Shown: positions 1 to 64,000 of the stretch, in pieces | Position numbering within the stretch: position 1 is the first letter of the stretch | Layout of the letters: every line of letters starts with the position of its first letter | From: Squalus acanthias | Lineage: Eukaryota | NCBI GenBank assembly: GCA_030390025.1 | Contig: CM059432.1 | Span: forward strand, 65,350,001 to 65,414,000 | Direction: 5' to 3' | DNA length: 64,000 nucleotides | The notes under the pieces: generated by a model | Databases searched by the model: none | What the model saw: the letters and a program-made list of their open reading frames with translations, nothing else | Told to the model about the DNA's origin: nothing | Position numbers and translations under genes: made by a program

Positions 1-1089
1 AGCGACCGGAAGCTCGGGGTCACCCTTACGGACTGAACGGAGGTGTTCCGCAAAGCGGTCACCCAATCTGCGTTTGGTCTCCCCAATGTAGAGGAGACCA
101 CATCGTGAGCAGCGAATACAGTATACTAGATTGCAAGAAGTACAAGTAAATCGCTGTTTCACCTGGAAGGGGTGTTTGGGGCCCTGGAGAGTGGGAAGGG
201 GGGAGGTATAAGGGCAGGTGTTGCATCTCCTGCGCTTGCACGGGAAGGTGCCGGGCGAGGGGGAAGGGGTGCTGGGTGTGATAGAGGAGTGGACTAGGGT
301 GTCTCGGAGGGAGCGGTCCCTACGGAATGCTGAAAGGGGAGGTGAGGGGAAGATACGTTTGGTGGTGGGATCACGTTGGAGGTGGCGGAAATGGCGGAGG
401 ATGATCCGTTGAATGTGGCGGTTGGTGGGGTGAAAGGTGAGGACAAGGGGAACTCTATCGTGGTTCCGGGAGGGAGGGGCCGGGGTGAGGGCAGAAGTGT
501 GGGAGATAGAACGGACACGGTCGAGGGCCGTGTCGACCACGGTAGAGGGGAATCCTCGGTTGAGGAAAAAGGAAGACATGTCGGAAGCACTGGTATGGAA
601 GGTGGCATCGTCAGAGCAGATGCGGCGGAGATGGAGAAACTGGGAGAACGGAATAGAATCCTTACAGGAGGCGGGGTGGGAGGAAGTGTAGTCCAGGTAG
701 CTGTGGGAGTCAGTGGGCTTGTAGTGAATGCTGGTCAATAACCTATCCCCAGAGATGGAGACGGAGAAGTCGAGGAAGGGAAGGGAAGAGTCGGAGATGG
801 ACTATGTGAAGGTGAAGGCAGGGTGGCAAAGTGAATGAAATTGTCTAGTTCAGGGCGAGAGCAGGAAACGGCACCGATACAGTCATCAATGTACCGGAAA
901 AAGAGGTGAGGGAGGGGACCCGAGTAGGACTGGAACAAAGAGTGTTCCACATATCCCACGAAAAGGCAGGCATAGCTAGGACCCATGCGGGTACCCATAA
1001 CAACACCTTTGATTTGGAGGAAATGAGTGGAGTCAAAGGAGAAGTTGTTCAATGTGAGAACAAGTTCAGCCAGGCAGAGGAGGGTGGCG
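1..1089 (-). mobile_element. Penelope-like retroelement fragment (RT plus GIY-YIG endonuclease), 5'-truncated, runs off the window
   Basis: ORF 735..1052 has GVVMGTRMGPSYACLF and RYIDD; minus strand of 1-150 reads NLVYCIRCSRCGLLYIGETKRRLGDRFAEH (GIY-YIG). Confidence 0.9.
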
Positions 1090-1831
1090 GTATTTTACTC
1101 GGCTGGAAGATCGAAATGAGTTCAAAGACCATTCAAACCTGAGAGGAAGCTTGAAGACCATCCCCTGAGGCCATGTGTCCATTAAAACCACAGACAGCGG
1201 TCTTTGTATTGAAGGGTTATATTAGAGAGCAGTTTGGATAGCTCGCTCTCTCTCTCTCCTGCCCTCCACACAACGGAACGTCAAGAGGAGCAGAGCCTTG
1301 CTCTTCCAACCGAGACGGACTTCGACTAAGGCTGGGACTCGCATGCCACAAGGCCGGTACGGAACCAGGTAGCCGAGACGTACGGGAGGAAGCTGCAAGC
1401 AAGATCAAAAGGGCAATCTAGGTGAGCATTGCCAAGCCTACACACCCACAAGATCACTTAGCTGTGTGAGGGGGTGCCTATATGTTCCTACCAAACCAGA
1501 GGGGGTTTAGCGTTGGAAGGGTCCTATGATAGTTTAGTTCACGGGAGGGTGTTTTTAGGCCGTGGTAAGTCAGCACGGCAGGGGCTTGTTGGACAAGTCA
1601 GGGTTGTACTGTTTTAAACTGTACTGTTGTGTTCACACTGCTCGTACTGTATGCGAGTGGAGTGGTTTTTGTCAACCTTAATAAACACTGTACGGGTGAG
1701 CCCGAAAACGCTGTCCATGTTCAAATCTGTCCTCAGTAATCCCTATCGTCCAGAACTTGTAGTAAGGGGGTTTGCGTGCTCACTACGGGCGGGGCGAAAC
1801 CACTTACAATAATTGGCGATTGCGGCAGGGG
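1090..1831 (+). mobile_element. Possible LTR remnant with downstream primer-binding site
   Basis: AATAAA at about 1680, ...CTTACA at 1808, then TGGCGATTGCGGCAGG at 1814 (PBS-like); no internal ORF. Confidence 0.35.
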
Positions 1832-2778
1832 CCATAGGAAATTGGCCACCGCAAAACTTGTGACTATGTCTAGAAAATATGAAATACATATTTCCCACTT
1901 TCCCTTGAATAGGGTTATTCAGTACAATGGGGAAATGTTATCACCTTTGGTTCTTTTGCTCCATGTTTTTCATTCAGCAGCCTGATGATATAAGTAGTCC
2001 ACATCCTGTATGATCTGAAATCTTCATTTCCTTCTCTTCTGTAGCATGGACCCAGGTACTAACTACCATCTAACTGTGTACTGGTGTGGTTTTCTGTTAT
2101 GCACTCATACTCACTTTGGATAGCTGAAAGTATTTCACACAGAGCATCAGTTGACAGGCTAAAGCACAAAACCATAAAAATCCATGCTCAAAGGGCGCAG
2201 TAGTTAGAATTATGACTGACACACTGTAGTTCCCTTCAAGCACTGAAGTTACACTTTAAACTACTGCTAAAAAGGTTAAATTTCACAGTCTGATAGTATC
2301 TATACCAGGACCTACTCTTACCTTTTCTCCCACATATTTCTCCACCCCTTCACTCATCCCTACCTTTGTTTTCCCTTATTCAGCCGCACAGTACACAGAT
2401 ACACAAATAGTTCAATTCAGTAGAAAATCCTGTCACAGACAAGCTAGAGAACATTCCACTCTCTTATAAGAGGAGCATCTTTTGAACTATGGGGCTAGCC
2501 AGATGGCCCAAAATGGTCTTTTCTGGTCCTGTACATTCCTATGCAACAGCTTCAGCTGTGAGCCTTCATCTACCAAGATAACAGACCAATACAGCTGGGG
2601 ACCATTATTAACACATAGGGCAAATGAAAAGGCTCTATTAAGAGGACTATTGCTGGAACAGTTTTATCTTTTGCTTCGCTTCCTGTTTTGGAAGTGCCTG
2701 CCTTCACTTGACAACTGCTCACAGCAGCATGGCTAATTAGGAGTTCACAATGTGGGGAACTACATATCTCTTCACAAC

Positions 2779-3479
2779 GGCCCAGATTTTCCGTGGCCTA
2801 TGACCGTGGTGCATACGTGGCTGTAAGTGTCTCGCAAGTTCCGGGTTTCCGCATGGGCTGCTCATGCACAAAAACCCAGAACTTGTGATCTGTCAAGAAT
2901 CTTCTTGACAGGGCCTCCGCATCCCCGAGAAATGGACATTCGTTGGCAGAGAATTGGGCTATTCTTGCCCAGCGAATGCCCGTGAAACTCTTACACCTGG
3001 TAAAAGCAGGCGTAAGGCCTTCTTTTACCAGTGTAAGGGTGAAAATAAATATTAAAATACATTTTAACATTCAAAAACCTGTAAAATAAGTTTGTGTTTA
3101 CATTTATTTTTCAAAAAATAAAATTTTTGTTTTAAATGTTTAATGATACTGGATTTTAATTAATTTTAAACAAGTAATGATTTTTTTTATTTCAAGGTTA
3201 TGTAATTGTGATTTTTGGGTGATTCCTATTAAGCTTATGGGGATTAGGTACGTAAATGGAATCCCCATAAGCATAATGGGAATCCCCTTTCTGATTGGTT
3301 GGGCCGGCCCACGTGCTCCCAGGGACGCTTGTGAACCGCCTGCGCCCCTGGGATACGTGCGCCTCTAAGCAGGGCTACGCGTAGAGGCCAAGGAGCGCGA
3401 GTGTCCGTGGCTCCAGCACCATCAGGTAGGTGCATAGATTTATTGTGATTCGGAAGCCTCCGACCGCAAATTCAGGCCC
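2779..3479. mobile_element. Harbinger-type MITE
   Basis: Ends GGCCCAGATTTT / AAATTCAGGCCC; flanks AAC/AAG (imperfect 3-bp TSD). Confidence 0.65.
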
Positions 3480-3694
3480 AAGATGGTACAGTCTGATGTA
3501 GCATTCCAGAATATGACCCTCAAGCTATGTTGGGACTGTGACCCTTGACAAAAAGACAGTGAACACCAGTGGCCCAGATGGTGTTCCAAGTCACAGAGGC
3601 TGCACATGCCACAAACTGATCATAAATGACTGAAGTGATCATTTTAACATTTTTTCTTTCTCAAGAGGAAAAGCACCCTCTAGTCAAAACAATA

Positions 3695-4116
3695 CTATGG
3701 TGATTATATTAATGGCCAACTAATCTAGAGGACTCAACTAATAACACAGAATACGTGAATCCAAATCCTGTCAGGCAGTTTGAGAATTTGAATTCAGTTT
3801 AGAAATATCTGGAAATAGAAAACTTAAGTCAGTAAAAGTAACCATTAAGCTGTCAGATTGTCGTTAGAGCCATACTGCTTCACTAATGTCCTGTAGGGAA
3901 GGAGATCACTGGTCCTTAGCCAATCCGGCCTATATGTGACTCTAGGCCTACACCAATGTGGATGAATCTTAACTGGCCTAGCAACCCACTCAGTTGTATC
4001 AAACTGCTACCAACAGTTGAAGAAGGCGGCTCACCACAACCGTCCCAGGGCAACTAGGGATGGGCAATAAATGTTGGCCTTGCCAGCAACACCCACATCC
4101 TAAGAATGAATAAAAA
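3695..4116 (+). mobile_element. SINE family B (probably tRNA-derived, LINE-type 3' tail)
   Basis: Similar to 21731-22161 and 47495-47872; tail matches the LINE 3' ends at 11551 and 30446. Confidence 0.7.
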
Positions 4117-4315
4117 ATATATAATACAATTTATTAATGGCAAAAACCACAAATAGAGTGGAACTGCAATACATATTTAACCTTACAAATGAATAGTGAC
4201 AAAATTCACAAAATGTAACATCCATCTATAGCTAAATCCTGTAAGTAGAGTAAAAGAAAAAGTGTAGAGGGAATGTGCAAAGAATGACATCAACCCACTG
4301 GTTCAATCTCCAGAG

Positions 4316-4412
4316 TACATAAGAACATGAGAAATAAGAGCAGGAGTAGGCCATATGGCCCCTCGAGCCTGCTCTGCCATTCAATAAGATCATGGCTGAT
4401 CATCGACCTCAA
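4316..4412 (-). mobile_element. CR1 LINE 3' end
   Basis: Matches the CR1 terminus at about 34505 (cataagaacat...ggagcaggagtaggccat). Confidence 0.7.
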
Positions 4413-5497
4413 ATCTGTTCTACCCTCGTTTCCTGAAAGTGATGACTTTCACTGTGGCACAGTTCAACAAGTGCTCACAGATTCTTCCCTGCCACTGTCC
4501 TGGCTAAGATCAGCTAATGCAGCGCAGACTTGAGATTAAACCTGCGACCTTGCTGATCGCTTTTGCTCAGTTCCTTATTGGGCAGGCAATTTACCAATTG
4601 AGCCAACAAAGACACCTTCTTCATTATTTCTAATGCCCCCCTCTGAAAACTTGAGCAATTACATTTATGATGGTACCCAATTTGAAAATGACTGCACAAT
4701 TTGCCCTCACTATTTTCTGAAGCTGTCCAAAGCAGTTTCCGTCAGATCTTCACATCGTTGTTTGTATCAAAAATTCTTTGCAGGCTATTTTAAAAGGGCA
4801 ACATCTTTATAAACAAAATCTTCCCTCCCCACAATTAAAAGAATTACTCCTGAATATTTTTCTTGAAGCCAGTGCCCCTTTAATAAAAGTAACCAAAATA
4901 ATCTTGACGCTGTCCCAATGTCTGTTTTGTTTATTAACAGACATATGTGTTGTCTGATGAACCTCGTCAAACTTGAATTCGCTCAGGCTTCTGATCTGGT
5001 TTTTCACTCATCCTGACAAAGCACATCAGTCACACAGAGCAGGAGATGTGACATACATTCCAGTGTGATTTATAAGCAGCAATAACCTTTACACTCAGCA
5101 CAAAAAAATCATCTTGTAAGTAAATGACATTTTAATTGAAAACAAATGCATTAAGAAAACAGACAGCTCGACTTACAATCAGGTATCATGTTTTCTTTAG
5201 GGGCGCAAAAAGTTATTGGCAGTTTCAAGCTTGCTAAGTGAACACTATGCCTCATGTGTTTTTCATCTCGAGACTGAAAGACCATAATTTTGTAAAACAT
5301 ACCAAATAGAAGTTGCCATAAGATGAAATGGGTGTGGGGGTTTAATCTTGATGTGTTTCACTATTACTAAATAAAAAGAATAAGGAAAAAGGAAACCTGC
5401 TTTTATTCACGAGCTGAGTTCTGCTTTCACTAAGTAATAACAAAAAATATTAAATAAAAACCAAATAATAAAATCAATTAGTATTATATGTCACAAT

Positions 5498-6296
5498 GGG
5501 GGAAAAATTCGGTATCGGCCATTTTGGGGCGCTAATATCGGCCGGGCGCAAAGTTTAGCGCCCAGCGCTAATTATCGCCTCTGACTGCAAAATTTGCCTC
5601 TATCGCCCCTGAAGGTGATTTGAGCACTAAATCAGGCGCTACGCACCTCTCTTAAGGCGCAAACATCAGGGAGCGAGGTGCTACCTCTGAACGCTACCGA
5701 AGCTCAGGCGATGCCAATTACCATGGAAGCCAGACAGACTGGCACCATCCAGTTCTTAAAGGGGAGGGGCCATATTGCTGGCCAGGCACACCCTGCTCAT
5801 TGCAGCCTTGAATCTCGGCCTGGAGAGACCTCAAAAGCAATTGTGTTGGAAGCACTAATGGATAGGCCCAGGGAAAGAGCTCGGCACTTAGGAACCTCAA
5901 AAGTGGTGCTGAGGGCCAAAACTCCTTAGGACAGCATTAAAACCAAAAATTTTGCCGACAAGAAATGGCAGGAAGCACCCGACTTTAATTAGCGCTCCCG
6001 CAGCCCCTTCCCGACTTGAAAACATTCTCCTCTACCTGTCATTCCTAGCGGCAGGCGCTAAGGCAGGGGGTGCGACTCAATATCCGGTCTGGGGCGCTAC
6101 CGGGGCATTGCACACTTGACTGACGTCTCGATCTGTGGGCGCAGGAGATCGTGGCGGTAGTGTTTAGAGCCGCTGCAAAACAACTGGTCAATTTCGCGAG
6201 CGGCACTAAAATTGCTGCGCTCGGGCGCTAAGTTCCTAGCACCCCATTAGCGCCCCCGGAGGCGCTAACGGGAAGCGTTAACCAACCAAATTTTTT
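5498..6296. mobile_element. GC-rich MITE, same family as 52248-52878
   Basis: Begins GGGGGAAAAATTCGG; many GCGCTA/TAGCGC motifs; right end degraded. Confidence 0.7.
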
Positions 6297-8379
6297 GTGC
6301 CTTTAGATTTCAGGCGAAAAGTTTGCAATTTATTGAAGGAATGGACTGACACCTGTTATAGGCCAGATCATCCCAAGAGCCTTGTTTAATCATCGCTGTG
6401 GTTCAGCTCCAAATGGTCTAACAATCTGCCAGTTAATACAGCATTCACATTGTAATAGTGTAAATTGCCATGTTCAGTTGAAAGTAATTTGTGCTTCCTG
6501 TTAAGCACCAACAGCTGTGAAGTGTTCTGTGCACTTTTTCATTACTCATGTTTGAAGACAAACTGAGTTACTTTTCACTTATATTCCAAATAATGAACCC
6601 CAATGCCTAAATATCTTGAAGAAAATTACCACATGCACCTCTATGAAGCAACTTTGTTTTAATATGCATCATACTAAACAAGACAACCAGGGTATATAAG
6701 CATAAATCCTATATCACCATGAGATTTGAAAATAAAATACTTAGGTCTGAAAATTCCGGGGTCTCGGCTCCAATGCCACAACTCTGCAAAATGTTGACTC
6801 TGTCCCAAATCTCGGGAATGGGTTATTTAAATAGTCATGGTAGATGGCACACACCTGTAGAGGTATTTCAGAGGCGCCCACCATGTTATGCTTACGGTAG
6901 TCAGATCAGCATCCTAAGGGTTAAGAGGGACAAACATAATGGTCCAAAAATTGCAGTTGGAGGCGTACCTCCGGTGTATGCCTCCGACCCGCGAAAGGAA
7001 TACGACCCTACCTGATGGCGGCAAGGCTGCAAAAACTCGCGGTCTGACGCTGCGAGGGGGAGGGCAACGTAATGGCCCACGGTTCCCAGGGTGGTGTGGA
7101 AGCGTACCAGGGATCACATGGACCTGGTCCTCCAATCACAAAACAGAATTCCATTTTAATCATTTCTGAAGGAAATCCCACAATCAGATGTAATGGATTC
7201 CCAAAATCAGATAATTACAATTTACAGGATTGGAATTTAATTCCTAATTAGCTTCATTTCACAAACCTCACTAAAAATGTAATTTTTTTGACAACATTTT
7301 CGACATCATTAAAACTCTAATCTGGGCCAATATTTGCAGAAACTCATTTGATACAGTGTATGTGTATAATTTCTGAGATGAAAATGTTTAAATCATGCCT
7401 GAGCCATCCCTTTATGCTCTGTGCCTGTTTGCATCAACCGTAACATTTCCGTACGCAATTGCTGGCCAGTCAACTCTGTGTAAGCAATTGATTTTTCGTG
7501 GGCCATGCGGATGGCTTGTCAATGCGTACATTGACAGACTGCAAGTTTCAGATTTTGCGCATGCGCAAGTGCATGTGGAAATCTCAAACTTACGGTGGAT
7601 TTCAAAGGAGGTAAGATGGCGTACTCAGAGTATGCCGCCATACCCACCGCAAAATCCAGACCATTGTTTTCTGCTGCTTCAAAGGGTGTAAATGGGCATC
7701 AATGGAAAGGTAATCAATCAACTTTGGGGTTGATTACCTTTGTATTAGCAGACTTGAGGGCTTCCTTAAGCCCAGCATGGACCTACATCACATCTCAGTT
7801 GGACCTGGGCCTATTGATGACACACTGGGTGGAATTTCAGGGGTAGCCCAACAAATGTCCCCAGACACGGCCCTATAGCTTCCAGCAGACTTGGGGAGGG
7901 TAGATGGAAGACTTGTTCAGCTCCCCAGTGGAAATTGGGCCTCCAGACACACAGACTGGCAACCGAGCGGATATGGACACTGGCCCAAAATCCAATCCAC
8001 CCCCATGTACAATCGGCCCAACCTCCACCCTCCCATCCCACTGTAGTTTTGAGGCCTTAGTAACAGAATGTAAGAACAGAGGTAAGTATAAAACAAGAAA
8101 AAGCCATTAAATCTACAGATTCCAGAGACCATATGTAATTCGGAGGTAACCTTGTGACATGGTCGATAATTGGTTGGGAGTGGGAAACAGAGAGTAGGGA
8201 TGAAGGCAACATTCTCTGATTGGCAGGATATGACAAGTGGTGTTCCCCAGGGTCTGTACTGCACCCTCAACTTTTCACCATATATATTAATTACTTGGAT
8301 GAAGGAATAAACAGTGCTTTTCCAAGTGTGCAGATGACACTGAGTTAGGAGGCACAGTAAGTTGTATGATCTAGACAGA

Positions 8380-10148
8380 GGCTGGAATTTTGCTGGCGCT
8401 TAGCGGACAGGATCGTTGGCAGATCAGCTGTTAAATTTAAAATGATTGACAATGGATCGGGAACCCGCTGTCAAAATGCGCACACTGGACTTTCTCGATG
8501 TCGGGTCTGCCAGCGCTGAGCAGACCCAACACACAGCGGCGGGAGAGGCAATTAAAATCATTAATGGTTAGTTTACAGCTGCTTAACAATGGATTTTTCA
8601 CAGCTTTTTGGATTTGACAGGTTGTCCACCAGTTTTCTGCTGTGCCTAGACCTCGTCTGTGAAGCTGAGGTGGGAGGTCAGTGGCCATTGAATCAGCTGA
8701 TGAGTTGACAGCTTCAAATGTCAAGTCAAAGCTCCCAGCTGATTGAGACATGTTCCCTTAACCACTAGCTTCTCTAAACGGCATTTCCACGACAGATTCA
8801 GAATGCTGCAAATCTTTACACAAGTCTCCATCCAGAGTGACCTTATTACCTCTCCCACCATTGACAGATCGCTTCTGTCATCTTTACCTTACCTGCCATC
8901 TATTCCACCAGCATGGGTGCCCTTTATACTCTCTCACCTTGGTCCTCAGAATCCCACCATGATCAGCCCCAGCACCAGCAGCATCAAGCACACCAGCAGC
9001 ACTAACAACACCAACCTTCTCCGCAATCAACTGATGCTGCACAGGACACAGGGCATCAGCGCCTGATCACATTGCTGACCGGGAGGCCAGGGATGGCCTC
9101 ACCATGGCCGGATTTACTTCACTTGATGCTGTACATCCAGGCTGCCACATGATACGCCAGGTTGGCACCACCCTACACCAACACCATAAAGCATCTCTAC
9201 AATGCCCAAGCCATTCCTTTCACACTCATGACCATTGTGGGGTGTACCGTTATGTCTCACCATTCACTGCAACTCACTAAACCACTTCCAAAGGTGCACA
9301 CAAATCTGCTCAAGAAGGCAAAGTGTTGAAAATAAAGATTTCAATGTTTGACACCACATTAACAGAAACTTTACATGAAGATTGGATAAAACACCCAAGT
9401 GCCTACCCTTATGTGTTGTTAGTTGGTATGACTGCACTAGGATGAGGGTGAGTGTGAGGGGTGGCTAGTGAGATGGGGAAGCGATAATGTCAATAGAGAG
9501 GGATGAGTGGAGGTGCAAGGAAAGTTGGTGTGAGAGTAAGGATGTGCGGGAGTAGGGTAGGGAAGGCAGAGTGATGGGGATGTGATGAGTGGCACAGCAG
9601 GATGAGGTTGAGTATGGCTTTGCAGTAACGTTTCGTGATCTACTGAGATCATTGAAAGGTTTGCGCCACTGCAGCCTGGTCCTCCTGACCACATCCCTGC
9701 TAGTGCCCTCCTCTGCAATGTGCAACCAGGCTATGTTGGTCTCCTGGGGAGGTGTCTTCCGCCCATGGGAAGGGAAGAGGACCACCCTGTGTGCTGTGAC
9801 TCCCTCTATAAGCATATGGAGGGAGTCATGGAAGAGTCTGGGTGCAGCCCTGCACCTCTTTGCAGTGCTCGCCAGTGCTTGCAGCACCTCAATGCTGTCG
9901 AACACTGACAGCACAAATGTCAAACTAAATTTGGGCATGGTCCCTTTAAGGAAACCGGCTGATGATGCTTCATAAATGACCTCATCAGACCCGCTTCCTG
10001 CAATTGGCCGGCAAACGCGCTGGGCGGGCTTAACAAGCCCAATCATCGGAAAATCATTTCGGAGGCCGAGATGGAGCCAGTAGCGGGGCCGAGACCTGCC
10101 ACTGACATCGCCCGCCACGGACCCGCCGAGGTTCGTAAAATCGCGGCC
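8380..10148 (-). mobile_element. Non-autonomous PIF/Harbinger-type transposon with Myb/SANT ORF
   Basis: TIRs GGCTGGAATTTT / AAAATCGCGGCC; TSD AGA (8377-79, 10149-51); removal restores CR1 codons gat cta gac aga ctg. Confidence 0.88.
9465..9938 (-). CDS. Putative transposon Myb/SANT-like DNA-binding ORF (157 aa from the internal ATG)
   Basis: Part of ORF 9465..10226: AAPRLFHDSLHMLIEGVTAHRVVLFP...AWLHIAEE...RTRLQWRKPFNDL, resembling Harbinger Myb/SANT proteins; expression unknown. Confidence 0.55.
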   Translation of the reverse strand: MPKFSLTFVLSVFDSIEVLQALASTAKRCRAAPRLFHDSLHMLIEGVTAHRVVLFPSHGRKTPPQETNIAWLHIAEEGTSRDVVRRTRLQWRKPFNDLSRSRNVTAKPYSTSSCCATHHIPITLPSLPYSRTSLLSHQLSLHLHSSLSIDIIASPSH

Positions 10149-11174
10149 AGACTGTGTGTGTGGGTAAATCGATGGCAGATGGAGTTCATTGTGGGGAAGG
10201 GTGTCATCCACTTTGGATCTGAGCAAGGCAAATTGGAATATTTCTTTAATGGTGAGAAACTAAGAGCTTTGCAGCAGCAAAGGGATTTAGGTGTCCATGT
10301 ACACAAATTACTAAAAGCTAGTGGACAGGTACAAAAAGTAATCAAAAAGGCTAAAGGAATGTTGGCCTTTATCTCAAGGAGGTTGGAATTCAAAAGTGAG
10401 GAAGTGATGCTTCAGTTGTACAGAGCCTTTTTCAAACCCTAGCTGGAGAACGGAGTTCAGTTTTGGGCATCAAACCTCAGGAAAGATTTATTGACCTTGG
10501 AGGCTGTATAGCCCAGATTCACCAGAATGATACTAGGGCTTAAACGGTTAAATTATGTCAGGTTGCATAAACTTAGCTTGTATTCCCTTGAGTTTAGCAT
10601 GTTGAGACGTGATCTAATCGATGTGTTTAAAATCATAAAGGGATTTGATAGGATAGACACAGAGAAGCTATTTCCTATGGTGAGGGAATCCAGAACAAGA
10701 GGACATAAACTTAAAATTAGAGCTAGGTCATTTAGGAGTGAAATCAGGAAGCACATTTTCACATAAAAGGTAGTCGAAATCTGGAACTCTCCCCCCCAAA
10801 AAGCTGTGGATGCTCGGACAATTGAAATTTTCAACACTGAGTTCGATAGATTTCTGTCGGGAAAATTATCAAGGGATATGGAACAAAGGCAGATAAATAG
10901 AGTTGAGGTACAGATCAGCCATGTTCTAAGTGAATGCAGAACTGGCTTGAGGGGCTGAATGGCTTACTGCTGTTCCTATGTTCCAACCTAGCCTATCCTC
11001 TTGATTTGTCGTCCTAATCTAATGAAATACCAGTGCTTTCAATACAGCTTCAAATCATGAAAGTTTCATTGTAATTTCAGTTTGTACCCAAAGAACTCAA
11101 ACCATTAATCCTAGAGTAGGTTCTGGGCTTGGTATACTCCGGCACATTGTTCCTCACTCTGGACCTGACTCTTC

Positions 11175-13414
11175 GGCCGCCATTTCGCTGACCGAGGCGG
11201 GTCAGGGTGGCCGGGGTCAGTGTCGCGGTCCCAGCCCGCTGCCTACCGCAGCCTGCACTCTCCAAATGATTTTATGTTGATTGGGCTTGTTAAGCCCGCC
11301 CAGCGAGGTTCCCGGCCAATTAAAAGGAAGCGGGTCTGATGATGTCATTTGATAACGTGTCATCAGCCGGTTTCCTTAAAGGGGCCATGTTCAAATTGGT
11401 TTTGACAGTTCTGTTGCCAGTGTTCTACAGCATTGAGGTGCTGCAAACACTGACAAGCACTGCACAGAGGTGCATGGCTGCACCCAGGCTCTCCCATGAC
11501 TCCCTGCATATAGTTATGCAGGGAGTCACAGCACGCAGGGAGGTTCTCTTTTGTTTTTGTTCATGGGATGTGGGCGTCGCTGGCAAGGCCAGCATTTATT
11601 GCCCATCCCTAGTTGCCCTTGAGAAGGTGGTGGTGAGCCACCTTCTTGAACCGCTGCAGTCCGTGTGGTGAAGGTACTCCCATAGTGCTGTTAGGTAGGG
11701 AGTTCCAGGATTTTGACCCAGCGATGATGAAGGATCGACGATATATTTCCAAGTCAGGATGGTGTGTGACTTGAAGGGGAACTTGGAGGTGGTGGTGGTC
11801 CCATGCGCCTGCTGCCCTTGTCCTTCTAGGTGGTAGAGGTCGCAGGTTTGGGAGGTGCTGCCGAAAAAGCCTTGGCGAGTTGCTGCAGTGCATCTTGTAG
11901 ATGGTACACACTGCAGCCACAGTCAGTGGTGGAGGGAGTGAATGTTTAAGGTGGTGGATGGGGTGCCAATCAAGCGGGCTGCTTTGTCCTGGATGGTGTT
12001 GAGCTTCTTGAGTGTTGTTGGAGTTGCACTTCCCATGGGCGGAAGAGACCTCCCCAGGAGATCAACGCAGCCTGGTTGCACATTGCACAGGATTGCACAA
12101 GCAGCAATGTCGTCAGGAGGACCAGGCTGCAGTGGCACAAACCTTTCAAGGATCCCAGTAGATCACGAAAAGTTACTGGTAAGCCACACTCAACCTCATC
12201 CTGCAGTGCCACTCATCACATCCCCATCATTCTGCCCTCCCTACCCTACTCCTGCACATCTTTACTCACACCAACTTACCTTGCACCTCCACCCATCCCT
12301 CTCTATCTACATTATCACTTCCCCATCTCACTAGCCACCCCTCACACTCACCCTCATCCTACTGCAGGCACAGCAACTAACAACACGCAAGGGTAGGCAC
12401 TTGGGTGGTTTAGCCAATGTGCTGTCAAACATTGAAACCTTTATTTTCAGCACTTTGCTTTCTTGGACAGATTTGTGTGCACCTTTGGAAGTGGCTTAGC
12501 ACTTAGATACTGAATGGTGAGACATAAGGGTACCACCCCCCCACCCCCCCCACAACGGTGATGAGTGTGAAAGGAATGGCTTGGGCATTGTAAGGATGCT
12601 TTATGGTGTTGGTGGCGTGCTGCCAAACTGGCGCATCATTTGGCATCCAGGGTGTACAGCGTCAAGTGAAGTAAATCTGGCCACGGTGAGGCCATCCCTG
12701 GCGTCCTGGGCAGCAATGTGGTCGGGTGCTGATGTTGTGTCCTGTGCATCATCAGGTGATTGCGGAGAAGGCTGGTGTTGTTGTTGTTGCTGCTCAAAGT
12801 GCCCAGTGATGCTGGTGTTGGGGCAGATCTTGGTGGGATTCTGAGGACCAATGTGAAATATTTTCAAGGGCAACGATGCTGATGGAATAGATGGCAGGTG
12901 AGGTTGAGATGACAGAAGCAATCTGTCAATTGTGAGAGAGGTTATTCCAATGAGGTGACACTGGATGCAGAGTTGGCTCCAAACACTTGCAAGCTACAGA
13001 AAGCTCAATATGTCTTCCAAATGCAGTAACCAACAGTTTCTGAGCTTTGAAAGTGAACAGCTGTAACATGGGATCTTTTATTCAACTTTGGCAGTTGTCA
13101 GGTCATGAGATAATTCAATGCTGAATCCACTCACGACATGCTGAGCTGACGTGTTCCCCGAGCAGCAGGTAACCCGTGAGGGAGCATGTAAAATTGAAAT
13201 AACAGTTTATTGGATGTTAACAACCCATTTAATAATGTGAATTGCCTCCCCCGCCACTTGGTGTTGGGTCTGTTCAGCACCGACAGACCCGGCACCTGGG
13301 AGCCTCGCGTGGAGGTGGTTTGACAGCAGGTTCCCTACCCGCTGTCAATCTTTGCTATTTTGACAGCAGACCCGCCTCCGAACCCGCCCTCTGAGCGCCG
13401 GTAAAATTGAGCCC
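11175..13414 (+). mobile_element. Same Harbinger/Myb family, opposite orientation, with a LINE insertion
   Basis: TSD TTC on both sides; ends GGCCGCCATTT / AAAATTGAGCCC; Myb ORF pieces in 11339..11671 and 12076..12396. Confidence 0.85.
11551..12032 (-). mobile_element. LINE 3' end (CR1/L2 group) inserted in the Myb ORF
   Basis: Translates to KLNTIQDKAARLIG and SWNSLPNS; similar to 30446-30712. Confidence 0.8.
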
Positions 13415-13774
13415 TTCAAATTTCAAATGCTTCTTTGAGACACTTTTCATTCCTTTGCCATTTAATCTACATTTAAAATGACTCTACTTCCCATGGGTGT
13501 CGCTGATTCATTACTAACTTGTTTGTGTTACTTGGCCTCTGGTTAATACACCTCAGAACATTTTACAAATGATAGCTTCAGTTGGTACGAAGATCTAGAA
13601 CTCAGCCATTACGCTTTCGAGGTGTATTCATCTACTTCTTGTTGATGATGAAATTGCCATACAATCAACAAACTCATAAAAAACGATGAACAGCTTCAAA
13701 ATGACACAGCTCCCCAAAAACTAAAAAAATATATAATTGAAAAACTGCCCTGAATATAGGCCTATTACCAAGGC

Positions 13775-13965
13775 CACTGCTTTAAGCCACGTTAACCTCT
13801 CTGCCTTTCTCTCCTCCTTGAAGACGCTCCTTAAAACCTTCCTCTTTGACTAAGTTTTTGGTCATCTGTCCTAATAACTCCTTATGTGGCTCAGTGTCAA
13901 ATTGTGCCTGATAACAATCCTGTGAAGTGCCTTGGGATGTTTTACTATGATAAAGGCAAGTTGTT
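13775..13965 (+). mobile_element. L2 LINE 3' end
   Basis: Similar to 62640-62850. Confidence 0.7.
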
Positions 13966-14418
13966 AAAAAGACTTGCATTTATATAGTGCATTTCACGAC
14001 CCAAAGCGCTTTACAGCCAATGAAGTACTTTTTTTTTTAAGTAGAGTCACTGTTGTAATGTAGGAAATGCAGCAGCCAATTTGCGCTCAGCAAGCTCCCA
14101 CAAACAGCAATGTGATAATGACCAGATAATCTGTTTTGTTATGTTGATTGAGGGGTAAATATCGGCCAGGGCACCGGGGATAACTTTGCTGCTCTTCTTT
14201 GAAATAGTGCCATGGGATCTTTTACGTCCACCTGAGAGAGCTGATGGGGCCTCGGTTTAACGTCTCATCTGAAAGACAGCACCTCCGACCAGTGCAGCAC
14301 TCCCTCAGCACTGCACTGGAGTGTCAGCCAAGATTTTTGTGCTCAGGTCTCTGGAGTGGGACTTGAACCCACAACCTTCTGACTCAGAGGTGAGGGCACT
14401 ACCAACTGAGCCACTGAC
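13966..14418 (-). mobile_element. DeuSINE/SacSINE-like tRNA-derived SINE (family A)
   Basis: Minus-strand A box TGGCTCAGTTGG and B box GGTTCAAGTCC; tail tatataaatgcaagtc. Confidence 0.85.
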
Positions 14419-14839
14419 TGGCAAGTTGTTGTTGGTAGTAAGTTAAATTCCATTTTATTATCTTGGACAACAGGATTTTTATTAGTGTTTTGGGATCGCA
14501 TGTGGGCATTATTTGCCAGTGGTGAAAATATTGCTAATTCTTATATTATTTCAGTTCTTATCACAGTTGTGAATTGCCAGTGTCACTGGCAACTCGAGTT
14601 AACAGCCACTGAAAATGGATGCAGCGCTAACGTTGAAAAATTGGCTCTGGAGGTTGGCAATGTGGAGCACTGCGCTAACTTATTGTGCAACGCCCTCCTG
14701 GTGGCGTTAATGGAGGCCTCCGACCTGAAGTTCCCATCCACAGTCAGCATTGCTGCTTCTTACAGCCTCTGGGAGCGAGGCTGTGGAGTCCGCAAGGCAT
14801 TTTGGGTAATTAAAGGGACTATGAATTAAAGTGGCAATG

Positions 14840-15600
14840 CATTCATAGGATTACATAGGATATACAGCACATCTAACTCTATCAGCATAACCCTCTATTC
14901 CGTTCTCCCTCATATGCTTATCTAGCCTCCCCTTAAATGCATCTATATTATTCACTTCAACCACTCCCTGTGGTAGTGAGTTCCACATTCTCACCACCCT
15001 CTGGGTAAAGAAGTTTCTTCTGAATTCCCTATTTGATTTCTTGGTGACTATCTTATATTGATGGCCTCTAGTTTTGCTCTTCCCCACGAGTGGAAACATT
15101 CTCTCTGTATCTATTCTATCAAAAACTTCCATAATTTTAAAGACCTCTATTAGGTCACCCCTCAGCCTTCTATTTTCAAGAGAAAAGACATCCAGCCTGT
15201 TCATCCTTTCCTGATAGGTATACCCTCGCATTTCTGGTATCATCCTTGTAAATCTTCACTGCACCTTCTCCAGTGCCTCTATAGCCTTTTTATAATATGG
15301 CGACCAGAACTGTACTCCAAGTGTGGTCTAACCAAAGTTCGATACAAGTTTAGCATAACTTCTCTACTTTTCAATTCAATCCCCCGAGAAATAAACCCTA
15401 GTGCTTGGTTTGCTTTTTTATGTCCTGGTTAACCTGTGTCGCTACTTTCAGTGATCCCTTTGCTCTTCTATTGTTAGATTTGTATTTTCCAATTAATATG
15501 TGACCTCCCTATTTTTCTTACCAAAATGTAATACCTCACATTTAGCTGTGTTGAATTTCATTTGCCAATTATATGTCATTCTTCAAGTTTATTAATGTCT
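14840..15600 (-). mobile_element. CR1 LINE 3' fragment
   Basis: ORF 14851..15243: RRLRGDLIEVFKI...FFTQRVVRMWNSLP. Confidence 0.9.
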
Positions 15601-15774
15601 TCTTCAAAACTAAAAAAAATAAACTCAAGTGAAAAAATGTATTTTCAGCCCTTACTGCCTTTCAAAATAAACATAAGCATTAAAAATAATTCCCAAATGG
15701 GAGTCTTCAGCTCTTAAAGTTAAATTGTCTTCTACACCTTAAAAAAGGTAAAACTGCTTCAGCTCTAACAAAAA

Positions 15775-16200
15775 TGGCTCAGCAAGCCAGGGAAGGGGCA
15801 CTTCCCTGGACAACTCGGCTCCAGACCTTGGTCCAAACATGGACAAGACAGCTGAATTCCAGAGGCGAGGTGAGAGTGACTGCCTTTGACATCAAGGCAG
15901 CATTTGACTGAGAGTGGCATCAAGGAGCCCTGTAAAACTGAAGTCAATGGGAATGAGAAGGAATACTTTCCACTGGCTGGAGTTATACCTAGCACAAAAG
16001 AAGATGGTTGTGGTTGTTGGAGGGCAATCATCTCAGCCCCAGGACATTGCTGCAGGAGTTTCTCCGGGCAGTGTCCCAGCCCCAACCATCTTCAGCTGCT
16101 TCATCAATGACCTTCCCTCCATCATAAGGTCAGAAGTGGGGATGTTCGCTGATGATTGCACAGTGTTCAGTTCCATTCGCAACTTCTCAGATAATGAAGG
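15775..16200 (+). mobile_element. LINE RT fragment
   Basis: ORF 15914..16225: PTIFSCFINDLPSIIRSEVGMFADD. Confidence 0.8.
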
Positions 16201-17813
16201 TCAGCATGTTACCCGGTCCAATTAGAGGAAGCGGGTCTGCTGCTGTCATTTCATGACGTGTCATCAGCCGGTTTCCTTAAAGGGACCATGGCCACATTTG
16301 TCTTGACATTTGTGCTGTCAGTGTCCTACAGCATTGAGAGGCTGCAAACACTGACACAAAGGCACAGGGCTGCACCCAGGCTTTCCCATTTCCCACAGCA
16401 CACAGGGAGGTTCTCTTCCCTTCCCAAAGGCAGAATAGGCCTCCCCAGGAGATCAACACAGTCTGGTTGCACATTGCAGAGGAGGGCACAAGCAGGGATG
16501 TGATCAGGAAGACCTGGGTGCAGTGCCACAAATGTTTCAATGATCTCAGTAGAGCACAAAGCGTTAGTAGAAAGCCACACTCAATCTCATCCTGCTGTGC
16601 CTCTCATCACATCCCCATCACTCTGCCTTCCCTACCCTACTCCTGCACATCCTTACTCACACCAACTTACCATGCACCTCCACCCATCCCTCTCTATCTA
16701 TATTATCACATACCCATCTCACTAGCTACCCCTCACACTCACCCTCATCCTAGTGCAATCATACCAACTAACAACACACAAGGGTAGACACTTGGGTGTT
16801 TTATCAATGTCAATGTAAAGTTTCTGTTAATGTGGTGTCAAACATTGAAACCTTTATCTTCAACACTTTGCTTTCTTGGACAGATTCGTGTGCACCTTTG
16901 GAAGTGGCTTAGTGAGTTGCAATGAATGGTGAGACATAACGGTACCCTCTGCAATGGTGCTGAGTGTAAAAGGAATGGCTTAGGCATTGTAGGGATGCTT
17001 TATGGTGTTGGTGTGGGCTGGTGCCAACCTGGCGCATCATGTGGTAGCCAGGGTGAACAGCATCAAGTGAAGTAAATCTGGCCATGATAAGGCCATCGCT
17101 GGCCTCCCGGGCAGCAATGTGGTCAGGTGCTGATGCCCGCTGTCCTGTGCAGCATCAGGTGATTGTGGAGAAGGTTGGTGTTGTTGTTGGTGCTGCTGGT
17201 GTGCCTGGTGCTGCTGGTGTTGGGGCTGATCGTGTTGGGATCCTGAGGACCAAGGTGAGAGAGTGTAAAGGGCACCCATGTTGATGAAATAGATGGCAGG
17301 TGAAGTAGAGATGACAGAAGCATTCTGTCAATGGTGAGAGAGTTCTTCCAATGAGGTAAGAGTGGATGGAGAGTGCAAACTGGAAAGCCAGCAGAATGTG
17401 TGCTGGAAATGGAGTGAGAAAAAGCTTCTGCTTGAGGAAAGTGACTATCAGTCAGGTGGGAGCTTTTACTGTACATTTGAAGCTGTCAAGTAATCAGCTG
17501 GAGCAATGGCCACTGAACTCCCACCTAAGCTTGATAGCCGTGCTCTGCACACAGCAGGGATCCTGTAGTCATGAAGTTAAAGACAAAAGGTAAGTGAAAA
17601 AAGGCTGTTCAGCATCTGGAAACTAGATGCTAATCATTTTAATTAGGTCCCCCACTGCTGCCGGTCGGGTCTGCTCAGTGTTGACAGACCCGACATTTGG
17701 AAAGGCGCATGGCGGCAGGTTCACAGCGGGGTCCCAACCCTCTGCAAAAATAAACCACTTTCCCATCCAACCCACCACCGATCCTACCCGCTAACCCCCC
17801 GGAAAATTCCGTC
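16201..17813 (+). mobile_element. Harbinger/Myb family copy, left end truncated
   Basis: Collinear with 11175-13414; Myb remnant in ORFs 16258..16503 and 16467..16787; ends GAAAATTCCGTC. Confidence 0.82.
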
Positions 17814-17814
17814 T

Positions 17815-18045
17815 TAGTTCCTGCGCTCTGAAACTCCATTCCTAAACCCCTCCCACCTCTTCACTTCTCTCCCTTTAGCAATCTTCTCAAAACCTACCTT
17901 TCATATAAGCATTCAGTCAACCCTCCTAAACTCCCTCCCCAGCTCTGTATCCAGGTCCTCCTTCTGCAAGGGTCTAAGAAGTGCCTTGGGACATTTTGTA
18001 CATTAAAGGCCCTATATAAATGCGTATATCGTTGCTGTTGTTGCT
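17815..18045 (+). mobile_element. Degenerate L2 3' end
   Basis: Similar to 62620-62850. Confidence 0.55.
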
Positions 18046-18124
18046 GTGAAACAGAAACATCTGTCAACACTCAGAAATACACAAAAAAAAATCCAATCCT
18101 TTACAATTTAATAAGGGACACAAT

Positions 18125-19000
18125 GGCTGGAATTTTGCCGGCGCTCAGGGGGTGGGTTTGGAGGCGGGACATCCGGCAAAATCGCCAAGATTGACAGCGG
18201 GTCGGAAACCTGCTGTCAACCCGCCTCCAAACAATCTTCCCAAGTGTCGGGTCCCCGATTTGTGCATGGACCCGACACCTACCGGCGGGAAGAATATTAT
18301 AGGCACTTAACTGCTTGTTAACAGGTTGTTAACAGGCAGTTAAGAGGGTTTTTGCAATTTCAACAGGTGTACTGCGGGCTTCCCAACGTCCGGACACTAC
18401 GCCAGGTAAGTGTGGCGTGCTGTGGGTCTACTTTAATGTTTGTGCACTGATGACAGCTGCAGAAGTGGTGTAAAGGATCCAATAGTACACTGGTGAGTTT
18501 CAGAGGTAAGGAAATGTTGGGAAAATTATTTTTAATGTATTTAGACTTTTCTGTAGGTGACAAGTTTTGAATTGTTTCTGTTGTCCCACCTCATTGGGAG
18601 AACCCCTCTCACCAGTGACAGATCACTTCTGTAACCTCACCTGCAGCTGCTATCTGTTCTAGCCTAAGGAGGGAGTCACTGGAGAGCTTGGGTGCAAGGA
18701 CTCACCTTTGTACAGTGATTGTCAATGTTTGCAGCACCTCTATACTGTCAAACACTGAAAAATCACCTGTCAAAAAAATTGTGCGTGGCCCCTTTAAGAA
18801 AACTGGCAGATGACGCGTCATCGACTGACGTCATCTGACACCGGCTTTCTCTTAATTGGCCGGCAAGCCCGCAGGGTGGGCTTAACAAGGCCAATTGACA
18901 CTAAATCACGTCTGTGTGTCGGACGTCGTTGGGGGCGGGATTGGAACCCAGAAGGCAGCTGTCCCGCCCCCAAGCCACACCAAGAGGTAAGATCGCGGCC
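18125..19000. mobile_element. Shorter Harbinger-type derivative with the same termini as 8380-10148
   Basis: GGCTGGAATTTT ... AAGATCGCGGCC; TSD AAT. Confidence 0.85.
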
Positions 19001-19792
19001 AATGTATTGATTCAATTGCCATCAAGTTGGATTTATCACTCTTTGCTTTCTTGGAATCTCTCTGAAAATGCAGCACAGAAAATGCATTCAGTAAGCAAAA
19101 ATAGCCCTTAATTCACTCTAGGAAAATTGCATTCAGCTGACATGTTACTTGATGCCTATTTAAATCTACAGAAAAAATAGGATTATTAAATGTTTGACAA
19201 AAGGAAAATATCCTGTGTCTTTAAAAGAGCGACTCTATTTAAATTGTCTTCTATAAAACACAGCTATTCCATTAAAGCATATAAGCAAACAAATGTGTGC
19301 CTGAGCAAATGTTCCTTTTAAATGAATATATAAAAGTATAGTCATTAACTAACATGTTTAGTCTTCCGAGCACCCAAGTACTTAGTCTTATGGAAACTCG
19401 TGCAGAAGATTTCTTCCCCCATTCATAGGATGAATTACACGATGAAAGAGGGTTAATTTAATCACCAGACCTTTGGTCACTTTTAATATAAGCATTAACC
19501 CGTTAAAATAGTGGACAAAGGAATGCCATACAAACACAAGTATTCATGCACTAATATTGGAAAAAGTGTTTTCCATAATATTGTTCAAAAACTCTGAGAA
19601 GAAATTTCCTAAGAATTATAAACGAACATCATTACCATTCAAAGTAATTACATCATTAATGTTTTAATGAGTTTGGTTTTATTTCTTATTAATTCACTTT
19701 CTCTCTTCTAATGCGCAGCTTTGTAGCCAATAAAAGGTGCAATTTAGCACTGATGTGTAGTGGAGGTCGTCAATAATGCTAATAAAACTTAC

Positions 19793-19962
19793 CACAGTTA
19801 AACTCCTCAGTTGTTACCGAGGCAACTGATCTACCCTGTAATTTCCTGGGATACTCGCATGTTGCAGCAGCCTGTGTGTTGCTGCTTTGGGCATAGTTCT
19901 TCAGCAATTCTCCCAGCCACATTAGCTGACAATCACACACCAGGCCATTGGAGTCCAAGCGG
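19793..19962 (-). CDS. PXDNL: Peroxidasin-like LRRCT exon (170 nt): [56 protein letters not shown]
   Basis: Within ORF 19779..20021; ctacAG acceptor, GTAAGT donor; CxC...C...C LRR C-terminal cap; phase compatible with the 24033-24104 exon. Confidence 0.92.
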
Positions 19963-20814
19963 CTGTAGCCATGTAAAAACAAGGACAGAATTAGGATACT
20001 TCTGTTTATCTTGCAGAACATTCTGTAACAAAATCATTGTTTCCATTGTGCAATTAACTCTGAATTCTATCTCTTTTTCCTTTTTCTAACAATATTATCC
20101 CCTTTCTTCCTTCTCTCCAGAAGGTCCATGGGGACCGGTAATTATCTGGTACCTCAGCAAAATGGCCATTCTTGCGCGAGTATAGACAGTGAGTGTCTTC
20201 AGGCTATTTGTCATGGTATCATCACAGCCAAACCCAATCCTGGCCTCACCTGATCCCATATGTGCACTTCCAACATGGGTCACTGCATAAGGATTAGGAG
20301 TGGTAACTCTGGCTAACTTTCCCCTCCCCTAACTCTGGGATGCTGAGGTCAATTTGAGGTCCCCTACCACTGCCTCATTGAGGTTAACTAACTCGGCACA
20401 GTGCATGGATCAAACCTAGGACCTTTCTGGTCAGCACATTTAGCTACTCATTATGTTAACTAGTTAAACCATCAGCAAAGATCTGAATCCCATCTTATCA
20501 CAAATGCAAAAAAACTATCCTTACATGATGTTTCCAAGCTTTAACTATGGGTAAGTAAGGAAGAAAAACAAAAAAAGCAAAAGAAGTGAAGTTAAATTCA
20601 CCGCGTATAGGAGATTTACTCTTTAAAAGAACTGTATTCTTTGGAAGAAGACAAACCTTGGTATGTAAATGGTTAACATGTTGAGAAGACCAATTGCAGC
20701 TAGTGGAATAGCAAGTCTGCGAGGAGGCTCGTGGGGAGTATAACACCAGACCAGTTGGGCCGAATGGCCTGTTTCTGTGCTGTAGATTCGATATAATTCT
20801 GTGTTCAACACATT

Positions 20815-21658
20815 GGGCTGGATTTTCATTGACCTGTGGAGTCGGGTTTGGAGGCGTGTGGGGGGTTAAAGTTGCAGATTTGGGGGTCCCGACCCCATCC
20901 CGCCCCCAACCCGCCTCCATGCCAGTTTCGCTGGCGGCGGGTACCCGACCTGTGCTGGGACCCGACTCCCCGAGGCGGGCAGGGATTAGTGACAATTAAC
21001 TGCCTGTTAACAGGTAGTTAACAGGCAGTTTTTTGCCTAATCCCTATTTTGACGGCTGAAATGTGGACTTCCCGACAGGTGCCAACCACGCCAAGTTATC
21101 GGGGCGGACCATGGGTCTGCAGGGGTTGGAGGGGTCGATATGTCCGGTGGGCAGGTGAGTGATGGGTGTATGTGTGCAGAGGTAAGTGTGTAAGGTAAGT
21201 GCAAAGTGTGGGAAAAAGTTTTACCTACCTTAACTTCCTCCTGCAGGTGTCAGCCCTTCAGTTCTCGGGAGTCAGAAATCTCACCAGCACAGAAAGCAGA
21301 AAGGCCGTGGTGCTGTCAAAAACTGCAGCCTTCTGTTTTCTGTGCTGGAATGATTTCTAACTCAGCCTGAGAGGAAGGACTCAAGTTAGAAATCATATTG
21401 TGAGTGTTTGACAGCTTCACAGAGCTGTCAAACGCTGATATTTCATCTGTCAAAAGCTCTTGACAGATGAAATGTCAATCTGTGACATCACCTGTTGCCA
21501 GGTGGCCCTTAATTGGCCTGCTGAGCTCACTGGGCGGGCTCAACAAGGTCAATCAAGGGAAAATACAGTGGGTTGGCCACAAGTCGATGGAGGCGGGACT
21601 GCAACCCAAAAAGTGGGATTCACGACCCTAACCCGATCCCAGTATCAAAATCCAGCCC
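20815..21658. mobile_element. Harbinger-type MITE
   Basis: Perfect 12-bp TIR GGGCTGGATTTT; TSD ATT; inverted relative of 53656-54531. Confidence 0.9.
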
Positions 21659-21711
21659 ATTATCTTAAAAGGCTGCTGATAAACTATGGTTGCCTTACTT
21701 GAAATGTAATT

Positions 21712-23351
21712 GGCCAGAATTTGTTGTCAAAAATTTTTTTTTATTCGTTCATGGGATGTGGGTGTCGCTGGCAAGGCCAGCATTTATTGTCAATCCCTAA
21801 TTGCCCTTGAGAAGGTAGTGGTGAGCCGCCTTCTTATACAACTGAGTGGCTTGCTAGGCCATTTCAGAGGGCAGTTAAGAGTCAACCACATTGCTGTGGG
21901 TCTGGAGTCACATATAGGCCAGACCAGGTAAGGGCAGCAGATTTCCTTCCTGAAAGGGCATTCGTGAACCAGATAGGTTTTTACAATCCGATAGTTTCAT
22001 GGTCACCATTACTGATACTAGCTTTTTATTTCAGATTTATTTAATTAACTGAATTTAAATTCCCCAGCTGCCGTGGTGGGATTATGAACACACATCTCCG
22101 GATCTATTAGTCTAGGCCTCTGGATTACTAGCCCAGTAACATTACCATTATGCTACCATTCCAGAATAATGGTGAGGCTAATGGCGCTCGCTGTTACTAA
22201 TGCGTTAATAGTGCAGCAACTTCAGGCGAGGCACAGACGTGCAGTTAAATGCAAATATTCAAAAGTTGCTGTCTGAGTTGCACCGCTCCGCTGTTAGCTT
22301 TGTGAAAAGCAGGAGGAAGAGGAGCAGGAGGAGGTCAGAGTGCCGGTGTATCGACCAGCAGCAGCACGCGAGCACACGAGCACATGGCTGCTCGGGATGC
22401 AAGGGATGAACTTATCATGGCCAGATTTGCTTAGGTTGCCCAAGTTGGCAAATGTCCTTGGCTCCATCCTAAGACATCACTGACAATGGACATGACTCTC
22501 TGGCCTCCTTTCACTCAGGCCACCAACCTGACAACGCAAGTGTGGCGGAGCCCGCAATGTGGAGCTGCCTAAGGCGAAAGAACAGATGCCATAACGCCAA
22601 CATTTTGGCATCAAATCATTTTAATGCTTTCCAACAGGGATGGCATTTCATCAATACACAGAAACATTCTCCCAATGTGCACACAGATCTGGAGGTTATA
22701 TCCCTTGCCAGCTGTACCCACACAGCCTTGGTTTCTTTGGCAGGCATCTTCCTCCCAGATGAGTGGAAGAGCACCTCCCTGCTAGCTGTCACCCCCTCAA
22801 ACAACATTTGCAGCGCCTCATCCGAGAGCCTCGGGGAGGTCCTTGCCTTGGAATTGGACATAGTGGTTTCTCAGAATATGTTGCAGGTGATGCAGCATAG
22901 GCAGAAATCCTGTGGAATGAGCCAAGGCAGCAAGAAGCCATAAAATCAGGCTGGAAAAGTGATGTCAGCAGAGGCGAGTTTCAGTCCCAAAATTGACCAA
23001 GGGCATCCCACACCTCTGAAATCAAGTGGCCAATCAGAGGAAAATCGCAATTTTTTGAAAACTACCAGTGGAGGCGGGTTTCAAACCCACCCAAACCAAA
23101 ACCCGCCTCTATCTCGCCTCCAATGGGAAAATCGCCCCCCTCCCCCAGTCGTTAAATCTGATTGGTTAAGGAGATACCCTGTTGGTTGTCCTGTTCACTC
23201 AGGTTCCAGATGCTCTGGTTCACTTGCTGCGATGTTATTAGCTCACACATTCAGCAACTTTGTGGGAAACATTTTTTTCCTGAAGGATGCAGAGACAAGT
23301 TTAACTAATGACAGACACCGTTAGATGCCCTGCTACAGCAAAATCTGGCCC
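21712..23351. mobile_element. Composite Harbinger-type element containing a SINE plus transposase-tail and Myb remnants
   Basis: GGCCAGAATTT / AAAATCTGGCCC; TSD ATT; HMAARDARDELIMARFA* at 22381-22434 (+); Myb-like ORF 22616..22861 (-). Confidence 0.75.
21731..22161 (-). mobile_element. SINE family B
   Basis: Reverse complement of 47495-47872; A-rich tail at about 21734. Confidence 0.8.
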
Positions 23352-23359
23352 ATTTTAAA

Positions 23360-23818
23360 GAAAGAAAAAGAAAGACTTGCATTTATATAGCGCCTTTCAC
23401 GATCATCAAAGCGCTTTACAGCCAATGAAGTACTTTTTGAAGTGTAGTCACTGTTGTAATGTGGGAAACGTGGCAGCCAATTTGCGTACAGCAAGCTCCC
23501 ACAAACAGCAATGTGATAATGACCAGATAATCTGTTTTAGTGATGTTGATTGAGGGATAAATATTGGCCAGGACACCGGGGATAACTCCACTGCTCTACT
23601 TCGAAATAGTGCCATGGGATCTTTTACGTCCACCTGAGAGAGTAGATGGGGCCATGGTTTAACGTCTCATCCGAAAGACGGCACCTCCGACAGTGCAGCA
23701 CTCCCTCAGCACTGCACTGGAGTTTCAGCATAGATTTTTGTGCTGAAGTCCCTGGAGTGGGACTTGAACCCACAGCCTTCTGACTCAGAGACGAGGGTGC
23801 TACCCATTGAGCCACAGC
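23360..23818 (-). mobile_element. DeuSINE-like SINE (family A), near full length
   Basis: Pol III A/B boxes at about 23755-23815; highly similar to 13966-14418. Confidence 0.88.
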
Positions 23819-24032
23819 TGACAATATAATGTAAGCATACTGCTGGTGAATCCAGTAAACCAGTGGTTTCCTATATAATAATAATACTTGCATTTGTATA
23901 GCACATCAGCAATTCAAACATCTTAAAGCACCTCATAGAATATGTAACTCAAATAATAGATAAATTACTAAAATAGCACACTAAGCCAGGTCAAATAATG
24001 TTGAACAAATAACTAACGTTCTGAGCACTTAC

Positions 24033-24104
24033 AGTCTTTTTAGTGAACTCAGATGAGAGAAAGTTCCAGCAGGAATTCTTGATACTTTATTATTGTGTAA
24101 GAAT
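24033..24104 (-). CDS. PXDNL: Peroxidasin-like LRR exon (72 nt): FLHNNKVSRIPAGTFSHLSSLKR(L)
   Basis: tttctcAG / GTAAGT sites; FLHNNK, IPAG and SLKRL are PXDNL-like. Confidence 0.9.
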
Positions 24105-24499
24105 CTGAGAAATGAACAAGACAAGTTAATAACAAAAGGAATCAATTTTTGCATCCACCCTTATTTCATTTTTCCTCATGCAGTATGCTTGATAATTATA
24201 TTTCTGTATAATATCTGCATGACTTACTATTTCTACTCGCTTTTCTTTAAACTCATACAACTACACTGTCTAATTGAAATTGTCTGTCTGAAAAGAGGCT
24301 TATTAGTTTCATCTTATCTTTTAGCTGTCTGGGGATTTAGTGACAACATTGATTCCTGTGGGCCTTGATTACACAATCTAATCTGACAGTCTTGGTGCAT
24401 CAAGTGTTTAGTGTGCACCTTCTGATATATCAATCCAGTGTGTGCTGTCTGATCTACCATTCTCTGATCAAGTGTTAGCTTTATTTAGTTGTTAACAGT

Positions 24500-24885
24500 C
24501 TTGCCTCAAAAGTTGTGGGTTCAAGTCCCACTCCAGGACTTGAGCACATAATCTAGGTTGACATTTTAGTGTGGAGTATTCAGGGCGTGCTGCACTGTCA
24601 GAGTTGCTATACTTTGAATGAGATGTTAACCAAGTTCCTATTTACCTGTTCTGATGGATATTAAAAATCCTCTGGCCTATTCAAAGAAAAGCAGAATTTC
24701 CCCTCGTGTCCGTGCCAACACAAACATCAACGGAACGGATTGTTTTATGTGGGGCATCACTATGCAGAAAATGGCTGCTCCATTTACCTACATAACAGCA
24801 GTGACGGACGGCACTTCAAATCAATTCATTATTTGTAGAGCACTTCAGAATATTTCGGAGACATGTGATTAAGGTACTAAATAAG
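24500..24885 (+). mobile_element. Diverged SINE family A copy
   Basis: gttgtgggttcaagtcccactccaggacttgagcaca... collinear with family A. Confidence 0.75.
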
Positions 24886-27212
24886 CTGGTTAGTGGTCCT
24901 GTTAAGCTGATTAGTGGTCAGCTGTGTTTTATGTATACCTGAGACTCTGACTGGTTATTTTGATATCCCTTGAGGGTGTGAGAGTTATAGCTTGGGGTTT
25001 CAGAGATGTTTGTTAAAGGTACAATATAGCAATGGTAAAGTATCTAAAATCCTTCACCATAATTATGTATAGAAGAGATTGAGGTTGCAATGATGCATTT
25101 GATGCATTTACAAAATTGACTGTATTTAGTCCTATAGATTATTTTTGCTTTTATTACTTTACTAAAACTAAGTTTACAAATACAAAAAACAAATTGTTGA
25201 AGTGTTGCTGTATGATTAGCTTTTTGATTATTCAACTAACAAGCTGACCATGTGATGTTTTCAGAGCCAATGGTCCTTATTTTTTCAATAATACAGCCTG
25301 TTCAAAAACTCCTTGCCAGAGAAACATGAACCCATTACTTTGATCACTGGCTCTAGAATTTTGTTCCTTAAATATCAGGAGAAGACCAGGTCACATAGAT
25401 TGAAAAATAGTTGTGATGTATCTTTCATCTCACCTTTAGCACCTTCCATTTTACCACTGTAATGTTTGGATGCTTTTCATTGTGGACATATCTACAGTGC
25501 AAATTAGGCAATAAATGCACAGACTGCTTAATTTTGCATTCAAGTTTTCCATGTAATCTTTGTACTTTAGGGAACATAATTTTATTGTGTTTTCTCAATA
25601 TATTTATACTTAAACACAGACAAAACCATACCCCTGTCCCCTGTGTAAACGAGGAGCAACTAGGTTTCAACAAATAACCAGGTAGACTATATCACCATCT
25701 GAGATGTAACTGTCCTGAAACACATTCCATTATTCTACAGAGCATATGTAGAAATTGAATGTCAGACCATTTTATAGAAAATCATTTGTGGAGAATCAAA
25801 CAGATTGCTGGTTCATGCAACTGTGTCAAGCAAGTCAAGCAGCAGTGAAATTACATCGTATTTCCTATATAAGTTCATTATGGGAGTTCATTCTCAAGCA
25901 AGAAAGTCTCACGGATCGCTTTAATGCATGATGAAGAATCTCTGTAATGTACCATCAGTAGTGTGTTTTATTTGTTGCATAGTCCTCTGAAGTGCATCTT
26001 AGGTTGTGACAAGCAATCCACATACTCGTACAAGTTATAACTAGCTCTGGTTAGATATCCTTGTTTATCTTTACTGCATTTAGTTATGTTTACAAGCAAT
26101 GAAGGCACTTTTTAATGCTCTGCAAAATATTTGTGTTAAAATTTCAGAAAAAGTGTTACTGAAAGCAAAAATAAACTTGTGAGAGATTGATAAATTGTAC
26201 TTAAAGGCAGAAGGTCATGTCCTTCAATCTTCATCTGCAACTACAGTCCATTTACTCCCCCATGGCCATTGATACTGAAAACCCCAGTGAGGAGTTTTGC
26301 ATGATTAATTAAACTGTTCCTAGTGTCTGATTTCTAACTTTGAAAACATGTATTACTGTTAAATATTATTCCAGTTGTATGTAAATATCATTTTAAACAC
26401 AAACTGTGCTTTTTTGAAGTTATGAATAATTCTAATCACAATTATTTTTGTCTGATAAGGTTAATTGTGTTCAGGTAGATCTCAGATTATTTCCTTTCAT
26501 TACTGTTTCTGCAGCACTTTCCAAGACACAAGCATGTATTCTGTAACCTTAACTGGAAAGTTTTAAACATTAAAAATAGAAATAAAATAAAACAGATTTT
26601 TTTTTAAATCTCTAAAAACTGAACTTTTTAAATGAAATTTGATGCCAACTTTGGCACTTTTACATCAATAGGGTAACATTCACAGTAGGCACCTGGTTCT
26701 CTTGCCACTGACAGCACTCCCTGCAATCTTGATGGCATTAGAGACATGCACTTTCATGGGCCCACGACATTTCCATCTTAGAAAGGAAGGAGTCATCTCC
26801 GGTGCATGAATTCATATACATAACAATACATGTACGGATCCAAGTTTACACATACACAGTTGCGAAAGTCATGGACATCTACAAAGAATCGGCCTCCTTT
26901 TTTAAATTAGACCAGTGGGTCTACAGTTTGAGGGGCAGCATGCCTGTTAGCTAAACAGGGGAGAGTGATGCAGATAGCTCATGGGTTTCCATATGAGTAC
27001 TGGTCTCCTGGGGTTTGTAATATAAAAGCGCCTATTGATTGACAATGTTGAAACTGGTTATAGGCCTGGTTGAAATCTAGTTGTTTAAGGAATATGTGGC
27101 TGGAACTATGTTAGTTATCAACCCAGTGCAAAAATGCAATTAGTGTGGTCAGTTAGTTCAATGACAAAAGCACACAGATAGCAGATTAAACAGCAGACCA
27201 TGCAGCACTTAC

Positions 27213-27284
27213 AATCTCTCTAGTTTGGGAAGATCGCTAAAAGTTTCTGGCTCTAGTATCTCTATGTGGTTGAAGTGAATGTAT
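27213..27284 (-). CDS. PXDNL: Peroxidasin-like LRR exon (72 nt): YIHFNHIEILEPETFSDLPKLER(L)
   Basis: caacAG / GTAAGT sites; YIHFN and PETF are PXDNL-like. Confidence 0.9.
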
Positions 27285-29482
27285 CTGTTGAAAGAATTCA
27301 CGTTAAGAGTTAGTATTCGTAACCAACCCAAGCTACTGTAAATTGGAGATTTCTCTTATTATTGGTTTTCCTGTGTTAACATTAGATGCCTGATGCAAGT
27401 ACCCATGTGTTATGCAGTAACTCTATCATATTGGGCTTTCTGTTTTATCTGCACATCTTTTAAAGTGTTTTACACAGAGCACAAACTCAACAATCCAAAC
27501 AGCTGGGGCTCTTTCCAATTTCTCTGGAGCGATGACAGAATTCCACAAACGACTATTAATAGCTAAAAGTTAGACCTTCTGCTCTGTATTAACATTGACA
27601 AGGTGACTTCACACACGTGAAATGGAATTTGTAATTTCCCGATACCTAAAGCAATTGGAATCTTTCTGCACATTCAATGTCACTGGCCCCTCTTTACTTG
27701 CCACCATTACTGTCACTCACTATGGATGCATCCCAGTTGCTCACAGTCCCGCCAAACCTCTTACAAATTATTTAAAAAAATCTGAAAACCTTGAAGTAGA
27801 TAAAGGATTCCATTCCAGGAATTGCCAAATACTGTTTTTTATCCAACATTTAAAGATTAGATAACCATTCGCTCAGTGTTGCTTATGAGTTCTGATTTTC
27901 TGTTCAAATTTCAGATACATGTAATACCCAAAACTACATTCCTGGTGTGGGATCCTGTCAGAAGGAAATGAATTGGTAGAATTCTGTCATCATAGAAAAA
28001 TGAAGCAGCTCTTCCAATTAATGATTTCAGTTGTTACATCTGGGATTCTTTTCAGTTTCAGAGTCAGGATCAAACATGTGCCCAAATCATTGGGCACACC
28101 ATTCAGTGACTGACCTCTAATGAGCTTCCATGGTTAGTTAACCTGCGAACTAACTTTCAGAATACAAAATATTATTAACTAGAAGAAAACCTCCCAATTT
28201 ACAGTAGTAGTAAACAGAAGAGGTAATAAAGCACATAGCAAAAGAAAATCTAATGAAGCTTTTGTTAATTTAATTTTGTCGCAATAATTAATTCTAGAAT
28301 AACATGCTTGATCACCTTAAGTTGTTTAAGGAAGCATGTTCTGTGCTTTCCCTCTTCTGTCCAGTCAGTATTAAATAATGTGTGACTGCCATAAAATTCA
28401 ATCATAGCCAGGCTACATATTACATGCCAATTCATCGACACCCTGCCAATAGGAATTTGTTTAAGATGGCCAATTTTGCCTCAGACACTCTAATTTATTT
28501 GTTTATAGGAATAATTGGAACAGAGAATAGTCTGCTTGCCACTAAGGTGTTCCCATTAAGAGGCTTTATTGTACTCATATACTCACCTGGTAATAATCAT
28601 AAATATAACTTCAACATGTAAAATTACAGAATTTATAGATATGACATGTAAGAAAAACTATGAAACTGACAATCTTTCACAAGTAGTTAAAACTTTATAC
28701 CAATTGCTCAAGGTGGAACTGAGCCTAACAAACCCGGAAGTACCAAATTCAATCTCTAATCTGTGCTGACTTAATTGATCTCAGCAGGGGCATTGTAATG
28801 AGCCCTGGTGCCTTTGAGGGAACAATCAGTTCAGGTTCCACTTTTGGTTGATATCCGCTTCTGGAAAGTGGATGTCGCATGAGGACCAGTTCGTGTTCAG
28901 TTATGATGCCTGCGCATATTCGAAAGGAATGCTCACACATCACTATAGACACGTGAGTGAGCTAAGTATAGAGAAAGCCAGTAGCTGCGGGACTGTCCTC
29001 GAGCATCTTCAGGATAGGAAAGGAGCAAAAGTGGACTAATAACATAATCATCAATAATTAGCATGCATTTGATTTTTAAAAAGCTGTTATTATGACTGTA
29101 ATAGTTAGTTAATAACAGTTAGTCAATAACATCTTATTAACTATAAACAATTTACAAATGTTTTGGAACATTGTATCAATTAAATATATTTCAGTTAAAA
29201 AAGTACACAAAATTCCACCAAAATATTCTCTCCCTGCCACAAGATGTTATTTTTCAGGAAAAGTCTTGGTCTACAATTATAATTTTGTTCTTAAAAAAAA
29301 GCAGAAGGAAAACATTTACATTTTTCCCACAATGTAATGTGAAGCCACACAACAAAGCTGATACACCAAAGCAAACTTGGCAGCATTAAAGACTTCAGTG
29401 GAAAAAGTCAAATTGCAAATGTTTGCCAGAACCAAAACTTGGAAAACCTTTTGTGTGATTTTTTTTTTAAATGGTCTGAAGT

Positions 29483-29530
29483 GTGTTTGAAACTATCAGT
29501 GTTTGAGACTATCAGTGTTGGAAACCATCA
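29483..29530. repeat. 3 x 16-bp tandem repeat GTGTTTGAAACTATCA
   Basis: Three adjacent units with 1-2 mismatches. Confidence 0.85.
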
Positions 29531-30445
29531 GTCAGTCTTCTTCTACTGACAGCTTTAACTGCAGTCAAATAATCCTGTCGGTGCCAAAATGGTGTTATGT
29601 GAATGTCCTTCTCAAGTGTCATTCATCTCATCCTTGGAGATCATCTCAGTTTCTGTCCATCTCACTCACCTATTGCTAACGTATCGAATTATCAAGTACT
29701 AGTCGTTGGCTATTGGACAGATTAGCTCCTTACTGCAGATGCAAGTGAGCCTGGAGATTGGAGTTGGGTTTTTTGATCGTAATGCCATCGGTACCTCATT
29801 AAAACAACTGGGCTGTTACTGGCAGTACAATCAGAAAACCTAGGCCTTGTAGTCTGCAGCACATCTTAAAAGCCTGAAATCATTTCATCTCTACCTGCAT
29901 TGGTGTAAATGTTTCGGGACAGTGGAGGAAGGCAAGCTCCTTAAGATCTCTGCATACATAAATAAAAATTCAAAAACACAGGAAACAAAATGATGTGCTT
30001 CTTATAAAATATTACCAAACATTTAACCCATGAATTAAAGAAGGTTGTGGCTCTGTTATAAAAACTTAACACAACCAAAGGGTTCTGATAGCATCAGAAT
30101 AATAGTTGCAAAAACTCAAGACTGTATTTCATCCAATAACACACTTAGCTTTTTCTTTCATGTTTTATATAACGTAAAACGTTCCCATCAGAGAGTTCAG
30201 TCCTTGCACAACCTCTATTATTATTGCAAAATCTTGCACTCCTGGACACAAGTTAAAAACATGTTGTCTGATGGGCAATTTCTTTCTCACCCCTAGCCAC
30301 CAACCTATCCCTTATGCTCTCTTTTGCAACTTTGTCATTTCTTCCAAAGTCAGTTCTCCTCTGAACTTTCTCTGTTGTCACTTCTAAGCTCTCAATACAC
30401 TGCCCAATGGGATCTTCATTCTCCCTATATTGTGAAATCAGGGCT

Positions 30446-30712
30446 TTAAAAAAAATTCATTCCTGAGATGTGGGCGTCGCTGGCAAGGCCAGTATTTATT
30501 ACCCATCCATAATTGCCCTTGAGAAGGTGGTGGTGAGCCGCCTTCTTGAACCACTGCAGTCCGTGTGGTGAAGGTACTCCCACAGTGCTGTTAGGGAGGG
30601 AGTTCCAGGATTTTGACCCAGCGACGATGAAGGAACAGTGATATATTTCCAAGTCAGGATGATGCGTGACTTGGAGGGGCTCTTGCAAGTGATGGTGTTC
30701 CCAAGTGCCTGC
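30446..30712 (-). mobile_element. LINE 3' end, same family as 11551-12032
   Basis: Direct sequence similarity; SFIVAGSKSWNSLPNS. Confidence 0.85.
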
Positions 30713-32049
30713 TAAAGTGTCTTCGTCTAACTCATTCTTTCCCAGGACTTCCAAACTGTGGAACTATTCACATCCTTCGTCTTTCTGTCTTTCTACGATT
30801 TTAGTTCTTTAAATCCCAAGTTTGGCATTACATAATCATTACTTCTTGATTGATGCTGCCTTCTATTTTATACTGTTCAAACTTGGTGCACTATGGCCCT
30901 TGGCCTTTCACTTTGGTTTCTCAATTAAAGAGAAAATGTCAGTGGTTCTTCTGTTATCATTGCCAACCAGCACCATTGTGGCAAATGAAGCGTATTGTGT
31001 AGTTTTGCACCATGTGACAGCAAAAGGGACTGAATTGGTAAAATGTGTGGTCCTGTCACCTGACCAGAAGGAACAATCTTGCTGAAAAGTAATCCATCAT
31101 GGTTGAGCAGGATATTCTCCAGCAGCAAATGATATACAGGTTTCAATACTCCCACTGTGCTAGGTTCCATCGGTATCACTGAAATTACTTTTCCATAAAT
31201 AATTAACTTGGTTAATTTTTAAAAGTTGGCATCCAACAAAAATGATTCATTAACAATAATAATCCAGGAAGCCTGTGAACACAGAACTATAGCCAGAATG
31301 CATAAATGTGTAAGAACATTGTGTAAGCATGCACCATTAATTTGCAATAAACATGGCTCATGAAAAATGTAAGATGTTATCATATTCGAGGGGACCATCA
31401 GCTCTTCATCCTGAACCATGTTATTCTGAAAACACCAGGCATTACTGAGCACTGAATTCTTTTTAATACATGTCTGACCAAAAACATGGATTAAGCTACT
31501 GTTAACATGACTTATGGAATTTATTTCAACTAACACAATAGGGAGAACTTAACATTCTTCAAACTGGTAATAATCTTTAGAAATATAGTTTACTCTTTAT
31601 GAGAGACAGATAAAAATAATGGAAACGTAAAAAAAAAAGTATCTGTGAGCTGAGTACTCAATGGTGAGCTGCAGAACACAACATTTATTCCACTCAGAGA
31701 ATTACATTTATAATTCTTTGTTGCATCTTCTCTGTAGGTATTTATTTTTACCCATCCATGTCTTGTAATCATAGCACATTGAAACTTTTGATTTGAAGCA
31801 TCTATTGAATTATAATCAGTCTAGAGCTTGTTTAAAATAACATCTATAAGATAGATTTTGTGGCATGGCGTGCTTGCAGCCAACGTGGTTTTCCAATATT
31901 TGCTGGCTACATGTGAGGCCAGCAATATCACTTTGCGTCAATCCAATGACAGCTGATCTGATGACACAGATGGTGAGAAGTAGCTGGCATGGGTGCCAGG
32001 AAAAGTGGTTGAGGCCATGACTCTTGAATCATTTAACAAACAGTTGCAG

Positions 32050-32622
32050 CCGGATTTGAAATACCAGCAGGTTTCCAGCGGTAATCCATGCCGGCGAGGA
32101 CATTTCCCACCCACCCACAGCAGAATGAGTCCCAGCCAATTTTAACGGGCCTCATTTAATTCCCATTCCGGGTGGGCAGTGGTGGATAATCACGCAGCCA
32201 CCCGCCGACAAAGGGTAAGTGGCAAGATCGGCTGCCAGGCCATCCCACGCGGGTCCCGTGATCGGGAGGGGGTGTCGAGATCATGACTGGGGAGGCCCAA
32301 ACTTTCCTTGAAGGGCCGGCAGGAGCACTCCTACTTCCCTGGACCCCAGAAGGAAATAAAATAAATACTTTCAATCTTATCTTTTTGGGCCTCTGCTGGC
32401 CCTGATCCTCTTCGCCGCTGGTGTGGCCTGGTTGGTGTGAAAGCCACTGCCAGGACTCGACATGTAAATGTTAAAAAGCTTGTTAAAAAGTCCTTGCTGT
32501 CTGCTCGGGAAAGCAGGTAAAAATTGGAACCTGTCGGCTCCACGGTGTGTAAATAACTTGGGTCATTTTAAGTGCTCACTCGCCAGGTTTCTGCCTGGCG
32601 GGTAGGGTTAAATTGCCCGCTT
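32050..32622. mobile_element. Degenerate GC-rich Harbinger-type MITE
   Basis: GC-rich block ending TAAATTGCCC; motifs shared with other MITEs; TSD not resolved. Confidence 0.45.
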
Positions 32623-33863
32623 GGATACTGTAATGGTAGATGGTAGGGTTGATCTTCCAGAAGAATGAGTTGAAATCAGCCACAGGGCTTTCTTGATCCA
32701 AACTTATCTTGTTGAGTGTCAGGTTTAGTTTGCTTGGGGAGGGTTTCAGTTTTGAGAATCTCAGAATGGCATCCTTAAATGTACAGCACATTTCATGTGA
32801 GATGTAAAGGAAGAATTGCCTGGAGGAACACCAGACTCATCGTCCACTCCTGATGTCTCCCAACACACCTCTGTACATTAAAGATCCAACCTGCCTAGTG
32901 TAGAAGCAGATAGAAGGATAAAAGTAACTCTGTACTGTTAGGGAATATTCCAAGCAATGAGCATTTTTTGGGACTTGGAAATGTGGGCCTTAGTTTAGAC
33001 CAGCAAGGAATCCTCCTTTTAATTCTCCATCATTCCCAACAGGTGACACTCTATTTGGACTGAAACACAACACCAAAATTGCAGTAGTCAGACTGAAATC
33101 CTAAACACCTTACAGCAGAAACACCCTTAATAATTATGGATGCCGGTGAAGTGCTGGAAGGATAGGGTTAACAGGCAGTACTACCACTGGCAAGCTTAAG
33201 GATTTTATCTGGCATTCATTGGCAATGAGGAGATCATCAGTTAGGCAGATACTTGGCTCAACTCGATTAACTAGATGAAAAGGGAGTGTGCTAAGCTCTG
33301 TTATAATCACACTCACTGCCTGAAGTTGCCAAAAGTACATTTAACTGTTGCAAATCTTTTATTCATTACAATCTGCATCAAGATGTTCGGAGGAGAAAAC
33401 AAAATCTGATCCAAAGCTAATTCTGCCATTGCTGCCTTCAATTGAATGTTCTGAGTCTAAAGTCAAATCTTATTAATTTCCATGTTCATATGGATTTGTG
33501 CCACAAGGATTTTATTACTGGAAAAAGGAAACTGCATGTTAAGTGGTGTTTTGGAGGTCATGCAGGTGTACCTAAACATTGACAGCTGTTCAATGAGCTT
33601 ACATTTTGACAACACATAAACCCTTGAGCACAGATACTGATGGTAATGGAAGTAAACTACTTGCTTTTGATTCATGTTGCATAATTCTTCAAATGTTCTG
33701 CACAATATAATTAAACGTACCATTATTTATATAACTACCGTCAAGTTTTGACAAATTGAATACAGTTGTGTTGGTGATCTGTTATTATGTTATTTTCTAA
33801 ACTTTTACCAGAAACATGTTTTAATAAACCATTGTGTCACTGAATGTAAATATAGAATTATAA

Positions 33864-34495
33864 GGCTAGATTTTCCGATATGGCAGGCTGGCCCTTAAAA
33901 TATTTTAAGGAGGCTACGTGCCTCCATTTTAACATTGCTTTTATTTTTAACACCTGAAGGCCAGGATTCCCGGGTCTCAGGAAACCTGGCAGCTGAAGGG
34001 AGATGTGAAGGGTCAGATGGAACAGGCAAGTGCCTTTACAGCACTGCTTGTGGGCCAGGAGCAGCAGGAGTGTTTCCCCCCCAGCCCAACAAGCATACCT
34101 GTAAACCGCAAACAACACCCCTGTGATCTCACCGACCACCCCCGAGATCTGAACCCCCCACCAATGACCGATCCCATCACTTATCCCCTCGCCGATGACA
34201 GATCCCTGGCTGCAGCCTGGAACCGCAGGCCTACACACCCAACCACCAAACTTTAACCTTCAGGATAATGGCCAGAATTTTCCCCTAAAAAAAAGGTGGG
34301 TTTGGAGTGTGGAGGCAGTTAAAGTGTTGAAAATGGGATTCTCGACCTGATCCTGGCTCTAACCCGCCCACTTCTGGATTTACTGGAGGCAGAGGTGGGA
34401 CCGGGGCGCGGCGGGTGACCAACAAGTTCCCAGGGGGCGTTACCTCAATTTAAATATTGTAATGAGGCTGGAAGCCTCTTTTATCCCTCCATTTT
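33864..34495. mobile_element. Harbinger-type MITE fragments
   Basis: TIR-like starts GGCTAGATTTT (33864) and GGCCAGAATTTT (about 34270); similar to 55643-56334. Confidence 0.5.
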
Positions 34496-34502
34496 GTGTT
34501 TA

Positions 34503-36390
34503 TAAGAACATAAGAAACAGGAGCAGGAGTAGGCCATTCGGCCCCTCGAGCCTGCGCCACCATTCAATAAGATCATGGCTGATCTGATCTTGGCCTCAAC
34601 TCCACTTTCCTTCCCGCTCCCCATAACCCTTGATTCCCCTGTCTTTCAATCTGTCTATCTCCGCCTTGAATATATTCAATGACTCAGCCTCCACAGCTCT
34701 CTGAGGTAGAGAATTCCAAAGATTCATGATCCTCTGAGAGAAGAAATTCCTCCTCATCTCCGTTTTAAATGGGCGACCCCTTATTCTGAAACTGTGCCCC
34801 CTAGTTCTAGATTCCCCCACGAGGGGAAACACCCTCCCTGCATCTACCCTGTCAAGCCCCCTCAGAATCTTATATGTTTCAATATGATCACCTCTCATTC
34901 TTCTAAACTCCAATGAGTATAGGCCCAACCTGCTCAACCTTTCCTCATAAGACAACCCCTTCATCTCAGAAATTAACCAAGTGAACCTTCTCTGAACTGC
35001 CTCCAATGCAAGTATATCCTTCCTTAAATAAGGAGACCAAAACTGAATGTAGTACTCCAGGTGTGATCTCACCAACACCCTGTAGTTGTAGCAAGACTTC
35101 CCTACTTTTATACTCCACCCCCCTTACAATAAAGGCTAATATTCCATTTGTCTTTCTAATACTTGTTGTACCTGCATGCTAACTTTTTGTGTTTCATGTA
35201 CGAGGACACCCATATCCCTCTGTACCGCAGCATTCTGTAGTCTGTCTCCATTTAAATAATATTTTGCTTTTTTATTCTTCCTACCAAAGTGGATAACCTC
35301 ACATTTTCCCACATTATACTCCATCTGCAATTTTTTGCCCACTCACTTAACCTATCTATATCCCTTTGCAGACTCTTTGTGTACTCCTCATAACTTGCTT
35401 TCCCACCTATCTTTGTATCGTCAGCAAATTTGGCAACAGTACACTCGGTCCCTTCATCCAAGTCTTTAATATAGATTGTAAATAGTTGAGGCTCCAGCAC
35501 TGATCCCTGTGGCAACCCACTAGTTACATTTTGCCAACCTGAAAATGACCCATTTATTCCGACTCTCTGTTTTCTGTTAGTTAGCCAATCCTCTATCCAA
35601 TCTAATACATTACCCCAACACCGTGAGCTCTTATCTTGTGCAGTAACCTTATATGCAGCACCTTATTGAATGCCTTCTGGATATCCAAATACACATCATC
35701 TACTGGTTCCCCTTTATCCACCCCACTCGTTACATCCTCAAAGAACTCTAGTAAATTTGTCAAACACGATTTCCCTTTCATAAAACCATGTTGACTCTGC
35801 TTGATTGTATTATAATTTTCTAAATGTCCTGCTATTACTTCCTTAATAATGGATTCCAGTATTTTCCCAATGACAGATGTTAGGGTAACTGGCCTATAGT
35901 TTCCTGCTTTCTGTCTCCCTCCTTTCTTGAATAGGGTAGTTACATTTACGGTTTTCCAATCTGCTGGGACCTCTCCAGAATCCAGGGAATTTTGGTAGAT
36001 TACAACCAATGCATATACTATATCTGCAGCCACTTCTTTTAAAACCCTAAGGGTGCAGGCCATCAGGTCCAGGGGACTTGTCAGCCTTTAGTCCCATTAG
36101 TTTGCCTAGTACTTTTTTTTCTTGTGATAGAGATTGTTTTAAGTTCCTCCCTCCCTATAGCCCCTTGATTATCAATTATTATTGGGATGCTTTTAGTGCC
36201 TTCTACCGTGAAGACCGATACAAAATATTTGTTCAAAGTCTCTGCCATTTCCCTGTTTCCCATTATTAATTCCCCAGTCTCATCCTCTGAGGGACCAACA
36301 TTTACTTTAGCTACTCTCTTCCTTTTTATATACCTTTAGAAGCTCTTACTGTCTGTTTTTATATTTTTTGCTAGTTTATTCTCATAATCT
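34503..36390 (-). mobile_element. CR1 LINE, 5'-truncated, frameshifted ORF2
   Basis: ORFs 35602..36063 (NYRPVTLTS, SQHGF, SCLTNL), 35252..35515 (PQGSVL, FADDTK), 34596..35078; short-repeat 3' tail. Confidence 0.95.
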
Positions 36391-37523
36391 AGAAGTGGGA
36401 CTCATTCTCTATCTTGCTCAAGTCCTAGAATTGGCTTAACTAATGCTTTGAAAATGACACAATTCAGAAGGCAGTTACATCGTCATGCAATTTCCACTTT
36501 GTGACAAAAGATGAACAGCAGAACTGTAGCCCAACCAGTGGCAGTTCAACACTTCGGTTAGGTGTAAGCCTACTAGGGAGAGGTCGTCCCATACTTTGGC
36601 TTTGCAATGGTTGCATTCAAGCTTCCTACAATAAATAGCTGACTATCCTACATTATCACCATCACTGGTAGTCAGAGGCTGGCGACAACAGTCTACATAA
36701 GAACATAAGAAATAGGAGCTGGAGTAGGCCACAATTCGTGAAACCTGGCAGTTAAACCGAGGCTGGGACTGCTGCATCCAGGAGATAAGTGGCTTTATAC
36801 CTACCTCCTGGATCCAGGGTGCTGACCATACCCACCCCCGCGATCGAGACCCCCCCACGAGGCCTCCGATCACCTTCCCAGGCCTTCCCGCACACCTGGC
36901 CTCCCCCACAACAATGATGATGAGGCTGGTCATGATCCTGTGGGAAACCCAGCCTCCCAGGTTTCCCGCCTGCCTTGGAGGCCCCCCACCCCCAAGCTGC
37001 CTAACTGGGGAAAATTCTGGCTAATATGTTTGTGGTGAAATGTATCAATATGAAAAGGAAAAGGGTGAAACCATCATGTATAATAAAGAGATCTGTCAAT
37101 TTGCTCTACAGTGTTTAATTAGTGTTTTATGGAAGATAATGTGTACACTCAATTACCTTGAATCACCATTACCAATTATGCTGGAGATTCGTATAAAGAC
37201 TGGACTGCCCATACTGAAATATAGGAACTACGAACCAGTAACAGAAGGCTTGAGGCCTTAACTCTCCCTATGGCAAGTTGTCCTTTGCAGCTTCAATGTT
37301 GAGGGTAGCATTGAGTGGAAGTAGAGGCTTCAGAGTGAGGGAAATGGTGAGTCACTGAATGGAATTTGGAGAGTCTTCAGAGTGAGAAAAAGAAATAGGA
37401 TTGCACGCAACTGATTATGGAGCAGAATCTCACCTGTGACTGGAACAATTGCCTTCACAATCTATGTGTGGTATGTACTTAAAATGGAGAGGAGAAGTTA
37501 ATTAAAAGTGGAGTAAAAACAAA

Positions 37524-38090
37524 GGCCCTGAAATTCCTGGGGCTGAAGATGGTGGAAAGCCTGATTTCTGCCCATGGTTGCCAGGAATTTGGGGTGGAAC
37601 CTGGCTTCGCCATAATTCTGCCCAATTTACTGCGGCCCTTTAGATTCCTGTGGGGTAGGGGCATGGTGGATCTACATCAAGGAGGCATAACTAGCGGAGT
37701 TCCCAGGCTTTCTTGGGAAATTCCATCCAGGACGCCTCCTGATATGTCTGTTGATAGCAGGCAATTGTACCATTACAGGCCTAGTAAAGACCCCAAACCT
37801 TTCCTAGAGTAAGGTAATCAATCTCAGAGCAGATTAATTGAGCTAGCCCTGAAAGCACAATAACTCTGCTAGGAGTGAAGATTCTTTCTTCAGATATTTT
37901 CTGCGGCCTAGAAGGACCTGAGGCCACCTCAAGCAGGATAAATGTGGGCATATTGAGGCAAATATTGCTGAAGTGCCCTTACATGTGCCCTTTCACTTAT
38001 CTGATTATGTAAATATCTTCATCTGGACGAGAGTGGTCGGGCCGTCACACACTTACACTGATGGAACGGACTCCCAAGAATTTCAGGGCC
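37524..38090. mobile_element. Harbinger-type MITE
   Basis: Perfect 13-bp TIR GGCCCTGAAATTC; TSD AAA. Confidence 0.85.
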
Positions 38091-38181
38091 AAATACTTTA
38101 AAAGGTACAGAAATGTATTGTTAATATAACAAAGACTCCTAAAATATTTAAATTCATTTAGAAAATATGACTTTTACTTAC

Positions 38182-38253
38182 AGCTGCTCCAGTGACACGA
38201 GCCCTTTAAATGCTTGCCTGTCAATTGCACGGATGTTATTCTTGTACAGGTAG
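38182..38253 (-). CDS. PXDNL: Peroxidasin-like LRR exon (72 nt): YLYKNNIRAIDRQAFKGLVSLEQ(L)
   Basis: ttttcAG / GTAAGT sites, LRR consensus, matches recalled PXDN/PXDNL sequence. Confidence 0.9.
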
Positions 38254-38699
38254 CTGAAAATTAATCAGAAATGGAACCATAGAAACATTGGTACAGAAGA
38301 ACCCGTTTGGTCAATTTCAGTGCCAGTTCACCTGCCATTATCTACTGTAATTCCATTTCTCTGCCCTTTCCCCATTTCCTTTAATATTTTTCTCCACAAG
38401 TCTCTATCTAATTCCCTCTAATTCTCAGCATCCTTATTCTGACCCTCAGAAGCCCTCTTCCACCCATAGCTCCATATTTATTCCACATTGCAAAGTGAAG
38501 CTGTGCAATATATCGCAAATCACAATGATTTGTGACAGGTTCGCTGGTCTGTATTTTAGGAAGTTCCCAGGCCTAGTCAAGCAATTGTATCTCTGCTTTA
38601 CCATTCTTAAGGTGTGTTTTATGATAGTTTTTGTTGCTGCATGGACCTCATTATTCCTGTCTTCAGCAGGTGTATGTGAACGCCACACAGGTATTGTAA

Positions 38700-39400
38700 G
38701 CCAGGGATGTAGTGGGTAGCCTTGGTCTCAAAGGAGCTAACATTACACTTTTTTCACAGGATCAAACAGAAGAACAATGGATTATTGTAAAATAAAGGTG
38801 TCATAACTATGGATAGGAAAATGTGCATTAACCAGCACAATCCATGCAAATAGACACAAACTAGCCACACATTGTTAAATGGGAAGCCCTGTGATGAAGG
38901 CACCACTATTGTGGGCAGGACTTGCAAAGCTATGTCTATACAATTAATGATACCATGGAATTTGAGAAACACTGTAATCTGGGTAAACCCAGGGCTCTCT
39001 TCTACTGTTTCTAGTTGTCCATTCGGAAGTGATGGAGTTGTTTGTTCTGGCAAACAATGCAACAATCATCTGCTTTATAATTGAATGGACTTCAGATTGG
39101 CTGATGTTGCTAATATGCCCTATGGCAGCCTGGAGGGAGCCTGAGGCAATCATTTTAAGGACTGCAGTGACCTTTACAGCAACTGAAGTTGTTGGCTTCA
39201 AGACATGCCAGCACATGTCAGGCATCCAGTCTTCCCCCTTCGAGCACCGTACAAGCTCCAGAGATGCAGCTAGCAGTAGCTTCCTCTCAGCCCCCAAGTT
39301 GCCATGAGAGGAAGGCCAATTCAGTCCCACAACACCTGTAGTACAGAAGCACCCAACCACCTCTCATGAGGTGCACCTAGGATGAGCACTAGACATAGAA
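38700..39400 (-). pseudogene. Degenerate Harbinger (HARBI1-like) transposase fragment
   Basis: VAVKVTAVLKMIASGSLQAAIGHISNISQSEVHSIIKQMIVAL (HTH region) and HGIINCIDIAL (first DDE motif region) in shifted frames. Confidence 0.7.
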
Positions 39401-39639
39401 TAGGAGAAAGAAAGGCATGTTTAGACTCCCAGGGGTAGCACGGTATAAGGAGAGAGTGGCTCATGTTCACTTTTGACTTACTTGTAATAACAACTTGCAT
39501 TTATTTAATGCTTTTAAAGTAGGAAAAACATCCCAAGATGCTTCATAGAGGCATAATTTAAAAATGGACACTGAGGCAAAGAAGGAGGCATTAGGAGGGT
39601 GAGCAAAATCTTAGTCAAACAGGTGGAAGGGGTGGGGGT

Positions 39640-42190
39640 TCTAGGAGGAGGCTACAGAGATAGAGGGGCGATCACACTGCTGGGAGTGTACTACAGACCC
39701 CCAAACAGTGAGAGGGAGATAGAAGAACAAATATGTAGACAAATATCTGAGAAGTGCAAAAATTATAGGACAGTAATAGTAGGGGATTTCAACTACCCCA
39801 ATATTAATTGGGATAAAATTAGTGTGAAGGGTACAGAGAGTGCGGAATTCCTAAAATGCTTTCAGGAGAACTTTTTTAGCCAGTATGTAGCAAGCCCAAC
39901 AAGGGAGGGGGCGGTTCTGGACTTAGTTTTAGGGAATGAAGCTGGGCAGGTAGAAGGCGTATCAGAGGGGGAGCATTTTGGTGCTAGTGACCATAATTCT
40001 GTTAGATTTAAGGTAGTTATGGAAAAGGACAAGGATAGATGAGGAATATAAATTCTAAATTGGGGAAAAGCAAATTTTGCTAAGCTCAGAGGGGATTTAG
40101 CCATAGTGGACTGGAAACATCTACTTGAAGGTAAATCAGTGTAAGAGCAGTGGGAGGCATTCAAGGAGGAGATCCGGAGGGTTCAGACCAAATATGTGCC
40201 CTTAAAGAAAAAAGGTGGGACTAACAAATCTAGAGCCCCCTGGATGTCTAGAGACATACAGGGTAGGATAAAGAAAAAAGGGAGGCGTATGACAGATACC
40301 GAGGGCTAAATACTCCAGAATCTTTAGAGGAGTACAGAAAGTGCAGTGGTGCAATTAAAAAGGATATTAGGAAAACAAAGAGAGAGCATGAAAAATTCTT
40401 GGCAAGTAAAATCAAGGAAAACACAAAGATGTTTTATAAATATATTAAGAGTAAGAGGATAACTAAAGAAAGGGTAGGGCCTATTAGAGATCATGAGGGT
40501 AATCTGTGTGTGGAGGCGGGAGATGTCGGTAGGGTTCTTAATGAATACTTTGTGTCTGTTTTCACAAAGAAGAGGGGCGAAGCAGACATTGCTATCAGCG
40601 GGGAGGAGTGTGAAATATTAGATGAAATAAACATAGTGAGAGAGGAAGTATTAAGGGGTTTAGCAGCTTTAAAAGTGGATAAATCCCCAGGCCCGGATGA
40701 AATGTATCCCTTTCTGGCTTCAGGTGTGGTGCCGGAGGACTGGAGGACTGCTAATGTGGTACCCTTATTTAAAAAGGGAGAAAAGGATAGTCTGAGTAAT
40801 TACAGGCCAGTCAGCCTAACCTCGGTGGTGGGAAAATTATTGGAAAGAATTTTGAAGGACAGGATAAATCTTCATCTGGAAAGACACGGATTAATCAAGG
40901 ATAGTCAGCACGGATTTGTTAAGGGAAGGTTGTGTCTGACAAACTTGATTGAATTTTTTGAGGAGGTAACAAGGAGTGTAGATGAGGGTAGTGCGTTTGA
41001 TGTAGTATACATGGACTTTAGCAAGGCTTTTGATAAGATTCCACATGGCAGACTGGTCACAAAGTTAAAAGCCCATGGGACCCAGGGCAAAGTGTCAAGC
41101 TGGATTCAAAACTGGCTCGGAGACAGGCAGCAGAGGGTAATGGTTGATGGGTGTTTTTGTGACTGGAAGGCTGTTTCCAGTGGGGTTCCGCAGGGCTCAG
41201 TACTGGGTCCCCTGCTTTTTGTGGTATATATCAATGATCTAGACTTGAATATAGGGGGTATGATTAAGAAGTTTGCAGATGAAACTAAATTGGGCTGTGT
41301 GGTTGATACTGAAGAAGGAAGCTGTAGACTGCAGGAAGATATCAATAAATTGGTCAGGTGGGCAGAACAGTGGCAAATGGAATTCAATCTGGAGAAGTGT
41401 GAGGTAATGCATTTGGGGAGGGCTAACAAGGAAAGGGAATACACATTAAATGGTAGGACACTGAGTAGTGTAGAGGATAAAGGGACCTTGGAGTGCATGT
41501 CCACAGATCCCTGAAGGTAGCAGGCCAGGTAGATAAGGTGGTTAAGAAGGCATACAGAATGCTTGCCTTTATTAGCCGTGGCATAGAATACAAGAGCAGG
41601 GGGGTTATGCTTCAACTGTATAAAACACTAGTTAGGCCTCAGCTAGAGTAGTGCGTGCATTTCTGATCACCACATTACCGGAAAGATGTGATTGCGCTAG
41701 AGAGGGTAGAGAGGAGATTTACAAGGATGTTGCTGGGAGTAGAGAATCTTAGCTATGAGGAAAGGCTGGATAGGCTGGGTCTGTTTTCCTTGGAACAGAG
41801 GAGGCTGAGGGGAGACCTTATTGAGGTGTATAAAATTATGAGGGGCATAGATAAAGTGGATAGAAAGGACCTATTTCCCTTAGCAGAGGGGTCAAAAACC
41901 AGGGGCACAGATTTAAAGTAACTGGTGAAAGGTTTAGAGGGGATTTGAGGGGAAATTTCTTCACCCAGAGGATTGTGGGGGTCTGGAACTCACTGCCTGA
42001 AAGGGTGGTAGAGGCAGGAACCCTAACCACATTTAAAAAGTACTTGGATGTGCACTTGGGATGCTGTAACCTGCAGGGCTACGGACCAAGAGCTGGGAAT
42101 TGGGATTAGGCTGGATAGCTCTTTGTTGGCCGGCACAAACACGATGGGCTGAAATGGCCTCCTTCCGTGCTGTAATTTTCTATGATTCTA
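39640..42190 (+). mobile_element. CR1 LINE with endonuclease end and RT, stops and frameshifts
   Basis: ORFs 39599..40042 (YRPP, GDFN, SDH), 40399..41514 (RT), 41688..41921; 3' tail ttctatgattcta. Confidence 0.95.
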
Positions 42191-42409
42191 GTGAGGGCAA
42201 GGTCTATTAAAAGATTTAAATGTAAGTATAATAATTTTAAATTTGATATAATGTAGGGCAAGTAGCCAATATAGATTAGGGAAGACAGAGGTAATAGGTG
42301 AGCAGAGTTTTCCATCAGTTGAAGTTTACAGATGGTGGAGAACGGGAGGCCAGTCAGGAGAGCACTGAATAGAAACTCAGTTCAGGGTCGAATAGGGCGA
42401 GCTTGTGTA

Positions 42410-42512
42410 CAATAAAAACAGAAAATGCTGGAAATACTCAGCAGGTCAGGCAGCCTCTGTGGAGAGAGAAACAGAGTTAGCGTTTCAGGTCGATGGCCCT
42501 TCGTCAGAGCTC
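42410..42512 (-). mobile_element. Penelope terminal-repeat fragment with degenerate hammerhead
   Basis: Same sequence family as 61019-61213; minus strand CTGACGA-AGGGCCATCGACCT-GAAAC-GCT. Confidence 0.7.
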
Positions 42513-42519
42513 ATCAGAG

Positions 42520-43720
42520 CTTGTGTACAGTCTGGTTTGGCCTGAGACAATGCTTGGGGAAGGGGATGGAGTTGGAGACAAGACTACAGAGTTTGTGGCG
42601 TGGCCAAAGACGATGGCTTCAGTCTTCCAAATGTTGTGCTGGAAGAAATTGCAGCTCATCCAAGACTGAATGTCAGACAAGCAATCTGCCAGCACAGCAG
42701 TTGTGAAGAGATTGAGCTGTGTGTCATCAGTGCACATGTGGAAGCTGACCCAATATCTGTGGATGTTATTGCCAAGAAGCTGCATGCAGATGAGAAAGAC
42801 AAGGGGGCCAACGATGGATCCTTGGAAGAGTCCTGCAGTAATGGTGTGGGAGAGGAAGGGAAGCCATTACTGAAGGTGCTCTGGCTACGATTGAATAAAA
42901 ATGAGAAGTCGCACAACACCAGGTTATAGTCCAACAGATTTATTTAAATAAATCTGTTGGACTACAACCTGGTGTTGTGCAACTTCTCATTTTTGTCCAC
43001 CCCAGTCCAACACCGGCATCTCCGCATCATGACTACGATTGAATAGGCAAGAGTGGAACTAATCAAGGAAAGTCTACCAAGTTGAGAATGGAGGAGAATC
43101 AACGGATGATGATGATGTGGTTGATCGTGTCAACTCCTGCAGAGACATCAAGGAGTACAAGTTGGAATAATGCACCACCATCATAGTAACAGAGAATGTC
43201 AATCATGATTTTGGTTAGGGCAATTTATGGGTTGTGGGAGTGATGGAAACCTACTTAAAGAAATTCAAATGGAGTTGCTGGAGAAATGAGCATGGATTTA
43301 GGAAATGACAACACATTCAAGGGCTTTGGAGAGGAAAGAGAGGTTGGAGATAGGATGGTAATTTGCAAAGACAGAGGGTTCAAGGATGTTCTTTTCTTAA
43401 AGAATGGGGTGATGATGTTGGATTTGAAAGAGATGGAACAGTGCTTAAGGAGAAGAAACCATTTACAAAGTCAGCTAACATGGAGACCAGGAAGAGAAGT
43501 TAGTTGATAAGCAATTTAGTGTAAATAGGGTCAAGGTAGCAGGAAGTGAGTTTCATGAACAAAATATTCTTGGAAGGGCATGGAAGAAGATGGAATGGAA
43601 CTAGAGGGAGACAGGGGTGATTAAGGGCGAGGGTAGGGTGCCCTGGGGAATACTTGGCTTGGTGGGCAAGGGACAGGGGAATGCAGCATAGGCAGCTGAA
43701 TGGATAGTCTCGATCTTGGT
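42520..43720 (-). mobile_element. Old L2 LINE fragments
   Basis: FHMCTDDTQL...DCLSDIQSWMSCNF...KTEAIVFG; similar to the reverse complement of 61800-62400. Confidence 0.75.
42898..43032. mobile_element. Penelope-type inverted terminal-repeat remnant (loopless palindrome)
   Basis: 49-bp arms (42897-42994) with 2 mismatches; 13-bp TSD CTACGATTGAATA. Confidence 0.75.
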
Positions 43721-46409
43721 GAAAATAAAGCCCATAACATATATCGCCATTCCTTTCATTACTGGGCCAAAAGTCTGGACTTCCGTACCAAACATTATTG
43801 TGGGAGCACCACAAAGACTGCATCTGTATTTAAACGGATGTATGCAGTTAAAGTGCTGAACAGGTTCTTAGAAGAAGTACTGAAATGTTTGGTGAAACAG
43901 AAGAGAAAAGGCTGATGTAGGACTACTGCTGTCATAAATTAGAGAAAGGAGGGATGCAATAGTTGGAGTACAAGGGAAGATGTCATCACATGCAGCAGCC
44001 ATGCCATGTGGAAGGAGGGGGCTGTGGCTGTGAACACCTTGCAATCTGCAATCCCAAATGCTCCCTTGCAGTATCAGAAGAAAGTTAATAAACTCAGTAA
44101 GTCAGCAAGGCAAGAATGTTTTCAGATGGATAACAGGGCAGAGAACTGAATCACAAAGAGGAATATGGGTATTCTCCAGCACAACACTCAAGGAATGCCC
44201 TTTGAGGTATCCCATGGCACCATGTTGCTTGTCCCGAAGCAAAGTCACCTGGTGGCAGTCATGTTAAGCATCCTATAATGCATGCTAGCACATTGAAGTC
44301 ACACAACTTAGGTCCTTGCTCACTTACATCTATCATTACTACCATTCATTCCATGAATCCTTACTGACTCTGACTGCAGTTCCTCAGTATGTCCTGAAAC
44401 ACCATGGAATTTATACCGGGGCCTGAGGAACCCTGATCTATTCAGGCCTTGTCAGAAATTCCTGGCACTGCAAAAGCGTAATTGACAACTTACACCCTCC
44501 TCCAAATCAGAATTTTTGGGGCTGATGATTCTGGTGCTGATCGGGCCAGGGAATTATCTGCAGAAGGCAGTAGACTGGATTTGAACAGTTAAATTGTGGA
44601 GATTAAGTTATTCTGGTGTTTTGCTTGATAACCTTTGGGGGTCAGGATGAGATACATCCTACGATAGGCAACATCAAATATAGTTTTTGGAAGAAGCAGG
44701 CATGTTGAATAAATGCCTTGTCTTGTTCCCTGCTTTAGGTTCTAACATTGAAGTGATCAAAGGAAACATAACTGCTTTAATGAACCATTGAACCATTGAA
44801 AATGCTGGAATGGCCAAATATGAGGGAAGCACATGCTTCCCATAGCATCAGCCAGAAAACCTAATTGATTCATTACAAATTAACCAAAATAGAGAGGTCC
44901 CATCATGAATCATACCACAGGAACTGGCTTCAGTGAAGAATGAAACAAAGGAACATTAAGAAAGTGAGACTATGAGTAGAACATAAAATATATGGTGAGA
45001 TCATCATACCTAACAAAATACAAGCTTACCGAATGATGGAACAAAGATCATACTGGGCAGTATGGCTCCAATCAAACATTCAAAATCTAGAAATCATTAA
45101 AGAAGTTTGTATACCAATAAATCAAAGTGAGCTGGAGGGAGGTAATCAGAGCCCTGGTTTCAGCAAAGCAGCTGGATGTAGCATGTCAGTGGCCTGGTCA
45201 GGGAGAGAATCAGAAGGTTGGCCACAGAAAGGGAATAGCAGAGAAGAAACATGGAACTTTAGAGAAATAAAAGAAACCACAAGGGGGAATAACTGGTCTG
45301 GTCCCTATAGCCCTGATTTTAACCAAACCCACCCAGCGGGAAATGGGCAGATTCAGGTTGGATGCCCTTTTTCCACCCGCCTAATTTTATGCCCCATTGA
45401 AGTCAATGGAGTGTAAATTGGGTGGGGCGCAAAACAGGTGTATGACCCAAACCCAACAGGCAGGTTAGGATAAAATCAGGTTTATGTGTAGCGACATTGT
45501 AAACACATTTGCCTGGAATATCCGTGAGGGTTCTCTTGCGGGTGATTGGAGGAATCCCCAGGGAAACACCGCAAAAGGCTAAAAAGGTAAAGCAGGAGAT
45601 CGGGAGAACCCAGTGGAAACTCAGAGCAATTAGTTTTGAATGCATGTATGATGTCTTTACCCAGAGGACAAGCAGAATCAGAAAAAGATAGCAGGGGATA
45701 AGCAGAGATACGATGAAGAGGAAAGACAGAAGCAACTTGAGAGAAAACAATAAATTATAAATATTATGATATAACCTCAGATTTAAAAAGATTGGTATGT
45801 AAACTTGCAAAACAATTAAAATACTATGGAATTAGTTTTGCTGTTTCTGTGCTTTCTACCTTGTTTCACTTACACTCATGCATATGAGGTACACAGGAAC
45901 CCGATACAATTCCAACGGCTCAGTAGGCAGAGCATGCGCTGTGTAAGCATCACTCAGTCAAACCTGTTGGGCAAGAGGAAGCGGCCCAAAAAGGGGAGTG
46001 TTCAAAATATGTTTGTGCATCCAGGAGGAGCAAAAGTGATCCTCCAGGTTCCATATGAATAATTTGGACCGCTGTCACCCTGGGCTTTTCCCCATCCATA
46101 ATTGCACCCCACGCAGACCCACTTTACTGCCAGCCGGGTCGGCCCCCGGGTCGCCTGATATTGCACCGGTCTGGAGCTGGCAAACTGGAGAGTGGTGCCC
46201 ATATGGTGGCCACAGCTTACCAGCAGCATGATAATGAGGCCCAGCCCTCAAAATAGACCTGACCTCCTGCCAGCATAATCGGGTAGCCAGCTGTCACGCT
46301 CCGCTTGTCGATAGTTAAAATCAACCCAATTACCAAAATATGGGGCATTGAAATAGGTGGATGGAGCCAACAAGTATAATTACATTAGCATTCAAAATTC
46401 AGCACTTAC

Positions 46410-46481
46410 AGGTATTTCAAGTTGTCCAAGTCCTCGAATGCTTTCCTTGGTATTCTTTTGATTTGGTTATTGTTCAATAAT
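46410..46481 (-). CDS. PXDNL: Peroxidasin-like LRR exon (72 nt): [23 protein letters not shown](L)
   Basis: Manual reverse complement: tatatacAG acceptor, GTAAGT donor; 24-codon LRR matching the recalled peroxidasin LRR region; in frame with the next exon. Confidence 0.9.
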
Positions 46482-46911
46482 CTGTATATATAAAAAAAAA
46501 AATCTTGATTTTCACAGCATATATTGTGCCAACAATGAGGGAGTTTTTCTTTATAAAGAACAGGTTTATGTTACACATAGTACATGGAAGAAATCTTTCA
46601 GTAAAACAGTAGAATTAGGGTACATTTTCTGAATCCATGTCAGCAGTGAGTACCTCGTCCACTGCTACTGCATATTGGAAAATTGCAAGAGGCCGAAATA
46701 CTCACTGCTGGTGTGAACTCCAAAATGTAATCTTAAGAATTAACTCAGGGATTAGGTTATATTTGTACATAAAGCCTCAGACACTGATGACATTACATCC
46801 AGTGCCAATAACTCTCAATGAATGTCTGCTGACACCTGAATTGTCTCTCACCAATACAAATTTATATTTTATTATCAGACACAAACAATACTTTGCTATG
46901 AAGGACAGACT

Positions 46912-47003
46912 GGAGTAGATTTTCAACTTGCTAGCCTATTACAGAAACCAGCTGATTTTCATTTCAAGTTTAACGCCCAGGAGTTAAGATGAAAATCTAC
47001 CCG
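46912..47003. mobile_element. Miniature MITE (about 92 bp)
   Basis: Inverted ends GTAGATTTTCA / TGAAAATCTAC. Confidence 0.5.
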
Positions 47004-47494
47004 ACCATGTCTTGTAATATCAGACTAGTGGAAAGCAAGCACTAAGCACTCTTAAAAAAAAAAAAGCCCTATGGTGAGACACACTCTCGAATAATTGAGC
47101 TATCAATTTGCTGTGTTCCCAATGACTTGTTCATTCAAGGATAGAGTAGGTTGAGCCAAATCTTTCTTGGCACTTGAAGATTGTATATCCAAAAAAATCT
47201 CAACTCTCTCTTTTCTTTTATTGCCATCATGAATTCCTTCCACTGAACTGGGAGTATGTACAATAGTTACAGGATTTTTTGTTTAGACTGGTAGTTGACC
47301 CACAGCCAATTGGATGGTGGAAATAGTGAAATTGGTGACCATCTCTGAAGAAATTTAATTGCAGATATAAACATTTTTCTGCCATTTTACTCCATGAAAG
47401 TGCTTCAGTAGCTGAACTGATTTAACCACATGTGCAGTACTGCCACCCCATTAGTTATTTTTCTCTTTCCCCCTCAAACCCTGAAAACAGGGAT

Positions 47495-47872
47495 ATGGTA
47501 GCATAGTGGTTATGTTACTGGACTAGTAATCCAGAGGCCTGGACTAATGATCTGAGAGACTTGAGTTCACCTCTGACCACAGCAGCTGGGTCATTTAAAT
47601 TCAATTAACTAAATAAATTTGGAATAAAAAAACTAGCATTGGTAATGGTGACCATGAAACTACAGGATTGTTGTAAAAACCCATCTGGTTCACTAATGCC
47701 CTTTAGGGAAGGAGATCTGTCGTCCTTACCTGGTCTAGCCTATATGTGACTCCAGACCCACAGCAATGTGGTTGACTCTTAACTGCCACTTATTCAAGAA
47801 GGTGGCTCAACACCGCCTTCTCAAGAACAATAAATGCTGGCCTTGCTGGTGATGCCCACATGAATTTTTTTT
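47495..47872 (+). mobile_element. SINE family B
   Basis: tRNA-like head tagcatagtggtt...gagttca; LINE-like tail gaaggtggctcaacaccgccttctcaag. Confidence 0.8.
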
Positions 47873-48019
47873 AAATGTCTATCGTGGCATGAGAAGGCAG
47901 GTGCTGTTGCACTTAGCATTGGTATGAGCAATTTATGTCATTGTGGTAGGAATCACACTCATTAGCAATTAATGTCAGTGCCTAAAATGGGAACAGGATG
48001 GTCCTCCACTCTTCTTTTT

Positions 48020-48755
48020 AGGCAGTCCCTCAGAACCGAGGATGACTTGCTTCCACATTAAAAATGAGTTCGCAGGTGACTGATGAGTCCAATGCGGGAC
48101 CTACAGTCTCTGTCACAGGTGGGGCAGACGGTGGTTGAAGGGGCGGGTGGGTGGGGTGCTTGGGTTGACGTGCGCTCATGGATTGGCAGGATCTTGCGGA
48201 GGCAGCGTTGGTGGTACCTCTCCAGTGCTTTGAGGTGCCTGCTGTACATGGTCCATGTCTCTGAGGCATACAGGCAGGGCGGGTATCACTGCTGCTCTGT
48301 AGACCATGAGCTTAGTGCCGGGTTTGAGGTCCTGGTCTTCAAACACTCTCTTCCTCAGGCGACCGAAGGCTGCACTGGTACACTGAAGGCAGTGTTGGAC
48401 TTTGTCATCGACGTCTGCCCTTGTTGACAGTAGGCTCCCGAGGTATGGATAGTGGTCCATGTTGTCCAAGGCCTTGTCGTGGATTTTGATAATCGGGGGG
48501 CAGTACTGTGTGGCGGGAGCAGGTTGGTAGAGGACCTTTGTCTTACGGATATTTAGTGTAAGGCCCATGCTCTCGTACGCTTCGGTGAAGGTGTTGACGA
48601 TGGTTTGGAGTTCGACCTCAGAGTGAGCACAGACGCAAGCGTCATCTGCATACTGTAATTCAACGACAGAGGATGGGACGACCTTGGATCTGGACTGGAG
48701 GTGATGGAGGTTGAACAGTTTCCCGTTTGTTCTGTAAATTAGCTCCACTCCAGTG
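48020..48755 (-). mobile_element. RTE-clade LINE 3' fragment
   Basis: ORF 48176..48793: ELQYADD...GLTLNIRKTKV; C-terminal CPTCDRDCRSRIGLISHLRTH. Confidence 0.9.
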
Positions 48756-48769
48756 AATGTTGCACACAG

Positions 48770-49025
48770 CAGAATGTTGTCCTCAGTTAACATTTAATTT
48801 ATCCTGGCCAACATTCCTTCCTCCGTCAACACCATCAGACACAGATTAACTGGTCATTTATTTCATTTGCTATTTGTAGGACCATACTGTGCGCAAACTG
48901 GCTGTAGCATTTGCTGACATAACGATAGTGACTACACTTCAAAAAATATTTCATTGGATGTGAAGTATTTTAAGATATCCTGAGGACATGATGAGGCACC
49001 ATGTCAATGCAAGTTCTTTCCTTCT
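48770..49025 (+). mobile_element. 3' half of a SINE family A copy
   Basis: tcctggccaaca...gtgactacacttcaaaa...aatgcaagttcttt. Confidence 0.7.
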
Positions 49026-50019
49026 TAATTTGCTAAACTGGAGAAATGGGGGATGAAATTCCATCTTCGGTAGGAGTGCAAAACGGGCAGTAGCGGATTG
49101 GCCGCCCATTATCCTTTCCGTCCGTTACCACCCGTTTTATGCCGCAGCCAACATTGAAAGTTCGACCTAATGTTAACCAACTGTTGCTCCCCATCTTCTC
49201 TCCCCATCACTTGAAATAATTAGATGAAAGAAGCAATTTTAATGCACACAAGGGACATAAACCATATCCTCAGCGATATAAAGCTAATCCATTGTTTAAT
49301 AGTCATATACATAAAATCTCGTTTTATATTTCTTAAAGTGGGACCCGGAAAATATAATTCTGTGGATAATTTATGCTCATTATCTATTTTCCTTAATATT
49401 ATGCTCAGATGTCATTGTTACTTTCTGAGGAACAAATGTATCTGTGCATAAAATTCTTTTCTCATTATTCCCATTAAAAAGGATACAAGGTTTGAGTCCT
49501 CTGCAGACATGCATCTCCAAACTCCGGCAATGCAAACAATGAAATTTTATGTGAAAAAAGTAGTAAAACTGCAAACTCACTGAAATGAATGCCTATGCGG
49601 ATGATTTGGTTTTAGAGAGAACAGACAGTAAAAAGGACTGACACAGGAGTGAAACTGTCAAACGTATGTTCTGCCATGCAGAACTGGTAGAGAATGTTGA
49701 AGCTGCTCTCTGACAGGATTTTCTGCAGGGTTAAAATCTGAGAAAAGTGACAAAGAAGGCAGTCCCACATCCTTGTAAGCTGGCCGTCAGCAGACTTGAG
49801 AGCTTTGACTTTGAACAGTTACATCCTAGAGCTGCAAAAAGATGTTTGCTGGTTTCTTATTATTGTGGTGGACAGATAAGCAATGAAGCCAATGTGGTCA
49901 ACAAACTTTAATCAGCCAAACTGAATAATGATGTGCCGTATTGTCATGTCAATGTGTCTCTGGGTAAAACCAACACGCATTTGACCACGCTGAGATGTAA
50001 AGAAGAGCCAAAAAAGTTA

Positions 50020-51830
50020 ATCATAGAATCATAGAAAGTTACAGCACGGAAGGAGGCCGTTTCGGCCCATCGTGTCCGCGTGGGCCAAAAAAGAGCTATC
50101 CAGCCTAATCCCACTTCCCAGCTCTTGGTCCATAGCCCTGTAGGTTAGAGCATCCCAAGTGATCAACCAAGTACTTTTTAAATGTGGTTAGGGTTCCTGC
50201 CTCTACCATCCTTTCAGGCAGTGAGTTCCAGACCCCCACAACCCTCTGGGTGAAGACATTTCCTTCAAATCCCCTCTAAACCTTTCACCAATTACTTTAA
50301 ATCTGTGCCCCCTGGTTTTTGACCCCTCTGCCAAGGGAAATAGGTCCTTTCTATCCACTTTATCTATGCCCCTCATAATTTTATACACATCAATAAGGTC
50401 TCCCCTCAGCCTCCTCTGTTCCAAGGTAAACAGACCCAGACTATCCAGTCTTTCCTCATAGCTAAGAATCTCTACTCCCAGCAACATCCTTGTAAATCTC
50501 CTCTGTGCCCTCTCGAGTGCAATCACATCTTTCCTGTAATGTGGTGACCAGAACTGCACGCACTACTCTAGCTGAGGCCTAACTAGTGATTTATACATTT
50601 CAAGCATAACCCCCCTGCTCTTGTATTCTATGCCACGGCTAATAAAGGGCAAGTATTCCGTATGCCTTCTTAACCACCTTATCTACCTGCCCTGCTACCT
50701 TCAGGGATCTGTGGACATGCACTCCAAGGTCCTTTTGTTCCTCTACACTACTCAGTGTCCCACCATTTAATGTGTATTCCCTTTCCTTGTTAGCCCTCCC
50801 CAAATGCATTACCTCACACTTCTCCGGATTGAATTCCATTTACCACTGTTCTGCCCACCTGACCAATTTATTGATATCTTCCTGCAGTCTACAGCTTCCT
50901 TCTTCAGTATCAACCACACAGCCGAATTTAGTATCATCTGCAAGCTTCTTAATCATACCCCCTATATTCAAGTCTAGATCATTGATATATACCACAAAAA
51001 GCAAGGGACCTAGTACTGAGCCCTGCAGAACCCCACTGGAAACAGCCTTCCAGTCACAAAAATACCCAACAACCATTACCCTCTGCTGCCTGACTCCGAG
51101 CCTGTTTTGAATCCAGCTTGACACTTTGCCCTGGATCCCATGGGCTTTTAACTTTGTGACCAGTCTGCCATGTGGAATCTTATCAAAAGCCTTGCTAAAG
51201 TCCATATACACTACATCAAACGCACTACCCTTATCTACCCTCCTTGTTACTTCCTCAAAAAATTCAATCAAGTTTGTCAGACACGACCTTCCCTTAACAA
51301 ACCTGTGCTGACTATCCTTGATTTATCTGTGTCTTCCTAAATGAAAATTTATCCTGTCCTTCAGAATTCTTTCCAATAATTTTCCCACCACTGAGGTTAG
51401 GCTGACTGGCCTGTAATTACTCGGTCTATCCTTTCCTCCCTTTTTAAATAAGGGTACCACATTAGCAGTCCTCCGGCACCACACCTGAAGCCAGAGACGA
51501 TTGAAAAATGATGCTATTTCCTCTTTTGCTTCGCTTAACAGCATTTCATCTGGGCCTGGGGATTTATCCACTTTTAAAGCTGCTAAACTCCTTAATATTT
51601 CCTCTCTCACTATGTTTATTTCATCTAATATTTCACACTCCTCCCCGCTGATAGCAATGTCTGCTTCGCCCCTCTCCTTTGTGAAAACAGACGCAAAGTA
51701 TTCAATAAGAACCCTACCGACGTCTCCAGCCTCCACATACAGATTACCCTCATGATCTCTAATAGGCCCTACCCTTTCTTTAGTTATCCTCTTACTCTTA
51801 ATATATTTATAAAACATCTTTGGGTTTTCG
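50020..51830 (-). mobile_element. CR1 LINE, same subfamily as 39640-42190, inverted
   Basis: ORFs 51323..51817, 50840..51271 and 50203..50559 nearly match ORFs 40399..41514 and 41688..41921. Confidence 0.95.
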
Positions 51831-52247
51831 CAAACTCAATTTCTGAGCAAGTAACTGAAATAAAACTATTTTAAAGAATTACATTTCTGTTCTTGTCAAT
51901 ACTGAGGTTCAGAGATTGATAAAAAAATAAATATATTATTTTACAAAGTATCAAAAGCATGAATGTGAATTAAATATATAGAAAAGGACATTCAGTCTAT
52001 TCGGCTGTGCTAACCAGAGACCATCAACTACACCCAACTTATGAAGGCAACCAATCCAAGAATGTAAGGCCCTATAAAGATTTCTCTGGCTTTTCACCGA
52101 CATTGACACAGATGCACATTCCACATCACTGGATAGCAGCCAGGAGTGGAAGCAGGAGTTTTTATTCTGGGACCTTCTGGCTCATAAGGTTTAGCAACTC
52201 ATCACATAATGCATTCATTCACTATATCATCAGGGAAATAATTCCTC

Positions 52248-52878
52248 GGGGGAAAAATTCGGTGGCGCCCCCTCTGGGGCGCTAACTTCGCCGGGGCACT
52301 ACTTTTAGCCCCTGCGCTCCCTCTCCTTCCTGGGGCCATGTGTGTAGCCACGTAGTGCCGCGGTATTGCAGGCCTCCCTCCCCTGATTAAAGGGGAGGGG
52401 CCTAACACTGCGCGCACCAGGGGTCTGCTGGACCACCGGGGAGCGGGTTGCTGGGAAAGCAGCCCGGACTCAAGAGGAGTGCCGGGCTGAGCGATCACGG
52501 CCGGCACCCCGAATAAAAGAGGGGAAGGGGGCAGGTGCTGGTAGGCGGCCAGAAACAAAACAATGGCCGCCCGACACCTGCCCCTTTAAATACCACTGCT
52601 GCGGCTGCAGAAACGTCACCCTGACCCTGTCGGACTTATCGTCCGGCGATAGGTCAAGGGGCGCAACTGAATTTTGCGGCCGGGACGCGAGTGGGGCACT
52701 GCACACGGTGGTGACGTCATCGCCGCAGGGCGCTACCGGATACTGCCGCCGCTAACCTCCCGCTGAATTTCACGGGAGACGTTAGCGGTGTCGCACCCAG
52801 GCGCTAGGGTCTATGCACCTCGTTAGTGGCCCCCCGAGGGCGCTAATGGGAGGCACAAAGCAACCCAATTTTTCCCCC
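52248..52878. mobile_element. GC-rich MITE
   Basis: TIR GGGGGAAAAATT / AATTTTTCCCCC; TSD CTC. Confidence 0.88.
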
Positions 52879-53190
52879 CTCATGTTTTGCTTACTAGGAT
52901 GCAAGGAGCACCAGAGAAAGAAAACCCCTAGGAATACATAATAAAAGGGTGTTGCAGATTAAGTGTTTCTGACAAGTGAAATTAAGCACTATTAATGTAT
53001 TCTGCCATCTATTGTCTGCCTGACAATGTGTTCATGTGAGAAAAGATAGTGGAAGAGAAATTTTAAGGAGTCGAACTGCTAGGTGAAATGGGAAAAACAC
53101 CACAGATGTATAGAAATTTGGAAGATTTGAGCAGTCAAGGAGGAAGATCTCTTTTGTTACCTATAGCAAACTGTAAACATGTTTATGATG

Positions 53191-53382
53191 AAAGTGAGAA
53201 GTCGCACAACACCAGGTTATAGTCCAACAGTTTTATTTGAAATCACAAGCTTTCGGAGCGCTGCTCCTTTTTCAAATTATTTTTCAAACAGATTTCAAAT
53301 AAAACTGTTGGACTATAACCTGGTGTTGTGCGACTTCTCACTTTTGTCCACCCCAGTCCAACACCGGCATCTCCGCATCATG
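53191..53382. mobile_element. Penelope-type inverted terminal-repeat remnant with partial hammerhead
   Basis: Perfect 54-bp arms 53191-53244 / 53291-53344; 15-bp duplication CATGTTTATGATGAA; minus strand GGAGC-AGC-GCTCC-GAAA. Confidence 0.78.
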
Positions 53383-53469
53383 TTTATGATGAACATATTT
53401 ATGATTTTCTTACAAACAAACAGGAGATCTTTCTTTGTGCCATGTTTAATGATACAGTGTAATGCATTA

Positions 53470-53655
53470 AGTGTGCAGTGTGTAGGGAGTGTAACACATG
53501 GAGAATGCAGTTACGGAGAATGCAGTGCATAGAGACTAGAAAGTTTGCTGAATGTAACACATGGAAAATGCAGTGTGTGGAGATTTTAATTCATGAAGAG
53601 TGTAACGGATGAAAGTGCAGTGTATTGCAATGCAATGCGTGGATAGTGTAACATA
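53470..53655. repeat. Degenerate tandem repeat (gtgtaacacatggagaatgcagtg-like), resuming at about 54535-54640
   Basis: Recurring tgtaac and atgcagtg words. Confidence 0.55.
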
Positions 53656-54531
53656 GGGCTAGATTTTCTCATTGGGGAGCTTTTGGAGGCGGGACTCCCA
53701 CTTGTCGGGTTTTAGTCCCGCCTCCATCGACTTGTGGCCAACCCACGCTATTTTCCCTTGATTGACCTTGTTAAGCCCGCCCAGCGGGCTTAGCAGGCCA
53801 ATTCAGGGAAAGCCAGTTATAGGTGACGTCAGCGAGTGACGTTTCATCTGTCAAGAGCTTTTGACAGATGAAATGTCAGCGTTTGACAGCTCTGTGAAGC
53901 TGTCAAACACTGACACTCTGTCCTCTAACTTGAGTCCTTCTACTCAGACTCAGTTAGAGAGCGTTCCTGAGCAGAAAGCAGAAGGCTGCAGCTTTTGACA
54001 GGTCTGCGGCCATTCTGCTTTCCGTGCCGGTGAGCTGAGGGTCTCCCGAGACCTGAAGGGAGGAAGCCTACAGGAAGAGGTAAAGGCAAGTAAAACTTAT
54101 TAAAACACTTTACACACACCTCACAGACTTACCTCACACACTTACCTCTGCACACATGCACCCATCACTCACCTGAACACCGGACATCTCGGCCCCTCCG
54201 ACCCCCACAGGCCGACGGCCCGGCTCACTGACCCTTGCGAGGTCCGGAGCCATCGGGAAGCCCAAACTTCAGGGCTCAAAATGGGGATTCTCAAAAAAAT
54301 TGCCTGTTAACTACCTGTTAACAGGCAGTTAAGTGGCTGTAATCCCCTTCCCGCCTCAAGGAGACGGGACCCGGCGCGGGTCAGGGACCCGGCGCGGGTC
54401 AGGTACCCGCTCCTGGGAAGATGGCATGGAGGCGGATTGGGGGCAGGATGGGTACCAGCCCCCAGATTCTGCCATTTTCCCAGCAGTCCCGCCTCCAAAC
54501 CTGCCTCCCCAGGGCTGGCAAAATCACCCCC
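53656..54531. mobile_element. Harbinger-type MITE (family of 20815-21658)
   Basis: GGGCTAGATTTT / AAAATCACCCCC; TSD ATA. Confidence 0.88.
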
Positions 54532-55642
54532 ATAAAGTTTGCAGTGTACTGTGATTGCAGTACATGGAGGGGGCAGTTGGTGCAGTCCATGTATAGTGTA
54601 ATGTGTATAGGGTGTTGTGCTTTGACAGTATAGTGCATAAATGGAATTCTGAGGCTTTTTTTCCCCTTATAAAATGTTATTGATCATATCCAAAAATAAC
54701 AGTAAGGGAAACTGAATACATTGTACATGATTAAAGATTCTATCTTGTGTTTTGTAAATAGAGCACAAGACATTAGGAAATATGGAATGAGAAAAGGCTA
54801 TTCCATCCGTTAAGCCCACTTCTTTCAACAGCACATGCGTAACTTTAACTGTCTTGAAATCACCTCAACTTATTTAAGGGACAGTACCTCCATGAAAAAA
54901 AATGTTTGCCAAACTTTTCCTTGTTTGAAGAAGGAAGAATCACAGGCTGTTTTGTTGAGGTATTGCTCCTTTAATCTTCAAAGTAAAGCAATAATCACAG
55001 GTAAAATAATCTGTGCAATTTGTTATCTTCTTATGTCCCTGACCTCACTGAAGCAATTAAGTGAATGACTCTAGGTTAGCAGTCTTACTTTATCCAGACT
55101 TGGCTGGTTGTATTCCACAAATGGCATTTACTTAGTCTCAACAGCACTGGAGCAATAATTATCCAAAGCGTATTTGATTATAATGTTGTATCACATCTGG
55201 TCTAGGTCTTGTCAGAATATACGGGAAATGTCATCATTCAGCTCTGAATCATCACCAATGCATCAATGATCTTTTGCTAGGGTGGCCAAAACTGTACAGT
55301 ATTAGTAATGTGGTCTTACAAATTACTTATAAAAGGGTTAAAATAGTTTGTTTTGATTGATAATCTTAGTGCTTGGTTAGCCTTGTTGATGACAGCCTTA
55401 CATTGAATGGATATTTACACTGTTTACATTTAATGTTCTCGCCAGTTCAGATATTCAAACTGTGTAGTCCATTTTATGTAGTTACAAAGCAATGAAAGAC
55501 AGCCCTGCTGAGGTGTTTATACAGTAACGCAGGAGGCAGTCATATTTATTCATTTCCTAACATCATTGCTAGAATTTGGCTATCTGATAGTCAGATTATC
55601 AGAGGACTAAGCTCTGTACTGGGAGACTCAATGTGAACCATA

Positions 55643-56334
55643 GGCCGGAATTTTCAGAGGTAAGAACGAGCGGGTTGGAGGTGTGGGGTGGGGGAGTGAA
55701 AGTTGAAAATATGTGAACCTTGACCCCAACCTGCCCCCTTTCACCTTTAACTCAGGAGGGACGAGGGGGCGTTCAGAGGCCGGAAGTCTCTACTTTAATC
55801 TGCTTTGCAGGTTTCACTGTAGGCAGCCAGGGATCCCGGGGCGCTGGATTCCCAGTGGCTGCAACAAGGCTGCCTCAGCCTCGGACAGCAATCCTTGTGG
55901 GCCGCGAGGAGCAGCAGTGCTTCCTCCCAGCACCCCAACCAGCAGCCTGGCCCTCCCCGGGGCCGGACCCCGCCCCCCAGGATCAGACTCATCCCCTGGG
56001 CCTGGAACACCCCCCCGCCCTGGGAACACGACTCAGCACTGGGGATCGGACCCCCCCACCACCCCGGGGCTTCTGACTCCCACCCCCACCCCCCATCCCC
56101 ATCATGGGCCCAACACTTACCTGGTCCTACGGCCTCCTTCTCCGCATTCCCCACCCGACTGGAAGCCAGTCTGTCAATCAGGCTGACATCCAGGCGGGGA
56201 ACCCACCCGTGACATCGCACGCACGCTCTGGAGTTAAAACTCCACAGTGTGCTGGGAAACCCGACCTCCCGGGGTTCCTGCCCTCTCCCCGGTCCCCCCG
56301 CACCGTGTGGGTGGGACACGGCAAAATCCAGCCC
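55643..56334. mobile_element. Harbinger-type MITE
   Basis: GGCCGGAATTTT / AAAATCCAGCCC; TSD ATA. Confidence 0.88.
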
Positions 56335-56749
56335 ATAGTCATTACTGGGGTTCATACTCAGATTTAATTTAGTGAGTGAGTTTCATCAATCTCAGCTGGG
56401 TCATCTGAGACAGAGCTGGGTTTTTCTCCCCTGCCAACTTTCTCCCTTCCTTTCCTATAGATCCTCGCCAGTCACCCAACAGGATCTTACCAAGTAACTA
56501 TTCTTCATGTGTGACCTTGACAGGGAATGTTGGCATTGGACTTCAAAGGATATCACAGCACAGCCTAATTGTGTCCTTAGCCAGCACCCGTACACTGTGT
56601 GCTTGGCAGCACAGGTCACCGGTTAGTAATCAGAAATGGGAACCAAGAATGTTTCTTTTCTTGATAGTCCTGGGTATTGAGGTCAAATGTAGCATCTGGC
56701 TGAGGTCAACACAGACAGGAGATTGAACTTGGGGCTTTTCTAGGTGGAC

Positions 56750-57525
56750 AATATAACCAACACATGTGCATGGTGTTGAAGTAACTAAGGATGAAGCTGA
56801 AAAATACTTCGGAGTCTAAGTAGACCTGATGCTCAACATGTCTAACCAATGCAAAGCAGCAATCAACAAAGTCAATAGGATTTTGAACTGCTTAGTCAAA
56901 ACAGTAGAATACAAGCCAGAGAAAGTTGTGACATAGAAACATAGAAACATAGAATCTAGGAGCAGGAGTAGGCCATTCGGCCCGTCGAGCCTGCTCCACC
57001 ATTCAATACGATCATGGCTGATCATCCAAATCCAGTACCCTGTCCCCTGCTTTAATCCCCACAGTACACACATCCCACCCTACCCCTGTAACCCCACGTA
57101 TTTAATTCCCCCGAACATATCCCATCCTATCCCCATAACCCCACATATTTAATCCCCCCCTAACACTAAGGGTCAATTTATCATAGCCAAATCAACCTAA
57201 CCCGCACATTTTTGGACATTTGTGACCAAACTCTACAGTGCTCTGGTCAGACCGTACCTTGGTTGCCAAGACTTAAGGGTGACATTCAAGTATTGGAGAG
57301 CCATGAGGCTGATCTCTAGTATTAAAAATCTGAGTTATGAGGCAGGACTGGAGTAACTTGGGCTTTTCAGCCTGGATAGCAGACTTCTGAGAGGTGACCT
57401 TATAGAAGTATATGATAGTTAAGGGAATGGAAAAGATAAATCCACAATATTACTTTAATTAAATTGCAATAGTAAGACAAGGAGACACAAGCTAGTAAAA
57501 GGTGAATTTAGGACTATTGTTGAAG
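56750..57525 (+). mobile_element. Old CR1 fragment interrupted by a SINE-like insert
   Basis: KLYSALVRP and LRGDLIEVY remnants. Confidence 0.65.
56933..57219 (-). mobile_element. SINE fragment with CR1-type tail (HE1/V-SINE-like)
   Basis: ACATAGAA-repeat tail; core taagggtcaatttatcatagcc...acctaacccgcacat; 7-bp TSD TTGTGAC. Confidence 0.6.
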
Positions 57526-58359
57526 TGAAGTCCTGATATGCTATTATTCTTATTCTAAGTTAGCAGATTTTTAAATCAGTTTATACAGACTTATACGGTA
57601 CTGCTCCCTATAGCTGTCTCCTGGTTCACCAATACTACATATGCTTGGTAAATGATGAACACCAGATGGAATGTGTCAGTGCTCAAGGTTTTTTCCATTA
57701 TACATGTATTGAAATCCAGCCAGTACTGGGCAATGCAATGTAAACACTTCAGTAGAAAAGAAATACCTGTTATCTGCGTGAGGCTTCAGTTGGCTTGTAT
57801 GGATTTGCACCTGCAAATCTGCAAGTGTCATTGTATCATGAGAATGGGAACGCCTGCTGGGATTTGGAGCTGATTGGCAACTATAAGTAGGTGCTGGAGA
57901 CACAATTGACAAATACCTTGCTGAGCTTCACCCCATTAGTCGGCTCATGAGAGACTAATGCTATGTTGCAAAATTCAGTAAATACTGCGAAGAAAATATC
58001 AAAATTGGCTGAAGTATTTATTAGTACAGCCAAAGATTTATAAGCTGACTCATGGAGTGCTTAAAATTACTCATAATTGGCTGTAATCAGTTCCAATCCC
58101 TTTATTAAAGAGACATTTATTACCATGTTAAAAAAATTGCAGTTTTTCCTCTTAGCTCCTAAAGAACTTGACACGATGCGAGATCATAACTGCCAAGGTC
58201 ACACGATAATTACAGATGAAGGAGGCCATTTGGCCCATCTCAGCTTATCCATACAGAAACACCATGAAGCCCCTTCATTCCAGAAATCAACTAGCTCTTA
58301 AACAATTCCGGGGATTTTGCAGTTCAGTCTGGGAGTCTATTCCATGTATTAATCACTCT

Positions 58360-60038
58360 GGCCGGAATTTTGCTGGCGCTCAGAGGGTGGGTTCGGAGGT
58401 GGGTCCGCTGTCTTAATCACAAAGATTGACAGCGGGGCGGTATTCCGCTCTGAACCCGCCTCCTTGTGAGTTTCCCTAGTGTCGGCTCTGCCTGCGCTTT
58501 GTAGACCTGGCACTAAGCAGCGGGTCAGGCAATTCAGATAGTTAAGAGAGTGTTTAAAGCAATTTAATCAGCATTTTATCAGGTACAAACCATTTTCCCA
58601 AGTTTTCCACGAGGTTCACGTCACTCAGGGATCACGCCAGGTAAGTGTGTTGGCTTTTTAACAACTCTCCATTTCTGTGATTAGGTGAAAGCTGCAAAAG
58701 TGGTATAAAACCTACCATTTCACAGCTGTTCACTTTCCAATCTTAGAGGCTGGAGCCTTCAGGATTTGAATACACTTTTCAGCTTTATGGAGGGTTGAAG
58801 TGTTTGGAGCAAACTCTCGATCCAGTGTCACCTCCTTGGAGCAACCTCTCTCACCATTGACAGATCGCTTCTGTCATCTCAACTTCAGCTGCCAGCTATT
58901 CCATCAGCATCTTGAAAAAATCTCACCTTGGTCCTCAGAATCCCAACACGATTAGCCCCAACGCCAACATCACCAGTCCCACCAGCAGCACCAACAACAA
59001 CACCAAACTTCTCCATAATCACCTGATGCTGCACAGGACACAGGGCATCAGCACCCGAGCACATTGCTGCCTGGGAGGCCAAGGATGGCCTCACCATGGA
59101 CAGATTTACTTCACTTGACGCTGTACACCCTGGCTGACACATGATGCCAGGTTGGTACCAGCCCACATCAACACCATAAAGCATCCCTACAATGCCCAAG
59201 CCATTCCTTTCACACTCATCACCATTGCGAGGGTACCGTTATGTCTCACCATTCACTCCAACTCACTAAGCTACTTCCAAAGGTGCACACAAATCTGTTC
59301 AAGAAGGCAAAGTGTTGAAAATAAAGATTTCATTGTTTGACAACACATTAACAGAAACTTCACATGAACATTGGTGATAACATCCAAGTGCCTACCCTTG
59401 TGTGTTATTGGTATGATTGGACAAGGATGAGGGTGAGGGTGGGTGTGAGGGGTGGCTAGTGAGATGGGGAAGTGATAATGTAGATAGAGAGGGATGGGTG
59501 GAGGTGCAAGGTAAGTTGATGCGAGTAAGGATGTGTGGGAGTAGGGTAGGGAAGGCAGAATGATGGGGATGTGATGAGTGGCACAGCAGGATGAGGCTGA
59601 ATGTGGCTTTGCAGTAACATTCTGTGATCTACTGAGATCATTGCAGTTTGCGCCACTGCATGCAACCAGGCTGTATTGGTCTCTTGGGAAGGTGTCTTCC
59701 GCCTATTGGAAGGGAAAAGAACCTCTCTGCGTGCTGTGACTCCCTCCATAAGCATATGGAGGGAGTAATGGGAGAGCCTGGGTGCAGTCATGCACCTTTG
59801 TGCAGTGCTTGTCAGTGTTTGTAGCATCTCAATGCTGTAGAGCACTGACAGCACAACTGTCAAAATGATTGTGGACATGGTCCCTTTAAGGAAACAGGCT
59901 GATGACGTGTCATCAAATGAAGTCATCAGACCCGCCTCCTATTAATTGGCCGGGAACCTCGCAGGGCGGGCTTAACAAGCCCCATCAACGAAATATCTTG
60001 TTGGAGGCTGGGATTGACACAGATGCGGGGTCCAGCCC
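58360..60038 (-). mobile_element. Harbinger/Myb family copy inserted in an old CR1
   Basis: TSD TCT; removal restores RKFFTQRVINTW on the minus strand; Myb ORF 59456..59926 with an internal deletion. Confidence 0.87.
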
Positions 60039-60790
60039 TCTTTGTGTGAAGAACTTCCTGATAACAGCCCTAAATTGACCTCCTGGTTTGGTACTTTCTG
60101 CTAGTTTGACCAATTTATCATGGGTTTCTGAGTCTAAATCATTGATGTAAATTAGAAACAGTAATGCTCCAAACACTGATCCCTGGCAAACCCCAACTCA
60201 GCACTCCCGCACCCCCCACCTGCCCCCACCAACATTGACGTAACTCCTCTAATAAGTATCCATTAGTTTCTACCCTTCAGCTAAATTCTTATCCATACCC
60301 AAGATTTAACCTGATTTCCCCCATCTTTGAGTTTAACCAATAGCTATTGTGCGGAACCTTATCAAATATCTTCTGGAAGTCTAAATACAACGTATTACAG
60401 GGATTACCATAGTCCACTGGGGAAGTTACTTCCATAATGTACTCAGGAGGGTTGATCAGGCAGGATCGCCACCTTCTGAATCAACACTGACTGCTGTTAA
60501 CTAAGTTACGAATGTACAGATAACCTTCACATTTACACCTGATAATCAATTCCATTGCTTTATAAGGTGTTGAAAAAGATTAATGGCCCTGTAGTTGTCT
60601 GAATCTAATTTGTCACGCTTTTTGAATACGGGCACCACAATTTCCAATCCACTAATCGCTTCTCAGTGTCCAGTGACTCCTTTATAATGATTCTCAATGC
60701 CTCACAAATTTCTACTTTAGCCATCTGGAATAAATACCTTATATCCCTGAGGATTTATAATTTTTGAGTCCTTTGAGCCTATCTGGGATT
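60039..60790 (-). mobile_element. Old CR1 fragment (continues at 58195-58359)
   Basis: ORF 59985..60176: LLFLIYINDLD...RKFFTQR. Confidence 0.7.
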
Positions 60791-61018
60791 CCATCTCAGT
60801 CACATCAAGTCATTTTGCCTGGGCTAATACTGTTTGAGGACATCATGTTACACTTGTCTACCCTTGCAATGGTCTTGTTCATCAGATTATAATTCTACTT
60901 CATAATTACCACAGAACTAAAATTTTAATTGCATTTTTTTTCAATTTTGAACCATTTTCTTGGTATGCTTTCAGAGTGTGATTTATGAATTTTGAAAAGA
61001 AAGACTTGCATTTATATA

Positions 61019-61213
61019 ATAGCAAAATACTGCGGATGCTGGAAATCTGAAATAACAACAGAAAACGCTGGAAAAAACTCAGCAGGCCAGGCAGCATCCG
61101 TGGAGAGAGAAACAGAGTTAACGTTTCAGGTCAAAGACCAGTTCTGACGAAAGGTCTTCGACCTGAAACGTTAACTCTGTTTCTCTCTCCAAGGATGCTG
61201 CCTGGCCTGCTGA
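61019..61213. mobile_element. Penelope terminal-repeat insertion with inverted arm
   Basis: Arms 61079-61132 / 61160-61213; 16-bp TSD GACTTGCATTTATATA (61003-18, 61212-27). Confidence 0.8.
61140..61176 (+). ncRNA. Minimal type-I hammerhead ribozyme motif
   Basis: AGTT-CTGACGA-A-AGGTC(TTC)GACCT-GAAAC-GTT-AACT: core, stem II, stem I and palindromic stem III. Confidence 0.7.
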
Positions 61214-61274
61214 CTTGCATTTATATAGTGCCTTTAACAACTTCAGGACATACCAAAGGCTTTACAACCAATGA

Positions 61275-62850
61275 ATTACTCTGACCATTTCCTCGTATCG
61301 CACTCCACCCACATCCCCCTTCCACCCCCACCCGCCCCCAACCCTACTTCCTTCTGTGTCCGTCCCTGGAAAAAACTCTCTCCCAACTCTCTTATAACGC
61401 ACTTATGAAATCCCAACTGTCCAGTCTCTGGCCCTCCATTCACCATGACATTTCTGCAGCTACCGATCTGCTCAACCACACCCTCACCACTATCTTTGAT
61501 GCCCTAGTCCCTACTAAAACAATTACTCTCTCTCACCCTGGCCATTCCCCCTGGTACGGCTCTCATCTTCGCTCCCTTAAGTCCAGGGTCACAGACTTGA
61601 ACGGATACGGCGGACAACTGGTTTAGCCTTTCACCGCCAGATCTGGCTGGACCACATAAAGCACTATCGGGCCCTGCTCTCGTCTGTCAAAATTGCTCAC
61701 TATTCCAGAATCATTCTGGAATGCAAAGATAAGCCCCGGCTCCTATTCTCTACTGCTAACCGTCTTCTTAAAACCCTCTCCCCTGTCTCCTCCACCCTCA
61801 CCTCCGATAACAAATGTGAGGAGCTCATGGACTTCTTTGTCTCTAAGATTGAGACCATCCGTTCAGCTGCCTCTGCCACTTCCCTTCCTTCCCCTAGCCC
61901 ACTGGGCCAAACTTCCTCTAAGGTTCCTCCCTACCCTAGCCCTGAACTCACATCTTTCTCCAGTTTCTCTCCGATCTCCTCTCATGCCCTCTCTGCGCTA
62001 ATCTTGTCTATGAGACCCACCTCCTGCTCCTTCGACCCTATTCCCACCAAACTGCTGACCACCCAACTTCCTTTTCTGGCTCCCATGTTAACTGATATTG
62101 TTAACAGTTCTCTCTCCTCAGGTACTGTCCCCCTCTCCCTCAAATCTGCCGTTATCACCCCTCTCCTCAAAAAACCAAACCTTGATCCCTCCGTCCTTGC
62201 AAATTACCGCCCCATCTCCAACCTCCCTTTCCTCTCCAAAGTCCTTGAACGTGTTGTTGTCTCCCAAATCCGTGCCCATCTTTCCCGCAATTCCATGTTT
62301 GAATCCTTCCAATCAGGTTTCCACCCTTGCCACAGTACCGAAATGGCTCTCATCAAAGTCACAAATGACATCCTTTGTGAATGTGACAAAGGTAAACTAT
62401 CCCGCCTCAAAATTCTCATCCTTGTTTTCAAATCCCTCCATGGCCTCGCCCCTTCCAATCTCTGTAATTTCCTTCAGCCCCACAACCACCCGCCCCCCCA
62501 CCGCCGCCCCCCCACCCCCACCCCCCGAGATATCTGCGCTCCTCTAATTCTGCCCTCTTGAGGATCCCTGATTAAAATCGCTCAACCATTGGTGACTGTG
62601 CCTACTGTTGCCTAGGCCTTAAGCTCTGGAATTCCCTGCCTAAACCTCTCCGCCTCGCTACCTCTCTTTCCTCCTTTAAGACGCTCCTTAAAGCCTACAT
62701 CTTTGACCAAGCTTTTGGTCACCTGCCCTAATTTATCCTTATGTGGATCGGTGTCAAATTTTTTGTCTTAAAATACTCCTGTGCAGTGCCTTGGGACATT
62801 TTACTACATTAAAGGTGCTATATAAATAGAAGTTGTTGTTGTTGTTGTAG
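61275..62850 (+). mobile_element. L2 LINE fragment with internal deletion and 3' tail
   Basis: ORF 61827..62561: DPIPTKLL, NYRPISNLPFLSKVLE, QSGF...HSTEMAL; (GTT)n tail. Confidence 0.9.
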
Positions 62851-63870
62851 TCACTATTGTAATGTCGGAAATGCAGCAGCCAATTTGCACACAGCAGGGT
62901 CCCACAAGCAGTCACGAAATCATGACTAGATAAGGGGTAGAGTTTACGCTTTGGGCTCAATCGCCAATCTGGGCGCAAATTGTGGTCGATGACACGCTGG
63001 TTTTTAAAAGTGAAGTTATGGTTCAAGTTTCCACTCAAACTCATTTGAATAATCACAAACGTAAAATCTTCCATGAACCAGCGCAATCGGACTGCGTTTT
63101 AGAACATCATTGTTTATTTTTCCCCTCGCATTAAAAAATATCCCTTGCATGGTAACATGATGCAGTTTTATTAATACAGCTGAAAATGTTTGTATCACAA
63201 AAAATAAGCATTATTAATAAGAGTGTCTAGTCTACCAGCTGGTAGTAACCTGATTTTAAATAACTGAAAATGACTTTAAAAAAAACTATACAGGATCATT
63301 TGCTAGGTTCATTGGTGTACAGTAGTCAGTTTCTCAGTAAATTAAATATTTTTTATTATTTAAAAACTTTTAAAAGAGCCTTCTCGAAAGGCTGCAATGG
63401 ACGCAATTAGTGGAAACCCGCCATGGTGACTAATTCGATCAGGGGGCGTAGCCAGTTTTGTGGGCGGGGCCAGCTTCCAGTCCAATGTTTGTAAAACTAT
63501 CGCAAAAGATCGTGGAGACTCAACTTGTGCTGGACATAATTTATGCTTGGAATACTTTGATCTTTTACGTTGGTTTGGCTGATTTCAGGCAAATTCTATC
63601 CCAATCTGTTTTAGTTATGTTGGTTGAGGGATAAATATTGGCCAGGACACCAGGAAAGCACCCCTACTCTTCTTCAAAATAATGCCACTTGAGAGGGCAG
63701 ATGGGGGTCTCAGTTTAACAGCTCATCCAAAAGGCAGGACCTCCAAAATTGCAGCACTCCCTCAGTACTACCTGGAAAGGCCAGACTAGATTATGTGCTC
63801 AAGTCTCTGGAGTGGGACTTGCACCCACAACCATCTGACTCAGAGGCAAGAGTGTTACCAGAGCCAAGGC
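62846..63870 (-). mobile_element. SINE family A split by a MITE
   Basis: Family A sequence at 62846-62933 resumes at 63603-63870. Confidence 0.75.
62934..63602. mobile_element. MITE inserted in a SINE
   Basis: GGGGTAGAGTTT / AAATTCTATCCC; TSD ambiguous. Confidence 0.7.
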
Positions 63871-64000
63871 TCTGTCACACTGTAGAAAGCAAAATGAAAG
63901 TAAATTGCTTGAGTTCATTATAGTTCTGGAGAGCCAATGTACACTTTCTTGGAAAACCTGACACAACTCTCTATCCAAGCTTTAATCAAGAGGCATGGGA

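Follow-up and report, generated by a model that had tools for sequence, protein, structure and literature searches.

Transposition of Harbinger elements needs two proteins, the transposase and its Myb-like partner, the latter binding terminal or subterminal DNA and carrying the transposase into the nucleus, according to the available text of two studies (PMC13668399, PMC9179366). For the zebrafish Harbinger3_DR system the target has been given as AAACACCWGGTCTTT (PMC3016246, excerpted text). In the nematode Caenorhabditis inopinata, the available part of PMC13668399 describes intact spliced gene models at 14 of 19 MADF loci, several of them expressed, in a recently active family of low divergence. 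Host genes of the MSANTD group, as presented in the accessible portion of PMC9392472, evolve under negative selection. Expanded Myb-bearing Harbingers have been described in the newt (PMC5741667, partial text), and a 2022 fish survey, in the portion available, did not find Harbinger in elephant shark and called for testing of other cartilaginous fish (PMC9179366). A definition of Myb-only Harbingers was not found in the available text of either the newt or the teleost study (PMC5741667, PMC9179366). Among the open-literature papers listed, none described the elasmobranch Harbinger family considered below, which may already bear a name in Repbase or Dfam.

A preliminary description of the 64-kb stretch of DNA analysed here (the window) had proposed four copies of a Harbinger family that kept only its Myb/SANT partner gene. 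Since Myb/MADF-only Harbingers have been published in C. inopinata, even the best case of that proposal would not have constituted a new category. Self-comparison of the window followed by alignment recovered the four collinear elements as proposed (Table 1), with copy-to-copy identities of 76.5–81.2% over the alignment when all were placed in one orientation. TSDs of 3 bp were present in four of five relatives, those of copies 1, 2 and 4 being the ones previously claimed, and none of the four matched the classical TWA consensus. The fifth relative, absent from the preliminary description, retains ends and acceptor as in the copies, with nearly all of both gene remnants deleted. Terminal inverted repeats as in PIF/Harbinger were seen in copies 1, 2 and 4 and in the fifth relative, copy 3 having lost one end; in copy 4 the Myb-side repeat is reduced to ~ 8 nt, followed by a deletion of ~ 53 nt. 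As TSDs and terminal repeats surround the collinear copies, the family is real and its members moved as a unit. The assignment to a non-autonomous Harbinger family with a Myb/SANT domain also stands, on the strength of ends, TSDs and Pfam matches.

Table 1. Elements of the family in the window, and features of copy 1 with their counterparts in other copies
Feature	Position	Strand	Remarks
Copy 1 of non-autonomous Harbinger derivative	8380..10148		TSD AGA; terminal repeats 10/14 matching
Copy 2	11175..13414		Opposite orientation to copy 1; TSD TTC; terminal repeats 9/14 matching
Copy 3	16201..17814		Myb-side terminus gone, no TSD; adjoins LINE RT fragment 15908-16222
Copy 4	58360..60038		TSD TCT; terminal repeats 7/14 matching
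Fifth, shorter relative	18125..19000		876 nt; TSD AAT; terminal repeats 9/14 matching
Transposase-side arm, putative promoter/5'UTR intron	8560..8850	+	Lineage-specific
Acceptor-like TGACAG	8862..8867	+	Putative end of transposase-gene 5'UTR intron
Probable transposase N-terminal remnant (MGAL...HDQ)	8913..9002	+	Followed by a stop in copy 1
Transposase C-terminal remnant, copy 1	9068..9118	+	13/17 identities with the final residues of P0031
Transposase tail, copy 2	12670-12735	-	
Transposase tail, copy 3	17071-17121	-	16/17 identical to the end of P0031
Transposase tail, copy 4	59060-59110	+	
AATAAA	9331..9336	+	Downstream of transposase tail; putative poly(A) signal
Intron-like C/T/A-rich stretch	9433..9629	-	Starts with GT at 9629-9628; copy-1 frame reads through; putative intron
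Copy-1 open frame	9465..9938	-	157 aa from ATG at 9938: 30 residues without homologue, Myb domain, read-through tail
Myb/SANT domain exon (Myb_DNA-bind_5), decayed	9630..9848	-	F35L, V78G, C91W, Pro in helix 3

Collectively, the family occupies 7.7 kb of the window (~ 12%) and is an abundant PIF/Harbinger non-autonomous element represented by real copies. Beyond the window, all 30 bins of copy 1 were covered by contigs (80% likeness) from a public DNA run of which ~ 55% was read; these numbered 51,520, a figure that does not equal copy number. In addition, 42–49% of the words of copy 1 were present in 14 runs from five organisms.

The absence of a visible DDE core was confirmed inside the elements: when four transposases (P0031 and P0034–P0036) were aligned to the five elements with tblastn, no core match was obtained at E ≤ 0.1 and only the C-terminal tail was found. 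This tail, corresponding to the last 17 residues of P0031, was detected in all four copies, in each of which the strand opposite the Myb frame reads ...HIAA.EA.DGL.MARFT or similar. A profile of the tail, built from the four copies and a second family, matched a single protein at E ≤ 10 among 3765 candidates. This was P0031 (E = 6.3e-4), a 'putative nuclease HARBI1' of the sawshark Pristiophorus that contains DDE_Tnp_4 and ends exactly in the matched stretch. The view that the lineage kept only the Myb partner thus fails, the C-terminal remnant of the transposase being present in every copy. Judged from sequence, the DDE core is lost by deletion and the transposase is not wholly gone. An autonomous Harbinger was ruled out, no intact DDE transposase being present in the five elements.

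The stretch MGAL...HDQ in copies 1 and 3 probably represents the first codons of the transposase. Its local alignment score against the N-terminus of P0035 was reached by 8 of 2000 shuffles for copy 1 and by none of 2000 for copy 3; the N-termini of P0034 and P0036 gave no match, leaving one match among three transposases tested. The remnant is preceded by TGACAG, which occurs in all five relatives 483–499 nt from the element end. AATAAA is found in three of the four copies, copy 3 having one base changed. The Myb domain and the transposase C-tail lie on opposite strands, tail to tail. A separate, Leu-rich segment of P0031 (residues 67–87) matches the antisense of the elements' N-terminal stub, with 14/21 identities to copy 1; this hints at similar sequence near the sawshark gene and is probably a gene-model artefact.

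Several other mobile elements share the window. A second, unrelated Harbinger derivative of the same design was identified at 22315–23139, in which a Myb domain cut before helix 3 (22619–22870, minus strand; Pfam E = 0.0017) is faced by a transposase C-tail (22366–22431, plus strand) reading ...ARFA* and matching P0031 at 14/21 positions. TIR-like starts at 21712, 23139 and 23351, the first and last flanked by ATT, are candidate ends of this element. A decayed Harbinger DDE fossil at 38470–39183 (minus strand) has several stops and is 32–36% identical to P0034–P0036 over ~ 240 aa (E down to 6e-32), with a TIR-like sequence nearby at 37623. Of the 227 stop-to-stop frames with at least 70 aa, 93 were scanned against Pfam and gave no DDE domain, although tblastn did find this fossil. 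A non-coding Harbinger MITE family of ~ 850 nt has copies at 20815–21658 and 53656–54531 (77% alike; TSDs ATT and ATA) whose terminal motifs are common with those of the family studied here, and Harbinger-like TIR pairs were seen at 55643–56334 (TSD ATA) and 2779–3478. LINE endonuclease/RT pieces at 39575–42190, 50024–51829 and 61581–62558 include an inverted pair of ~ 1.8 kb with 92% identity, and an open frame at 1–801 (minus strand) with a weak GIY-YIG match may be Penelope-like.

With respect to the Myb side, the frame of copy 1 proved fully open, as previously claimed, and the similar ATG context GG[A/G]CCATG was confirmed in all four copies; the fifth relative has ACG in place of ATG. 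In an HMM check against Myb_DNA-bind_5, as had been suggested, copy 1 matched just above the cut-off (E = 1.9e-4, 21.8 bits, cut-off 21.7), followed by copy 3 (E = 0.022) and copy 4 (E = 0.19), giving matches in three of nine scanned frames. When 1.84 billion proteins were searched with a profile made from five unjoined pieces of the window, 20 matched at E ≤ 0.001. All of them belong to the same Pfam family, and 16 of the 17 looked up were named from sharks or rays (the other being unnamed), so the host is most likely an elasmobranch. All 20 aligned only to profile positions 24–101, and the first 23 profile residues had no match in any of them. Most full-length relatives start 3–10 residues before the PRF motif; the ATG of the preliminary description lies 32 residues before it. 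Over ~ 70 residues the domain of copy 1 is 32–49% identical to its relatives, and against a profile built from the relatives alone it still reached 80 bits, within the 53–117 obtained by leave-one-out. AlphaFold predicted three helices between residues 37 and 105 (pLDDT 82–95 at residues 41–100) and nothing structured past residue 105.

The Myb frame is intact in only one of the four copies. In copy 2 the domain is split by a 476-nt retroelement-like insertion (~ 11553–12028), copy 3 has 9- and 25-nt deletions, and copy 4 has a 47 + 2 nt deletion that removes the end of helix 2. Since the loss of 49 nt within the Myb domain shifts helix 3 out of frame, copy 4 is broken, contrary to its description as open with a deletion. 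Two contig sets from runs guessed to be RNA cover all 30 bins of copy 1, with no strand or level attached, and among 15 of 81 joints listed from runs guessed to be RNA there was none at the 9629 donor, neither observation bearing on expression.

Immediately after the domain, following the seventh residue from the conserved Asp, (E/D/G)K comes next in 10 of 13 aligned relatives and V in the remaining three. In all four copies a GTT stands at exactly this point: copy 3 reads GTTAGT, and copies 1, 2 and 4 read GTTACT. Homology stops at the GT, and we infer that the GT at 9629 is the donor of intron 1 and that the stretch following it is intron rather than coding sequence. When the post-domain parts of 19 relatives were compared with the elements, no match was obtained beyond repeated Myb domains (P0001, P0004) and one hit at E = 0.088, and both this result and the unstructured AlphaFold tail agree with the intron reading. 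The Myb gene therefore looks like it was also cut down, with the remainder of the frame after the GT being intron read-through. A protein end ...PSH* had been described as shared by all copies. In fact, copies 2 and 3 close their Myb frame with ...NNTQG* and have PSH* in another frame. Copies 1 and 4 arrive at PSH* via a private 2-nt insertion near 9535 and via the 47 + 2 nt deletion, respectively; the agreement is accidental and stems from two private frameshifts.

Selection on the Myb exon was assessed as pN/pS relative to the majority of copies, with 7 of 72 codons dropped as unresolved and gapped codons dropped per copy. For the four copies, pN/pS was 0.86 in the Myb domain (95% CI 0.42–1.89; 32 N, 11 S) and 0.93 over codons 1–102 (95% CI 0.51–1.79; 46 N, 15 S), against a median of 0.87 (0.55–1.52) in a neutral simulation that used the element's own non-coding spectrum with rates scaled 1.3-fold to exon divergence. 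An omega of 0.3 was rejected for the domain (p = 0.001) and for codons 1–102 (p = 4e-5); an omega of 0.5 for the domain alone was not rejected (p = 0.076). Taken alone, copies 1 and 4 gave pN/pS values of 0.40 and 0.29, on just 7–8 changes each, and the 30-residue leader gave 1.13. Exon divergence was 0.070 versus 0.034–0.060 per non-CpG site in non-coding DNA. The simulated chance of at least one of four copies staying open under neutrality was 0.44.

Any TE copy should decay neutrally once inserted; changes shared between copies therefore weigh more. F35L occurs in four of four copies, C91W in three of four, and V78 is lost in three of three, at positions kept by 12–13 of 13 relatives (F35L is also present in one relative, P0013); a helix-3 proline is found in copies 1 and 2. 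Because these substitutions at near-invariant residues are common to several copies, the damage would predate amplification, which suggests that it was present in the masters. The 80-bit score of copy 1, the F35L of P0013 and the low ratios of copies 1 and 4 speak against this. Within the limits of four copies, then, the ORF is broken in three of them and neutrally decaying (pN/pS 0.86–0.93), and the anatomy of the element fits a plain deletion derivative; on both counts the outcome goes against the preliminary description.

We consider the family to be, very probably, a plain double-deletion derivative of PIF/Harbinger, high in copy number and mobilised in trans, a reading that rests on four copies and on an omega interval reaching down to 0.42. 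Its parent would have been a two-gene element with transposase and Myb-like genes arranged tail to tail. One deletion would have fused the opening few dozen codons of the transposase with its last ~ 20, so that the HTH and the DDE core were lost, and the other would have brought Myb intron 1 up against the shared 3' region, with loss of what remained of the Myb gene. Read from one terminus to the other, the element would then comprise the start of the transposase, one deletion, the end of the transposase, the 3' region, the other deletion, and intron 1 followed by exon 1 of the Myb gene. With both termini kept, the transposase and Myb protein of autonomous relatives could have cut and pasted the element in trans, generating the 3-bp TSDs; as both ends are present, the element can do without its own copy of either gene. 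The 64-kb window showed no autonomous parent, and the DDE fossil at 38470–39183 has no DNA match to the elements. With the high confidence we attach to the double-deletion reading as a whole, the copy-1 ORF would have stayed open by chance and would not be a gene maintained by selection.

Divergence is unevenly distributed along the element. The core (8850–10050) is 81–94% alike among copies in 100-nt windows, and the arms fall into lineages: copies 1 and 3 align over 267 nt at 76% and copies 2 and 4 over 163 nt at 79%, the alignment of copies 1 and 4 being no better than shuffles. The arms vary by lineage, yet the distance from terminus to acceptor stays constant at 483–499 nt; donors GTAAGT/GTGAGT at position 281–282 occur only in copies 2 and 4 and the fifth relative. 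The least diverged core window coincides with the intron-like tract (9620–9433; 0.032 versus a mean of 0.059, p = 0.017 by column permutation in a single post-hoc scan of four copies that takes columns as independent), and between copies the tract has fewer non-CpG differences than the Myb exon (25/730 versus 53/756, Fisher p = 0.002). This pattern could stem from recombination that placed a core on older arms, from a function in cis, or from mutation running slower locally.

It is conceivable, if unlikely, that the core was kept for its DNA, with a cis element in the Myb promoter, exon or intron raising mobilisation and the core copied onto older arms by gene conversion or by template switching while a gap was repaired. 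Such an add-on is compatible with the double-deletion derivative. In a variant that we hold to be similarly doubtful, a portable core (Myb exon 1, intron and fused transposase stubs) would have spread by recombination onto different arms, the tract boosting mobilisation in cis or the truncated Myb protein of a master titrating the ends. Besides the conserved tract, the similarity of the core in all copies and the split of the arms into lineages 1–3 and 2–4 favour such readings, and mPing offers a precedent of mobility tuned by internal sequences (PMC9921582, text available in part). However, the low divergence may be no more than slower mutation of a CpG-poor, strand-skewed tract, and arms may just evolve fast. 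Moreover, the fifth relative (TSD AAT) transposed without the tract, which is therefore not required, and an Rfam search over 8300–19100 gave a single match (E = 0.87), outside the elements.

Compared with the double-deletion derivative, a functional short Myb protein encoded by an unseen master, acting as a trans helper or as an end-occupying repressor, with the window copies as its dead offspring, appears improbable. The whole Myb domain and an in-frame ATG were kept in all four copies, copy 1 is open with three predicted helices, and post-insertion neutral decay alone does not test a master. Nevertheless, near-invariant residues are altered across copies and hence in the masters. The copies have no common C-terminus, running instead into two different read-through frames; the leader has no homologue, evolves at the pN/pS of 1.13 given above and begins with ACG in the fifth relative; and ~ 75–80% of a full-length relative (~ 300–520 aa) is missing. 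The part of a Myb-like protein that binds the transposase lies outside its DNA-binding domain, and such a stub could repress but hardly help. MADF-only Harbinger-1M_cIno of C. inopinata, for which a role of this kind has been proposed (PMC13668399, available text), does provide a precedent, but in the nematode family the 14 intact loci of 19 are near-identical, compared with one of four and ~ 14% divergence here. A functional Myb-only derivative of the Harbinger-1M_cIno type was also considered as a class for these elements and rejected, the gene ending after the domain and one of four frames being open.

Domestication of copy 1 as an MSANTD/NAIF1-like host gene has next to no likelihood: the open 157-codon frame with its Pfam match at the cut-off and the host-annotated Myb-like relatives in sharks and rays would be in keeping with it, but copy 1 lies inside a TSD-flanked, multi-copy element with TIRs (four copies in 64 kb), carries F35L, S36F, V78G, C91W and the helix-3 Pro, owes its end to a private 2-nt insertion, found no relative at E ≤ 0.01 among 28 candidates of 85–272 aa in a protein search with its frame, and belongs to paralogous copies whose pN/pS of 0.86–0.93 indicates no purifying selection among them.

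The importance of these observations is modest: a very abundant Harbinger derivative is documented in an elasmobranch, and a trap is exposed in which Myb exon 1 plus intron read-through mimics a short 'Myb-only' gene. If core-swapping or a cis element were real, it would be relevant to the question of how certain deletion derivatives come to amplify beyond their parents, and a portable core would amount to a selfish 'core cassette' passed from one non-autonomous lineage to another.

Among known systems, the zebrafish Harbinger3_DR system and mPing, derived from Ping, share with this family short terminal repeats starting with GG, a 3-bp TSD, absence of the DDE core and an origin by internal deletion (PMC13668399, in its available part). 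The flanks loosely fit the Harbinger3_DR target, since 7 of the 8 elements listed have Y directly preceding the TSD and 6 of 8 have T four bases after it. Unlike MITEs, the elements are long (1.7 kb) and contain recognisable stubs of both genes, and their TSDs are neither TWA nor CWG. Harbinger-1M_cIno and Harbinger-2M_cIno of C. inopinata are likewise ~ 1.6–1.7 kb long and multi-copy, with a Myb/MADF domain and no DDE (PMC13668399, same partial text). In contrast to that family, the Myb gene of the present elements breaks off behind the domain, three of four copies are broken, evolution is neutral and the transposase tail is kept; the decayed Harbinger-2M_cIno is the nearer analogue in state. 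The elasmobranch Myb-like proteins P0001–P0020 have full lengths of ~ 300–520 aa and a conserved (E/D)K.A.N..E continuation that the elements are without, and the HARBI1-like transposases P0031 and P0034–P0036 end in 17 residues up to 16/17 identical to the element tails. Finally, the domesticated Harbinger Myb genes MSANTD1–4 and NAIF1 share Pfam domain family and origin with the domain of the elements, which, unlike those genes, are multi-copy and neutrally decaying.
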